Below are positions 1 through 64,000 of a stretch of DNA of 64,000 nucleotides, piece by piece. Numbering within the stretch: position 1 is the first letter of the stretch; the number at the start of each line of letters is the position of its first letter. The translations under genes and the position numbers were made by a program. Source of the DNA: Takakia lepidozioides (taxonomy: Eukaryota > Plantae > Bryophyta); contig CM060732.1 of assembly GCA_030704615.1 (NCBI GenBank), forward strand, positions 58,342,001 to 58,406,000, given 5' to 3'. The notes under the pieces were generated by a model that was given only the letters and a program-made list of their open reading frames with translations, ran no database searches and was not told the origin of the DNA.

Positions 1-631
1 TGGAGACTTGTAGGGTTGACATGTGTCCAGGGCCTTCTAGAAGGGTCCCACCGCCATGAGAGGGTATATAAGGGAGGCCACCCCCCCCTCTTACTACCTA
101 CTAACTTATTATCTATTAAATTAGTAAATAGTGGGCTCTGCAAAGGCAGGCCCCAAAAAAAAAACAGCAAACATGAATCAATTAATTAATAGAAATCACA
201 ATATGTCAATATGAATGAAAGCCCCTTGGAACAAGAAGTGGCCAATAAGCGTAAAGCCATGAGAAGCTTTTAAATAAAAAAAGAATTGTCTAGATTAGCT
301 AGCTTCGATATTATGGGAAAGAATGACGAGACCTCCAAAAAATGTATATAAGGATGTGTGTCAAGTCTATACCAATGTTGACTCGTATTTGTGGGTCTTC
401 CCAGCTATCAATAGTAAGGATCAGCAGGTTCTTCGAGAACCTACCCGACTGGTAGGTGGTAGGTCAAATACCCATGGCATATCATGGATTACGGTTTGGA
501 GCTCTCATTTCATAACCGAGGTATGGAGGCATTTTCCGTACATGGCAACATTTAATTTGTCCTGGACAGACATGTCACCCGCCGTAGTCCACCACTGTAG
601 CCCAATACATCCAGAAACCTCGGTTATGTCC

Positions 632-706
632 GGTAGACAAGGAGGCGAGACTGGCTACGAGGTACACCTGTACCCCGTAGCCAGTCTCGCCTCCCCGACT
701 ACCTAG
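632..706 (+). repeat. GC-rich hairpin followed by CTAG (possible Helitron 3' end or hairpin RNA)
   Basis: GGAGGCGAGACTGGCTACG(A)GGTAC-acct-GTACC(C)CGTAGCCAGTCTCGCCTCC at 641-694; CTAG|T at 703-707. Confidence 0.55.
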
Positions 707-1922
707 TCAATATCAGGCCATTACCATTATTGTGTAGCTATGAGAGCTTAATATTCATACTACATGCACGAATCGCTGGAGATTTGGTTGTCATCCCCAG
801 TATGATATCGCAAACATTAAAGGCACATAATGGGGTGATAGCTCCTTAGGATATCTCTTTTGTCGCGGGAGTTTTATTTGGCAGCTGCGATTTTGGTGCT
901 TAGGGCCCTGCTTCGCTCTTCCGTTTGCCCCATGGCATTTCAGTATTAGAATGGCCAATTTAGGCTATTCAATTGGCCATTTCAATACTGGAATAAGCCA
1001 TTTGAATAGCTCAAAAAACAAGTAATATTGATATCCATATGGATATTCAACTGATTTTTTTATAAAAAAAAAACCATACTATTGATACCATATATTGTGC
1101 ATATCTAAGGGAAATACATATACCAATATATTATTTGTAAATTGGTCATTCTGCAATACTTATACCAGAGTTAAAAAACAAAGCACTCCTCCAAAACCTA
1201 CCATGTCTAGTATATTAAAGTATTGATACCCGCACAACACACGTCTATACACATAATACATAAGACAACAACGGATAAAGAACCTGCAACAGCGAGTTAT
1301 CTCTGATTTAATATTTACAAGGATGCAATATTATTAGTATTATTATTAGTATTGTTTGGGAGGTTATCACGTTCCTGTCCTTCCGTCTCTCACGGATCTT
1401 TGTTTTCTCTTGTCTCTGCAATTTATAGATTTTCTATTTCAAGAAAGCTAGCATGAACTCTTAGCAATTGCACATAGTATTAGAACGCATCCAGTCCTCC
1501 CAGCCACCACATCATGCGCATTTCACTCATGTTTCCACTTATGTTCTTTACTTTTGGGCACTTATTTTTTATGCCCCCTTCTGTCACAACTCACAGCCCA
1601 TATCTACAAGTGTTACAGAGAGAAGGAGAACCCTAATGTCATTCATTATATCACATTCTTATTTTTCTTCATGTCACCTTCATATATGACCATCATCCTG
1701 ATCACTTAAAATCAACCACATCCTGCTACTTCACGCGATAGCTCTGTCTTCAGCTCCTCTTTCTCACTATACACCTGTGTATGTAGGCTGACCGTTTCAA
1801 CTGCTCCCCAAACCTATCAGAGGTTCAAGTCTCCATAATCGTTATAGAGGTTTAATTGCATAGACGTCTCAATCTCTTAGTCATTTTACTTTTAAAATGT
1901 TCAATTATTACAACTTAGAACT

Positions 1923-3870
1923 ATGGAGAGACCAAGATATCCGTTCAACTTACAAATCCTATCACCTAATGCATTCACGCATGTTGCACTTGAATGGGAA
2001 GTTGGATATTCTTTTTGACGTCAGGTGGATGTAGGTGGAAGTGGTGGCACATCATCAACAAATTCAAGTGACATACATCCCATAGGATATGGTATCAGAT
2101 TTTGTTGTTGGTGAGGAAAACCATCGAAAAGATGTGACTACAATTACGACTATACCTCCGTTATATCCGACATTTCGTACCTCTTCATGGTCTTGCAGGT
2201 ATGCTTTTAGACAATGTCCATATAGTAAAGTTCATAATAATAGCATTTGAAGGTCTAAGAACATTAAGAACATACATATGCATGATTATTGTATTCTGTG
2301 TGCAATATACTGGATGCATTGTGCATATGGACCGCAAGATAAACAAACGGAAAATTGTGAAGCTCAAGATATGGCTCAGAGACCTCGACAAGGTCGAGGT
2401 AGCCGACGACAAAAGTAGAATGAGGAGAGAACATTTAAAATAGGATGTCGTTGTTCATTTGTTTTCATCTTATTTACATCCAGATATAGCTCGAATCGAA
2501 TATTTTGAAAAACATCATGTTGATATCACAGGTAGATCTTGTCATGGTCATTTAGATGCAGCTTCTGTTCGTCCCCGACGTGAACTTGCCCCTCATTTAT
2601 CACGTCGGCTCAAATATTGGGTTGAGTCCAAACTAATAAGACATGCACAAATGATTATGGTACATGAGGACATGTACTTGTATCTTGTGAGATGAAGAGA
2701 TCCACATCGGCAAGCATCAAAAGATGATATGTTTACGAGAAAAGATGTTGACGACGTTGCATTACATTTCCACAAAATTAAGTATAGGTTTCATCAAGAA
2801 GAAGCGATTAATGCTCCGATGAAAGCAAACCTATGTCTTAATAAGGTTTTTTTTTATCATGAAAAAGTTGGGGAACGACCATTCCTTTTGGGTCTACAAA
2901 CTACGTGGCAAAAAAAGATGATGATAAAACATGGTCACAACAAAATGGTATCATGTGATGCTACATTTGGTAGCAAAAAATTCAAGGTAATCCAGTATAT
3001 ATCTATAGATTTGTAACATTTATCTAAAAGTCACATATACATTACAGATTTATTGAAATTTATATTACTATGTTATGTAATGGTCATACTATTTATATAA
3101 ATTATGTCAACCATGGCCAGAGCTAAGCACACCGGCTTGAAAAACAGATGGCTATTTATCTCGGATGAATAATTTCACAATTTGAACCTTCACGTTACAA
3201 TTAGTCTTCTTCAATAATGTAGATAGTGTTTCTGCTACCAATTGGAATTGTTTCACATGATAGTGTCTAATTTAATTTTATGTGTCGGTATTGTATGTGT
3301 GCACTACCCATAGAATATCGCAATATGCATTAAAATTTTGTTGATCTTTATATTATTCTATGTGATGATATTATTTTTATTATTATGTCAACCAAGTGTA
3401 ATTAAATTTTATGTGTTATTGTTTGTGTGCAGTAACTATTATTCACATTGTTGGTATCTAACGAATTTCAAAATGGGATCATGTTGTATGTGTTATAACA
3501 GAAATCTAGACAACAACACATTTGGTTGTTTGGATGACAAGGTTGAGAGAAGATATGTGTGAAGTATCCCCATACAGTTGGAATCCCAACAGCTTTATGG
3601 TCGATGATTGTAATGCATAAATCAGTGCTATCAAGTTAATATAAAATAAAAATTTCAACAGGTTTGCGAATTACTGTTATATCTCATTGTAAACATGTTT
3701 TATATAATTACACTTTAGTATGCATAGTTTCATGCTTTAAACATTTTTTTATTTTTTTTGTCCATGTTCTATATGTATGACTGTTTGGGGTATCAAATGT
3801 AAATCTTATTGTGTCATTGACATGTCAAACGAGCATGACTAAAAAATGTCATAAAAAAAGTCTATGGAGT
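1923..3870 (+). pseudogene. Intron-containing MULE (Mutator-like) transposase pseudogene, similar to the plant AT1G60560/AT4G13970-type SWIM family
   Basis: Ordered motifs DFVVGEEN, HCAYGPQD, GCRCSF, HHVDITGRSCHG, LAPHLS, FLLGLQTTWQKKMMIKHG, CDATFGSKKFK|GT (intron), LFTLLVSNEFQNG, SFMVDD; many stops and frameshifts. Confidence 0.8.
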
Positions 3871-3944
3871 ACATAGTCAATCATCAACTAGCAGCTGACG
3901 TACCATCAATACATGGTTTCCCCCTCCACAAATCTATTATAAAC

Positions 3945-6360
3945 AACCACCTGCGTAGGGAGGTATGGTATTCATAATATATGTATATGTAACGTATCTT
4001 CTTATGCGTAGTTTTAGTATTCGCCGCCACTGCAGCTTGGCGGCAGTTGCAAAGCCCTCATCTACCATTTTATGTTAGAATATGACTCTTGCCCCTCGCA
4101 GGATGCTCAGAGCGACAGTGCTTCAAAAAGCTGTGTAGGCATGTATGGTATTTCTAATATATATATATATAACGTATTTTCCTGTGCATAGATATGTATA
4201 ATATTTATAATATATATATGTGTAACGTATATTCTCTATGAAAAAATACGTATGGGTCAACATGTTTTAGCCACACACTTTTGAGGGATAGCGTTTAGCC
4301 CTAATGTCCAAGTAAGATGTTAGGGTGTGTGCGTCCTCTAGAGGGCTTGTGCACACGGCGTAGGAGGGCGGTGACCTGTGCGTCATTATGGCATAGAGGG
4401 CGTGTAGCCGGCAGATGGGAGACGGTGCAGCAAAGCGGGCACAAAAGCTTGCCGACAGTGCAGTCAGCGGCCTGTCGGCACCGCCTCATCATGAATGCTC
4501 TTTAGTATTTGCCGCCACTACAGCTTGGCGGCAGTTGCAAGGCCCTCCTCCGCCATCCCATGTGGGAATGAGACCCTTGCTCTTTGCAGGATGCTCAGAG
4601 CGACAGTGCATAAAAAACCTGCTTAGGCAGGTATGGTATTCCTAATATATGTATGTGTAATGTACCGGTGTAGGTTTGGCAAGGTTCAGAATAATCCGCT
4701 CATGTTCACAGCTCACTGCTCATGCATTTTCAATCCCCCACGAAGGTTTACCGGCAATGCAGCCAGGCGTCTGTCGGCACCGTCTCATTATGAATGCTCT
4801 TTAGTATTCGCCGCCAGTGCAGCTTGGCGGCAGTCGCAAGGCCCTCCTCCGCCATCCCATGTGGGAATGGGACCCATACCCCTTGTAGGATGCTCAGAGC
4901 GATAGTGCATAAAAAATCTGCATAGACAGGTATGGTATTCCTAATATATGTATGTGTAACGTATCTTCTTGTGCGTAAGTAGGTATGGTATTCCTAACAT
5001 ATATATGTGTAATGTATATTCTCTCTGAAAAAATACGTATGGCTCAACATGTTTTAGCCACACACTTTTGAGAGAGAGCGTTTAGCTCTAATGCCCAAGC
5101 AAGGGGCTAGGGTATGTGCGCCCCGCAGAGGGCTTGTGCACGGGGCGTAGGTGGGCGGTGACTTGTATGCTACCGTGGCATAGAGGGCGCATAGCGGGTA
5201 GGTGCGAGGCGGGGCAGCAAAGCAGGCACAAAGGCTCGCGCGGCAGTGCAGTCAACGGTTTGTCAGCACCGCCTCATTATGAATGTTATTTAGTATTCAC
5301 CGCCACTGCAGCTTGGCGGCAGTTGCAAGGTCCTCCTCCGCCATCTCATGTGAGAATGAGATCATTGCCCCTTGTAGGATGCTCAGAACGACAGTGCATC
5401 AAAAACCTGCGTAGGTAGGTACGGTATTCCTAATATATGTATGTGTAACGTATCTGCTTGTGCATATGTAGGTATGGTATTCTTAATATATGTATGTGTA
5501 ACATATCTTCTCTATGGAAAAATACGTATGGCTCAACCTGTTTTAACCACACATTTTTTAGAGATAGCGTTTAGCCCTAATGTCCAGGCAAGTGTGGGCC
5601 CCGCAAGGGGCTTGTGCACGTGGCCTAGGAGGGCGGTGACTTAAGTGTCACCGGGTTGGCATAGAGGGCGTGCAGCGGATAGGTGGGAGGCTGGGCAGCA
5701 GAGCGGGCACGAAGGCTTGCCGACAGTGCAGCCAGCGGTCTGTCGGCACCACCTCATCATGAATGTTCTTTAGTATTTGCCGCCACTACAACTTGGCGGC
5801 AGTTGCAAGGCTGCCCTTCCCCATCCCACGTGGGAATGAGACCCTTGTCTCTTGCAGGATACTCAGAGCGACAATGCATCAAAAATTTACTTAGGCATGT
5901 ATGGTATTCGTAATATATGTATGTGTAGCGTATCTTCTTGTGCATAGGCAGGTACAGTATTCCTAATATATGTATGTGTAACGTATCTTCTCTCTGAAAA
6001 AATACGTGTGACTCAACTTGTTTTAGCCACACATTTTTGAGATAAAACGTTTAATTCTAGTGCCCAGGCAAGTGTGGGCCCCGCAAGGGGCTTATGCACG
6101 TGGCCTAGGATGGTGGCGACTTGTGCGCCACCGTGGCATAGAGGGCGCGCAACGGACATGTAGGAGGTGGGGCAGCAGAGCGGGAAGGCTTGCCGACAAT
6201 GCAGCCAGCTGCTTGTCGGCACCGCCTCATCTGAATGCTCTTTAGTATTCGTCGCCACTGCAGCTTGGTGCCACTTGTAAGCCTTCCCGCCATCCCATGT
6301 GGGAGTGGGATCCCTGCCCCTCGCAGGATGGTCAAAGCAACAGTGCATCAAAAACTGCGA
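3945..6360 (+). repeat. Modular tandem satellite (about 300-560 bp units) with 6 copies of a ~175-bp GC-rich hairpin module
   Basis: Recurrent CCGCCTCATCATGAATGCTCTTTAGTATTCGCCGCCACTGCAGCTTGGCGGCAGTTGCAAGG...GGATGCTCAGAGCGACAGTGCA plus a ~55-bp GGTATGGTATTCCTAATATATGTATGTGTAACGTATC module. Confidence 0.9.
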
Positions 6361-8290
6361 TATGACAGTAATTCACGTCAGACTTATTTGATTCTGTTTG
6401 GGATGACTATCAATAAAAACATTATCAACATAACAGTGTGATCGCTAGAGCTAACGGTGCTAATTATTTATTATTATTATTATTTTGTTTTTTTGTTTTT
6501 TTATAGAACAGATATTGCCCTGATTAATTTTATTCATGAATTATTTGGGGAAAAAAATTAAAACCCCGATTAAGCCATAAGGTGCACACACCATAATCAG
6601 TAAAATAAGAGCCATGCATCCAACAAGTTGGATTATGATGTGGGATAGATCCCAAGAGAAAAGACCATTTAAATGTAGCACGCCTATTCCAATTGCCGGT
6701 CCTTAAACGAACGGACCCTTTGACCGTATATTGGTTGCATCACAAATCAGAGGACTCAGATTTTGCCCAATGACCTTCCCAAAGCAGAATGATTCAAGAG
6801 TAATTAAGTCTAGAGGCCTTGGAAGATGTCTTGAGGTGTTTCCAGTTGACATTGCGTTCAAACTTTGGCGAACGAGTGGAGGAGGACTCGCAAGTCTGTC
6901 CAGACACATTTGTCTTGTGAAGGGGAGTGGCAGATAATGCCCAAGCCTTACGGGCTTCAGTTTGAAGATCATAAAAAATGGTGGAAAGAAGCGTAAAAAT
7001 AGTGGCGGTCGTTCCAGAGAAGGTATTCTTACACCGTAACTTCCACAGGTGTCATAGCGTGGATCCTCTGAGGGTTTCAAATACAAGGCAGTTCACAGCT
7101 CTGGTTTTTGTATTCTTGTCATAGTTTAGAAGCAGATGAGTTTCAGATAGGGCAAATAGGTTCCAGTGTAGATATAGAGATTTCACCAATGGCCATATCT
7201 TGGATGGTGTTTGGTGAAGCAAACAGTGTTCCAGGGTTTTGTGCATGGCGGAAGAGCAGCACGCACAGAGGACTAATGCTTGGAATTGGAGCCATTTCCC
7301 CACTTTAAGAACTCTATTCGCAACTTATCATAGAAAGGTAGAGATTTTTGCAGAACAAGTTTTGATCCATATTGAGCCCTAGATAACTTACCATTTTTCA
7401 TCACGAAATCCAATTTTTTTTATTGTTGTAAAGATCACGAAAGCTTGCACTTTTGATTCTGTTGTTGATAAAAAATAAAAATAAATAAGAATTGTGGTAA
7501 ATCAGGTGGTCCCCATATTAATAAATAATAATAATATGTTATTGGGACTATCAGCTCTAGTGGTATGGACATTAATAATAAAATAATAATAAAAATAGAA
7601 CCGTCAGCTTTGGTGGTCCTGACATTAATAATAAAATTGGGACCACCGGCTCTAATGGTTCTGATATTATTAATTATTAATAATTAAGATCATAAGTTCT
7701 GATGATCCAGATATTAATATAAAATAGTAATAAAACTGGGACTACCAAATTTGGCGATCCCGATATTAATAAAACATAATAAAAATATTGGACCGTTGCT
7801 ATATATATATATAACTGATTGGCAATGGCAACGATTGGGTGCCTGTTGGACGACCATCCAACGACGGCATACTGTGGCTATGCGGATTTATTTTTATTTT
7901 TATTTTTATTTATTTTTTAAATCTCTCCTTTGGTTGGGCGGCGACGACGACGGTTGCCCCACCGTTGCTGACGGCCGGACCACCATGAATCACAATCTAA
8001 TTACTAAAATTCAATTTAATTAAAGTTTTTTTTGTACTTGTAATTTCTGAAGGACATAGATACTTAACCCCTAAAGGCCGGCGCGACCTGAATCAGGTCG
8101 CAGCCGTTTTTATCCACGCTAGAAGTAATTCCACACGCTTCACTTTACTGTGCCCCCAAGAACCCAAAATTATGTTCCGTACGATTTTTTAAAGATCAGG
8201 GGTATCCCTCGATAGATGGATCTAAGGCTGTCATTGCGGTTGACTTGCTGACGTGGCTTGTGAACAGCCTTCAGATGGAAGTGACTAGAA
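6360..8290 (+). repeat. Block duplicated at ~16750-18860
   Basis: Colinear high similarity from CAGTAATTCACGTCAGACTTATTTG to CAGATGGAAGTGACTAGAAAAG. Confidence 0.9.
6960..7415 (-). pseudogene. L1-type LINE C-terminal zf-RVT fragment
   Basis: Minus strand GSIWIKT..KI..FL...NRVLKVGKWLQ..LCACC....TLEHCLLH..SKIW, the zf-RVT pattern. Confidence 0.7.
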
Positions 8291-8930
8291 AAGTCACAAA
8301 AAAACCCATCTGCATAGCAGTTTTTGGTTTTTTGGAAAAACAAATTGTGCATTCTTCTTGTCATGTGGGCCCTGCATGATACCACCAGAGGAAACTTGAT
8401 TTTGTAAAAAACTGCAAGAGCTATGTGAATCTTCATTTTCCAATGTAATTTTTCTTCCATTGAACCCCCCTGATTACACATACAAAGGTGTCATGTTTGT
8501 TTTGGGGAATTTGGCCTTCAAATTTCTTGATGACATGTATAACCCTGCAAAGATTGTGACTGAGATGGTCCGGCCCCCAGAAAAAATATCTGTCAGGGCA
8601 AATTTGCTTGGTCAAACAGAATTTTCCCCTAAAAACTTCATTGGAGTTGAGAAAACACCACTGGTAATTTATTATAATCTCCCAAACGGAATGGTCAATT
8701 GTTCCCAAATTTGCACAGTATCTGTATCAAGTAGGTAACTGCCACTTAGTAAGGTACATTTTCGTGGATGAACTCTTTCTGGCAGATATAGCCTGGGAGG
8801 TGTCAGTGGGTCCCATTTCTTAGGTGGACTCCCAAAAACACTCTCGGCACTTAGGGGTTAAGTGATACATTTCTCAAAAGCGCCCCCCCACCCGAAAATA
8901 ACACGGTAAAAACCGTGTATGTCGTTTATG
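7490..8930. repeat. Putative long TIR-like terminus with GGGACC/GGTCCC motif array, interrupted by the TTAA element
   Basis: Reverse complement of 7650-8067 plus 8858-8930 matches 32217-32660; the end motif AACGACATACAC also occurs at ~13479. Confidence 0.55.
8068..8857. mobile_element. Non-autonomous piggyBac-like element (790 bp) with TTAA target-site duplication
   Basis: TTAA at 8064-8067 and 8858-8861; TIRs CCCCTAAAGGCCG and CGGCACTTAGGGG (11/13 match); homologous empty site at ~32300-32340. Confidence 0.8.
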
Positions 8931-9171
8931 AGGTATCTCTAACTTGCTTTTGTGCACAGGTGTGGTAATGTCGTACAGAACTCATTGCTGAGAACTCAAT
9001 ATTCTATTAAACTCCGGTGTTACGTGATAGAATAATCTGAAGAGTAGGCAATTGTCTGGCTATATAAGGGCGGCCCCTTGCTGATTGGTATGAGGTGCAT
9101 ATGTTATCGGGAGCTTGGGGAGGTTGTCCAATACAAAGTCAACATGGTGATAAAAGTTGTCCAAGTTCTAG

Positions 9172-9350
9172 TGCACTGTCGTTCTGAGCGTCCTGCAAGA
9201 GGCATGGCTCATTCCCACATGGGATGGCGGAGAAGGGCCTTGTAATTGTCGTCAAGCTGCAGTGGCGGCGAATACTAAAGAGCATTCATGATGAGGCGGT
9301 GCTGACAGGCGCCTGGCTGCACTGCCGGCAAGCCTTTGTGGGGGATTGAA
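9172..9350 (-). repeat. Single inverted copy of the satellite hairpin module
   Basis: GTGCACTGTCGTTCTGAGC...GCAGTGGCGGCGAATACTAAAGAGCATTCATGATGAGGCGG. Confidence 0.85.
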
Positions 9351-9369
9351 AATGCATGAGCGGTGAGCG

Positions 9370-9849
9370 GTGAGCGGTGAGCATGAACGGATTATTCCGA
9401 ACCTTGCCCGAATCTACACCGAACCACGTACCCGACATCCCCACTCACCGACTTCGTCATACATATACGATACAATTTTGATTTTTGCAAAAGTAAACGG
9501 AAATAAGGGTTACAACGCCTATAGCCGTGACTACAGTTTGGATGTTATAATCGGCAGTGACTACAACACAGCATGCCCTCGCGGGGTAAAACGGCTATAC
9601 CCCAACCGGATTTCGGGTGTTGTAGTCGTCTCCGCCTACAACACAACATACGTAATTAGAAGAGAAATGCGAGAATTCGTTCAATTATACTGTGGTAAAA
9701 AAGAACTCGGTTCCTATTATAGTTGGCACCGACCAAATGACCCGCGATGGGTGAACAACCTCAAAAAGCATATGAGCAATGTACATGAGAGAAGTAATGC
9801 GTTGATGACACAGAGTATAGTCGGTACCGACTTCATGCTCGTAAGTTAA
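9370..9849 (+). other. Repeated ORF-like segment of unknown function; paralogue at 15310-15745 on the minus strand
   Basis: HERIIPNLARIYTEPRTRHP..ILIFAKVN.NKGYNAY conserved in both copies; TATATAAG upstream at 9061. Confidence 0.4.
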
Positions 9850-10069
9850 ATGTGGTATCTGAGTGGGGTCTGTGTTTCAAAGTTTTGGAGTAGCTCAGAA
9901 AGCATGCAAAGGACGTGTGTGGGTTGCCTTCACCACTACATCATCATTCAAGAGCATGGAAGCTGTTAAAGCAGCGTAAAAGAGAAAATGTAATCCGCAA
10001 TATTGAAAATCCATGATACCAGACAGTTGAAGGTGACACAGAAAGTACTCACTGAAAATTGGGGCCTCA

Positions 10070-10905
10070 CTAAGTACTACATGTGATGACACCATTTTCG
10101 GCAACGATACGTTGGTTGTCACTATGGTAACCAAGACAAGGGTCGCAAACTAACATTGTTTTCACCTCATTTATGGAGATATTAGGGTGGTTGATGTCCT
10201 CCGAGTCTTTCCTCATTTTCAACAAGATATAGTATATGTGCTTGCAATAGGTATATGCGGTTTTGGCCGTTTTCATTTTTCCAAAGTCAGGGCAAGTGCA
10301 CTCCGGACTTCTGGAGATGCATACATTGTACGCCTCCCCTGCTTTGGCCGATCCCGGTGTGCAAAGTATGTACACACGACCAATTCTAGGGCGTGGAACA
10401 TCTTTGAATGATGTATAATTGCCTTCAAAGATTATCCGAGCTCGATCTTTTTGCGGGCCTGTGCACTCAATGGCTTTTGTCGATAGATTTTGCCCCATCT
10501 TTTGGTTGCATATGTGTCCGGATTTAGGATATTGTTATTATCCGCAACAATGTCCCCTTCAATGCTTTTGTCGCCAGCATGAACAAGTTGAAATCCAGCT
10601 AAGGTCAAGGCGTCAACCTCCTTTTGATTTAAATTTGTCCCAACCATTATAGGCCAGATGTTGGGAACATCTGGTCTGTCGAGCACAAATCGCTTCGCTT
10701 CACCACCGATGCAATACACGATATCTGTTGTGCAATGTCACATTTCCATCATCTTTGGTTTTGCAAATGCCGGAGGATGGTGACGACTAACATATCTTGA
10801 AGCAGGAACACCCAAACTGTAGAGTGACTAGATTTTTTTTTTGCATGACTGTTCACTGTCATGCCATACTGCCCAGCACTTTACCCGTGAACTGTCGGAC
10901 GTCCG
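10070..10905 (-). pseudogene. SWIM zinc-finger protein pseudogene (TE-associated family)
   Basis: YNVCISRSPECTCPDF...CKHIYYIL (CxC..CxH); upstream WPIMVGTNL..EV.AL..AGFQL; frameshifted. Confidence 0.75.
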
Positions 10906-10908
10906 ATA

Positions 10909-11780
10909 ATTTACATCTTTCTATTTTCTCCCTTCGAAGACTCATTGGGCCGCCTAAGGAGTCATAAGAACAATTATAAATAGCAATTTACATCTTCCAT
11001 TTTTCCCCTCTTATGACTTTTTACGGCCGCCCTACGGAGCCATAAGGACAAATAATAATGTACATCTTTCCATTTTTTCCCTCTTATGATTCTTTAGGGC
11101 CGCCCTATTGAGTCATAAGAGCGACTATATATAGCAAATTGCATCTTTCAATTTTCCTCCTCTTATGATTTATTAGGCCGCCCTAGCGATTATAAATAGC
11201 AATTTACTCTTTCCATTTTTCTTCTTTTATGACTCCTTAAGGTTGTCCCAAAAAGTCCTAAGGGTGATTATAAATATCAATTTATATCTTTCCATTTTTC
11301 TTCTCTTATGACTTTTTAGGACTCCTTAAGGCCTCCCTAAGGAATCCTAAAAAGGAATAATTATCTATATCTTTATATTTTCCTCCTCTTAGGACTCCTT
11401 AAGTCCACCCTAATGAGTCATACATGCGACTATATATAGCAAATTATATCTTTCAATTTTGTCTATCTCTTAGGACTCCTTAGGCCGTTAATGGTGATTA
11501 TAAATAGCAATTTACAACTTTCTATTTTTCGTCTCTTAGGATTCCTTGGGCCGCTTAATGAGTCATGAGTGCGATTATAAATCGCAATTTATATCTTTTC
11601 ATTTTCTCTCTCTTATGACTCCTCAGGGCGGTCATAAGGACGATTATAAATAACAATTTATATCTTTTTTTTTCCATCTCTTAGGACTCGTTACCGTAAT
11701 GAATCATACGGACGATAATAAATAATAATTTATATCATTCCATTTTCCCTCTCTTATGACTTCTTAGGGCAGCCCTAATG
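10909..11780. repeat. Tandem array of ~12 units (65-82 bp), each with a palindromic core
   Basis: Consensus AATTTACATCTTTCCATTTT..CTCTTATGACTCCTTAGGGC.GCCCTAAGGAGTCATAAG..CGATTATAAATAGC. Confidence 0.85.
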
Positions 11781-13530
11781 CTAAATGCCAAATGAAAATA
11801 AATGATTAAAGAAAACTCAGAAATCAGATCAGAAGTGATGAGCACCGACGATCATCAACACATCTAATCAAATGTCAAAGTCCTGTCACTTAACTCCATG
11901 TATTGTTTTTTATTTTTATTGTACATAATTAACCCTTAAAACATGTAAGAAGCCAGGCCCTTTGATGACATGGAATTATAATACTGAAAATGTGTATTTT
12001 AAATCATTATTTAAAAAAAACCGTCCAACACAATTCTGAATAATATTTTGAAAAATTCAGGATATTCTCCATAAATATAAAGAAAAAATCAGGACCGTCG
12101 ACACCGGCAATTCAACTTTTTAATAGATTTATAAATTGGCAGAAAAAATCAGGACCGCCAGTGCTGGCAGTCCTCATTTTTTATTATCAAAATAAAAGAT
12201 AAAATTGGGACCACAAGCGCTGACGATCCCGTATTATTTAAAAACAATAAAATGAGAAATCGGGACAGCCAGAGGTAACGGTCCCGATTTTGATTTTGTT
12301 TCAGCAAAATAAAAAATGCGGGGACCACCACAACCATCGCAAGTAACGGCGGTGACGGTCCCCATTTAGTTTTTATTTAACAAATTAATTAGCACTCGCG
12401 GTTTGGCTTTAATTATTATCTTTAAAAAAAAAATCGTCAGCGTTGGCGATCATGATTTAGATATTATCTAAAAAAAAAAAAAAAACCCCACCAAAGCTGA
12501 CGGTCCCTAGTTAAATTTTTATCCAAAAAAAACGGGATCGTCAGCGCTGACCTCAAAAAATAAAATTGAGATAATATTTTGATCATCTACTTTTTAAGAC
12601 TTCCAAACTAAAGATTTGAGATACCTCAAAAAACATAATGAGCTAATATTCTAATTATTAACACTTTTAAACCTCCAACTAAAGTTTTGAGATACCTCCA
12701 ATAATGTAATTGAGGCAATATTTTTATTTTTTATTTTCTTACAACTCAAACTGAGATTTTGAGATACCTCAGAAAACGTAATTGAGATAAAATTTTAATT
12801 AATTATTTTTTTAATCTCAAATTAAAATAACTAGTTATCCCAAAAACAGAATTGAAGTTATATGGATTAAAAGAAAACCAAATTTAGAAAGATGGTAGGA
12901 GGTCAAAAATCCTCCGCCATTTTTATAGCTCCCATACCAAAATAAAATAAAATAAACACTACAAAACAATTGTACATTGGTTCTCAAAGGGTTTTCTTAA
13001 TGCACATATCTTGACCTCAATTATTTAATTTAATTGGGACCGCCAGTGCCAATTTTTTCTCTGAAAAATGTATTTGTTTTACATAAAAATGAAATCACTA
13101 TTTATTTACAATTTAACGGGACTACCAACATAGGCGGTCCCAAGGTTTTCTTAATTTTATCAAAATTGGGACCGCCAGCGCTGGCGGTCCCAATTTATTT
13201 ATTATTTGAACATAAAATGGGACCGCCAGTGCAGGCGGTGCTGGCGGTCCCGACTTTCTTGTAATTTTTTACAAAATCGGGACCGCGACAAAATCGAGAC
13301 GACCAATGTTGGCGGTCCCATTTTAAATAAAAATCACCATTGATTCGTGTGGATTTATATTTATAAAACATTATTCAATTAAACTAAGGACCGCCGATGG
13401 TGACAATCCTAGAGTTGGCGGTCATGGAACTGCCGGTCCCAACGTCAATTGTTGGTTTTTAAAATAAGAAACCACCTCAACGACATACACAGTTTTTTGC
13501 TACTCCAGTTATTTGCGTCACGTTAGTTTC
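11780..13530 (+). repeat. AT-rich block with GGGACCGCCA-NN-TGGCGGTCCC palindrome arrays and ~70-bp GAGATACCTC repeats; duplicated at 29480-32270
   Basis: Colinear similarity to the second copy; repeated palindromes. Confidence 0.85.
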
Positions 13531-13841
13531 AAGATGATGAAGATGAAGACGAGCACCTGGACATTGATGGAGAAGTTGAGGAGATGGTGGTACATACAGA
13601 AGATGATTTGCGATGGACATGGGCAAACATGGAAATCATTGAAATGCATTCAATGGAGTTCGTTATCGCAGGAGAAACATGTCGAGCATTAAACGAACGA
13701 TGCACTGTTTGCCAAGATTGTCCAGTAGAGGACGAGTCAGTTCGTATTCTTAGTGAGTACAGCCATTTTTTTAACTCTATATACATTGAAGGGTGGCTAC
13801 TTCGAAACGGGTCATGCCATGTTTGCCGCAATAGGATCTGA
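13530..13841 (+). pseudogene. Degenerate RING-H2 E3 ligase fragment
   Basis: CTVCQD....ESVRILSEYSHFFNSIYIEGWLLRNGSCHVCR: RING-H2 spacing with three Zn ligands mutated (C>Y, H>N, C>Y). Confidence 0.75.
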
Positions 13842-14899
13842 AACATTGTAGTCACTGTAGAAAGAAAACTTATATGTACTTCATGACATAGAAGTGGATA
13901 AAGGAGACTATGATCATTGAGGTCGGCAACGACTATTAAGAATAAAAAGAAATTGTAGTTCTTTGACGTTTTGTACTTTCAAAATTTTGAATGGAGTGTT
14001 GTGCTTTAACTGTTTTGTTCAGTTGGAAAGTGGTTGGACACGTCATTTGATGTTTCCCTAGTAACTTTAAAGTCGGCAACGATTTTAAGAAACCGCTCTG
14101 AATTTCTGAAATGAAAAATACGATGATTGTAAACATGCGTTGAGGTGTATAGACATTGTCTCGCAGCCCTCATCCGGATCTATTACAGTGTGGGTAGTCG
14201 ACAACGACCACAAAGAGATCAGAACGAATATGCAGGTTCCAGCAACCGTGAATAAGGTACATTTTTAATCAGTTTTATTTTATCTCAAATATGGAACCTA
14301 CGAAACTCATTTCAACTGTAGAAGGTGTTTCCTCTCACAAATGCAGTCTCACGTCCCTATAGTCAGCAACAACTTCAATGATTTCAAGTAGATGAGCTCG
14401 ATGGCACAACATTAGTGCTTCACACAAACAACTGTGAATCATGGGAATATTGATTTCCATGACAATTATTTTGATGCACATTGTTTTGGCCATGTCAGCA
14501 ACAAATTCCGGTGTGTGAATAATTTGTGTGTTAGGAAATGCTGTTGGTAAGATTGTATATCCGGAACGCCAATATCTTGTAGTCGGCACGGCACAGACTA
14601 CAAGAATTAACTAAAAGAAGATGGATATGGAGTCATATTTGATTGTAAAAAAGTGGGAGTTGAAAAATGAGCTCATATGAGAAAGAGCTGGAGTTAACAA
14701 GTTCATCCAAATGGTCATGTACTTTGTGGTCGGCACAGACTACAAATATTCCAAGCATGTCCATGTTTCCAAACCTATTTAAAAAATGAGCTTATCCGAT
14801 GAGAGACTTGGAGTTAACAAGATAATCCAAGATGTCATGCACTTTGTAGTCGGCACAAACTATAAGGATTCCAAATACTCATGATATCCAATGCGTCTC

Positions 14900-15310
14900 T
14901 ATGGGACCCAAGGACAATGATCGCGAACTAACATCTCCCGATTTCAGATACGGTGAGAGTTACGTGATCGATGACCTCCTGGTCTTCCCGCATCTTCAAA
15001 CGTCGCAGCATAATATAGTATAAGTGCTTACAGTGCGTGTAAGATCCTTTTGCTTTCTTCATTTTGTTAAAATTAGGGCATGTCCACTCCGGACTTCTAG
15101 ATATGCAAACATTGTACATCTCCCCTATTTTTGCTGATCCCAGTGTGCGCAGTGTGTACACACATCTAATTCCCGGGCAAGGAACATCCTTGAATGATTG
15201 CACCGTGGTCTGCAAAGACTGAGCTAATTTCATCTTCTTACGAACGATTGCTGACCGTCTTCTACCGGCATACTATGTCTCATCTTTTCGTTGCGTACGA
15301 ATCTGGGTGC
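14900..15310 (-). pseudogene. Second SWIM zinc-finger pseudogene fragment
   Basis: YNVCISRSPEWTCPNF...CKHLYYIM; paralogous to 10070-10540. Confidence 0.75.
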
Positions 15311-15744
15311 CATCAACGCATTACCTTCTCTCATGTACGTTGCTCATATGCTTCTTGAGGTTGTTTACCCATCGTGGGTCATTTGGTCGGTGCCCACTAT
15401 AATATGAACCAAGTTTTTTTTTGCCACAATGTATAAATTGAACGAATTCTCTCGTTTGCCCCCCTAATTACATATGCTGTGTTGTAGTCGGTGACAACTA
15501 CATGACCCGAAATCCGGTTGAGGTACCGTTTTACCCGCGATGGCATGTTGTGTTATAGTCGCTGTCGATTATAACACCCAAACTATAGCCACAGTTATAG
15601 GCGTTGTAACCCTTATTTTCGTTTACTTTTGCAAAAATCAAAATTGTCTCGTTTATGTATGGCAAAGTCGGTGCGCGGGGATGTCGGGTCCGTGGTTCGG
15701 TGTAGATTCGGGCAAGGTTTGGAATAGTCCGTTCATGCATTTTC

Positions 15745-16750
15745 AACCCCCCACGAAGGCTTGCCTGCAGTGCAGCCATGCGCTTGTCGGTATCGCCTCA
15801 TCATGAATGCTCTTTAATATTCGCCGCCACTACAGCTTGGCGGCAGTTGCAACGCCCTCCTCCGCCATCCCATGTGGGAATGGGACCCCTGCCCCTTGCA
15901 GGATGTTCAGAGCGACAGTGCATCAAAAACCTGCGTAGACAGGTATGGTATTCTTAATATATGTATGTATAATGTATCTTCTTGTGCGTAGGTAGGTACG
16001 ATATTCCTAATATATGTATATATAATGTATTTTCTCTATGAAAAAATACGTATGGCTCAACCTGTTTTAGCCACACACTTTTGAGATAGAGCGTTTAGCC
16101 CTAATGCCCAGGCAAGATGTTAGGGTAGGTGCACCCCGCAGAGGGCTTGTGTACATGGCGTAAGAGGGACTTGTGCGCTACCGTAGCATGAGGGCACATA
16201 GCGGCCGGTGGGAGGCGAGGCAACAGAGCGGGTACGAAGGCTCGCCGGCGGTGCAGCCAGCACCCTGTCGACACCGCCTCATCATGAATGCTCTTTAGTA
16301 TTCGCCACCACTGCAGCTTGGCGGCAGTTGCAAGGCCCGCCTCTGTCATTCCATGTTGGAATATGACCCTTGCCCCTTGCATGATACTCAGAGCGACAGT
16401 GCATCAAAAAATTGCGTAGGCAGATATGGTATTCATAATATATGTATGTGTAACGTATCTTCTTGTGCGTAGGCATGTATAATATTTCTAATATATGATT
16501 TGTGCGCCACTGTGGCATAAAGGGTGAATATCGGGTGGATGGAAAACGGGACAGCAAAGTGGGCACGAAGGCTTGCCGATAGTGCAACCAGCGGCCTGTC
16601 GACACCGCCTCATCATGAATGCTCTTTAGTATTCGTCGCCACTGCAGCTTGGTGGCAGTTGCAAGGTCCCCCCCCCCCCGCCATGCCATGTGGAAGTGGA
16701 ACCCCTGCCCCTTGTAGGATGGTCAGAGCGACAGTGCGTGAAAAACTGCA
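15745..16750 (+). repeat. Satellite array (3 hairpin modules)
   Basis: Same modules as 3945-6360. Confidence 0.9.
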
Positions 16751-17379
16751 AGAGGGCAGTAATTCACGTCAGACTTATTTGATTATGTTTGGGATGACTA
16801 TTAGAATGAGCATTATCAACATATGTACAGTGTGATCGCCAGAGCTAGCGGTGCTAATTTATTGATTATTATTATTATTATTATTATTATTTTGTTATTT
16901 TGTTATTTTAGAGAAGATATATTGCCTTGATTAATTTTATTCATGAATTATTTGGGGAAAAAAACCCGATTAAGCTATAAGGCGCACACACTGTAATCAG
17001 TGTAATAAGAGCCATGCATCCAACAAGTTGGATTATGATTTGGGACAGATCGTAAAAGAAAAAACCACTTAAATGTAGCAGGTCTATTCCAATTGCCGAT
17101 CCTTAAACGAACAGATCATTTGACCATATATTGGTTGCCTCACAAATCAGATGACTCAGATTTTGCCCATTGACCTTACCCAAAGCAGAATGATTAAAGA
17201 GTAATTAAGTCTAGAGGCCTTGGAAGAGGTCTTGAGGTGTTTTCAGTTGACATCGCATTCAAACTTTGGCGAACGAGTGGAGGAGGACTCGCAAGTCACG
17301 CCATGCTGGTGGAAGAAGCTCTGTCTAGACACATTTGTCTTGCGAAGGGGTGTGGCAGATAATTCGCACAGCCCCATGA

Positions 17380-17925
17380 ACTGCAGAAGGTTGCGTGGAT
17401 ATCACTAGCGCTCCCAGAATTTCGTTCCATGTCTGCACACGTTTTAGTCCAAGCCTTACGGGCTTCAGTTTGAAGATCATAAAAAATGTGGAAAGAAGCG
17501 CAAAGATAATGGCGGTCGTTCCAGATAAGGTATTCTTACACCGTAACTTCCACATGTGTCATAGCGTAGATCCTCAGAGGGTTTTAAATACAAAGCAGCT
17601 CACAACTCTGGTTTTTGTGTTCTTGTCATAGTTTAGAAACAGATGGGTTTTGGATATGGCAAATAGGTTTCAGTGTAGGTATAGAGATTTCACCAATGAC
17701 CATATCTTGGATGGTGCTTGGCAGTGACGCAAACAGTGTTCCAGGGTTTCCTGCATGGCGGAACAGTAGCACGCACATAGGACTGATGCTTGGAATTGGA
17801 GCCATTCCCCCACTTTAAGAACCCTATTCGCAACTTGCCATAGAAAGGCAAAGATTTTTTAAGGACGAGTTTTGATCCATATTGAGCCCTAGATAACCGA
17901 CCACTTTTCATCACGAAATCCAATT
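17380..17925 (-). pseudogene. L1-type LINE zf-RVT fragment (second copy)
   Basis: KIFAFLWQVANRVLKVGEWLQ..LCACYC...ETLEHCLRHC..SKIW. Confidence 0.75.
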
Positions 17926-18598
17926 TTTTTTATTGTTGTAAACATCGCGAAAGTTTGCGTTTATGATTTTGTTGTTGATAAAAAATAAAAATAAATAAGG
18001 ATCGTGGTAAATCAGGTGGTCCCAATATTAATAAATAATAATAATGTGTTATTGGGACCATCAGCTCTAGTGGTACGGACATTATTAATAAAATAATAAT
18101 AGAAATGGAACCGTCAGCTTTGGTGGTCCCGACATTAATAATAAAATTGGGACCACTGGCTCTAACGGTTTTGATATTATTAATTATTAATAATTAAGAT
18201 CATCAGCTCTGATGGTCCACATATTAATTTAAAATAGTAATAAAATTGGGACTGTCAAATTTGGCGATCCGATATCAATAAAATAAAATAAAAATATTGG
18301 ACCATTGCTATTTTATATTATATATTTATATATTTATATAAACTGATTGGCAACGGCAGCGATTGGGCGCTTGTTGGATAACCGTCCAATGACAGCATAC
18401 CGTAGCTATGCGGGTTTTTTTTTTTTTTTTAAATTTATTTTTTTATTTTCTTTTGGTCGGACGATTGCCGGGTGACAACGACGCTCGCCCCACTGTCACT
18501 GACGGCTGGATGACCATGAATCACAATCTAATTACTAAAATTCAATTTAATTGAAGTTTTTTTCGTACTTATAATTTCTGAAGGACATGGATACTTAA

Positions 18599-19900
18599 CC
18601 CCTAAAGGCCGGCGCGACCTCGCAGCCGTTTTCATCCACGGAATAACTTCCATGGATGAAAGCGGATGAAAATGTGTTTGAATGAAAAGTGAGCGCTAGA
18701 ATTAATCCTACGCGCTCCACTTTACTGCGCCCCCAAAAACCCAAAATTCTGCCTCTTCAAAGATCACGGGTACCCCCCGATAGATGGATCTGAGGCTGCC
18801 ACTGTAGTTGATTTGCCGATGTGGCTTGCAGACAGCCCTCAGATGGAAGTGACTAGAAAAGTAATAAAAAAGTCTATCACTACAATAGATTGCGGCTTTT
18901 ATGACTCCCATGGGTGTGCAGTCACGACAAATTTGTGGCAGAAATGCCATATGCAGTCGTAAAATGCCTTTTGAAGTCATAACATAGATCACGACGAAGC
19001 CGTTTATGCGACTGTATGACTCCGAACTTTGCGCAACACAGGTCAAACACCCTTTGACCAGGAATATTGCCATGGCGGATATGACTACCAGTCAGGGTCA
19101 TGCCCATACTAGAATGACGTGTGCATATTGCTAGACGGACATATGACTTCATGACTGTCACTCTAATGCATTCTGCCAGATCATCACATGCCGTCATGAC
19201 ATGGAGAGTCTGTGACATGGAACAACTTATGAGGTGTCTACATATGATTGGTTAAGTGGTTTTGAAGCAGATTAGTAGGCCGTTTGCGCTTTGTGGAGAA
19301 GAATGGAACGTGAAGCCAACATGCTAGAGAGGCGATCTGGAACCGCATCTGTTTGTGACGTTACGTTCAAATGCCGACGTGCATTTTAGTGTTTGTTGAT
19401 CGTGGACAACATCAAAAGCAAGCCTCATACTGCAGAATGACAGACGAACAAATGATGCATTCAGGGGATAGGCAAATTCATGCAAATCATAAAATTCACT
19501 CATGAGAGTGATGCAAAACATTGCTCAACAAAAGTCTTTCCAGCAGTGTAGTGCTGAATGTACTGCACCCTGCTTGAGCCATTCACAGATAGGGGACTCT
19601 ACAAGTGAGTCACATGGTGTTAGCTGGGGCATGAGAGAAACTGCCCATAAAATGCATCTACGCAAAGAACCCATTCAACCAGTCAGAGCATCATCTATGC
19701 GGATTGCCGGATTCTTTTGGGGAAAAATGCAAACATGATAAGTAGGGACCAAGCTTAAAAGCACTCCGCTGGTATTCAATGGTCCATAAACACGACCCAC
19801 AAAATCACTGGGGCAATTATGTAATGTAAACTGGAAGGCACATGCACTTTGTCAACAATGTACCCAAAGGCAGAACTGATGTGTAAATCTGCATGCCGTT
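18599..19900 (+). mobile_element. Second, longer piggyBac-like copy (3' end missing) with degenerate transposase relic
   Basis: TTAA at 18595-18598 followed by CCCCTAAAGGCCG; motifs DEQMM(A)FRG (19443), IYAKNPF (19656) and LSTMY (19849) in piggyBac order and spacing. Confidence 0.6.
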
Positions 19901-20143
19901 CCAAAGTCTATAGTGACATAAATGTCATGTCACGTTGCCAGACAGACACGTCATGTAAGTTGGACACCTCCAACACCCTGCTACAAGGACACCCCCAAGG
20001 GCAACCCTAGTGTCAGTCTTATGAATCCCATATTATTCATGAATCAACCGGGATTACATATTGAATTTTGCCCAATACCACCCTTCATATACTTGAGATA
20101 GAGAAAGGCAGTTGGGGGGGGAAGTCGTACTTCATTCTAGGTA

Positions 20144-20435
20144 CTAGTGCAACCACGAAATATGCAAAGGGGTACGACATTTCCTGCCATACAACAACTC
20201 AAAAGGGGAAAGCTTAGTACTAGCATGAATAGAAGTGTGATAAGCAAACAACAGAATTGGAACAGTCATGTCCCACTCGTCAATCAAAGTCTCATTCTTC
20301 TCTAACATCTGACACATGGACTTGTTAAAACGCCCCGTCAAGCCATTGCATTGGGGGTTATAAGGGGCAGTCACCGCATGATTAGTATTCAAGTTAAACA
20401 AGACAATATCCATGAGCTGGTTACAAAACTCTGTA
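20144..20435 (-). pseudogene. Ty3/Gypsy integrase core fragment from a different family
   Basis: TDPGTEFCN...TAPYNPQCNGLTGRFNKS...W...LFAYHTSIHASTKLSPFELLYGR. Confidence 0.85.
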
Positions 20436-23157
20436 CCAGGGTCAGTACCAATCAAGCAGGCAAGGTACAGAATGAATCCCAACTACGCACAGAAGGTTGC
20501 AGAAGAGATCAAGAAGTTGGCTGAGGCTAAGTTTATATATCCAATAGAGTATACAACTTGGTTGTCACCCATTGTGATAGTTCCCAAGAAGAATGGTAAA
20601 CTGAGAGTTTGTGTGAACTACAAGAAGCTGAATGCTTGTACGAAGAAAGATCATTTCCCTATTACAGAAGCAGTATTGGACACTGTGGCAGGCCATGAGA
20701 TGTACTCATTCATGGATGGCTTCAGTGGTTATAATCAAGTGCAAGTGGCAGAAGAAGACCAATGAAAGACAGCTTTCATCACAGACTGGGGTGCTTATGC
20801 ATACAAAGTCATGCCCTTTGGACTTTGTAATGCACCAGCAACCTTTCAGAGAGTGATAAGTGAATCTTTTCATGAGTATCTGGATGATTTCATGCAGGTG
20901 TTCTTGGATGATTTTAGTGTGTACAGCTCTAAGAATGAGCACTTGCATAAATTCGAGTTATGTCTGGCCAGATGCAGGATGAGAGATCTGGGCCTGAATC
21001 CAGATAAATGTACTTTCTGTGTGAACTCAGGCGTGCTTCTGGGACACATTGTGTGTAAGAGGGGACTTCTTGTGGATCCCAGGAAGACAGAGGCCATTAA
21101 AGCCTCTCCACCACCAACAAATGTTAAGAGTCTAAGGAGATTCCTTGGGCAAACCAGTTATTACAGAAGATTTGTCAAAAGGTATGCACAAATAGCAGCA
21201 CCATTGAGCAAGCTTCTGAAGAAAGATGCAGTGTTTGCATGGACAGCTGAATGTCAACAGGCTTTTGAGGAACTTACATTGTCAGTAACAACTACACCTG
21301 TGCTGATTAACCCTCACTTGCATGTAGTATTTCATGTTCACTGTGATGCCTCATGAGAAGCGTTGGGAGCGGTGTTAGCCCAGAATGTTACAGGAAATAT
21401 AGATTCACCTGTGTACTATGCTAGCAGGTTGATGAACAGTGCTGAAAGAAACTATAGCACAACTGAAAGAGAAGCACTGGCAATGATTTATGCAGTCAAG
21501 AAATTCAGGCATTACCTATTGGGAAGAAAGTTTATGTTTTATGTGGATCGCCAGGCTCTGATATATCTGGTGAACAAACCTTTGATAAGTAGAAGGATAG
21601 CGAGGTGGTTAATAATCTTGCATGAGTTTGAGTTCGAAGTTGTTTACAAGCCTGGCCGTTTGCATCTTGTGGCAGATCATTTGTCACGACTAACAACAGG
21701 AGAGGTCGCCACAGGAGTAGACGATCAGTTACCTGATGCGAGTTTATTTGTAATGGAGGTGCAAGGAAGTGTAGATGAATGGTTAGATTGGCAGTGGCCA
21801 ATCAGATACTACCTTACTCATGGTTAATGCCCACCTCGTTATGGTAAGGAGCAGAGGAAAAGAATCCCTATCAAGGCTTTACCTTATACTATGGTAGGAA
21901 ACAGAATGTATAAGCTAGGACCTGATGGAGTACTTAAACGATGCTTGTACCACCATGAAGTAAATAAAGTTTTGGAGGAAGTTCATAAAGGAGTGGCTGG
22001 AGGTCATTTTGGAGAAGAGATTACCAGTAGGAAGATACTACTTGCAGGTTACTGGTTGCGCAAAGATGTACACAAGTATTGTCAGAGTTTTGATGAATGT
22101 CAGAGGCTAGGACCTTTGCAGAGATCTGGAAAGATGGCCTTACATCCTACAATGCCTACAGAACCATTTCAGAAATGGGGACTAGACTTTGTTGGACCAA
22201 TTAACCCACCAGCCAAGAATACACGGAACAGGTACATAATTACAGCCACTGATTATACTACGAAGTGGGTGGAAGCTAAAGCTTTGAGGGACAACACAGC
22301 CAAGTCCACAGCAAGGTTCCTGTATGAGAACATACTTACACGATTTGGCTGTCCCTTGGAATTTATCAGTGATCAGGGAAGTCACTTCATTAATGAGACC
22401 ATTGAATTATTGACTAAAGAGTTCATGATTGTGCATAGGAAAAGTACAACATATTACCCACAGGGTAATGGACAGGCAGAGGCTACCAACAAAATACTAT
22501 GTACTATCTTGGCTAAGATAGTCAATGCAAACAGAACGGATTGGGATACAAAGCTGCTGACAGCTTTGTGGTCATACAGGACTTCATATAAAGTCACCAC
22601 TAAGTATACACCATTCCAATTAGTTTATGGTATGGAAGCTTTACTTCCAGTGGAATTCCTGTTACCTACCATGAGAACGAAATGGGGAAAGAGAATGGAA
22701 TTGCAAGATTCAATTAAGGTGAGGAAACATGAATTATACCATGTGGAAGAAGTACGTGCTGATGCAGCTGATAACATGACCAGAATTCAGATGAAGAGAA
22801 AGGAACAGTTTGATGAAGGCAAGATAAAGACTTTTAAGACGGGAGATTTGGTTCTCTGGTTGCAGAAGAAGGGAAAGATTAAAGCTTCTAAGCTTAAATC
22901 ACCATGGAAAGGACCTTACGTCATACAGAAAATGTATGATAACAACACCGCCATGTTACAAACCATTAATAAAGAGATGCTGGGAAGAGTCAATGCCAAT
23001 AAGTTGAAGGGGTACAGTGGTATCCATGACAAACCATTGCAGCATGATTTGCATGTTGAAACGCAAAAGCAGTCACAGGCTGCGCCAGTGATACCAACGG
23101 AGTATGTAGCACTTGTCGCTAAGCCGAGCATATATGACCAGGGCGGGCAGAACAAGA

Positions 23158-23370
23158 GCGACACAGCCTATCACAGCCCAGCAAGGCGCGACACAGCCTA
23201 TCACAGCCCATCACGACGTGACACAGTATATCACAGCCCAGCACGGCGCAATACAGCCTATCACAACCTACCACAGCGTGTCACAGTCTATCACAGCTTA
23301 CCACAGTGCAACACAGCCTATCACAGCGTACCACAGTATGACACAACCTGTCACAGCTCAACACAGCCTA
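23158..23370 (+). repeat. 30-bp tandem repeat (10-bp CACAGCC sub-repeat) after integrase
   Basis: GCGACACAGCCTATCACAGCCCAGCAAGGC-type units encoding RDTAYHSPxR; also at 39235-39510 and 58063-58300. Confidence 0.9.
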
Positions 23371-23864
23371 TTAGCGTTACACAATCCATTGAATCAGTGA
23401 TAGGTGGACGCAGGATAACTTCAGGGAAATGGCCGGCGGAAGAAAGGACGGAAGCCAGTTTAGAAAATGACACGTGGAAGTCAGGGCGCAACACACAGCT
23501 GAGAAGGAAGTGCAAGAACAGGTGTCATCAAGAAAGAGGACAAGAATGGCCGTCAAAATACCTACTTAGCACGTCAATTCGGATGAATGGCGGGCCCATT
23601 AATGAATACGGAAAAAGGGCAACAGAACAAACGGCAAGTACAGAAAAGCGAAATTCTTGTCACATGTGTTATCATAGTGGACAGTCCAGCAGGGAAAGTC
23701 CACTAAAGACAATTAAATCTAAAATCCAGTCACAGCGGTTACAGCCAATCGAAAGCCAGAAAAGGGATCAAGAAATTGGAGGGAATTTAAGCGCAAGAGT
23801 CGGCGTCGTTCTAAGTAACGGGCGTCTCGACGGGACAAACCATCAATGCTATAGCTTTGAAGCT

Positions 23865-26460
23865 ATGGAGGAACTAACAAACTATACGCTCGCAATATTA
23901 CTTACGCAATGGCATAGGGACGGAAGAACAGAGCGAATCTTTTCTCTTAATCGATGCTTGCAAGCCCCGCAGGCTTACAAGAAATTACCCATAGCTTTTT
24001 GTGGCAACCATACGTTTATGCTTTGTGCCCTGTAGGCATTTCTTCAATTGTTACAGCCAAAACCTTTCTGTGGGTCTAGAATGAAGAGAGTGAGAGGAAT
24101 GGAAGAAATCAGGGTGAAGAGCACCACAATCCTGCAGAAACAAACGATTGCTACTCCACAGGCGGTACAGTTACTGAAGGAGCTGCGATTGGAAGGATTG
24201 CAAAGCAAAGATTGGACATTGCACCATAGACAGTACATGTTACAATTCTTGCAGAACTTTGAGCCTAGGACAGGAGCAACAACGGTGAAGGGAGTTGAAT
24301 TATAAATTACTCCCCTATACCTACAGCAATTGTTTCAATTGCCACCAGGTCAGGTGCATGTGGAGGAGCACAGGGCAAGACTGCAAATAGGGGACTTATT
24401 CCAAGAAGGGAGTTTATTTAAAACTCAGGGTTATGCTTGTACCAAGGCCGTGTACCCAGGGCTAAGGGAGGTAGGCCAGGTATTGAACGTTCTGTTTGCC
24501 ATGAAACAGAACCAACAGTATTTGAGCAGATCCTTCACAGAGGAAATACTCAAAGCCCTGAGAGGAGAAGAGGTAGCATGGGCGGACATAATGTACAACG
24601 CACTGGTAGAGGAGATGAAAAGATTACAGGGCACTGCCGCAAAGTCTCCTATCATAGTGTCTGGCCCAATCATTGCTCAAATAATTCTTGATTCTTGCAT
24701 ACTTGATGCTCGAGAAAGAAGGGAGATGGGAGTGTTTGAGACTGAAACCACTGCAATGGAAGAGCAAGGTTCTTCACACAGTGAGGGTGGACTGGCAGGG
24801 CAACCCCAGACTAAGAGACAGAGTCGGGGAAAGACTGTAGTGGCGGATCCATTGGCTTCACGGAAACCGCATGATAATGTTTCCCAAGCTCTTGTGCAGG
24901 TAGGGGCACAACACCACAGAGAACTGCTATTATTGGAAGCAGGACCTTCAGAGAGGGAAGAGGAAGTTACTTCAGTATCACAGCCATCACAGCCAGATGA
25001 TCGGCTTGTCACAGAGTTACCACAAGTTGTCCATGCAGTTCCACCAGAAATAATTGATTTGGAGAAAGAAGGGTTAGATATTCCCACTACAGAACGGGTG
25101 GTGGCAGAAATTGAGAAGGGGGACCTTCTCTATGAATATTCTGGTCTGGTCAAGGAAACAGTGATTCCGGAGGTGCAACGGTTGTCCAGGGGAAACCCTG
25201 CGGTGCATATAATACACACACCTGTGACGGAGGTACCAGAGGTAGAATGTCAAGACACTGCAGCACCGGTGACGGATGAAGTAGTTCAGGAAGAAAATCT
25301 GGTGGGGCAATGGCCTGAGTGGTTCGTGAGGCATCACACTGTTGAGGATCAGGGAGAACAGCAGCAAGCTCACCATGATGACCCTCAACAGGCCATGCTT
25401 ATGGGTTCCATAAGCAGGACACTTAATTTGTTGGGGACTTATGTCAAATCCCATGTTCCAACTACCCAATTGGCAGCTTTGAGGGAGGAACTCGGGACGG
25501 AGTTTGAGGCTCGACTTGCCACTGTGTGCAAACAAGGTCGATGAAGAAATCACTCTCAAGATGCAGCAAGACTTGGAGAGTATAGAAGTGGCTTTGCAAT
25601 TGGCCAAGGAACAATTAATTGAGGCAGGTCTCGCGCAAGACCAGTTGCACGAAGCACATAAACAACAGCTATACCAAATGCAGGTGAAGCATGAAAGCAA
25701 GTTGCAAGAAGTGAATGCACTACATACGGAGTTGCAGACAGTGCATGACAGGATGGCCATACAATGCGCTACACTCACAACTATGCTTGACCAAGCTACA
25801 ATAGAAATAAACAGTCAAGCGGAAAGATGTACGAAGGTAGAGACAGAGAATGTTGAGCAATTGAAACTCATTGTCGATATGAAGAATACAATCTGTCGCA
25901 ATGAGAATACTTTCAAACAATACAGGCAGGTTGAAGCTGACCAAGAGAGGTACATCCTGGAGTTGCAACAAACGCTCATGGTAAATAGAAATGAACTCTC
26001 TGTGGCTAACAAGGCTTGGAAGGAAGCCAATAATCTGGCTGCTGCCTATGCGAGTTTGGTTGAACCTCATGCAAAGCGCATGGAGGCTTTATAGCAGCAG
26101 ATGGATGTGTACAAGCTCACAGAGGAGAAAACTCTAAGAGGTGTCACAAGCAACTTGGTGGATAACCACCTTATGCAGGTCTGGTTAACACAAGGGCCGA
26201 TAGAGGGCAAAGCACCAAGAAAGCTCACCCAAAGCGAGATGAATGAGCTCAGACTGCAAGTGCAGAACATTGCCACAACTACTATAGACAATGTCTATAG
26301 TAGGATAGCAGAGTTACAGGAGGATGTAGACGGCCTGCAGACTCAAGTGGAGGACCTCACTTCAAATATCGACAAAAGAGTCTGTATACCTGAGGAACAG
26401 CTAATGGCTTCTTATTTACAAGCGAGAACTTTAGCTTTTCAGTCTTCTTCACAGGAACAG
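23865..26460 (+). pseudogene. Extra 3' ORF of family A (Athila-ORF/plant transposon protein-like N-terminus plus coiled coil)
   Basis: QFLQNF..TTVKGVE..ITP..LQQLFQLP...V.WADIMYNALVEE followed by a long heptad E/Q/L-rich region; conserved in three copies. Confidence 0.7.
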
Positions 26461-26940
26461 GAATAGGGCTAATCTGTCTTGGAACATCATCCTCAGGGGG
26501 GCTACGTTCTTCCACAAAGTCTTCGTCTTCGGAGTCAACACTCTCCACCTGCATGTTCACCTCCAAAGTATAAGAGTATAGTCTTGTCCAAAATGTAACA
26601 TGTTGCATAAAACAGGGAATCTCCAAATTGACCGTGCTAGTTTCCATACAGTAGTCCACCGTACATGTACAGTAGAGGGCCGTTCAACATTAGCATTCTA
26701 AGGGCTTCATCCTAAGTTATGTCTGCGAGAAGTGAGGCGAGAGATGCACGTCACTCACCATGGGATAACCCAACAGTGGATCCCGGTCGTTGGCAAACAA
26801 ATGCAATTTGGCAGTTTCCACGAATTGGAGTCGACGCCCATGGCAGTCATTGTAGGGACACATTATCTTTGAAATACCCAGTCTAGTTGCACGTCGTTCC
26901 TCGATTTGCCAAAGTCTTGCGTCAGTGTCGGGCACCGCAG
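26461..26940 (-). pseudogene. Possible CACTA transposase N-terminus (transposase-associated domain)
   Basis: KIMCPYNDCHGRRLQFVETAKLHLFANDRDP resembles the CPCxxC...HL...G motif; GT-AG intron-like break. Confidence 0.5.
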
Positions 26941-27145
26941 TGCGGCGCTAGGTGTTTCTAGTTCCGGCCTCTCTCATCCCCCACGAAACGCTTCTGGGTT
27001 TGATTAGTTTTTGAAGTGGGAAGTCAGCAAGTGCTCGGATGTGGGGAACCTACGCCTGGCTTGCAGGCGTTGGAGTATTCGTATGGCGGGTCCACCTCCC
27101 CTCTATTTCCTACATGCGCTCCTTCTATTGTTTGATCAATAGATC

Positions 27146-28010
27146 ATGGTAGTCTTGTTTGAGGTCGATTACTGCGATTTGAGCGACGAGGAGGAACCCG
27201 CCATGGCACGGACACGCAGCAGCAGGACCCCCCAAGCACATAGTGCCCGTGCCCCCACCACCTCTGCAAGAAGACCCTACCCGACTGCTCTGGCTTCCCG
27301 CACACTTGCACCCAAGCCCTCTGCACCCAAGGCCTCTACACCGACACCCCTCCATGCACTGCCTACAAGGAAGAACGAGAGAGGCGCATAACGACCAACA
27401 AGGAGACGTTGTCTCAGCTGAACATTGGGGAGCGTTGCGCGCAGGTGAGCAGATCACCCTTGTCCTTAGTATGCATGCTACACAGGTAGTGAGTAGGGGT
27501 TTCCCACCACATTAGCCTACTGCTTTTCCCTCCCATAGGTTTGATGGTGATGACACTTTCACGATCGCCTTTTGTTTAGGGCAAGATTCTCACAGGGTTT
27601 TGGAAATGTGTGCGCATCATAGCCAGGAGTGTACAACGACCGACTATGAGCTCCAAAGTTCTGTGGAACGGGCCTCCTCGACAAAGCGGGCGCTTGAAAG
27701 AACTAGCATTACCTTCGATGGCGGAGGAAGAGCCCGAGACTCCCCAGCTGGTGGGCTCTGAGGCAGAGGAACTCGACGAGCGTGATCAGGAGCTCGATGA
27801 GGATTACAACATAGATGACGACGACGATTCGGAGGAGGAAATGGACGAGGACCTAGAGGAGGACGAGGATGGAGATGATGTGGACAAGGTATCAGATTTG
27901 GAGAACTACATCAGTGGTGCATGTGGACTGACCGTGCCTCCCAATGCAACGCATGCTCCGAGGGCACCAAAACGGCCAGCTCCTCTTCCACGAGAGGTAA
28001 GTGGACATTT
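27146..28010 (+). pseudogene. Spliced acidic/low-complexity gene fragment, possibly CACTA TnpA-like
   Basis: MARTR start; donor sites CAG|GTGAG (~27444) and GAG|GTAAG (~27996); long D/E tract. Confidence 0.35.
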
Positions 28011-28354
28011 TCTTTTTGATTTTTTTAGGTTTTTGGCAGGGTTCATGTGCTTGATATGAGAATGCCCCGAGCACGGTTGGGATAAGGGTCACATCTTCCA
28101 AGTAAAAAAGTTGTAATGACAAGCAATGGGCTTTTGCAATGTGCTCCCCTCTGTTTTCAAATGGGTGCACATGAGTGGGGGGGGATGAAAGGACTTCACC
28201 AGTTGCACGAGACATTGGATCTGTCTACTACTTGGAACCCAATTTGTCAGTGACGTATTTTATTTTAAAGTCCAGCAATGTTTGTATGCTTGGGAGCTTT
28301 GATCCTTTGGCCGTCGCCTTTGCAGTAGTTGCTTTTGGTGTGCTCATGCATGTG

Positions 28355-29118
28355 GTCCCACGTGGGGACAGTTTTTGAGAAGATGGGGCCACGTATCGCG
28401 GGTCGCGTGGATGTGGGAACAGAGTGGGCACTACGGGGAAGGGAAGCTGGTGGGCTAGAAGGTGTGCTTGCGTCGATGACCCATGTATTGGGCATATCTG
28501 AATTTGAGGGTCTGTCGTAGTTGAGCATCAAATACGGCTTTAGTGTGCCAAAAAGGGTTGATAGTTTGTGGTGGAGTATAGTGGAATGGGTCCACTTTTG
28601 GATATATAGTTTGCTATGGCTAAGAGAGGCCGATGCTTGTTTATTAGCTTCTTTACTCAGACTAGAAAGAAGGTTCCGGATTGGCAGGGGTTCTGATGGG
28701 TCAGGTACCGGGTGTAGCAGCCAAAAGAGGTGTGTATGTGCGATGTGGATGGGGTCTGCCAAAGGTTCAACTGGGGGTTTGGAGGCCCCCAGTTGGGCAA
28801 GGAGGTCTGCCTCCTCGTTGCCGATGATGCTCGTGTGGGATCGAACTTTGAGAAAATGAATGGTTTTATTAATGGAGATAGCGAGTTTGATAATTGCAGA
28901 GATAAAGTTTCTATCAAGGTGATGGAGGTGGGAGGAAGGACAGACAAGGTGGTTACGGAGTATAAAGAGTGAGTTTAGGCTATCCGTGAAAATGTAGTAT
29001 GGTGGTGGGAACGAGGCTAATTATGAAATAATTTCATAAATAGCCATGAGTTCGGCCCGAAGTATGGTTGCAGGGCTTGGGAGTCGGTGGGCAGTCCCTG
29101 TGTTAGTGGCGGCATGGT
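28355..29118 (-). pseudogene. Non-LTR retrotransposon fragment: RNase H plus CCHC finger (RLE-type, Dualen/RandI-like)
   Basis: TILRAELMAIY..YIFTDSLNSL..FLKVRSHTSIIGNEEADLLAQLG, then QTLKFRYAQYMGHRRK..CPLC....DTWPHLL..C. Confidence 0.75.
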
Positions 29119-32100
29119 AGGAGTCCTAAAGGCGATTATAAGTAATAATTTATATCTTTTTATTTCCCTCCTCTTATTATTTCTACGGACGATTATAAAT
29201 AATAATTTACGTATTTCCATTTTCCCCTTGTTATGACTCCTTAGGGCCGTTCTAAGGAGTCCTAAGGACGAATATAAATAATAATTTATATCTTTCTATT
29301 TTTCCATCTTATGATTCTTTAGGGCGGCCCTAATGAGTCGTAAGGGCGATTAAACATAATAATTTATATCTTTCTTTTTCCCTCTCTTAGGACTTGTTAC
29401 CGTAATGAGTCATACGGACAATTATAAATAATAATTTATATCATTCCATTTTTCACCTCTTAGGATTCTTTAGGGCAGCCTTAATGCAAAATGCCAACTG
29501 AAAAATAAATGATTAAAAAAAACTCAGAAACCAGAGCAGAAGTGATGATCACTGTCGATCATCACCACATCTAACCAAATGCCAAAGTCATGTCACTTAA
29601 CTCCATGTATTGTTTTTTATTTTTACTGTACATAATTAATCGTTAGAACATGTAAGAAACCAGGCCCTTTGATGACATGGAATTATATTACTGAAAATGT
29701 GTATTTTAAATCACTATTTAAAAAAAACCCTCCAACAGAATTTTGAAAAATATTTGAAAAATTCAGGATGTTCCCCATAAATATTTAAAAAAAATTGGGA
29801 TCGCCGCACTGGCAGTCCAACTTTTAAAAAAAAATTATATATTGGCAGGAAAAATCAGGACAGCCAGTGCTGGCGGTCCTATTATCAAAATCAAAGATAA
29901 AATTGGGACCACAAGCGCTGACGGTCCCGTATTATTTTAAAAAAATAAAATGAGAAATCGGGACAACCAGAGGTAATGGTCCTAATTTTGATTTTGTTTT
30001 TAAGATCATTATTTTAAAAAAACGGGGACTGCCAGCGTTGGCGGACTTGATTTAGGTGTTATCCATATTTTTTATTTAAAAGTTAATCACAAAAGCTGAC
30101 GGTCCCCAATTAAATTTTTATTAAAAAAAAACGGGATCATCAGCGCTGACCTCTAAATAAAAAATTGAGGAAATATTTTTGATCATTTACTTTTTAAAAC
30201 TTTCAAACTAAAGATTTGAGATACGTCAAAAAACATAATGAGGTAATATTCTAATTATTAACATTTTAAAACCTCCAACTAAAGTCTTGAGATACCTCCA
30301 AAAATATAATTGAGGTAATATTTTAATTTTCTATTTTCTTACAACTCAAACTGAAATTTTGAGATGCCTCAGAAAACATAATTGAGATTATATTTTAATT
30401 TTTTTTAAGACTCAAATTAAAATTGTGTGATACCTCAAAAACAGAATTGAAGTTATATGGGTAAAAGAGAAAACAAAATTTGAAAGATGGTAGGAGGTCT
30501 AAAAACTTCCGTTTTTTTCTAGCTCTGTAACAAGGTAGAATCTAAAAGGTTCTAGATGAAAGATGCAAGTTTCCTAGAAGTATCCTAGAAGTTTTCAAAA
30601 TAACTATAAGGTTCCTAGGAAGTTTGACTCGAGGCTCTAAAGTCAAACCTATAAGATATTTATATTATAGAGAGTAGGTCAAATGTTTGATAAAGTCGTA
30701 TTGTGGAGAATATGTCAAACCTATGAAGGTTGACTTTAAGAGGTTTTGACTTAAGGCTCTCATCAAACCTTTAAAATAATCATATTGTGAATGATATATA
30801 AACATGCAATGAAAGCCTAGAAGACATCGAAGAAAAAATTGAGAAGTACTTATATTCTAGTTTGTGTACACCATGGGTGTTACAAGCTCCCATACCAAAA
30901 TAAAATAAATAAACATTACAAAACAATTGTACGTTGGCAGTCAAAAGATTTTCTTAATGCACATATCTAGACTTCAATTATTTAATTTAATCGGGACCGC
31001 CAGTGCCAATTTTTCTATGAAAAATATTGTTTTTTACATAAAAATAAAATCATGATTTATTTACAATTTAACAGGACTACCAACATAGGCAGTCCCAAGG
31101 TTTTCTTAATTTTATCAAAATTGGGACCGCCAGCGCTGGCGGTCCCAATTTATTTATTATTCGGACCGTCGGCGTTAGTGGTCCCGATTCAAAGTGAAAT
31201 GGACCACCGGCATAGACGGTCCCGACTTTTTCTTAATTTTTATCTAGGATAGCAAGACGGTACGGATTTTTTTATTTGTGTTTTATAAATATCATGATCG
31301 ATAGCTTTACTGGCAGTCATGATTTGTTTTTATTTTGTTAAATAATTTGGGATCGCCATTGGTGGCTGTCAAGATTTTTTTTCTAATTAAGAGATAAATC
31401 AGGACCCGGTTTCATTTTATTTTAATTTGTAAAACTGGGAACGCCTTGGCTGGTGGTCCCAATTACATTTCCATTTTCAAAAACAAAATCGATACGGCCA
31501 ACGTTGGCCGTCCCATTTTAGATAAAAATCACCATTGATTCGTGTGAATTTATGTTTAAAGATTATTCGATTAAACTCATGACCGCCGATGGTGACAATC
31601 CTAGAGCTGCCGGTCATGGAGCTGCCGGTCCCAGCGTCAATTGTTGGTTTTTATAATATATTAGGACCGCCAACTCAATCACAGCTATGATGTTAGTACA
31701 ACACTAATTCACCCTTGGAGACTATTCAAAACGTTCATGAATGTGACCCTGTAATGACAATCACGTACCTCAGAAAGGTATAATAAATAAATAAACAATG
31801 AATTGAATGAAATATAAAGAGCATTTAACCAACTAAGGTTCATTCCCTTCGTCATTATCACCGTCGATTTGATGGACGGATGTCATTTATTCTTCTAGTA
31901 TCTTTTGAAAATAATAACCAGCTAAGGTGCATGTAAGTACCAATACATGATATTATTTAATCATTTTTTCTCGAGTGTCCACTATTATAATAATAAAAAA
32001 TTCCTTCAAATCTGCCTCTTCATATGGACGGATCAGATCGAGCCTCTTATTTTTTCATCCATCCGCTGACATGACCATCTTTCATTCATATTGTAATTCC

Positions 32101-32700
32101 ATCGATCTGTAAATTCATCCAGTGATTCCGAAGCCTGGGCTCACACGCTCATGGCCCACGCTCAGCCGTAGCGTTGCTATAAACCCGTGCACATGAGCAA
32201 GTTGGAGCGACCAATCAACGACATACACAATTTTTTGTTACCCCAGTTATCTGTATCACGTTAGTTTAAAGTGTCAGCATTATAATTTCTGGCCGGTGTG
32301 AAAAGTGTAACACGTAAGTGTTAACGTCCATCGAAAATTACACTCAAAACAAAAAAAAAACAAAACAAAACACTTAAATTAAATTAAATTATAGTAATTA
32401 AAAAATACGTTAGAATTGCTTGGCCGTCGGCGACGGTAAGATGACTGTCGGCATCGTCCAGCGGTCGCCTCACCACCCCGAAAATTAGCTTTAACAAAAA
32501 AAACGCATAGCCACGGTCCCAATATTTATATTATTTTTAATCAATATCAGGACCGCCAGATCTGGCAGTCCCAATTTTATTATCATCAAGGCCATGAAAG
32601 CTGACGATCCTAATTATTAATAATTATGAATATTTGGACCGCCCAAGCTCATGAACCCAATTTTACTTCAAAATTAAAAACTTTAAAATAATTGACTATT
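29118..32700 (+). repeat. Second copy of the palindrome-array block, ending in a TIR-like segment
   Basis: Matches 10909-13530; 32217-32660 is the inverse of 7650-8930. Confidence 0.85.
30526..30884. mobile_element. Solo LTR (359 bp)
   Basis: TGTAACA...TGTTACA termini; 5-bp TSD AGCTC; empty site in the paralogue at ~12927. Confidence 0.9.
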
Positions 32701-32799
32701 GTCGATTGTCGCCCGACGGAGCCTTAGTTATCAGCGTCACGTTAGTTGCGTCACGTTAGGTCCCGTCAATTCCGATGTTCACGCGATCTACGTATGGTC

Positions 32800-33295
32800 C
32801 GACAGTGCATCAAAAAACTGCGTATGCAAGTATGGTATTCTTAATATATGTATGCGTAATATATCTTCTTGTGCGTAGACAGATACGGTATTCCTAATAT
32901 ATGTATGTGTAACGTATCTTCTCTATGAAAAAATACGTATGGCTCAACATGTTTTAGCCACACACTTTTTAGAAATAGCGTTTAGTCCTAATGCCCAAGC
33001 AAGGGGCTAGAGTGTGTGGGCCATGTAGACAGCTTGTGCACGTGGCGAATAAGGGCGGTGACTTGTGTGTCACCGTGGCATTGAAGGCTCGCCGGCAGTG
33101 CAGCTAGCGGCCTGTCGGCACCGCCTCATCATGAATGTTGTTTAGTATTCGCCGCCACTACAGCTTGGCGGCAAATGCGATGCCCTCCTCTGCCATCCCA
33201 TGTGGGAATGAGACCCATACCCCTCTTAGGATGTTCAGAGCAAAAATGCATCAAAAATTTGTGTAGGCAGGTATGATATTCATAATATATGTATT
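32800..33295 (+). repeat. Satellite array (1 full plus 1 partial hairpin module)
   Basis: Same modules as 3945-6360. Confidence 0.9.
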
Positions 33296-33511
33296 GTAAG
33301 TAAAAAATAGAGGGTCTTATCGCCCATGCCACACATCCTATTAGTACTCTATTTATCCTAGACTGCAGCGGAAGAGAAAACCTGGCATAAACGGGAATCT
33401 TATTGCTTCTCTCAACATGTCATCTTCTTTCTTTGATTTATCATCCCTAGAGCATGAAGTTGTGCCCTTCATCTATGAGTCATTCACTTCCATATACATC
33501 CGACATCACTC

Positions 33512-34230
33512 CCTAGTTGCAAATTTGGACGTGACGCTGACGTCCGATGTCAGCGACGGACGTGCGTCACGTCACGTCACATCACGTCCTAAACCGACGT
33601 TATTGTACATAAATATGTTTACTTTTTTTACTTTACTATTGACTATTTACTATGAGAACCGACGTGGCAACCGATGTGGCCTCATTACGTGGACTTCATT
33701 ATTTATCTGTAAAATTCATATATTATGATTTATATTGTCAATCATGCGACCGTCAACAAAGGTTGGTCGGATTTTTTTTTAAAACAAAAATAGGTACGAC
33801 CACCAGAAATGGGTGGTTGCACATTTTTTCTTATTTTTTAAATGGGTGCGACCACCAGCAGGTGGTGGTCACAGCATTTTCAATTTTTTTTAATAGGTGT
33901 GACCACAAGCAGATGGTGGTCACATTTATTTATTTATTTTTAAATTGGGTACGACCACCAGTAGATGATGGTCGTAACTTTTTCATTTTTTTAAAATAGG
34001 TGCAACCACCAGCAGGTGGTGGTCGCAACTTTTTCATTTTTTTAAATATGTGCAACCACCAGCAGGGGATGGTCGCACATTTTTAATTATTTTTTAAATG
34101 GGTGCGACCATCAGCCAGTGGTGGTCGCAAATTTTTTTTTTTTGTTATTAGGTGTGACCACTTATGGGGGGTCGCACATTTTCGTTTTGTTTTAAGAAAA
34201 AATGCGACCACCCATAGGTGTGACCGCTCC
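33512..34230 (+). repeat. hAT-like left subterminal region: CACGTC-rich tract plus 10 palindromic units at ~51-bp period
   Basis: TGCGACCACCA-GCAGG-TGGTGGTCGCA units; same layout as 46513-47230. Confidence 0.7.
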
Positions 34231-36829
34231 CTAGACACGTGGCAAAGTGTGAATAGGCAGCAGAGGCGGTCGCGCATCAGGCCTCTCCAGGCAGTACATA
34301 AGGGCTTACCCCTCATTCCCAACCCATTTTTTTCCCTCTCTGTGAGTGCGGTTCTGGGGCTTCTTAGAGTTTGAACTTCGGTGACCAGGACTGAGCGTAA
34401 GGGGGGGGGGGAAAAAAAAATGGATTTGTGTGGGGGAGGAGTTTTTGCCTTTTTTTCCTTGGACTACGGGAGAGTTTGCTTTGGGTACTATACCAATAGA
34501 GGGTGAGGAAATTGGTCTGCTAGTATATAAAGTTATCAATAGTCTGGGTTTAGTTTTCCGTTACGAAGCCGCGTCTATTCCGCAGAGTACTTTCATCATG
34601 TCCGGAAACGTTGCTTCGAACGCGGTGTAGTGTGAATGCAGGGGAGTAACATTAAATTTTTGTTTTACCACTAAGATTCTGCATTGCTACAAAGGGAGTG
34701 CCCGAGTACCAATGATAGGAGGAATATATCCCTGCCTACAGGTAATTTCATGGGCACACTATGCTAATGCTTTGCCAGGATAAAAAGTGGCTAAGTCATG
34801 ACCAAGAGTATTTTCATCCATAGGATGAATGTCTTTCATCGCAGATGTTTACCCTAGAAACGCGGGTCAAGGAAGACGAAGAGGAAGATGACGGGCACTC
34901 TGAGCAGTTGTTACGAACAGTGGAATTGGCAGGGCATTGTGTCTAGGGAAATTGCACCTACACAGGGGGGTTCTGGCTCGCTTTAAGAGAAGCGTTAAAG
35001 GCTACTGCTTAGTATTCTGTGCAGCAAGGGAAGCGGTGCCGCCTTCTTCATGGTGATGATCAGTTTCTGAAGGATATGCTTACAGGGAGAGCGGTGCACC
35101 ACCTGTGCCGCCATTGCCTTGATGAACATAGTTATGAGAGGATGAGTATGCAAGGAAAGCAGCCAGCTGCCAGAGAACATGGAAGTGGAGTTGTGGGCAC
35201 AATCAATGGAGAGGTAGAGCGGCTCGACACAGCGAGCAGCTACCAAAGCAAATGAAGGGCTGCATTGTGTGGATGGCAACTCAGGTTATCTGTAATTAAA
35301 GCTTCTAGATTATTTATGTCTTCTTGCTATAGGACCATATTAGTTCTTAGGGTAGAATTGCACATATAGTAAGATAGGGTATTTAGATGGCAAGCTACAG
35401 GGATGTTGCCATAGGCTGAAGCAGAGCCGTCATGGCCTAATGAACGCTGGAATCAAGACGAGAAGAGGAGTTAAGGTAGCTGCTGACGGAGATGGTGAGG
35501 TGCCATTTTGGCAGGCAGACCCACCGCTTCACTGGAGTATAAGACATATAAGTTGGTAGATTGGCTTCTTCCTTTTGGCACTAGAAATCGTTGTTGTGAA
35601 ATTTTGGTAGAGACTCTTTCAAAGTTGAGAGCACAATGAGGAGGGGAAAAAGACTTTGAGAAATGGAATGGAGACTCTGGACTTCAAACCAGGATGGGGT
35701 GGAGATGGATGGATCTGATGCCTTATTGTCTGTAGGGGAAATGAGTGAGGACAGATGTAGTTCACCACAATGACAGAATGTTTGATGTTTGTCTTGTCAT
35801 TTTTGCTCTTTTGGCTTCAGTGTCATGAGTCTGCACACAATGTTGCCCTGGGTTTGATGATTAGATATAATGCAAACCTAGCTTAGTTGATGAGGGCACT
35901 AGTGAGGTTAGCTGTAACCTCTTTGAAATCAGGGAAATGATGATGTGGATGGGGCTGCAAACCGACACTGATCTGGGGTCTAGATCTGATTCAGAATGGT
36001 CTCAGCATCTGAACAAATGAGCTTCACATCTGAAAAGGAAAAAAAGAGCTGTTGGGGTGTTTAGCTGTAGACCTGTAGAAGGGTTGGGAACTGTTGGGCA
36101 AACTGGGTTTCCCTTGGGGGCAAGCAGTGTGAGGGTCTGTAATTGGTTTGAGAGAGACTGATGAAAGAGTTGATCATGTCTTGTGTGACCAAGGTTGATT
36201 CCAAGGCTGGATGCACTGGATGCGTGGCTGAATGTGTCTTGCATTGCATTGTAGATAGGCTGCTGTTGGAAGAAAACAAGGAATCTTTACACCAGGAAGT
36301 AGAGAGAAAAGGTTTGGGAAGGGAGAGAGCTGCCCAGTAAAAGGGGTAATGAGGGATGGTCAACTGGGAGATAAGAGGAAAAACCATGACCTCTGCAGAG
36401 AACCAGTAGGCCTGCAGTTCATAGCAGATCTGAGCTGCCTTTCGCTCATCAGTGATCTCATTACAAAAAGGGGTTTTGACGTGTTTGTAGCTCAAGGGAG
36501 ATGCCCACATGGGTCGCATTTAGCTCCGTCATAGGGCTGGTTGCATCACTGAAAGCATCACGGCAGCACCGCTGGTGCTGCAAATGTAGAGCAAGATTGT
36601 TGTAAATCCAATGATAAGAAGAACCCAACTCCCCATCCATGTTTTCTCTTCCGCTGCGGCGTGGATGAGGATTTTATTTAACTCTGATCATGAACGAATG
36701 GAGGGAAACCCACAGCCGTGTGCCGCTGGTTAGATCACTAGGTTGTTCTTTCCTTTTGTTTTGTTTACTGGAGAGAAGTACAGTTAGAATCACACAGAAG
36801 GGGATTCATGCCCCTTCTTTCACACTACA

Positions 36830-37312
36830 GCAGTGTCAGGGGGTTCCTTGGGAAGTGGGCGTAAAGATAAGAAGCGTAAACATGCACATGAACGGGATAG
36901 TCAGGTCAACAAAAAAGACTATCCAAGCGCAGAGGCCGCGAAGGTGGTGAAGCAAGTAGTGCTGGATTATTTGAAGGACAATGCTATAATGCGTTTGAAT
37001 CTTTTGTATGTCCGACATGGGGAACGAGGGGTTCCTTAGATTCCAGCACAATATGGAGATGAGAATGAGGGAGGCTTTGGCCGGGGATGAATGGGAGGAG
37101 GACATGGCGAAGTTCCAGTTCACGAAATGGATGTAGGACCGGGCCCATGATGCCAAACGGAATCTGAGGCAAACCATGGACAAGTTTGTTACGAGAACAC
37201 CTGTAGCTGAAGGTCGCATGCCAACTTCGGAGGAGGAGTTGTTTGTGCTTGTGGATTGGTGGTCTGACATGGCAAAGGCCCACGCCAAACGACGTACGAA
37301 ACCACTCCCATA
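36830..37312 (+). pseudogene. Degenerate coding fragment, possibly CACTA TnpA/Ptta-like
   Basis: Frameshifted ORF with W...A...KRNLR..M...P......LVDWWSD pattern. Confidence 0.3.
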
Positions 37313-37329
37313 AATGGTATTTCAGCCCA

Positions 37330-38145
37330 TGAAATTGGCTATGGGTGAACCAATCATTCCCTTGCCAAATGATTTTTGATTCATTTGAAACTTTGCGAGT
37401 GTCTTGGACATGCCCTCTTAAAGTTACTAGACGAGTATGATGTCAATGTTAAATGGTTCACAGGGTGAACCAATAGTTTCCCTATTGGATGATTCATGAT
37501 TAATCGTTAACGATTGATCTCATATTACACTGGGACCTATCAGAAGGTACATTGAACACACTGCCCAAGTCTCAAAGCGAACGAAAATTATTTGGATGGG
37601 CAACCATCCGTTGGCCCATTGAACAAATTTTGATTGATCTTATATTACTCTGGGGCCTCTTCCATAGTACATTGAAAATACTGGCCAAGTCTCAAAGCGA
37701 ACCAAAATCATTTAGAGGCAAATGATTTATTCGTCTGTTCATTTATTTGTGATTAATCGTTAATGGTGAAAAGGATAAACCAAAGGTTCCTTGATCAAAA
37801 AAAATTTGAATGATTTGAAATTTTGCCAGTATGTTCTACATGCCTCTTACATGGACCGGACAAGTATAAGATCAATAAAAAATGGTTCATAAGAAGAACC
37901 AATGGTTACTTGATGTGCCGATTTCTGAAAGCTTTCAAACTTTGCCATTGCATTGTACATGCCCTCTTAAAGGTACCGGACAAGTATGAGTTTGATTTAA
38001 AATATTGCAATGGGTGAACCAATGGTATCTTCATTCAACAATTTTTGATTGTTTTGAAACTTTGCTAGTATATTGTACATGCCGTCAAACAGGTATTGAA
38101 CAAGTATGAGGTCATTCAAAAATGGTTCAACGGATGAACCTCGTA
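37330..38145. repeat. ~120-bp tandem repeat in mixed orientations
   Basis: GAAACTTTGC.AGT..T.TACATGCC.TCTTAAAGGTAC.GGACAAGTATGA..TC..T.AAAAATGGTTCA units; two inverted units at 37510-37740. Confidence 0.75.
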
Positions 38146-38260
38146 TTTCCAAAAATTACGTAGACTATACAGTGGGTTACACATTTTAAGTTTTCGCAAC
38201 CTGAGACCTTTGGCCTACTTCCTACGTTTCTAGCATTTCTAGTCATCTTCATCATGTCCA

Positions 38261-38970
38261 TCATCTCCAGATGTTGATGAAGATGCTTCGGGTGTAGAGG
38301 ACGTGCCTCCACCAGTACGGAGAGCAAAGAGGGACCCAGTGTATGTGGTCCACCTTTGCCATCATGCGTAGCGTTCTAGGCGAGTGCTGACTCTCTTCCA
38401 CATTTGCCAGAGTCGGGTTTGTCACTCTTGTTACGGCTTCATGCAATTTTTCAATTAAATCCGATATGTTTGGAAGTGGCAAGAACACCCCTGGAATAGG
38501 GGCAATTTGGTCATGCCATGTGTTCTGCCAATACTTTACAACACTCGTGATGACTGCCTTGAAATTGTCCAACACCTCCTCCTGTTGGGGGTCTCTGCGC
38601 AACTCTGGAAGAAATGGTATTTCATCCCGACGAGGCACCCAGTACCTCTCATTCATATCCTCCCAACGGATGCTAGCGGCCTCCAACTCCTTCAGAAATA
38701 GGACTCTCCCAATCGGTTTGCAATTGTATGGGTCGTTTTCCGCTGGTACCCACGGATCCTCAGGCAGTCGGAAGAATCTTTGTTTGGTACAGCTCCAATG
38801 CCCTCCCAAGTTCCGGCAAAAAAGAACCCTTTGGACTGGGTCCCGTATGCCTCTAGCACGCACGGTTATTTCTCAGTTGGCTGTCACCCAAAATGTCACC
38901 GGATCTTTAACCATAGTTAACGTCTTCGCATCTAAGGCGTGCATCTTTCTTGGAGTATCCCATGTCATTG
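38261..38970 (-). pseudogene. Unknown ORF remnant (~235 codons, one stop)
   Basis: 200-aa ORF extendable upstream past one TGA; no recognised domain. Confidence 0.4.
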
Positions 38971-39028
38971 TCTCCCCCTAGTGCTGCCAATTTAAAAAAT
39001 CGTAAGGCGATACATCCAATGGTATGTT

Positions 39029-42000
39029 GCCATGTTACAAACCATTAACAAAGAGATGCTGGGAAGAGTCAATATCAATAAGTTGAAGGGATACAGTGGT
39101 ATCCATGACAAACCATTGCAGCATGATTTGCATGTTGAAACGCAGAAGCAGTCACGGGCTGCGCCAGTGATACCAACGGAGTATGGAGCACTTGTCGTTA
39201 GGCCGAGCGTATATGACCAGGGCGGGCAGTACAAGCGCGACACGGCCTATCACAGCCCATCACAATGCGACACAGCCTATCACAGCCCATCACAGGGTGG
39301 CACAGCCTATCACAGCCCATCACGGCGCGACACAGCCTATCACAGCCCATCACAGTGTCACACAGCCTATCACAACCCATCACAGTGTGACACAGCCTAT
39401 CACAACCTACCACAACGTGTCACAGCCTATCACAACTTACCACAGTGCCACACAACCTATCACAGTGTACCACAGTATGACACAGCCTGTCACAGCTCAA
39501 CACAGCCTACTGGGGTTACACAGTCCATATGATCAGTGACAGGTGGACGTGAGTTAACATCCGAAGAATGGCCGGCGGAAAAGTGGACGGAGGCAGGTTT
39601 AGAAATGGACACATGGACGCCAGGGCGAGACACATAGTCGGACATGGATTCCAAGAGCGAGCGTCATCAAGAAAGAAGACAAAACTGGCCGTCAAAGTAC
39701 CTACCCGACACATTAACTTATTATGGGCCCATTAATGCATACAGGGAAAGGGTAACGGAACCCTTTAAAAGTACCGAAAAACGAAATCCATGTCACATGT
39801 GCTATCCTAGTGGACAGTCCAGAGTGGAAAATCCATGGAAGGGAATTAAATTACAAAACCAATCACACAGCCAACAGCCAATCATGAGCCAGAATTACCT
39901 GCAGAGGGTAATTTCCAATAAGCGAAATCAAGAAATTGGAGGGATTCTTAGCGCAAGAGTCGGCGTCGTTCCAAGTAACGGACGTCTCGTCAGGAGAGAC
40001 AATCAAAGCTATAACTCTGAAGCTATGGCGGAAATAACAGACTACATGCTCGCCTTACTACTTACACAGTGGCACAAGGACAGACGAACGGAGAGTACAT
40101 TTTCTCTAAATCGTTACTTGCAAGCCCCACAAGCACTTACCCATTTCATTCTGCGCCAACCATACTTTTATGCTTTGTGCCCTGCAGGCGTTTCTTCAGT
40201 TGTTGCAACCAAAACCTGTCTGTTTGTCCAGAATGAAGAGAGTGAGAGGAATGGAAGATATCAGGGTGAAAAGCACCACAATCTTATAGAAGCAAATGAT
40301 CGTTGCACCACAGGCGGTGCAGCTACTGAAGGAGCTGCGATTGGAGGGATTGCTATGCAAGGACTGGTCCTTGCATCATCGGCAGTTCATGATACAATTT
40401 CTTCAAAACTTTGAGCCTCGGACAGGAGTTACTCAGGTGAGGGGAGTAGATATAGAAATTACTCCCCGGTACCTGCAGCAACTGTTTGATTTGCCATCAG
40501 GACATGTGGAGGTGGATGAGCACAGGGCAAGATTCAAGATAGGGAATTTGTTCCAAGAAGGGAGTTTCTTTAAAACTCAAGGTTTTGCTTGTACCAAAGC
40601 CGAGTACCCAGGGCTTAGGGAGGTTGGGAAGGTGACCTTCTCTATGAAAATTCTGGCTTGGTAAGGGAAATAGTGATTCCAGAGGTGCAGCGATTGTCCA
40701 GGGGAAACCCTGCTGTGCATGTAATATCCACACCTGTGATGGAGGTACCAGGGGGAGAATATCAAGACACTACAACACCTGTGGTGGATGAGGTGATTCA
40801 GGAAGAAAATCTGGTAGGGCAATAGCCTGAATGGTTCATGAGGCATCACACTGTTGAGGATCAGGGAGAACAGCAGCAAACTACCATGATGACCCTCAGC
40901 AGGCCATGCTTATGAGTTCCATAAGTAAGACACTTAATTTGTTGGGCACTTATGTGAAATCCCATGTTCCATCTACCCAATTGACAACTTTGAGGGAGGA
41001 ACTCAGGAAGGAGTTTGAGGCTCGACTTGCCACTGAGTGTGCAAACAAGGTCGATGAGGAGGTCACTCTCAAGTTACAGCAAGAGTTAGAGGATACAACA
41101 GCTGCTTTGCAGTTGGCCAAGGAACATTTGATTGAAGCAAGCCTCGCGCAGGACCAGTTGCACGAAGCACATAAGCAACAGCTATACCAAATGCAGGTGA
41201 AACATGAGAGCAAGTTGCAAGAAGTGAATGCACTACATACGGAGTTGCAGACAGTACATGACAGGATGGCCATACAATGTGCTACACTCACAACTACGTT
41301 TGAGCAAACTACATTAGAAGTTAACAGCCAAGCGGAAAGATGTATAAAAGCACAGGCAGATAATGTCGAGCAGACAAAACTTATTGTTGATATGAAGAAT
41401 ACAATCTGTCGCAATGAGAATACTTTCAAGCAATACAGGCAGGTTGAAGTTGACCAAGAGAGGTACATCCTGGAATTGCAACAAACGGTCATGGCCAATA
41501 GAAATGAACTCTCTGTCGCTAACAAGGCTTGGAAGGAAGCCAATAATCTGGTTGCTGCCTATGCGAGTTTGGTTGAACCTCATGCAAAACGCATGGAGGC
41601 TTTACAGCAGCAGTTAGATATGTACAAACTCAGAGAGGAGCAGACTCTCAGGGGTGCCACTTGGTGGATAACCACCTTCTGCAAGTCTGGTTAGCACAAG
41701 GACCGGTGGAAGGCAAAGCACCATGGAAGCTCACCCAAGGCGAGATGAATGAGCTCAGACTGCAGGTGCAGAACATTGCCACAACTACTATAGACAATGT
41801 CTATAGTAGGATAGCAGAGCTACAGGAGGATGTAGACGACCTGCAGACTCAGGTGGAGGACCTGACATCAAATATTGACAAGAGAGTCTTTGTACCTGAG
41901 GAGAAGCTGATGGTTTCTTATTTACAAGCCAGAACTTTAGATTTTCAGTCTTCTTCGCAGGGGGTGCAGGAGATGTCAGTGGTACAAGAGCCAGTGCTAC

Positions 42001-44128
42001 CAATACCACAACAAGTGACTGTGACAGTAGCTGACCCTGTTGTTACTACAGCCACACCATAGCCGCCACAGCCTGAGGTATGGGGGGAAAACTCCTGCTG
42101 CACGGGAGTACAGTCGGGCTATGATTATGCCCTTCAACCAAATTCCCATTGTGTTGGATTTGGCTTGGAAGGAATTTAGTCCTCCGCAGTTGTTGGCACA
42201 TTATTACCAGATCATGCGCATTTGGTTGCCAGTGGCAACTAGGACTAAGGTTCTTCCGAACAACCGACCCATTGAGGATCATCATTTTGCGAGGTACTGA
42301 CATGAGGCAAGTACCATGTTGAAGGAATTAATTGCCTTCCAAGTTGTACATGGATTCATTTATACCAAGACCAAGGAGGTAGCAAGTATTGTCATGGGCT
42401 GCGGGTTATACTATGCTGCTTGTTTTCTGGCACGTTATCACATTGAGCAGCAGGAGATGCAATCGCGCTTTCTGAGTTATTCCAGTGGGGATCATTGGGT
42501 CTTACCTTCAGTGCCACCTCATATGTACCTATATGAGGCAAAAGTTATGATGCAAAAGGATTCTCAAATTCATTCATGGTTTCATTTGGCCTGGGACAAT
42601 TTGTCAACACAAAAATTCGGGCCTGACGATATTTTCTTTAAGGGACATGAGGCATGGAAATACTTGCACTGTTCTCAAGTCATTGGCACACCACTCATTT
42701 GTATAGACAAGGAGTTCAGGGTCTTCACCAATTTTGCAATTCAACGCTTACAACAAGTTTTACAGATTAAACTTCCAGACATGGTAGGACCACATTGTAT
42801 GCCTTAGAGGATTCCAGTTAGAGTTCGACCGTTAAAACACCTCAGGGGGGAAGACGATTCTGATACTACTGGTTCTTCAGCGGACTCTTTTGACATGGCA
42901 GAGGACTATGCAATTCAGATGGCAGAAAAGAAGCGACGGGGGTCTCCTATGCCTGAGAGATTACCTCGATATCAGCCAAAGGAGGGACTGACATTTCCAG
43001 GTAGTGCTCAATCATCTCCCTCAACCAGTGACAGGACACGGGCTCGCACACGGAGTCCTTCACGAGACTCTCAACGTCAGAAGGGTGCTCGCTCACAAAG
43101 GTTTGCTAATCCCAAACAGTAAACCGTGAGGACACGACTTTTTGATAGGGGGGGGGGTAAATGTTAGAGGGCTGCTTGGGACTTAGACACTTTTACAGGA
43201 TCTGTGGGGTACCCTTAATTTTTACACAGACTGAGACCAATAGGAGCCTTAGGGGTGATAGCAACAGGCTTTAGGGGGGGAGATACACAGCCCGACATAG
43301 CCAGCCACAGCTTCGCACAGCCAACACAATCCGACACAGCCGTCACAGCTTCGCACAGCCAACACAGCCCGACACAGCCGGCCACAGCTTTGCACAGCCG
43401 ACACAGCCCAACACAGCCCCACAGCTTCGCACAGCCCTACACAACACGACTCAGCCAGTCACAGTCCGCCACAGCCTGATACAGCCAGTCACAGCTCGGC
43501 ACAGCTGGGGGACAGTTATCATTGGCAGGGAACGACTTTGGGGGAATGACATCTGAAAAAAGAACGTGTACTACAGGGATGACGGTTAGTTAGGAAAGCG
43601 GTTAGAACAGCTTGTAGGTAGATAAAGCGAAGAGCGGGGACGTCTGGGGATCACTTCTTGGGGGGGGGGACTTCTGGCATCACGGCTTGGAAATGAAGGG
43701 GAGAGCGCATCTCTGAGTAGGAGAAGAGACGATCTGTTGATACTTGATGAATGCAAGCTGTAGAATTGTAATGTAGAGTAGATTAGAGACACCATGGCTT
43801 CAGCCTGATACTTGATAGTTATTAATCTGATACATACTTCATACTCACACTGTGTAGAGAGACCTGAGTGAAGCTGTGGAATGAATGGATGAGTGGATGG
43901 AACCTGATAGATTGCTGAAGCAATTTGATACTTAATTGCAGACAGTAAGGTAACTAGCTAACATGAAAGCGGGAAGGAGTACAAAAAGGAAACACCCCCA
44001 TGATACACTAGCTGTAGGTCATGACTGATTGTTCTGAGCGGGCTGAGTGCTTAGAGATTTCCAACTCTTCTATCTTGGAGTTCCCACCTCGGATAGCGAA
44101 GGGATGGGTGAGTAAAAGCCGCTCGACA
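39029..44128 (+). mobile_element. Ty3/Gypsy family A copy 2 (INT end, extra ORF, PPT, 3' LTR), 5'-truncated
   Basis: Homology to copy 1 with a ~640-bp deletion at ~40632; G-run PPT at 43148-43157; LTR follows. Confidence 0.95.
43162..44128 (+). repeat. 3' LTR of family A
   Basis: TGTTAGAGG...AAAAGCCGCTCGACA; homologous to 49580-50514 and 53434-54294. Confidence 0.92.
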
Positions 44129-44811
44129 GCTCCTACGGGAGAGGCTATGTGGGTTGAAGCAGACCCTACCAACAGTTGAAGTGGCAACAGGCACTCATGG
44201 CGATAACGATTGGATGAACGATGACCGTGAGGGTTCTCAAGTTCAAATCCAATAGGCTTGGAGTGAGTAAGCCCAATCTCTAGGTACATGCAAAGTGTAA
44301 GTGAACATGACTTTGGAGAGTTCTGTTCATTTTCAGCTTTTTGGCTTGTATTAACAGATTGTGTTTGTGATCTTTTGTAGCGATGAACCCGATACGCATG
44401 TAGCGAAGCGACAGTGTATGGGCATCATCGGGATTTCGCGAAGTTCTGCCGATTGTGGGAGTGGGGAAGGTGCCTTGGAGAAGACCTTGATAGTTCGGGA
44501 ACGGATTGAGGAGATACATACCCCGGAAAAGACATACGTTCTTCCTCCCTATGCGGTGGTAGTAGCAAATGCTCAGGCAAAGGAGCCATGGACAGGAATG
44601 TCTCAAATGGCAGAATGGCTAGCGCAGAAAATGACCTATCTACAACGCGTTCGGGTCCAGCCCTATGTGGATGTTGAGACGGAGGAGGGTTTGGGAGCGA
44701 GGATCCAACCAGTGAGGAAGAATCCTCTGATGAGAGTGGTGAGGAGGAGAGCACTGAGGAGAGGACCCCCACCCCAGACAATGGTCTTGAGGAACCGCAG
44801 GGTCCATCTGT

Positions 44812-45531
44812 GGACTACCAGCAAGCCTTCGTGCCCGCTTTGCTGCCCCGTCTCCCATCTGCCCGTTACGCGCCCTCTATGCCACGGTGGTGCACAAGTC
44901 ACCGCCCTCCTACGCCATATACACAAGCCCTCTACGGGACGCACACACCCTAGCCTCTTCCCTGGGCATTAGGGCTAAACGTTCTCTCTCAAAAGTGTGT
45001 GGCTAAAACAGGTTGAGCCATACGTACTTTTTTCAAAGAGAAAACACGTTACACATCCATATATTAGGAATATCGTACCTGCCTACGCACAAGAAGATAC
45101 GTTACACATACATATATTAGGAATACCATACATGCCTACCCAATTTTTTGATGCATTGTCGCTCTGAGCATCCTGCGAGGGGCAGGGGTCCCATTCCCAC
45201 ATAGGATGGCGGAGGGGGGCCTTGCAACTGCCACCAAGCTGCAGTGGTGGCGAATACCAAAGAACATTCATGATGAGGCGGTGCCGACAAACCGCTGGTT
45301 GCACTACCGGCAAGCCTTCGTGCTCGCTCTGCTGCCCCGCCTCCGTGCCCGTTGCGCGCCCTTTATATCACAATGGCGTACAAGTCACCAGCCACTTACG
45401 CCACGTGCACAAGCCCCCTGCGGGGCCCACACTTGCATGGGCACTAGGGCTAAGCGCTCCCTCTCAAAAGTGTGTGGCTAAAACAAGTTGAGCCATACGT
45501 ACTTTCTCAGAGAGAAGATACGTTACACATA
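44812..45531 (-). repeat. Satellite array, inverted
   Basis: Reverse complement of the modules at 3945-6360. Confidence 0.9.
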
Positions 45532-46512
45532 CTATAGGTCGAATGGAGATGATGAGGGAAACATGGAAGAACTCCAAGAGAGAGACAAGGAAATTAGGGC
45601 TTGACCCTCAAAGTGTGAAGAAACAGGAGATGAAATCGCGATTTTTTATTATGAGCAATGGGATGGATATTACAAATTTGATGACGACGGGCAGCATGGA
45701 TGACGAACAAGGATGAAATCAAGGGTTTTCATTAACCTGTGGATGACGGGTGGCGGGATGCCAAAGGGATGAAATATGCAGCAAAACGTTGATTTTTCAT
45801 TACCTAAGGATGAAGTTGTAGAAATAAGACAAACTGCTCAGCGGCGATTTAGTAAGTGGTGTGGCCATAATATAGTGCTAGGTGGCATCACTAAAAAGGG
45901 TGGACATAATGATGTACACGTCGCCCTATTGTTTATTTAGAAATGAACGGGCATGTGGCACAGATGGGATAATACCCAGTGGCCACAAATCTTTAAGCCT
46001 AAGAAGGTAGATTATTAATTTTTGGTTTCTAGTTACTAAATTAGCACGTGGTGTGACGGTGGAGGATAGGATCAGGCCTATGATCAGGCAGGTATAAGGC
46101 TAGCAGCTCGGGCAGAACTCTCAGCATTGTTGATACTAGTTGGGTGGTGAAGTAAAGCAGGGACGGGGCCCTGATTGCAAGCAAACATGAGCAGAATGTG
46201 AACATGTGAAGTAGAAATTTAGCAACTGATCTTGTGAAGTAGGCATCATGAACCGTTACAGAATGCACCTGGAAACGACATTTACAAAAAGTAGCAGGTT
46301 TGCAATCATGTAAAACGAAATAAAGCAAGTTTGTCAAGGACGATGGAGTCATAGCTATAAGATGAATTAACACAACATGTAGTGGAGCAATTCAACCAAG
46401 CATATAGCTGCACAGAGAAGTTGGAGAATGTCAAACCTTGAAGCACGTATGGTCATCTGAAGGTTGAACATAGGCTCTACTGACAGACCGCCATGCCAAT
46501 GGGAGAGTGATG

Positions 46513-49500
46513 CAGGGTTGCATACGTCAGTGACGTCACGTCGGACTTGACGTTGACGCGACCAACGTCACGTCAATTTTGTCGAAAAATCAGTAAAATA
46601 TTAGTTAGGTGAAAAATATGTCACGTAGGCGGACACGTTGTATTCCAAGCGACACCTTGGCAAGTGAATGAATTGTTTTATAAACTACTCCATCCGCCAA
46701 TATTTGAGGTCATTTTTAAATCATTATTGTTAAATTGGTGCGACCTCCAAATGGTGGTGGTCGCATAGTTTATCTTATTTGTTAATAGTTACGACCACCA
46801 GCAGAGGGGTTGTCGCAGCATTTTTTGTTTTTTAAAAATAGATGCGATCACCAACAGGGGTGGTCGCATTTTTTTCTTTTCTTAAATAGTTGCGACCACC
46901 GCTACTGGTGGTCGCACAATTTTTATTTTATTTGTAATAGGTGCGACCACCATCAGGGGGGTGGTCGCAACATTTTTCTATTTTTAATATCTGCGACCAC
47001 CAGCATGGGGGTGGTCGCAGCATTTTTCTATTTTTTTAATAGGTGCGACCACCAGCAAGGGGGTGGTCGCAGGATTGTTTTTTTTTTAATAGGTGCGACC
47101 ACCAGCAGGGGGTCGTCGCAGCAATTTTTTGTTTTTTAATATCTGCGACCACCAGCATGAGGGTGGTCGCAGCAGGGTTTTTTTTTTAATAACATGCAAC
47201 TTCCTCATGCGACCTGGAGTGGTCGCAACATTGGATTCTGATTCGTCAAGCGTGTGAGGCTTGGAGGCTGGAGGGTATATAAGGTGGTCCCAATGCCCCT
47301 CACTTCTTTTGTGGCAAACAGTTTTGTGGTGAGTGAATGTTCTCTATTCTTTGAGCAAGAGTGTAAGCCCAAGAGGAGGGTGTGGACCGTTTGCTGTTGT
47401 GGCTTCCACCAGAGCCACTGCAACAAATTGTCAAAAAGTAGAATACTACATGGTGCATTGATCCACTTGGATTGATGCCGTAGTGTTGGGCCATCGCATT
47501 CTGTTCTAACTTCTATTGATCTTGACAAATCTACTAAGTACACTAGTGTTCTTCGTTCAATCTTAAGTCTGTGTTTAGGGTTTTGGGTGTGAGGATGAGG
47601 GAGGAGTGGATCCTTTGGTTCACCGTAGACCCGCACAAAAAGGACGGTGTTCAATGTAATATATGTGCATTGAAGTTGGCGGGTCGCAAAGATCGCATGG
47701 TATATCACCTCGGCTATAGAGATGGGAAGAATGCAGGGGTTAGTTTGTGCCCAAAAGCCTCCATGCGAGTGAAAGCCCACTTGCCCAATGTGGAGGCAAT
47801 ATCCCACCGTCTCTTGATGTGGCCGTGGCTTCTGAGTCAAACACTCCAGGTTCGAATCAAAATGTCCCTCAGAGTTGTACCCAGGGGGATTCTTGCGAGG
47901 CGTCTGTTGTTTGTGGATAAGCCGGTGGGTCAGGAGCAACACCCGATTGTACGTCAGCACTTGTACGAACCAGACCATTGAGGCAACAATCAATGCAAGA
48001 AGGCTTAAATTTGTAGCACAGGAGGACTCTGGATAGGAAGTGGACCCAATTTTTCTACGAGGCCAATATTCCATTCAATGTCTCAAGGCTTCATGCATAT
48101 GTGGCTGCTGTCAAAGCCACGTCCGATTCCAAGTCCACATACACACCTCCGAGTTATCGCAATTTCCTCACATGATTACTAGAGTTTTGTTACTAATCGA
48201 CCACTGTTCAATGTCATGCTGGTCTGTCCTGCGGGGGAACAATTTTTGGGATCCGTTGACACAAACGGGGGGAGGAAATATGCACGTTATCAAGCAGGGT
48301 TGTTGACGAGTTTCATCAATAAAATTGGAGCTGATAAAATTGTCCAAGTGTGCATGGACAATGCATCTAACATGGTTAATATGGTTGATATTTTGATGGT
48401 ACGATATCCCCATCTATATTACTAAGGGTGTGCTGCTCATATTTTTTATCTCCTTTTGGAGGATTGGGGAAAAGAATCATGGATAAAATAACTAGTAAAA
48501 AGGGCAAAGTCGGTTATGACATTCATTCATACACATCACATCCCTCTGGCATTGTTTAGAAAGATGAACCCAAATACAGCCTTAGGAACCCGAGTGAAAC
48601 CCGCTTTGCCACAAACTTTTTGATGGTGGATCGACTGGAGACTGTGAGGGCGGGTCTGGAGTAGGTAATCATTGATCCTCAATAGAATGCGTATGTGGGA
48701 ACCTTACGCGACTCTCGTAAGTTCAAGTCTTTGAGCAAAAGTCAGAGGGTCCACGCAATCATTCGCTCCGATTTCTGGGCGAAATGTGCAAATTTTGTGT
48801 ACATGGTGGAGCCGATGTTGATTGCTTTGCAGGAATTTGATGCAAAACAACCAATAATGGGTAAAGCATGGTTGATATTGGAAAACCTTGAGAAGCACGT
48901 GCAATCCTTGAGGCGTCCTCCATTTTCCATGGACGATGATTTGGTGGCAAGGACCGAAGATGCATTTTACAACCGCAAACGGATGGTTCGCACGAACTTG
49001 CATTATGCGGGGGCCTTGCTGAATCCATTCTTGCTGGACAATACGGATTTGAGAGACGATGCGGATGCCAAAGCTGGGCTTGTATGGGTCATCATGTAAC
49101 TTGCGCCCTTGAACATGGCAGAGCGAGCTTTGTCCGAGTACCAGTGCTTCTCGGATCGCCAGAATCCTTTCCATGATATGTCGGATCCAAAAGCAATGAA
49201 CATGTTGCCACATGAATGGTGGGATCTAATTGGAGCTGGAGCAAGAACATTAGTTCCCATTGCAAAGCGTATTATTGCTCAAGTGTGCTCTGCCTCGTCC
49301 TGTGAGCGGAACTGGAGCAGTTATTCATTTGTTCACAACAAGATTCGCAATAGATTGAATCTCGCCAGGGCTAACAAATTGGTTTATGTCTACACGAATT
49401 GTAGGCTACTACAAGAGAAGACAGCAAGTGATGCATCTGCATGGTACGAGAAGAACCTGTTGTCTGAAGAATCTGCCTCAGAGGTCCAATCTAGCAGCAA

Positions 49501-49579
49501 TGATGACACCGACGTCGCGAGGGACTCCAACTCCAACGGTTGGGATGGGTCCGATGATGTGGGCAATCCTCTACATGAC
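46513..49579 (+). mobile_element. hAT DNA transposon (left end, subterminal array, transposase), cut by a Gypsy insertion
   Basis: CAGGGTTGCA terminus; 10 palindromic subterminal units at 46738-47230; transposase downstream; right end not seen. Confidence 0.85.
47594..49579 (+). pseudogene. hAT transposase pseudogene (BED-like finger, DUF659, hATC dimerisation domain)
   Basis: VQCNIC...RMVYHL; VQVCMDNASNM; CAAH; ETRFATNF; WWDLIG...CSASSCERNWSSYSFVHNKIRNRL...LVYVYTN. Confidence 0.92.
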
Positions 49580-50514
49580 TGTTAGAGGACTGTCGGGGAC
49601 TTAGACACTTATACGGGATTTGTAGGGTACCCTTCATTTTTGCACAGACTGAGACCAACAGAGCCTTAGCAGCGCACTGTAGAGGGGGGTTACACAGCCC
49701 GTCACGTCACAACAGACACAGCCCGTCACAGTCGTCACAGCAAACACAGCCGACACAGCCAACATAGCCCGTCACAGTCGTCACAGCCGACACAGCCATC
49801 ACAGCCGACACAGCCACACAGCCAAACACAGTCGCACAGCCCGTCACAGCCCGTCACAGTTTCACACACCAGTCACAGCTTGACACAGCTGTCACGATCA
49901 TAGGGAACGAGAGCAGGACAGGGAACGACTGTGGGGAACAACACCTGCGAAGGGAACATGTTAGTTCACAGACGACGGTTAGTGAGGGAAACGGTTAGAA
50001 CCACGGGTAGGAAGATAAAGGGAGAAGCGGGGAATTTGGGGATATCATTCGGAGGAGGACTTCTTGGTCATGGAGGAGAGGGATCGGGCAGAGATGAGAA
50101 CGGAAGCGAAGATAGAGAGATGATGAGTAGATGCTTGATATATGCAAGGCTGTAATGATATTGTAGAGCAGATTAGAGACACAATGGCTTCGGCCTGATA
50201 CCTGATAAATCATAAACGGATACTTTTTACGATACAATCACACTGTGTAGAGAGATCTGAGTGAAGCTGTGGAATGAATGGATGAGTTGATGGAATCCAA
50301 TAGATTGATAAAGCAAACTGATACTTAATTATCAATGGTAAGATAGCTAACATGAATGCCAAAAGGGAAACAAATAGGAAACACCCCCATGATACACTAG
50401 CTGTAGGTCATGACTGATTGTTCTGGCGCGGTGAGTACTTAGAGATTTCCAACTCTTCTATCTGGAGTTTCCGCCTCGAATAGCGAAGGATGGGTGAGTA
50501 AAAGCCGTGCGACA
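49580..50514 (+). repeat. 5' LTR of family A
   Basis: TG...CA termini; homologous to the other two LTRs; followed by a PBS. Confidence 0.92.
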
Positions 50515-50516
50515 TT

Positions 50517-50534
50517 TGGCGACCATACTGGGGA
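50517..50534 (+). promoter_or_regulatory. Primer-binding site, tRNA-Arg-like
   Basis: TGGCGACCATACTGGGGA 2 nt after the LTR; resembles the TGGCGACTCC(A/G)CTGGGGA PBS of Tat/Ogre elements. Confidence 0.7.
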
Positions 50535-53433
50535 ACTAAGTAATGAACAACCAGATGTGACAGGCATCTGGTGGGATCATGGTGGTTGGACCATTAAAAA
50601 ATTTGAAGTGAATCAAATTCCCTGTGGAACGAATGAGGAAAGATTGTCCAAACAATTCTTTCAAAGGTTCTTGGAATTGCCAGACGGTTGTAAAGGAAAA
50701 TATTCTTAAGCGAGTGCATGATGCTGATCCGGAATGGGGTCTGGAGAAAGGAGTGATAAAGATTTATCAGGTAGCCTGTAGAGAAAGAGCACGTTGGTTA
50801 CCAACATTGGTTATGTGATAGCATTGCTATCCATTAAGCGAGTAGAGTTTGAAGGCTGGGAAGAAAGAAAGGTGAATGTTTATACTCATATGCATGAAGA
50901 GCTTGTACTGGTAAAGAATTGGATTCCAAAGGATATTTTGTGGATCAAACTCACACCAAGAACAGCTTTTCAGACTTGTTTGCCATATGGTTATATGGTA
51001 ACGGACTTCAAGTATAGCCAAGGGTGCATTGAAGCTTGAAAGAAACCCAGGCATATACGAGAGATATTACAGAAGAGAGTTTTGGTTATTGCCACATTAA
51101 AAGAAAATGAAAGACATGGGACATGAGTGATGAAAGAGAAGCTAGACGAGAGATATTCAGCAAAAAGAGAAAGCTATCTGAAAGCTAATTATCCATATCT
51201 TTGGGAGAGAGGAATAGACATAGGGGAATCATCTGGACCTCTCACACCATTAAGATCAAAGAGTACATCACCCATACCGGAAGAACTAGAGTTGGATGCC
51301 ACTCCTTCGTTTCTTTGCAAGAAAGATTAAGGGAATTGGTACAGGAAGAAGATCAATCACGAGGTGAAAGATCTGAGGTACATCCTTGGATAAAAGATTT
51401 GACAGAAATCTTTGATAAGAGTTGGCATGGAACACCAAAAGCAGGAACTCCAGCTTCTGAAGCAGACGTGAAGAAGGAGAAGAGGATGTGGCAGAGCCAA
51501 CGGAGAGTTCAGACTCTCCAACACCATTACAGTTGAGTTACATGAGTGAAGAAGAAACCCAAGGGCAGAACTTGGAGGATGAAAACAGAGAGAAGAAATT
51601 GGAAGAGGAAAGATATGAAGAAGTAGACCCAGCAGCTGAGGTTGAGACTACAACCAGGACATCCCCAACCGTTGGACCTGGATCAAGTAGAGCACTTGGA
51701 TCACAGGCCAACGAAGGTGTCGGCTCAGGGGATCAGACGGGCTGCCTGGATCTGGCTCTGGGGACAGGGAGTGTGGGAAGTAGTGCAACTGAAGCTGGGA
51801 ATACCGTGAATATCGTGGGGCCGGAAGCAGGGAGTGCTCAAGGGCCACCACTTGGTGGAAGATCCACCACAAAAACAACAGGTCCAGGAGGACCAGCACC
51901 AGCAAGGGTGCCAGCACCTGTCAGTGGGCAGAAGGTAGGGCCACAGATGGCGTTACAACCAACACGGGCAAAACCACCATTTCTAATATATTCAGGAAAA
52001 GGGGATCCCGATGTACACATTAGCCAATTTGAGCACATGTGTATAGTAAACAATGAGAATGGCGATGATGCCAAGATGAGATTGTTTCCTTGTTCACTTA
52101 TCAAGAAAGCAAGTGAATGGTATGCAAGATTCCCTGATAATCATTTCCTAACTGGAATGGCTTGAATACAACATTTCGAAATAGGTTCAGGACAAGTAAA
52201 ACTGAGGATGAAGTGTATGGGAGTTTACAACAGCTGAAGCAGAAGAAGCATGAAACTGTTGAAGAGTATATGGAGAAGATGGAATTGATGATGAAAAAAC
52301 TGGCTGCAGTACCAGCACCCGTTTTACATAAGACTGGTTGTGAGTGGACTAAGACCGGAGTTGCAAAAGAAAGTGGATATGTTACCCCATAATACAGTGG
52401 AGGAGGGATTTGAAACTGCTAACAGAATTGAGCAATTGGGAATGCTCAGGAGAGAGAAAAAGGATGATGAGGACTCTGAGGATGAGTCAGATGAAGAAGA
52501 AGAGCAAGAACTAAAAAAAAGAGTAAGAGAAAGGAGAAGTTGAAGAGGGATAACTATGAAAAAAGATTGGAAGAAATCTTGAAGAAGTATGCCACAGAGG
52601 CTGTAACACATTGGAGGAAGGGTGTATGGTGTGCAAAGTGCCAGAATGAAGGCCATACCCACAGAATGCCACCTAAAGGAGAAACACACTGTACTATCTG
52701 TAAAATGGATAACCATTCTACTGAGAATTGTTACTACACAACAGAAGGACAGCTGCAAGAGAACCTAGGCAAGTAAGGGTGCATCAGGTGCAGCCCCAGC
52801 CAAGAAGAAACAATGATCAGGACCACTATGGTAGGTCTGGTGGTTATAACAATGGCATGGAAGGGAGAGGTAATTCAAGAGGGAATTACCAAGGAAATTC
52901 CAGAGGCAACTATCGGGTAATCCAAGGGGAATTACCAGCCCGGGAATCAGGATTATAGAAATAATCCAAGAACAGACCAAGGGCGAGGACCCTAATGGTG
53001 AAGAACTATGTTACTATTGTAATCAGCCAGGACATCGCAGGGCAGCCTGTTCATTCTGGATAAGACACCAGAATGAGATGAGAGCTCCTGTGAATGAGGG
53101 CCCAGTGGTGGCAGCTCACATGGTTAGGCCATGTGTTGTACAGAAGTAAGTACAATGATAGTAACAGAAGTAAAGCCAAACTAATACCTCCAGTAGTAGA
53201 GGAAGAAGATGATAATGAAGGTGGCAATGATATGCCTGAAGATGAAGAGACTTGGAAGATGAGAAGGAACTGCACATGGAAGTGGCAGATACTATAAGGG
53301 AAATGCAAAAGAGTACTGATATTCCTGTGGCAGATTCCTCTGATTCTGATGGAGAAGAAGAAGGGAGTGAGGAAGAAAGGAAGAAAGAAGATGTAGACAT
53401 GCAAAGTAATGAAGAGACTTTGGCTGAAGTAAT

Positions 53434-54294
53434 TGTTAGAGGACTGTAGGGGACTTAGACACTTATACGGGATCTGTAGGGTACCCTTAATTTTTGCACA
53501 GACTGAGACCAACAGGAGCCTAGGGGTGACAGCAGCGCACTGTAGAGGGGGGTTACAGCTCACAGTCGTCAGCTCACAGTCGTCACAGCCCACTTCATCA
53601 CAGTAGTCGCACAGCCAGTCACAGCCCGTCACAGTTTCACACAGCCAGTCACAGCTTGACACAGCTATCACGATCATAGGGAACGAAGAGTAGGACAGGA
53701 ACGACTGTGGGAACAACACCTGCGAAGGGAACATGTTAGTTCACAGACGACGGTTAGTGAGGAAACGGTTAGAACTGCGGATAGGAGATAAAGGGAAAAA
53801 CGGGGAATTGAGGGGATCATTATTCGGAGGAGGACTTCTTAGTCAGGCTGGAGCGGAGATCGGAAGCAAAAGATGGAGAGCACGGTGAAGGAGGAAAGAG
53901 GATTAGTAGATGCTTGTTATATGCAAAGCGGTAGTGATATTGTAGAGCAGATTAGAGACATAATGGCTTCGGTCTGATACCTGATAAATCATAATCTGAT
54001 ACTTACACGATACAATCACACTGTGTAGAGAGATCTGAGTGAAGCTGTGGATTGAATGGATGAGTGAAGGAAACTGATAGATTGATGAAGCAAACTAATA
54101 CTTAATTATCAATGGTAAGGTAGCTAAGATGAATGCGAAAAGGGAAACAAATAGGAAACACCCCCATGATACACTAGCTGTAGGTCATGACTGATTGTTC
54201 TGCGCGGGCTGAGTACTTAGAGATTTCCAACTCTTCTATCTTGGAGTTTCCGCCTCGGATAGCAAAGGGATGGGTGAGTAAAAGCCGCGCGACA
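53434..54294 (+). mobile_element. Solo LTR of family A inserted into family A gag-pol
   Basis: TSD GTAAT at 53429-53433 and 54295-54299; flanks rejoin as ETLAEVI|CQTKAEITIGQLL. Confidence 0.93.
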
Positions 54295-57200
54295 GTAATA
54301 TGCCAGACCAAAGCAGAAATTACCATTGGACAGCTATTAGCTGTGGCACCTTATTGTAGGCACAGGCTGTATCAAGCAATCAATCGAATTGCCCAGGAGA
54401 CAGGAAACACAGACCTGAACAGCAAGGTGACCAGTTATAATGTGAAGCCGGAAGGGCGAGAAACAGTCATGGACTTTGATGATTCTATGCCAGTAATCCA
54501 ATTGAGAATTGGAAGCACAGAACTAACTGATGTACTGATAGATGGAGGTTCTGGAGTAAATATCATGACAGACCAATTCAGGAAGAAGCTGGTCTAAGTA
54601 CATGAACCAGCCCCATTACAGTAATAATGGCAGATCAAAGAAGTGTACAGCCATTGGGATTAATAAGAGGAGTTAAGATACAGATACAGAAGATGATCTT
54701 TATGATCACAGTAACTGTGTTGAAACTGGATGAAGTCATGGAGGCTTACTCCTTATTATTGGGACGGCCTTGGCTGAAACAGGCCAGGGTATTCCATGAC
54801 TGGAATTCTCAGTTACTAACCGTGCATAATGGGATACACGAGATACAAATTACACAAAGAAATCTAGTAGATTACCTGCTACAAGAAGACCTCGAGGAGT
54901 CAGAGAGTATGACTGGAAAGGAGGACTGGATGAGGAGCAGGAAGCTACCCTATTTGCTGCACACCCAGAGTGGGAGCAGGTTGCAGAGATGCGGCTGGAA
55001 AGCCTAAGTTGTTTGAGAGGTATCTGCTGTGGTGTAGTGACAGCAACACCAACTGAAGAGGAAACCAGCATTTACCCATCACATTTCTATGAAGAAGAGA
55101 AGAAGAAATAGAAATCCTAGAAGAAACCAGCCACTGTGAGCTTACAGGATGAAGTGGTGACTGGTTGGACAATCACAGCTGATGAGCAGGTGAGGGAAGT
55201 AAATGTGGGAACTAAAGAGGAACCGAGGATGGTGGAAGTAGAGCTGATTTGGAGCCGGAATTCTTCGAAGAGCTAAAAGCTTGTTCATCAAATACAGAGA
55301 TGTATTTGCTTGGAGCTATGAGGATCTAAAGGGGATACCACCTGAAGTCTGTCAGCATAAGATTGAACTGGAACCAGGGTCAGTACCAATCAAGCAGGCG
55401 AGGTATAGAATGAATCCCAACTACGCACAGAAGGTTGGAGAAGAGATAAAGAAGTTGGCTGAGGCTAAGTTTATATACCCAATAGAGTATACAACTTGGT
55501 TGTCACCCATTGTTATAGTTCCCAAGAAGAATGGCAAACTAAGAGTATGTGTGAACTATAAGAAGCTGAATGCTTGTACGAAGAAAGATCCTTTCCCTTT
55601 GCCATTCACAGAAGCAGTATTAGACACTGTGCAGGCCATGAGACTCATTCATGGATGGCTTCAGTGGTTATAATCAAGTGCAAGTGGCAGAAGAAGACCA
55701 AGGGAAAACAGCTTTCATCACAGACTGGGGGGCTTATGCATACAAAGTCATGCCCTTTGGACTTTGTAATGCACCAGCGACCTTTCAGAGAGTGATAAGT
55801 GAATCTTTTCATGAGTATCTGGATGATTTCATGCAGGTATTCTTGGATGATTTCAGTGTGTACAGCTCTAAGAATGAGCACTTGCATAAATTGGAGTTAT
55901 GTTTGGCCAGATGCAGGATGAGAGGTCAGGGACTGAATCCAGAGAAATGTACTTTCTGTGTGAACTTAGGGGTGCTTCTGGGACACATTGTGTGTAAGAA
56001 GGGACTCATTGTGGATCCCAGAAAGACAGAGTCCATTAAAGCCTCTCCACCACCAGTGAATGTTAAAAGTCTACGAAGATTCCTTGGGCAAACCAGTTAT
56101 TACAGGAGATTTGTCAAAAGGTATGCACAAATAGCAGCACCATTGAGCAAACTACTGAAGAAAGATGCAGTGTTTGCCTGGACAGCTGAATGTCAACAGG
56201 CGTTTTGAGGAACTTACACTGTCAGTAACAACTACACCTCTGCTGATTAACCCTCACTGGCATGTAGTATTTCATGTTCACTGCGATGCATTCAGGAGAA
56301 GCGTTGGAGCGGTGTTAGCCCAGAATGTTACAGGAAATATAGATTCACCTGTGTACTATGCTAGCCGGTTGATGAACAGTGCTGAAAGGAACTATAGCAC
56401 AACGGAAATAGAAGCATTGGCAATGATCTATGCAGTGAAGAAATTCAGGCACCTGTTGGGCAAAAGTTTATGTTCTATGTGGATCACCAGGCTCTGATAT
56501 GGGTAACAAACCTCTGATAAGCGGAAGAATGCAAGATGGTTGATATCTTGCACGAGTTTTGAGTTCGAGGTTGTTTACAAGCCTGGGAGCTGCATCTTGT
56601 GGCATCATTTGTCACGGTTATCAACAGGAGAACCAGCCACAGAATAGATGACAATTACCAGATTGCGAGTCTCTTTGCAGTGGAGGTGCAGGGAAGTGCA
56701 GATGACTGGTTAGATTGGCAGTGGCCAATCAGATACTACCTTGCTCATTGGTCAGTGCCCACTAGTTATGGTAAGGAGCAGAGGAAGAGAATCGCTATCA
56801 AAGCTTTACCTTATACTATGGTAGGAAGATTAAGCTAGGACCAGATGGAGTACTAAAACGATGCTTGTACCACCATGAAGTAAATAAAGTTTTGGAGGAA
56901 GTTCATAAAGGAGTGGCTGGAGGTCATTTTGGAGAAGAGACTACCAGTAGGAAGATACTACTCGCAGGTTATTGGTGGCCTACTTTGTTCAAGATGTACA
57001 CGAGTATTGTCAGAGTTGTGATGAACGTCAGAGGGCTAGGACCTTTGCAGAGATCTGGAAGGATGGCCTTGCATCCTACAATGCCTACGGAACCATTTCA
57101 AAAATGGGGACTAGACTTTGTTGGACCGATAAATCCAGCCAAGAATACACGGAACAGGTACATAATACAGCCACTGATTATACTACGAAGGGTGGAAGCT

Positions 57201-60098
57201 AAAGCTTTGAGGGACAACACAGCCAAGTCCACAGCAAGGTTTCCTGTACGAGAACATACTTACAACGATTTGGCTGTCCTTAGAATCTATCAGTGATCAG
57301 GGAAGTCACTTTCATGAATGAGACCATTGAGTGTTGACTAAAGAGTTCATGATTGTACATAGAAAGAGTACAACAATTACCACAGAGGGTAACAGGCAAA
57401 GGCTACCAACAAATACTATGTACTATCTTGGCTAAGATAGTCAATGCAAACAGAACTGATTGGGATACAAAGCTGCTGACAGCTTTGTGGTCATACATGA
57501 CTTCCTATAAAAGTCACCACTAAGTATACACCATTCCAATTAGTTTATGGTATGGAAGCCTTATTTCCAGTGGAATTCCTGTTACCTACCATGTGGGGAA
57601 AAAGAATTGGATTGCCATTTCATTAAGGTCAGGAAACATGAATTATACCATGTGGAAGAAGTACGTGCTGATGCAGCTGATAATATGACCAGAATTCAGA
57701 TGAAGAGGAAGGAACAGTTTGATGAAGACAAGTTAAAAACCTTTAAGACGGGAGATTTGGTTCTATGGTTGCAGAAAAAGGGAAAGATTAAAGCTTCTAA
57801 GCTTAAATCACCATGGAAAGGACCTTATGTCATACAAAAGATGTATGATAACAACACCCATGTTACAAACCATTAATAAAGAAATGCTGGGAAGAGTCAA
57901 TGCCAATAAGTTGAAGGGGTATAGTGGTATCCATGACAAACCATTGCAGCATGATTTGCATGTTGAAACGCAAGAGCAGTCACGGACTGCACCGGGGTTA
58001 CAAACGGAGTATGGAGCACTTGTCGCTAGGCCAAGCACATATGATCAGGGCGGGCAAAACAAGCGTGACACAGCCTATCACAGCCCATCAAGGCGAACCA
58101 CAGCCTATAACAGCCAAAACAAGCGTGACACAGCCTATCACAGCCCAGCACGGCGCGACACAACCTATCACAACCTACCACAGCGTGTCACAGCCTATCA
58201 CAGCTTACCACAACATATCACAGCCTATCACAGCTTACCACAGTGCACACCCATCACAGTGTACCCCAGACACAGCCTCTCACAGCTCAACACAGCCTAC
58301 TAGGGTTACACGATCCATAGAATCAGTGACAGGGTGGACGCATAATAACTTCAGGAAAATGGCTGACGGAAGAAAAAACGGAAACTAGTTTAAAAATAGA
58401 CACGTGGAGGTCAGGGCGCGACACACAGCTGAGAAGGAAGTGCAAGACCAGGTGTCATAAGAAAGAGGACAAGAACGGCCGTCAAAAGGGATGAAAGGCG
58501 GGCCCATTAATGAATACGGGAAAAGGGAAACGGAACGAACGGCAAGTACAGAAAAGCGAAATTCTTGTCACATGTGTGATCCTAGTGGACTATCCAGCAG
58601 GGAAAGTCCACTAACAAAGAAAATAAAATCTAAAATCCAGTCACAGCGGATACAGCCAATAGAAAACCAGAGAAAGGATCAAGAAAATGGAAGGAAATTG
58701 AGCGCAAGAGGCGGCGTCGTTTCTGAGTAACGGGCGTCTCGACGGGACAGACCATCAATGCTATAGCTTGGAAACTATGGAGGAACTAAGAGATTATACG
58801 CTCGCAAATTATACGGCAGCATAGACACGAAAGAACAGAGCGGAGCTTTTCTCTTGAGCGATGCTTGCAAGCCCCGCAAGCTTACAAGAAATTACCCATA
58901 GCTTTCTGTGGCAACCATACGTTTATGCTTTGTGTATTACAGGCATTTCTGCAGTTGTTACAGCCAAAACAGTTCTGTGAGTCTAAAATGAAGAGAGTGA
59001 GAGGAATGGAGGAAATCAGGGTGAAGAGCACCACAATTCTGCAGAAACAAACGATTGCTACCCCATAGGCGATACAGATACTGGAGGAGCTGAGATTGCA
59101 AGGATTGCAAAGCCTAGATTGGACATTACACCATAGACAGTACATGTTACAATTTTTGCAGAACTTTGAGCCAAGGACAGGAACAACAACGGTGAAGGGA
59201 GTTTTGAATTAATGATTACTCCCCTATACCTCCAGCAATTGTTTCGATTGCCAGCAGGTCAGGTGCATGTGGAGGAACACAGGGCAAGACTGCAAATAGG
59301 GGGACTTATTCCAAGAAGGGAGTTTCTTTAAAACTCAGGGTTATGCTTGTACCAAGGCTGTGTACCCAGGGCTAAAAGAGGTAGGCCAGGTATTGAACGT
59401 TCTGATTGCCATGAAACAGAACCAACAGTATTTGAGCAGATCCTTCACGGAGGAAATACTCAAAGGCCTGAAGGGACAAGAGGTACAATGGGCGGACATA
59501 ATGTACAACGCACTGGTGGAAGAGATGAAGAGATTACAAGGTACTACCGCAAAGTCTCCTATCATAGTGTCTGGCCCAATCATTGCTCAAATAATTCTTG
59601 ATTCTGGCATACTTGATGCGCAAGAAAGAAAGGAGATGTGAGTGTTTGAGCCAGAAACCACTGCAATGGGAAGAGCAAGGATCTTCACACAGTGAGGGTG
59701 GACTAGCAGGGCAACCCGAGACTAAGAGGCAGAGACGGGGAAAGATGTAGTGGCGGATCCACTGGCTTCACGGATTCCGCATGATAATGTTTCCCAAGCT
59801 CATGTGCAGGAAGGGGCACAGCAGCACAGAGAAATGCTATTACTGGAAGCAGGACCTTCAGAGAGGGAGGAGGAAGTTACTTCAGCATCACAACCATCAC
59901 AGCCAGCTGATCGACTTGTCACAAGGTCACAAGTTGTCCATGCAGCTCAACCAGAAATAATTGATTTGGAAAGAGAAGGGTTAGATATTCCAACTACAGA
60001 ACAGATAGTGGCAGAAATGGAGAAGGGGGACCTTCTCTATGAATATTCTGGTCTGGTCAAGGAGACAGAGATTCCAGAGGTGCAACAGTTGCCCAGGG

Positions 60099-60391
60099 TG
60101 GGTCAACCACGAGCAGCATTACCTACACTGCTCAGCTTTCCAGGATCTCATGCTTTCCGGGATAGTGGACCTGACCTCCTATGGGATGCTCAGTTGCAGC
60201 AGTTAGTGAAGCCTAATGCTGACGAGCGAGAGCGGGCTATGGGGTTTTTCACTGGGATCACGGCGACGCCTTCTCTTTCTGAGGCATCACGTCGTCAGGT
60301 GTTGGGGCAAGCAATGGATCTCAATTGCTTGACCTGGATTATCAGCTTGGCTATGGCTGAGCAACGTAGAGTGCGAAGTGCACTTCCTTGA
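60099..60391 (+). pseudogene. C5 cytosine DNA methyltransferase C-terminal part (target-recognition region, motifs IX-X), DNMT3/DRM-like
   Basis: LPTL...ERERAMGFFTGITATPSLSEASRRQVLGQAMD aligns with DNMT3A RTI...[32 protein letters not shown]. Confidence 0.8.
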
Positions 60392-60829
60392 CGGTCTCTC
60401 TGCCTACCGAGACAGTACAGGCAGCGAGTGGGGGCGAGTCGGTGAGGACCACGGGGTGTAGACATCCATGCTCGAGGTTCAGAGGGAGTTGGCAGCCAAG
60501 GCAGCTGTGATATTGGGGATTCTTCTCGGGTTGAGGAGGTCCTCAATGATGAGATGATGGGGCATGATGAGGTCTTTTCATTGACTGAGCAGGCAGGGAG
60601 TATTGCTCAAGAGGTTGCAGCATAGCAACCACGGGATGCGTCCTCTTCCTCTAAGTCTGCTGGACTTAAGGTTGCAGTTACGGAGGACAATTGGGAGCCT
60701 GATATTGGACCCATTGTCACCGGAGGAGAGAGACGACGTATACGGCGGTTCTTGAGGGCTTACAAGAATTGCTTTGCCTTCAATTTGAAGGACTTATGAG
60801 CACTGAAGGGTCAAGAGATTCGCATTGAA

Positions 60830-63175
60830 TTGGCTACTGACACGCCAATCTTTTGGAGACCCTATAGATACAGTGACATGGAGAGATCCTTGATTCAGAT
60901 GACTTTGGGGTGGTTTGGAGCTATCTGGGGAGAGTATGCTTCAGCCACAGTGATGCCAGCCAAGAAGGATGTCTATGGCAATTGGACGGAGAGACGTATG
61001 TGCGGTGATTACCGGCCTGTAAATCGTCAGACCAAGTCCGATAGGTATGCCATGCCGACACCAGAGGAGATCTTTGATGCCATTGGGCATGCCAAGGTCT
61101 TTAACACTTTGGATTTACGATCCGGATATCACCAGGCGCCCATCTTGAGACGACCTATCAGGGGGCGTCCTTTTCAGCTGCATACGGATTGGAGCATGCT
61201 GGGGCTTGGAGCGGTGCTCACACAGGTGGATGATGAGGGAAAAGAGTTCGTAGTGGCTTATGCTAGCCGCTCAAACAACGCTGCAGAGTCTAAGTATAGC
61301 TCATATGAGGGAGAATGCTTAGCTGCAGTGTGGGCTGTGGCACACTTCAGATGCTATCTATACGGCAATCTCTTCACCCTTGTCACGGATCACCAACCAC
61401 TCAAGTGGTTGATGGAGTCAAACAAGCTTACGGGGAAGCTTGCACGGTGGGCACTCATACTCCAGGAGTATGACTTTCAGGTTGTGCATCGACCGGGTTT
61501 GGTCAATCGGGATGCGGATGGATTGAGTCGCAATCCATGCACGAGCCAGCAAGATGACACTGGAGCTCGGTGGCATGGTGAGACGGACGAGGAGATGGTG
61601 CCGGGATGGCACGCATCTGCATTTTTGTGTATCTTGGCATCGGGAGGTCAGGTTGGACCTACAACAGGGATGACTATGGACGGAGTGTCTGAGGACCCTG
61701 AGGCTAGTGATGAGCCAGGTGGTGCCAAAGATATATATGAGGATTTGGCTGTGTTGGGCTACCTCCGCACGGGAGACACGACAGCCACTGTGACTGCCAG
61801 GGAGAGGGATCGGATCCTGCAACGAGCGAAGAGGTTCAAGTGGGAGGGGATACACCTACTTCGAGTGTGGGAGGATGGTTGGGTGAGGATTGTGCCTCAC
61901 CCCACACAGCGTGCACGGTTAGTGCGGCATGCCCATGAGGAGTTGGGGCATTTTGGAGTGCGACGCACTTACAGTTTACTGCAGGGGCAGTATTGGTGCC
62001 GTGGTATGCATACAGAGGTGCAACAATTCGTGGCTAGGTGCATGGTGTGTGACAGGGTGCGTGCTTCATTCAACGCCCCTACACCACAGTTGCATCCTTT
62101 ACCAATCATGGGATTGGGCTACAGGTGGAGTCTTGACTTCGCAGGACCGTTGCCACTAACTATGCGCCACCACAGATATGTGTTGGTGATGGTGGAGCAC
62201 TTCTCCAAGTGGATTGAGTTGGTTCCATTGCCTGACAAGGCTAGTGAGGGGGCTGGGTATGCATTCTTGGATCGTGTGCTTAGCCGATTTGGTGCTCCAG
62301 CTGAGGTACTCACGGACCAAGGGAGAGAGTTCTTGGGGGAGTTTGAGGCTTTGTGTGATAAAGCCTTGATAGACCACCGCACCACTTCTCGGGATCATCC
62401 TGAGGCCGATGGCTTGGCAGAGAGAGTTGTTCAGACGGTGAAAGAGGGTTTGCGCAAGTATGGCTTGCAGAAGGGACATCTAGGAGATTGGGATCTTCAA
62501 GTTCCTTGGTTAGCCATGGGCTACAGGTTCAGCAAACAAACATCACTTGCCTCCTTCTCACCATATTTCCCTCTCTTTGGCCGAGAGCCGGATTTGCCTG
62601 CAGCCATTTGTAGGGACACTGCTCAAGTCCTTAACCTTGACGATCCGGACGTGTGGGTACGTGCATGTGATCAGCGTGCAGAGTTGTTCAAGAAAGTCAT
62701 GCCCATGGCTTTTGAGAACCTTGCCATTGCACAACACCGTGATACGTTGAGGTATGCCACTATACGTGGTGGAGGATATCGTCCTGGGGTTCGGAGGTTT
62801 AGCCCTGGTGACTATGTTTATTTGCAGCAGACTGCTCCTACGACTCTGGATGTTACTGCAGGGCGTGTTATTCTGAGGGTTCAAGAGGTGTTGTCCTCAG
62901 GAGTCCTGATCTTGGAGGGTCGGGATGGCATGACTTGGAAGGATCATGTGCGTAATCGTGCGCCATGTCACCTTCCCAATGTCGATGGCAGAGTTGACCC
63001 AAACTTGGCAGTGGTACCTGCAGGTTTGAGGTGCATGCTCTGTGGGTCTGCCAAAGGGGTAGCCACCATGCTGGTGTGTGATCGATGCTCAAGAGGTTGG
63101 CATATGGGATGCTTGATACCACCTCTTGAGAGGGTTCCTGATGGAGATTGGTTATGTCCACACTGCTTAGGATAG
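60830..63175 (+). CDS. Gypsy pol: partial RT, RNase H, intact integrase, C-terminal PHD finger
   Basis: CGDYRPVN, LDLRSGYHQ; HTDWS, YEGECLA, TDHQPL, ADGLSR; HHCC, LDFAGP, TDQG, AER; C4HC3 PHD at 63032-63166. Confidence 0.9.
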   Translation: MATDTPIFWRPYRYSDMERSLIQMTLGWFGAIWGEYASATVMPAKKDVYGNWTERRMCGDYRPVNRQTKSDRYAMPTPEEIFDAIGHAKVFNTLDLRSGYHQAPILRRPIRGRPFQLHTDWSMLGLGAVLTQVDDEGKEFVVAYASRSNNAAESKYSSYEGECLAAVWAVAHFRCYLYGNLFTLVTDHQPLKWLMESNKLTGKLARWALILQEYDFQVVHRPGLVNRDADGLSRNPCTSQQDDTGARWHGETDEEMVPGWHASAFLCILASGGQVGPTTGMTMDGVSEDPEASDEPGGAKDIYEDLAVLGYLRTGDTTATVTARERDRILQRAKRFKWEGIHLLRVWEDGWVRIVPHPTQRARLVRHAHEELGHFGVRRTYSLLQGQYWCRGMHTEVQQFVARCMVCDRVRASFNAPTPQLHPLPIMGLGYRWSLDFAGPLPLTMRHHRYVLVMVEHFSKWIELVPLPDKASEGAGYAFLDRVLSRFGAPAEVLTDQGREFLGEFEALCDKALIDHRTTSRDHPEADGLAERVVQTVKEGLRKYGLQKGHLGDWDLQVPWLAMGYRFSKQTSLASFSPYFPLFGREPDLPAAICRDTAQVLNLDDPDVWVRACDQRAELFKKVMPMAFENLAIAQHRDTLRYATIRGGGYRPGVRRFSPGDYVYLQQTAPTTLDVTAGRVILRVQEVLSSGVLILEGRDGMTWKDHVRNRAPCHLPNVDGRVDPNLAVVPAGLRCMLCGSAKGVATMLVCDRCSRGWHMGCLIPPLERVPDGDWLCPHCLG

Positions 63176-63434
63176 TGGCAGTGGACATGACTAGAGGCAG
63201 CTAACAAGACATGGGGGCCAAGCTCAGAGGAGTCAATACACGAGATCCCAGGCTCAAGTTCACAGGTTGCACGACGGCGACTAACGATGGGGCAACTCTT
63301 GCACCCGGCCTCTTGATCTATTGAGTTTGAGTGTAGTAGGGACAGAGGTGGAGGACTTAGTGAGGCTATGGTCACTATCACACCTTGTGGCTACCTGGAC
63401 TTAGAGGGACCTAAGCACCAGCTAGGGGGGCGAT

Positions 63435-63622
63435 TGTGTGGACTAGTGACTGCCATAGTGGGCAGCATAGTGGCAGCCTAGTGACTGACTAGTTGTGGCC
63501 TAGTGGTTGGACTAGTGGCTGGACTAGTGGTGGACTAGTGATATACTAGTGTGTGGCGTACATTTGTGTTGTGTGGTTTTGGACAACGATGTAGTTGTGT
63601 AGCGATATGTATGCGCACGACA
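63435..63622 (+). repeat. Probable 3' LTR of family B with GACTAGTG repeats
   Basis: Starts TG after the PPT; candidate end ...GCACGACA; no second LTR to confirm the end. Confidence 0.5.
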
Positions 63623-64000
63623 TCTTGTTAAGGTTGAGGAGTCACTGGGTCTTTCGTCGGAGTGCCCAGATAGCGACTGCATGCTCCCTTTTCAACAACA
63701 AAAGACCCATTTGTACCAGCAGGCCCAGCTCGCCCCACATCACAAAGACCTTCCCATGCAGGTCATGCATTTGTGGAAGGACTCACCTCAGATTGGAGGT
63801 GAATACCAAACATCTTTCATCCATAGCCATTTTCTAGTGTCATGCTCTTACAAACACAATGGCTGCTTACTGGGGCGATTGCACTGCGCAGCACCTTCAC
63901 CTTACTCTCAATGAGGCTAGACGTAGAGATGGAAGAGGAGAACCACCAAATGGAGCTGCAGAGAACCAGGAAGCAAGTGGAAGGAGCAGGGTTGCCCACA

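Follow-up and report, generated by a model that had tools for sequence, protein, structure and literature searches.

Remnant of a DNMT3-carrying Gypsy retrotransposon in Takakia lepidozioides: a land-plant branch of KnitGypsy-Dnmt3 with a conserved, putatively leaky stop behind the methyltransferase

Since 2018 it has been asked why retrotransposons keep an enzyme of host silencing, and work on this has been limited to dinoflagellates and one alga. A retrotransposon-encoded Dnmt3 is known from Klebsormidium nitens, KnitGypsy-Dnmt3 (de Mendoza et al., 2018, PMC5890265). The element has the Gypsy pol order, a non-permuted Dnmt3-type domain ahead of the reverse transcriptase (RT; in P0016 the DNMT occupies residues 304-569, then RT), DIRS-like split repeats (Fig. 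4c legend, PMC5890265) and is under purifying selection. In yeast its DNMT produced no methylation; the authors call this result inconclusive, and DNMT3B also failed (PMC5890265). The words PHD, readthrough and chlorophyte are absent from the main text of that paper. In Chlamydomonas the Gypsy elements Gypsy-7a_cRei and REM1 carry a PHD finger behind the integrase; the available portion of the report (PMC9940879) does not mention a DNMT for them. Phygy of Physcomitrium is a bryophyte non-chromovirus Gypsy which prefers NCGN targets (REXdb, PMC6317226); in the accessible text of this source 'methyltransferase' and 'phd' do not occur. Finally, in-frame amber stops followed by CAR-YYA between two ORFs are described for TMV-type readthrough, for SIRE1 pol/env and for MuLV gag/pol suppression, and CARYYA is the TMV-type readthrough signal of plant viruses, as far as the available sections of PMC4132726 and PMC2194720 go. 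According to the latter, a similar gag/pol stop in Candida Tca2 is not read through.

The window analysed here comprises 64,000 nucleotides of Takakia lepidozioides (contig CM060732.1, positions 58,342,001 to 58,406,000); all features lie on the + strand. It contains a dead, deleted DNMT3-carrying Gypsy whose 5' side abuts an unrelated Gypsy at 60098/60099. The upstream partner (family A, 53434-60098), which supplies the 5' junction, is cut off at 60098. It is 89.8% identical over 4814 nt to window positions 20435-25191, and the family A copies at 25191 and 40703 carry on into different sequence past the equivalent base. Motifs I-VIII of the methyltransferase, taken in a sequence-only reading as lost by 5' truncation, are in fact missing through this junction with another retrotransposon. 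The same reading had placed 59750 and 60830 in one frame with four intervening stops. Frame and stops hold (59750, 60098 and 60830 share a frame; stops at 60389, 60443, 60623 and 60797), but 59750-60098 belongs to the other Gypsy family (90% identity), and the stop at 60623 is conserved and not a mark of decay.

Downstream of the junction, what remains of a DNMT3-type C5 methyltransferase is its C-terminus (60099-60388; end of the target-recognition region, motifs IX and X), which forms the end of ORF1. It is followed by a linker (60389-60622) whose reading frame shifts internally relative to P0395; this linker has indels relative to other copies and contains two copy-specific in-frame stops. 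ORF1 ends at a conserved in-frame amber stop in CARYYA context (TAG CAA CCA, 60623-60631), a predicted readthrough site. Next are the N-terminal part of RT (60632-61144; 71% identical to L001 residues 5-173; copy-specific stop at 60797) and RNase H (61166-61471; Pfam RT_RNaseH, E 2.8e-36). Near 61135-61145 about 170-190 RT codons are gone, YxDD included; one contig has 566 extra nt at this point. The integrase zinc-binding (HHCC) and core domains (61901-62401; Integrase_H2C2, E 3.2e-15; rve, E 4.1e-12) and, at the integrase C-terminus, a PHD finger (63032-63166; Pfam PHD, E 1.9e-9; ORF stop 63173-63175) bear out the PHD-tipped integrase proposed earlier. A polypurine tract (PPT, 63424-63430) stands in the same CAGCTAGGGGGG context across many relatives. 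The element closes with terminal repeat B of the split direct repeats (63434-63622, ending in CACGACA), a short PPT-B end lacking a second A-B pair. The 3' boundary of the element is fixed precisely at 63622, where 68 contigs of run X1 end loosely and past which depth falls off abruptly. Rfam gave no match in 59000-64000. Chromovirus membership was rejected, as Pfam gives a PHD and no chromodomain behind the integrase.

The identity of the methyltransferase fragment is carried by its relatives. The translation of 60098-60388 reads ..LPTLLSF..ADERERAMGFF..T..S..SRRQVLGQAMDL, and against a profile of 73 family DNMTs, from which both the window sequence and P0395 were excluded, the fragment 60099-60388 scores 137.6 bits (E 1.8e-43). 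A six-frame scan with this profile returned it as the sole match under E 1. The alignment of intact DNMT-bearing pols (P0002, P0004, P0005, P0008, P0016) in tblastn is continuous across 60098-61144. The fragment is 92% identical to P0395, 79% to Calypogeia P0333 and 75% to Sphagnum P0445. PF00145, suggested beforehand as a check, has no match on this segment, because Pfam finds nothing on its 97 aa; homology comes from the family profile and tblastn instead. A phmmer search of PDB with the fragment alone gave chance matches only. Profile and alignment thus confirm that 60099-60388 encodes the C-terminus of a DNMT3-type methyltransferase with motifs IX/X. The window copy retains these two motifs alone, and the 92% relative P0395 reaches back only to motif VIII. 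Motifs I-VI of the window's own family are covered by neither.

Is the fragment a regular part of the element? We fetched 77 related loci, mostly metagenomic; a locus was informative if it included the RT start with no less than 1350 nt of preceding sequence. Of 53 such loci 51 have a DNMT in the interval from protease to RT, and in 50 it spans motifs IV-VI; these counts are not independent, as many loci belong to a single Sphagnum-type family or repeat the same insertion. A DNMT-less lineage was considered and rejected: the two exceptions (L048/L049) represent a single insertion that carries an internal deletion. The catalytic motifs that were to be sought between protease and RT are there; I, IV (PCQ), VI (ENV), VIII (RxR), IX and X are all present and unpermuted in L001, L002, L003, L004 and L016. 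As an example, L003 is intact with an ORF1 of 1369 aa (Asp_protease_2, DNA_methylase), TAG CAG TTA, and an ORF2 of 1047 aa with RT-RH-INT-PHD. Split direct repeats in the order A..PPT-B-A-B are found in L006, L007, L010, L018, L076 and others, together with 4-bp target duplications (TCTC, AACA/AATA, CATA, TGTT, ATTA, TGTG, ATTA/ACTA). None of the seven is NCGN, in contrast to Phygy, and membership in Phygy was rejected. These loci establish the order of the domains, the linkage of DNMT and pol, intact motifs for catalysis and split repeats with 4-bp target duplications.

The lineage is not confined to Takakia. Named DNMT homologues come from Calypogeia, three Sphagnum species, Marchantia and Riccia, and in Riccia DNMT (R1sor_014310) and pol (R1sor_014311) have consecutive locus tags. 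The window pol is 75-76% identical to Calypogeia and Riccia pols and 52% to KnitGypsy-Dnmt3. Pol and DNMT trees, both quick searches without bootstrap, each place the window among bryophyte sequences (SH-aLRT 99); host DNMT3 was not in these trees, and the DNMT3-type ranking comes from profile and fold. The earlier claim that such a Gypsy lineage occurs in land plants is upheld. The lineage of the window element is a land-plant branch of KnitGypsy-Dnmt3 and has the same split repeats. It differs in its land-plant occurrence and in the position of the DNMT, which ends ORF1 at a conserved UAG-CARYYA stop; in KnitGypsy-Dnmt3, in contrast, it lies in the Pol ORF (PMC5890265), and P0016 is stop-free. 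Because DNMT and RT are not in one ORF, the stop-bearing lineage is a variant and not the same family. DNMT and RT do share an ORF in L066-L077, a second lineage that groups with Calypogeia P0186/P0193; there the DNMT is fused to RT with no stop; algal relatives are likewise fused, so a Gag-level DNMT is not required in all lineages. Coleochaete P0122 is nested in the stop-bearing clade, yet is stop-free over the 65 residues before the RT start. Chlorophyte pols among the matches carry the same DNMT family, but between RNase H and integrase and, in C. reinhardtii P0032, degenerate; this chlorophyte-type order is seen in 98 of 120 long hits, mostly unnamed. The viral contigs searched contained no relative of the element.

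The stop at 60623 is conserved across relatives. Among 66 rows examined 58 have a stop, and CAR follows it in 46. Exact CARYYA occurs in five of seven families, that of the window included; the other two are one letter off. All of the second codons CCA, CTA, TTA and TCA are seen, and the 30-nt flanks mostly match at only 5-19 of 30 positions. Behind random premature stops in pol CARYYA was encountered once in 683. In the largest sampled family (39 of 58 rows) the junction reads TAG/TAA CAA CCC ATG, which departs from the signal by one letter and puts an AUG at codon 3. Sphagnum jensenii P0445 terminates at this conserved stop, and Calypogeia P0333 and P0381 terminate at the equivalent distance, 94 aa past motif X. 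Since the stop is conserved with a readthrough signal, ORF1 consists of gag-PR-DNMT, pol is very probably made by readthrough, and the DNMT would be produced at Gag level. Unlike in TMV, SIRE1 and MuLV, the putative readthrough stop here divides gag-PR-DNMT from RT-RH-INT-PHD in a plant Gypsy. For the product DNMT-RT-RH-INT-PHD, as first read, domain order and Gypsy lineage stand, but the stop-bearing lineage has no such plain polyprotein because the conserved stop precedes RT. A long-range stem 3' of the stop is a lead only. In single folds z is -0.6 to -2.5 in 7/7 families, and cognate arms pair better than swapped ones (4/5040 permutations; families not independent); RNAalifold did not recover the stem, and covariation in a fixed register was no greater than in shuffles.

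The enzyme itself resembles the catalytic domain of mammalian DNMT3A/3B in motif order and predicted fold. Against PDB the family profile finds DNMT3A best (E 5e-23), then DRM (1e-9) and HhaI (2e-7). The AlphaFold model (pLDDT 92.6), which predicts a DNMT3 fold, has DNMT3A as top fold match (E 8e-20, TM 0.69/0.84); both searches put DNMT3A/B/C first. Identity to the mammalian enzymes is 21-23%; unlike these, the element DNMT has no PWWP or ADD, and the element's PHD sits on the integrase. Purifying selection between families is shown: dN/dS is about 0.13-0.26 where dS is unsaturated; of ten pairs eight could be measured, and one of these, a comparison within the Sphagnum-type family, is at about 1. 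Of the 34 full-length DNMT hits just 6 have no stop, and one of these (L018) lacks the catalytic Cys. The DNMT of an intact element is probably catalytically active.

The PHD finger has, as its 60 best solved matches, CHD4, KDM5, PHF21A, AIRE, BAZ2, UHRF1 and similar proteins, with CHD4, KDM5B and KDM5A nearest. PHDs of the CHD4/KDM5/PHF21A/AIRE type are readers of unmethylated H3 tails. From this kinship we cautiously lean toward an element PHD that binds unmethylated H3K4 tails and so would steer integration off active promoters.

As a whole we narrowly favour the following view. An intact element would have an ORF1 for Gag-protease-DNMT, followed by RT-RNaseH-integrase-PHD behind a leaky UAG-CARYYA stop. 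As part of the Gag polyprotein the DNMT would be packed in many copies per particle, where it would probably methylate the element's own cDNA before insertion; by a slight preference this cDNA would be its main substrate. The PHD-bearing integrase, a predicted H3-tail reader, would then insert the methylated cDNA. New copies would arrive already methylated, which may make them resemble host DNA or damp their own expression. It is unlikely that the active Gag-level enzyme mainly targets chromosomal DNA, i.e., that after protease release it enters the nucleus to methylate insertion flanks, competing elements or copies already integrated, thereby braking copy number or attacking competitors. A host-benefit brake is raised in the Discussion of de Mendoza et al. 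(PMC5890265), de novo methylation in bryophytes uses DNMT3 (available part of PMC10952607), and Gag-level synthesis far exceeds the need of one cDNA. However, ORF1 supplies the DNMT with no reader domain, the PHD being on the integrase, and in every lineage the DNMT lies inside the particle polyprotein, before RT or between RH and INT. Structural proteins are typically synthesised at Gag level, which counts for a rather improbable alternative: a DNMT domain that acts chiefly by binding or shielding DNA in the particle or pre-integration complex and can do without catalysis. Degenerate domains are retained in Chlamydomonas P0032 and Pleodorina P0009, which lack PC/ENV and hint at such a role, and the Klebsormidium domain gave no signal in the yeast experiment cited above, which its authors call inconclusive (PMC5890265). 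Yet almost no variation is seen at G-W-P-C-Q and ENV in the 73 sequences, and both persist where synonymous divergence is saturated.

Readthrough could be dispensed with if the DNMT acts on cDNA and pol is translated from a transcript of its own or a spliced one, or by ribosomes that reinitiate at an AUG just past the stop. Tca2 provides a precedent (available part of PMC2194720), three families have an AUG at codon 3, 4 or 14 (besides the largest sampled family, L004 and L008 have an early Met), and TAA replaces TAG in 17 of 58 rows. Still, the TAA rows are decayed copies, and CARYYA is conserved at the nucleotide level with four different second codons. In L001/L017, L003 (codon 117) and L047 the first Met is at or after the conserved RT start, so that AUG initiation could not yield a whole RT; we consider this route to pol improbable. 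A one-off acquisition of the DNMT fragment by chance, or its origin from a neighbouring host gene at this one locus, has a negligible probability, as does algal contamination behind the land-plant hits. The fragment lacks a Pfam match, the locus is chimeric at 60098 and the loci are mostly metagenomic, but the linkage counts and the named assemblies refute this: 51 of 53 loci are linked, the Calypogeia, Riccia, Sphagnum and Marchantia matches sit on megabase contigs, and the pol and DNMT trees agree. Returning to cDNA methylation in the particle, its wider history can be drawn only tentatively, and we rather doubt it in full: an ancient green-plant Gypsy lineage might have carried an active DNMT3, acquired before chlorophytes and streptophytes diverged, into the mosses and liverworts of today. 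Its land-plant branch would load the enzyme at Gag level via a tobamovirus-type leaky stop and send methylated copies, guided by the PHD, into H3K4-unmethylated chromatin; as a mobile unit complete in itself for de novo methylation, it may seed heterochromatin in bryophytes.

Remnants of the lineage exist in the genetic model Marchantia polymorpha and many copies in Sphagnum-type sequence; hence substrate, dose and targeting are testable in land plants. From the conserved, presumably leaky stop one would expect particles that contain the enzyme in Gag-like amounts; the stop-less sister lineage is a natural comparison. Many gene models named 'DNA methyltransferase' in bryophyte and green-algal assemblies are parts of retrotransposons.

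The dead Gypsy copy at 60099-63622 opens with the remnant of a DNA methyltransferase (DNMT). The signatures PTL, ExERAMGF and LGQAMD are read at 60098-60388, in a frame which opens at 59750. Four stops separate this fragment from a 791-aa ORF (60800-63175) in which Pfam identifies RNase H, integrase and PHD. The sequence-only reading was right that fragment and pol are co-frame. The check proposed there, PF00145 on the fragment itself, failed: Pfam returned no match, and a phmmer search of the PDB gave chance matches only. It is the relatives which identify the fragment. PF00145 is present in long homologues of the window pol, and these align across the fragment and on into the reverse transcriptase (RT). 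Against a profile of 73 family DNMTs the fragment scores 137.6 bits, the sole match under E 1 in the window. Its closest protein, P0395 (92%), reaches further upstream, through motif VIII. The observation is real, and profile and alignments bear out the assignment to C-terminal C5-methyltransferase motifs.

The absence of motifs I-VIII had been ascribed to 5' truncation. The front of the element is indeed lost, probably through deletion, yet at a junction with another Gypsy family: the sequence ending at 60098 is a copy of that family (3 copies in the window, the remaining ones continuing differently past the junction), and contigs of sequencing runs X1, X3, X5 and X13 diverge from the window upstream of 60094-60097. 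The window RT lacks its core including YxDD, the DNMT-RT linker is frameshifted, and the 3' end lies at 63622. Onto 59000-64000 map 47,540 records of run X1, which is not a copy number; their many variants are consistent with a multi-copy family.

The pol alignment led to 77 related metagenome loci, retrieved from the best 80 of 382 confirmed stretches. One of these, L003, is intact: ORF1 (1369 aa; Gag-like region, protease, DNMT), a stop, and ORF2 (1047 aa; RT, RNase H, integrase, PHD). P0452 and P0453 are additional complete ORF1 products. The linkage of DNMT and pol holds in other copies: where a locus includes the RT start and 1350 nt or more ahead of it, the DNMT lies upstream of RT in 51 of 53 cases, and motifs IV-VI are covered in 50 of the 53. 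These loci are not independent, since the majority represent a single family clustering with Sphagnum proteins and several are the same insertion. Both exceptions are one insertion with an internal deletion.

The elements end in split direct repeats, A...PPT-B-A-B, often reduced to PPT-B as in the window. Target duplications are 4 bp long (exact in 5/7, one mismatch in 2/7); none of the seven is NCGN. In L018 (11258-11826) and L007 (11263-11804) the internal B-A junction, ..GACA GC TGTC.., looks as if two ends had been joined, with short inverted repeats as the termini. A second lineage on the same contigs (L066-L077) has the DNMT fused to RT without a stop, and split-repeat ends of the same kind. 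L046 carries ends of both this lineage and the stop-bearing family.

The catalytic motifs anticipated between protease and RT exist. In the 34 loci whose DNMT match is full-length, regular expressions detect motif I 28 times, IV 25 times, VI 23 times, VIII 20 times, and IX and X 26 times each. Six of the 34 DNMTs are stop-free, one of them missing the catalytic Cys. Sequence profile and predicted fold alike rank DNMT3A/B first. Selection is evident between families (dN/dS ~0.13-0.26 in 7 pairs; 2 further pairs saturated); the sole within-family pair gives ~1. The DNMT family is broad, with 619 representatives at E up to 1e-30, and its first atlas match is a DNA-methylase cluster, mostly streptophyte. 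One annotated Marchantia gene model (P0439, Mp_7g09570) consists of what is left of the protease, DNMT, integrase and PHD of such an element.

Of 66 rows (65 loci plus window), 58 have an in-frame stop no more than 200 nt from the RT start; in the window this is the amber codon at 60623. Rows without it are frameshifted or interrupted copies, or the second lineage. CAR follows in 46 of the 58, exact CARYYA in 6, CAACCC in 39. Taking one copy per family, CARYYA is exact in 5/7 and one letter off in 2/7; of 683 premature stops within pol, a single one has this context. The second codon varies (CCA, CTA, TTA, TCA, i.e., Pro, Leu, Leu, Ser) and the flanks are scarcely alike, which points to selection on the nucleotides after the stop. 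TMV and further plant viruses use CARYYA as their readthrough signal (PMC4132726, PMC2194720). In favour of readthrough, too, several families have no AUG able to yield a complete RT. Pol might also be expressed without readthrough. Against readthrough stand an early AUG in three families, CAA CCC in the largest family, the lack of a stop at the corresponding site in Coleochaete P0122, and the precedent of Tca2 that a gag/pol stop is not necessarily read through (PMC2194720). A candidate long-range stem starts ~10 nt past the stop (window 60626-60745; matching sites in L001, L003, L004, L008, L011, L047). Single folds and arm swapping favour it; alignment tests across families gave no support.

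With readthrough, ribosomes terminating at the stop would yield Gag-protease-DNMT, and a minority would add RT, RNase H, integrase and PHD. The particle would therefore contain much DNMT alongside new cDNA, which it probably methylates, as proposed for DIRS elements by de Mendoza et al. (Discussion of PMC5890265). Alternatively, the DNMT may target chromosomal DNA, or its role may be non-catalytic. The PHD of the element has as closest solved relatives the fingers of CHD4, KDM5, PHF21A, AIRE and UHRF1. Since these are readers of unmethylated H3 tails, the PHD may steer insertion off H3K4me3 promoters. For the PHD-bearing Chlamydomonas Gypsy-7a, the accessible text of PMC9940879 gives intergenic insertions 2.6 times above expectation, an excess which selection could explain too.

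Named pol relatives are Calypogeia (75%), Riccia (76%) and Coleochaete (69%); Klebsormidium, Closterium and chlorophyte pols follow at 40-52%. The best 120 DNMT relatives name Calypogeia fissa, Sphagnum troendelagicum, S. tenellum, S. jensenii, Marchantia polymorpha, Riccia sorocarpa and Closterium. No vascular plant is among these names, though this does not show that vascular plants lack the family. In gene models of Marchantia and Riccia the DNMT is joined to RT or to integrase-PHD. Two quick trees (no bootstrap), one of RNase H-integrase and one of DNMT, group the window with bryophyte sequences at SH-aLRT 99; in the former, Coleochaete follows as the next branch. These placements fit vertical descent, though transfer may also account for them. 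The window very probably comes from a land plant, most likely a bryophyte. Of 120 long pol homologues, 98 have the DNMT between RNase H and integrase (those named are chlorophyte) and 13 have it before RT; 5 lack it, and 4 have it unplaced. By these positions, the domain has shifted within the polyprotein at least once. In chlorophyte PHD-Gypsy pols (P0001, P0017, P0103, P0111, P0032, P0009) a DNMT of this same family separates RNase H from integrase; PC/ENV are lacking in Chlamydomonas reinhardtii and Pleodorina.

In its accessible text PMC5890265 reports KnitGypsy-Dnmt3 in Klebsormidium only, and that of bioRxiv 10.64898/2026.05.21.726589 mentions 'streptophytes (Gypsy-DNMT3)'. Neither DNMT-carrying Gypsy elements of land plants nor the CARYYA stop of such elements were found there or in the accessible portions of PMC12344493, PMC6317226, bioRxiv 10.1101/2021.11.30.470311, PMC9940879, PMC8557442, PMC11982613, PMC4132726, PMC6453930, PMC10952607 and PMC2194720; supplementary trees may include bryophyte copies. 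What is added to the known Gypsy-DNMT3 elements is their occurrence in land plants and a conserved stop of readthrough type.

The Gypsy family abutting the DNMT fragment occupies 20435-26455, 39029-41961 and 53434-60098. Downstream of its integrase lies an additional long ORF (24306-25544, 25483-26094), apparently coiled-coil and without clear family; the atlas matches of this ORF are under 0.9. A ~480-nt tandem repeat family is dispersed in both orientations (3933-6354, 15733-16513, 32800-33360, 44821-45536). Remnants named by eye are hAT-like (48686-49585), SWIM-like (10070-10534) and LINE RNase H-like (28265-29020).
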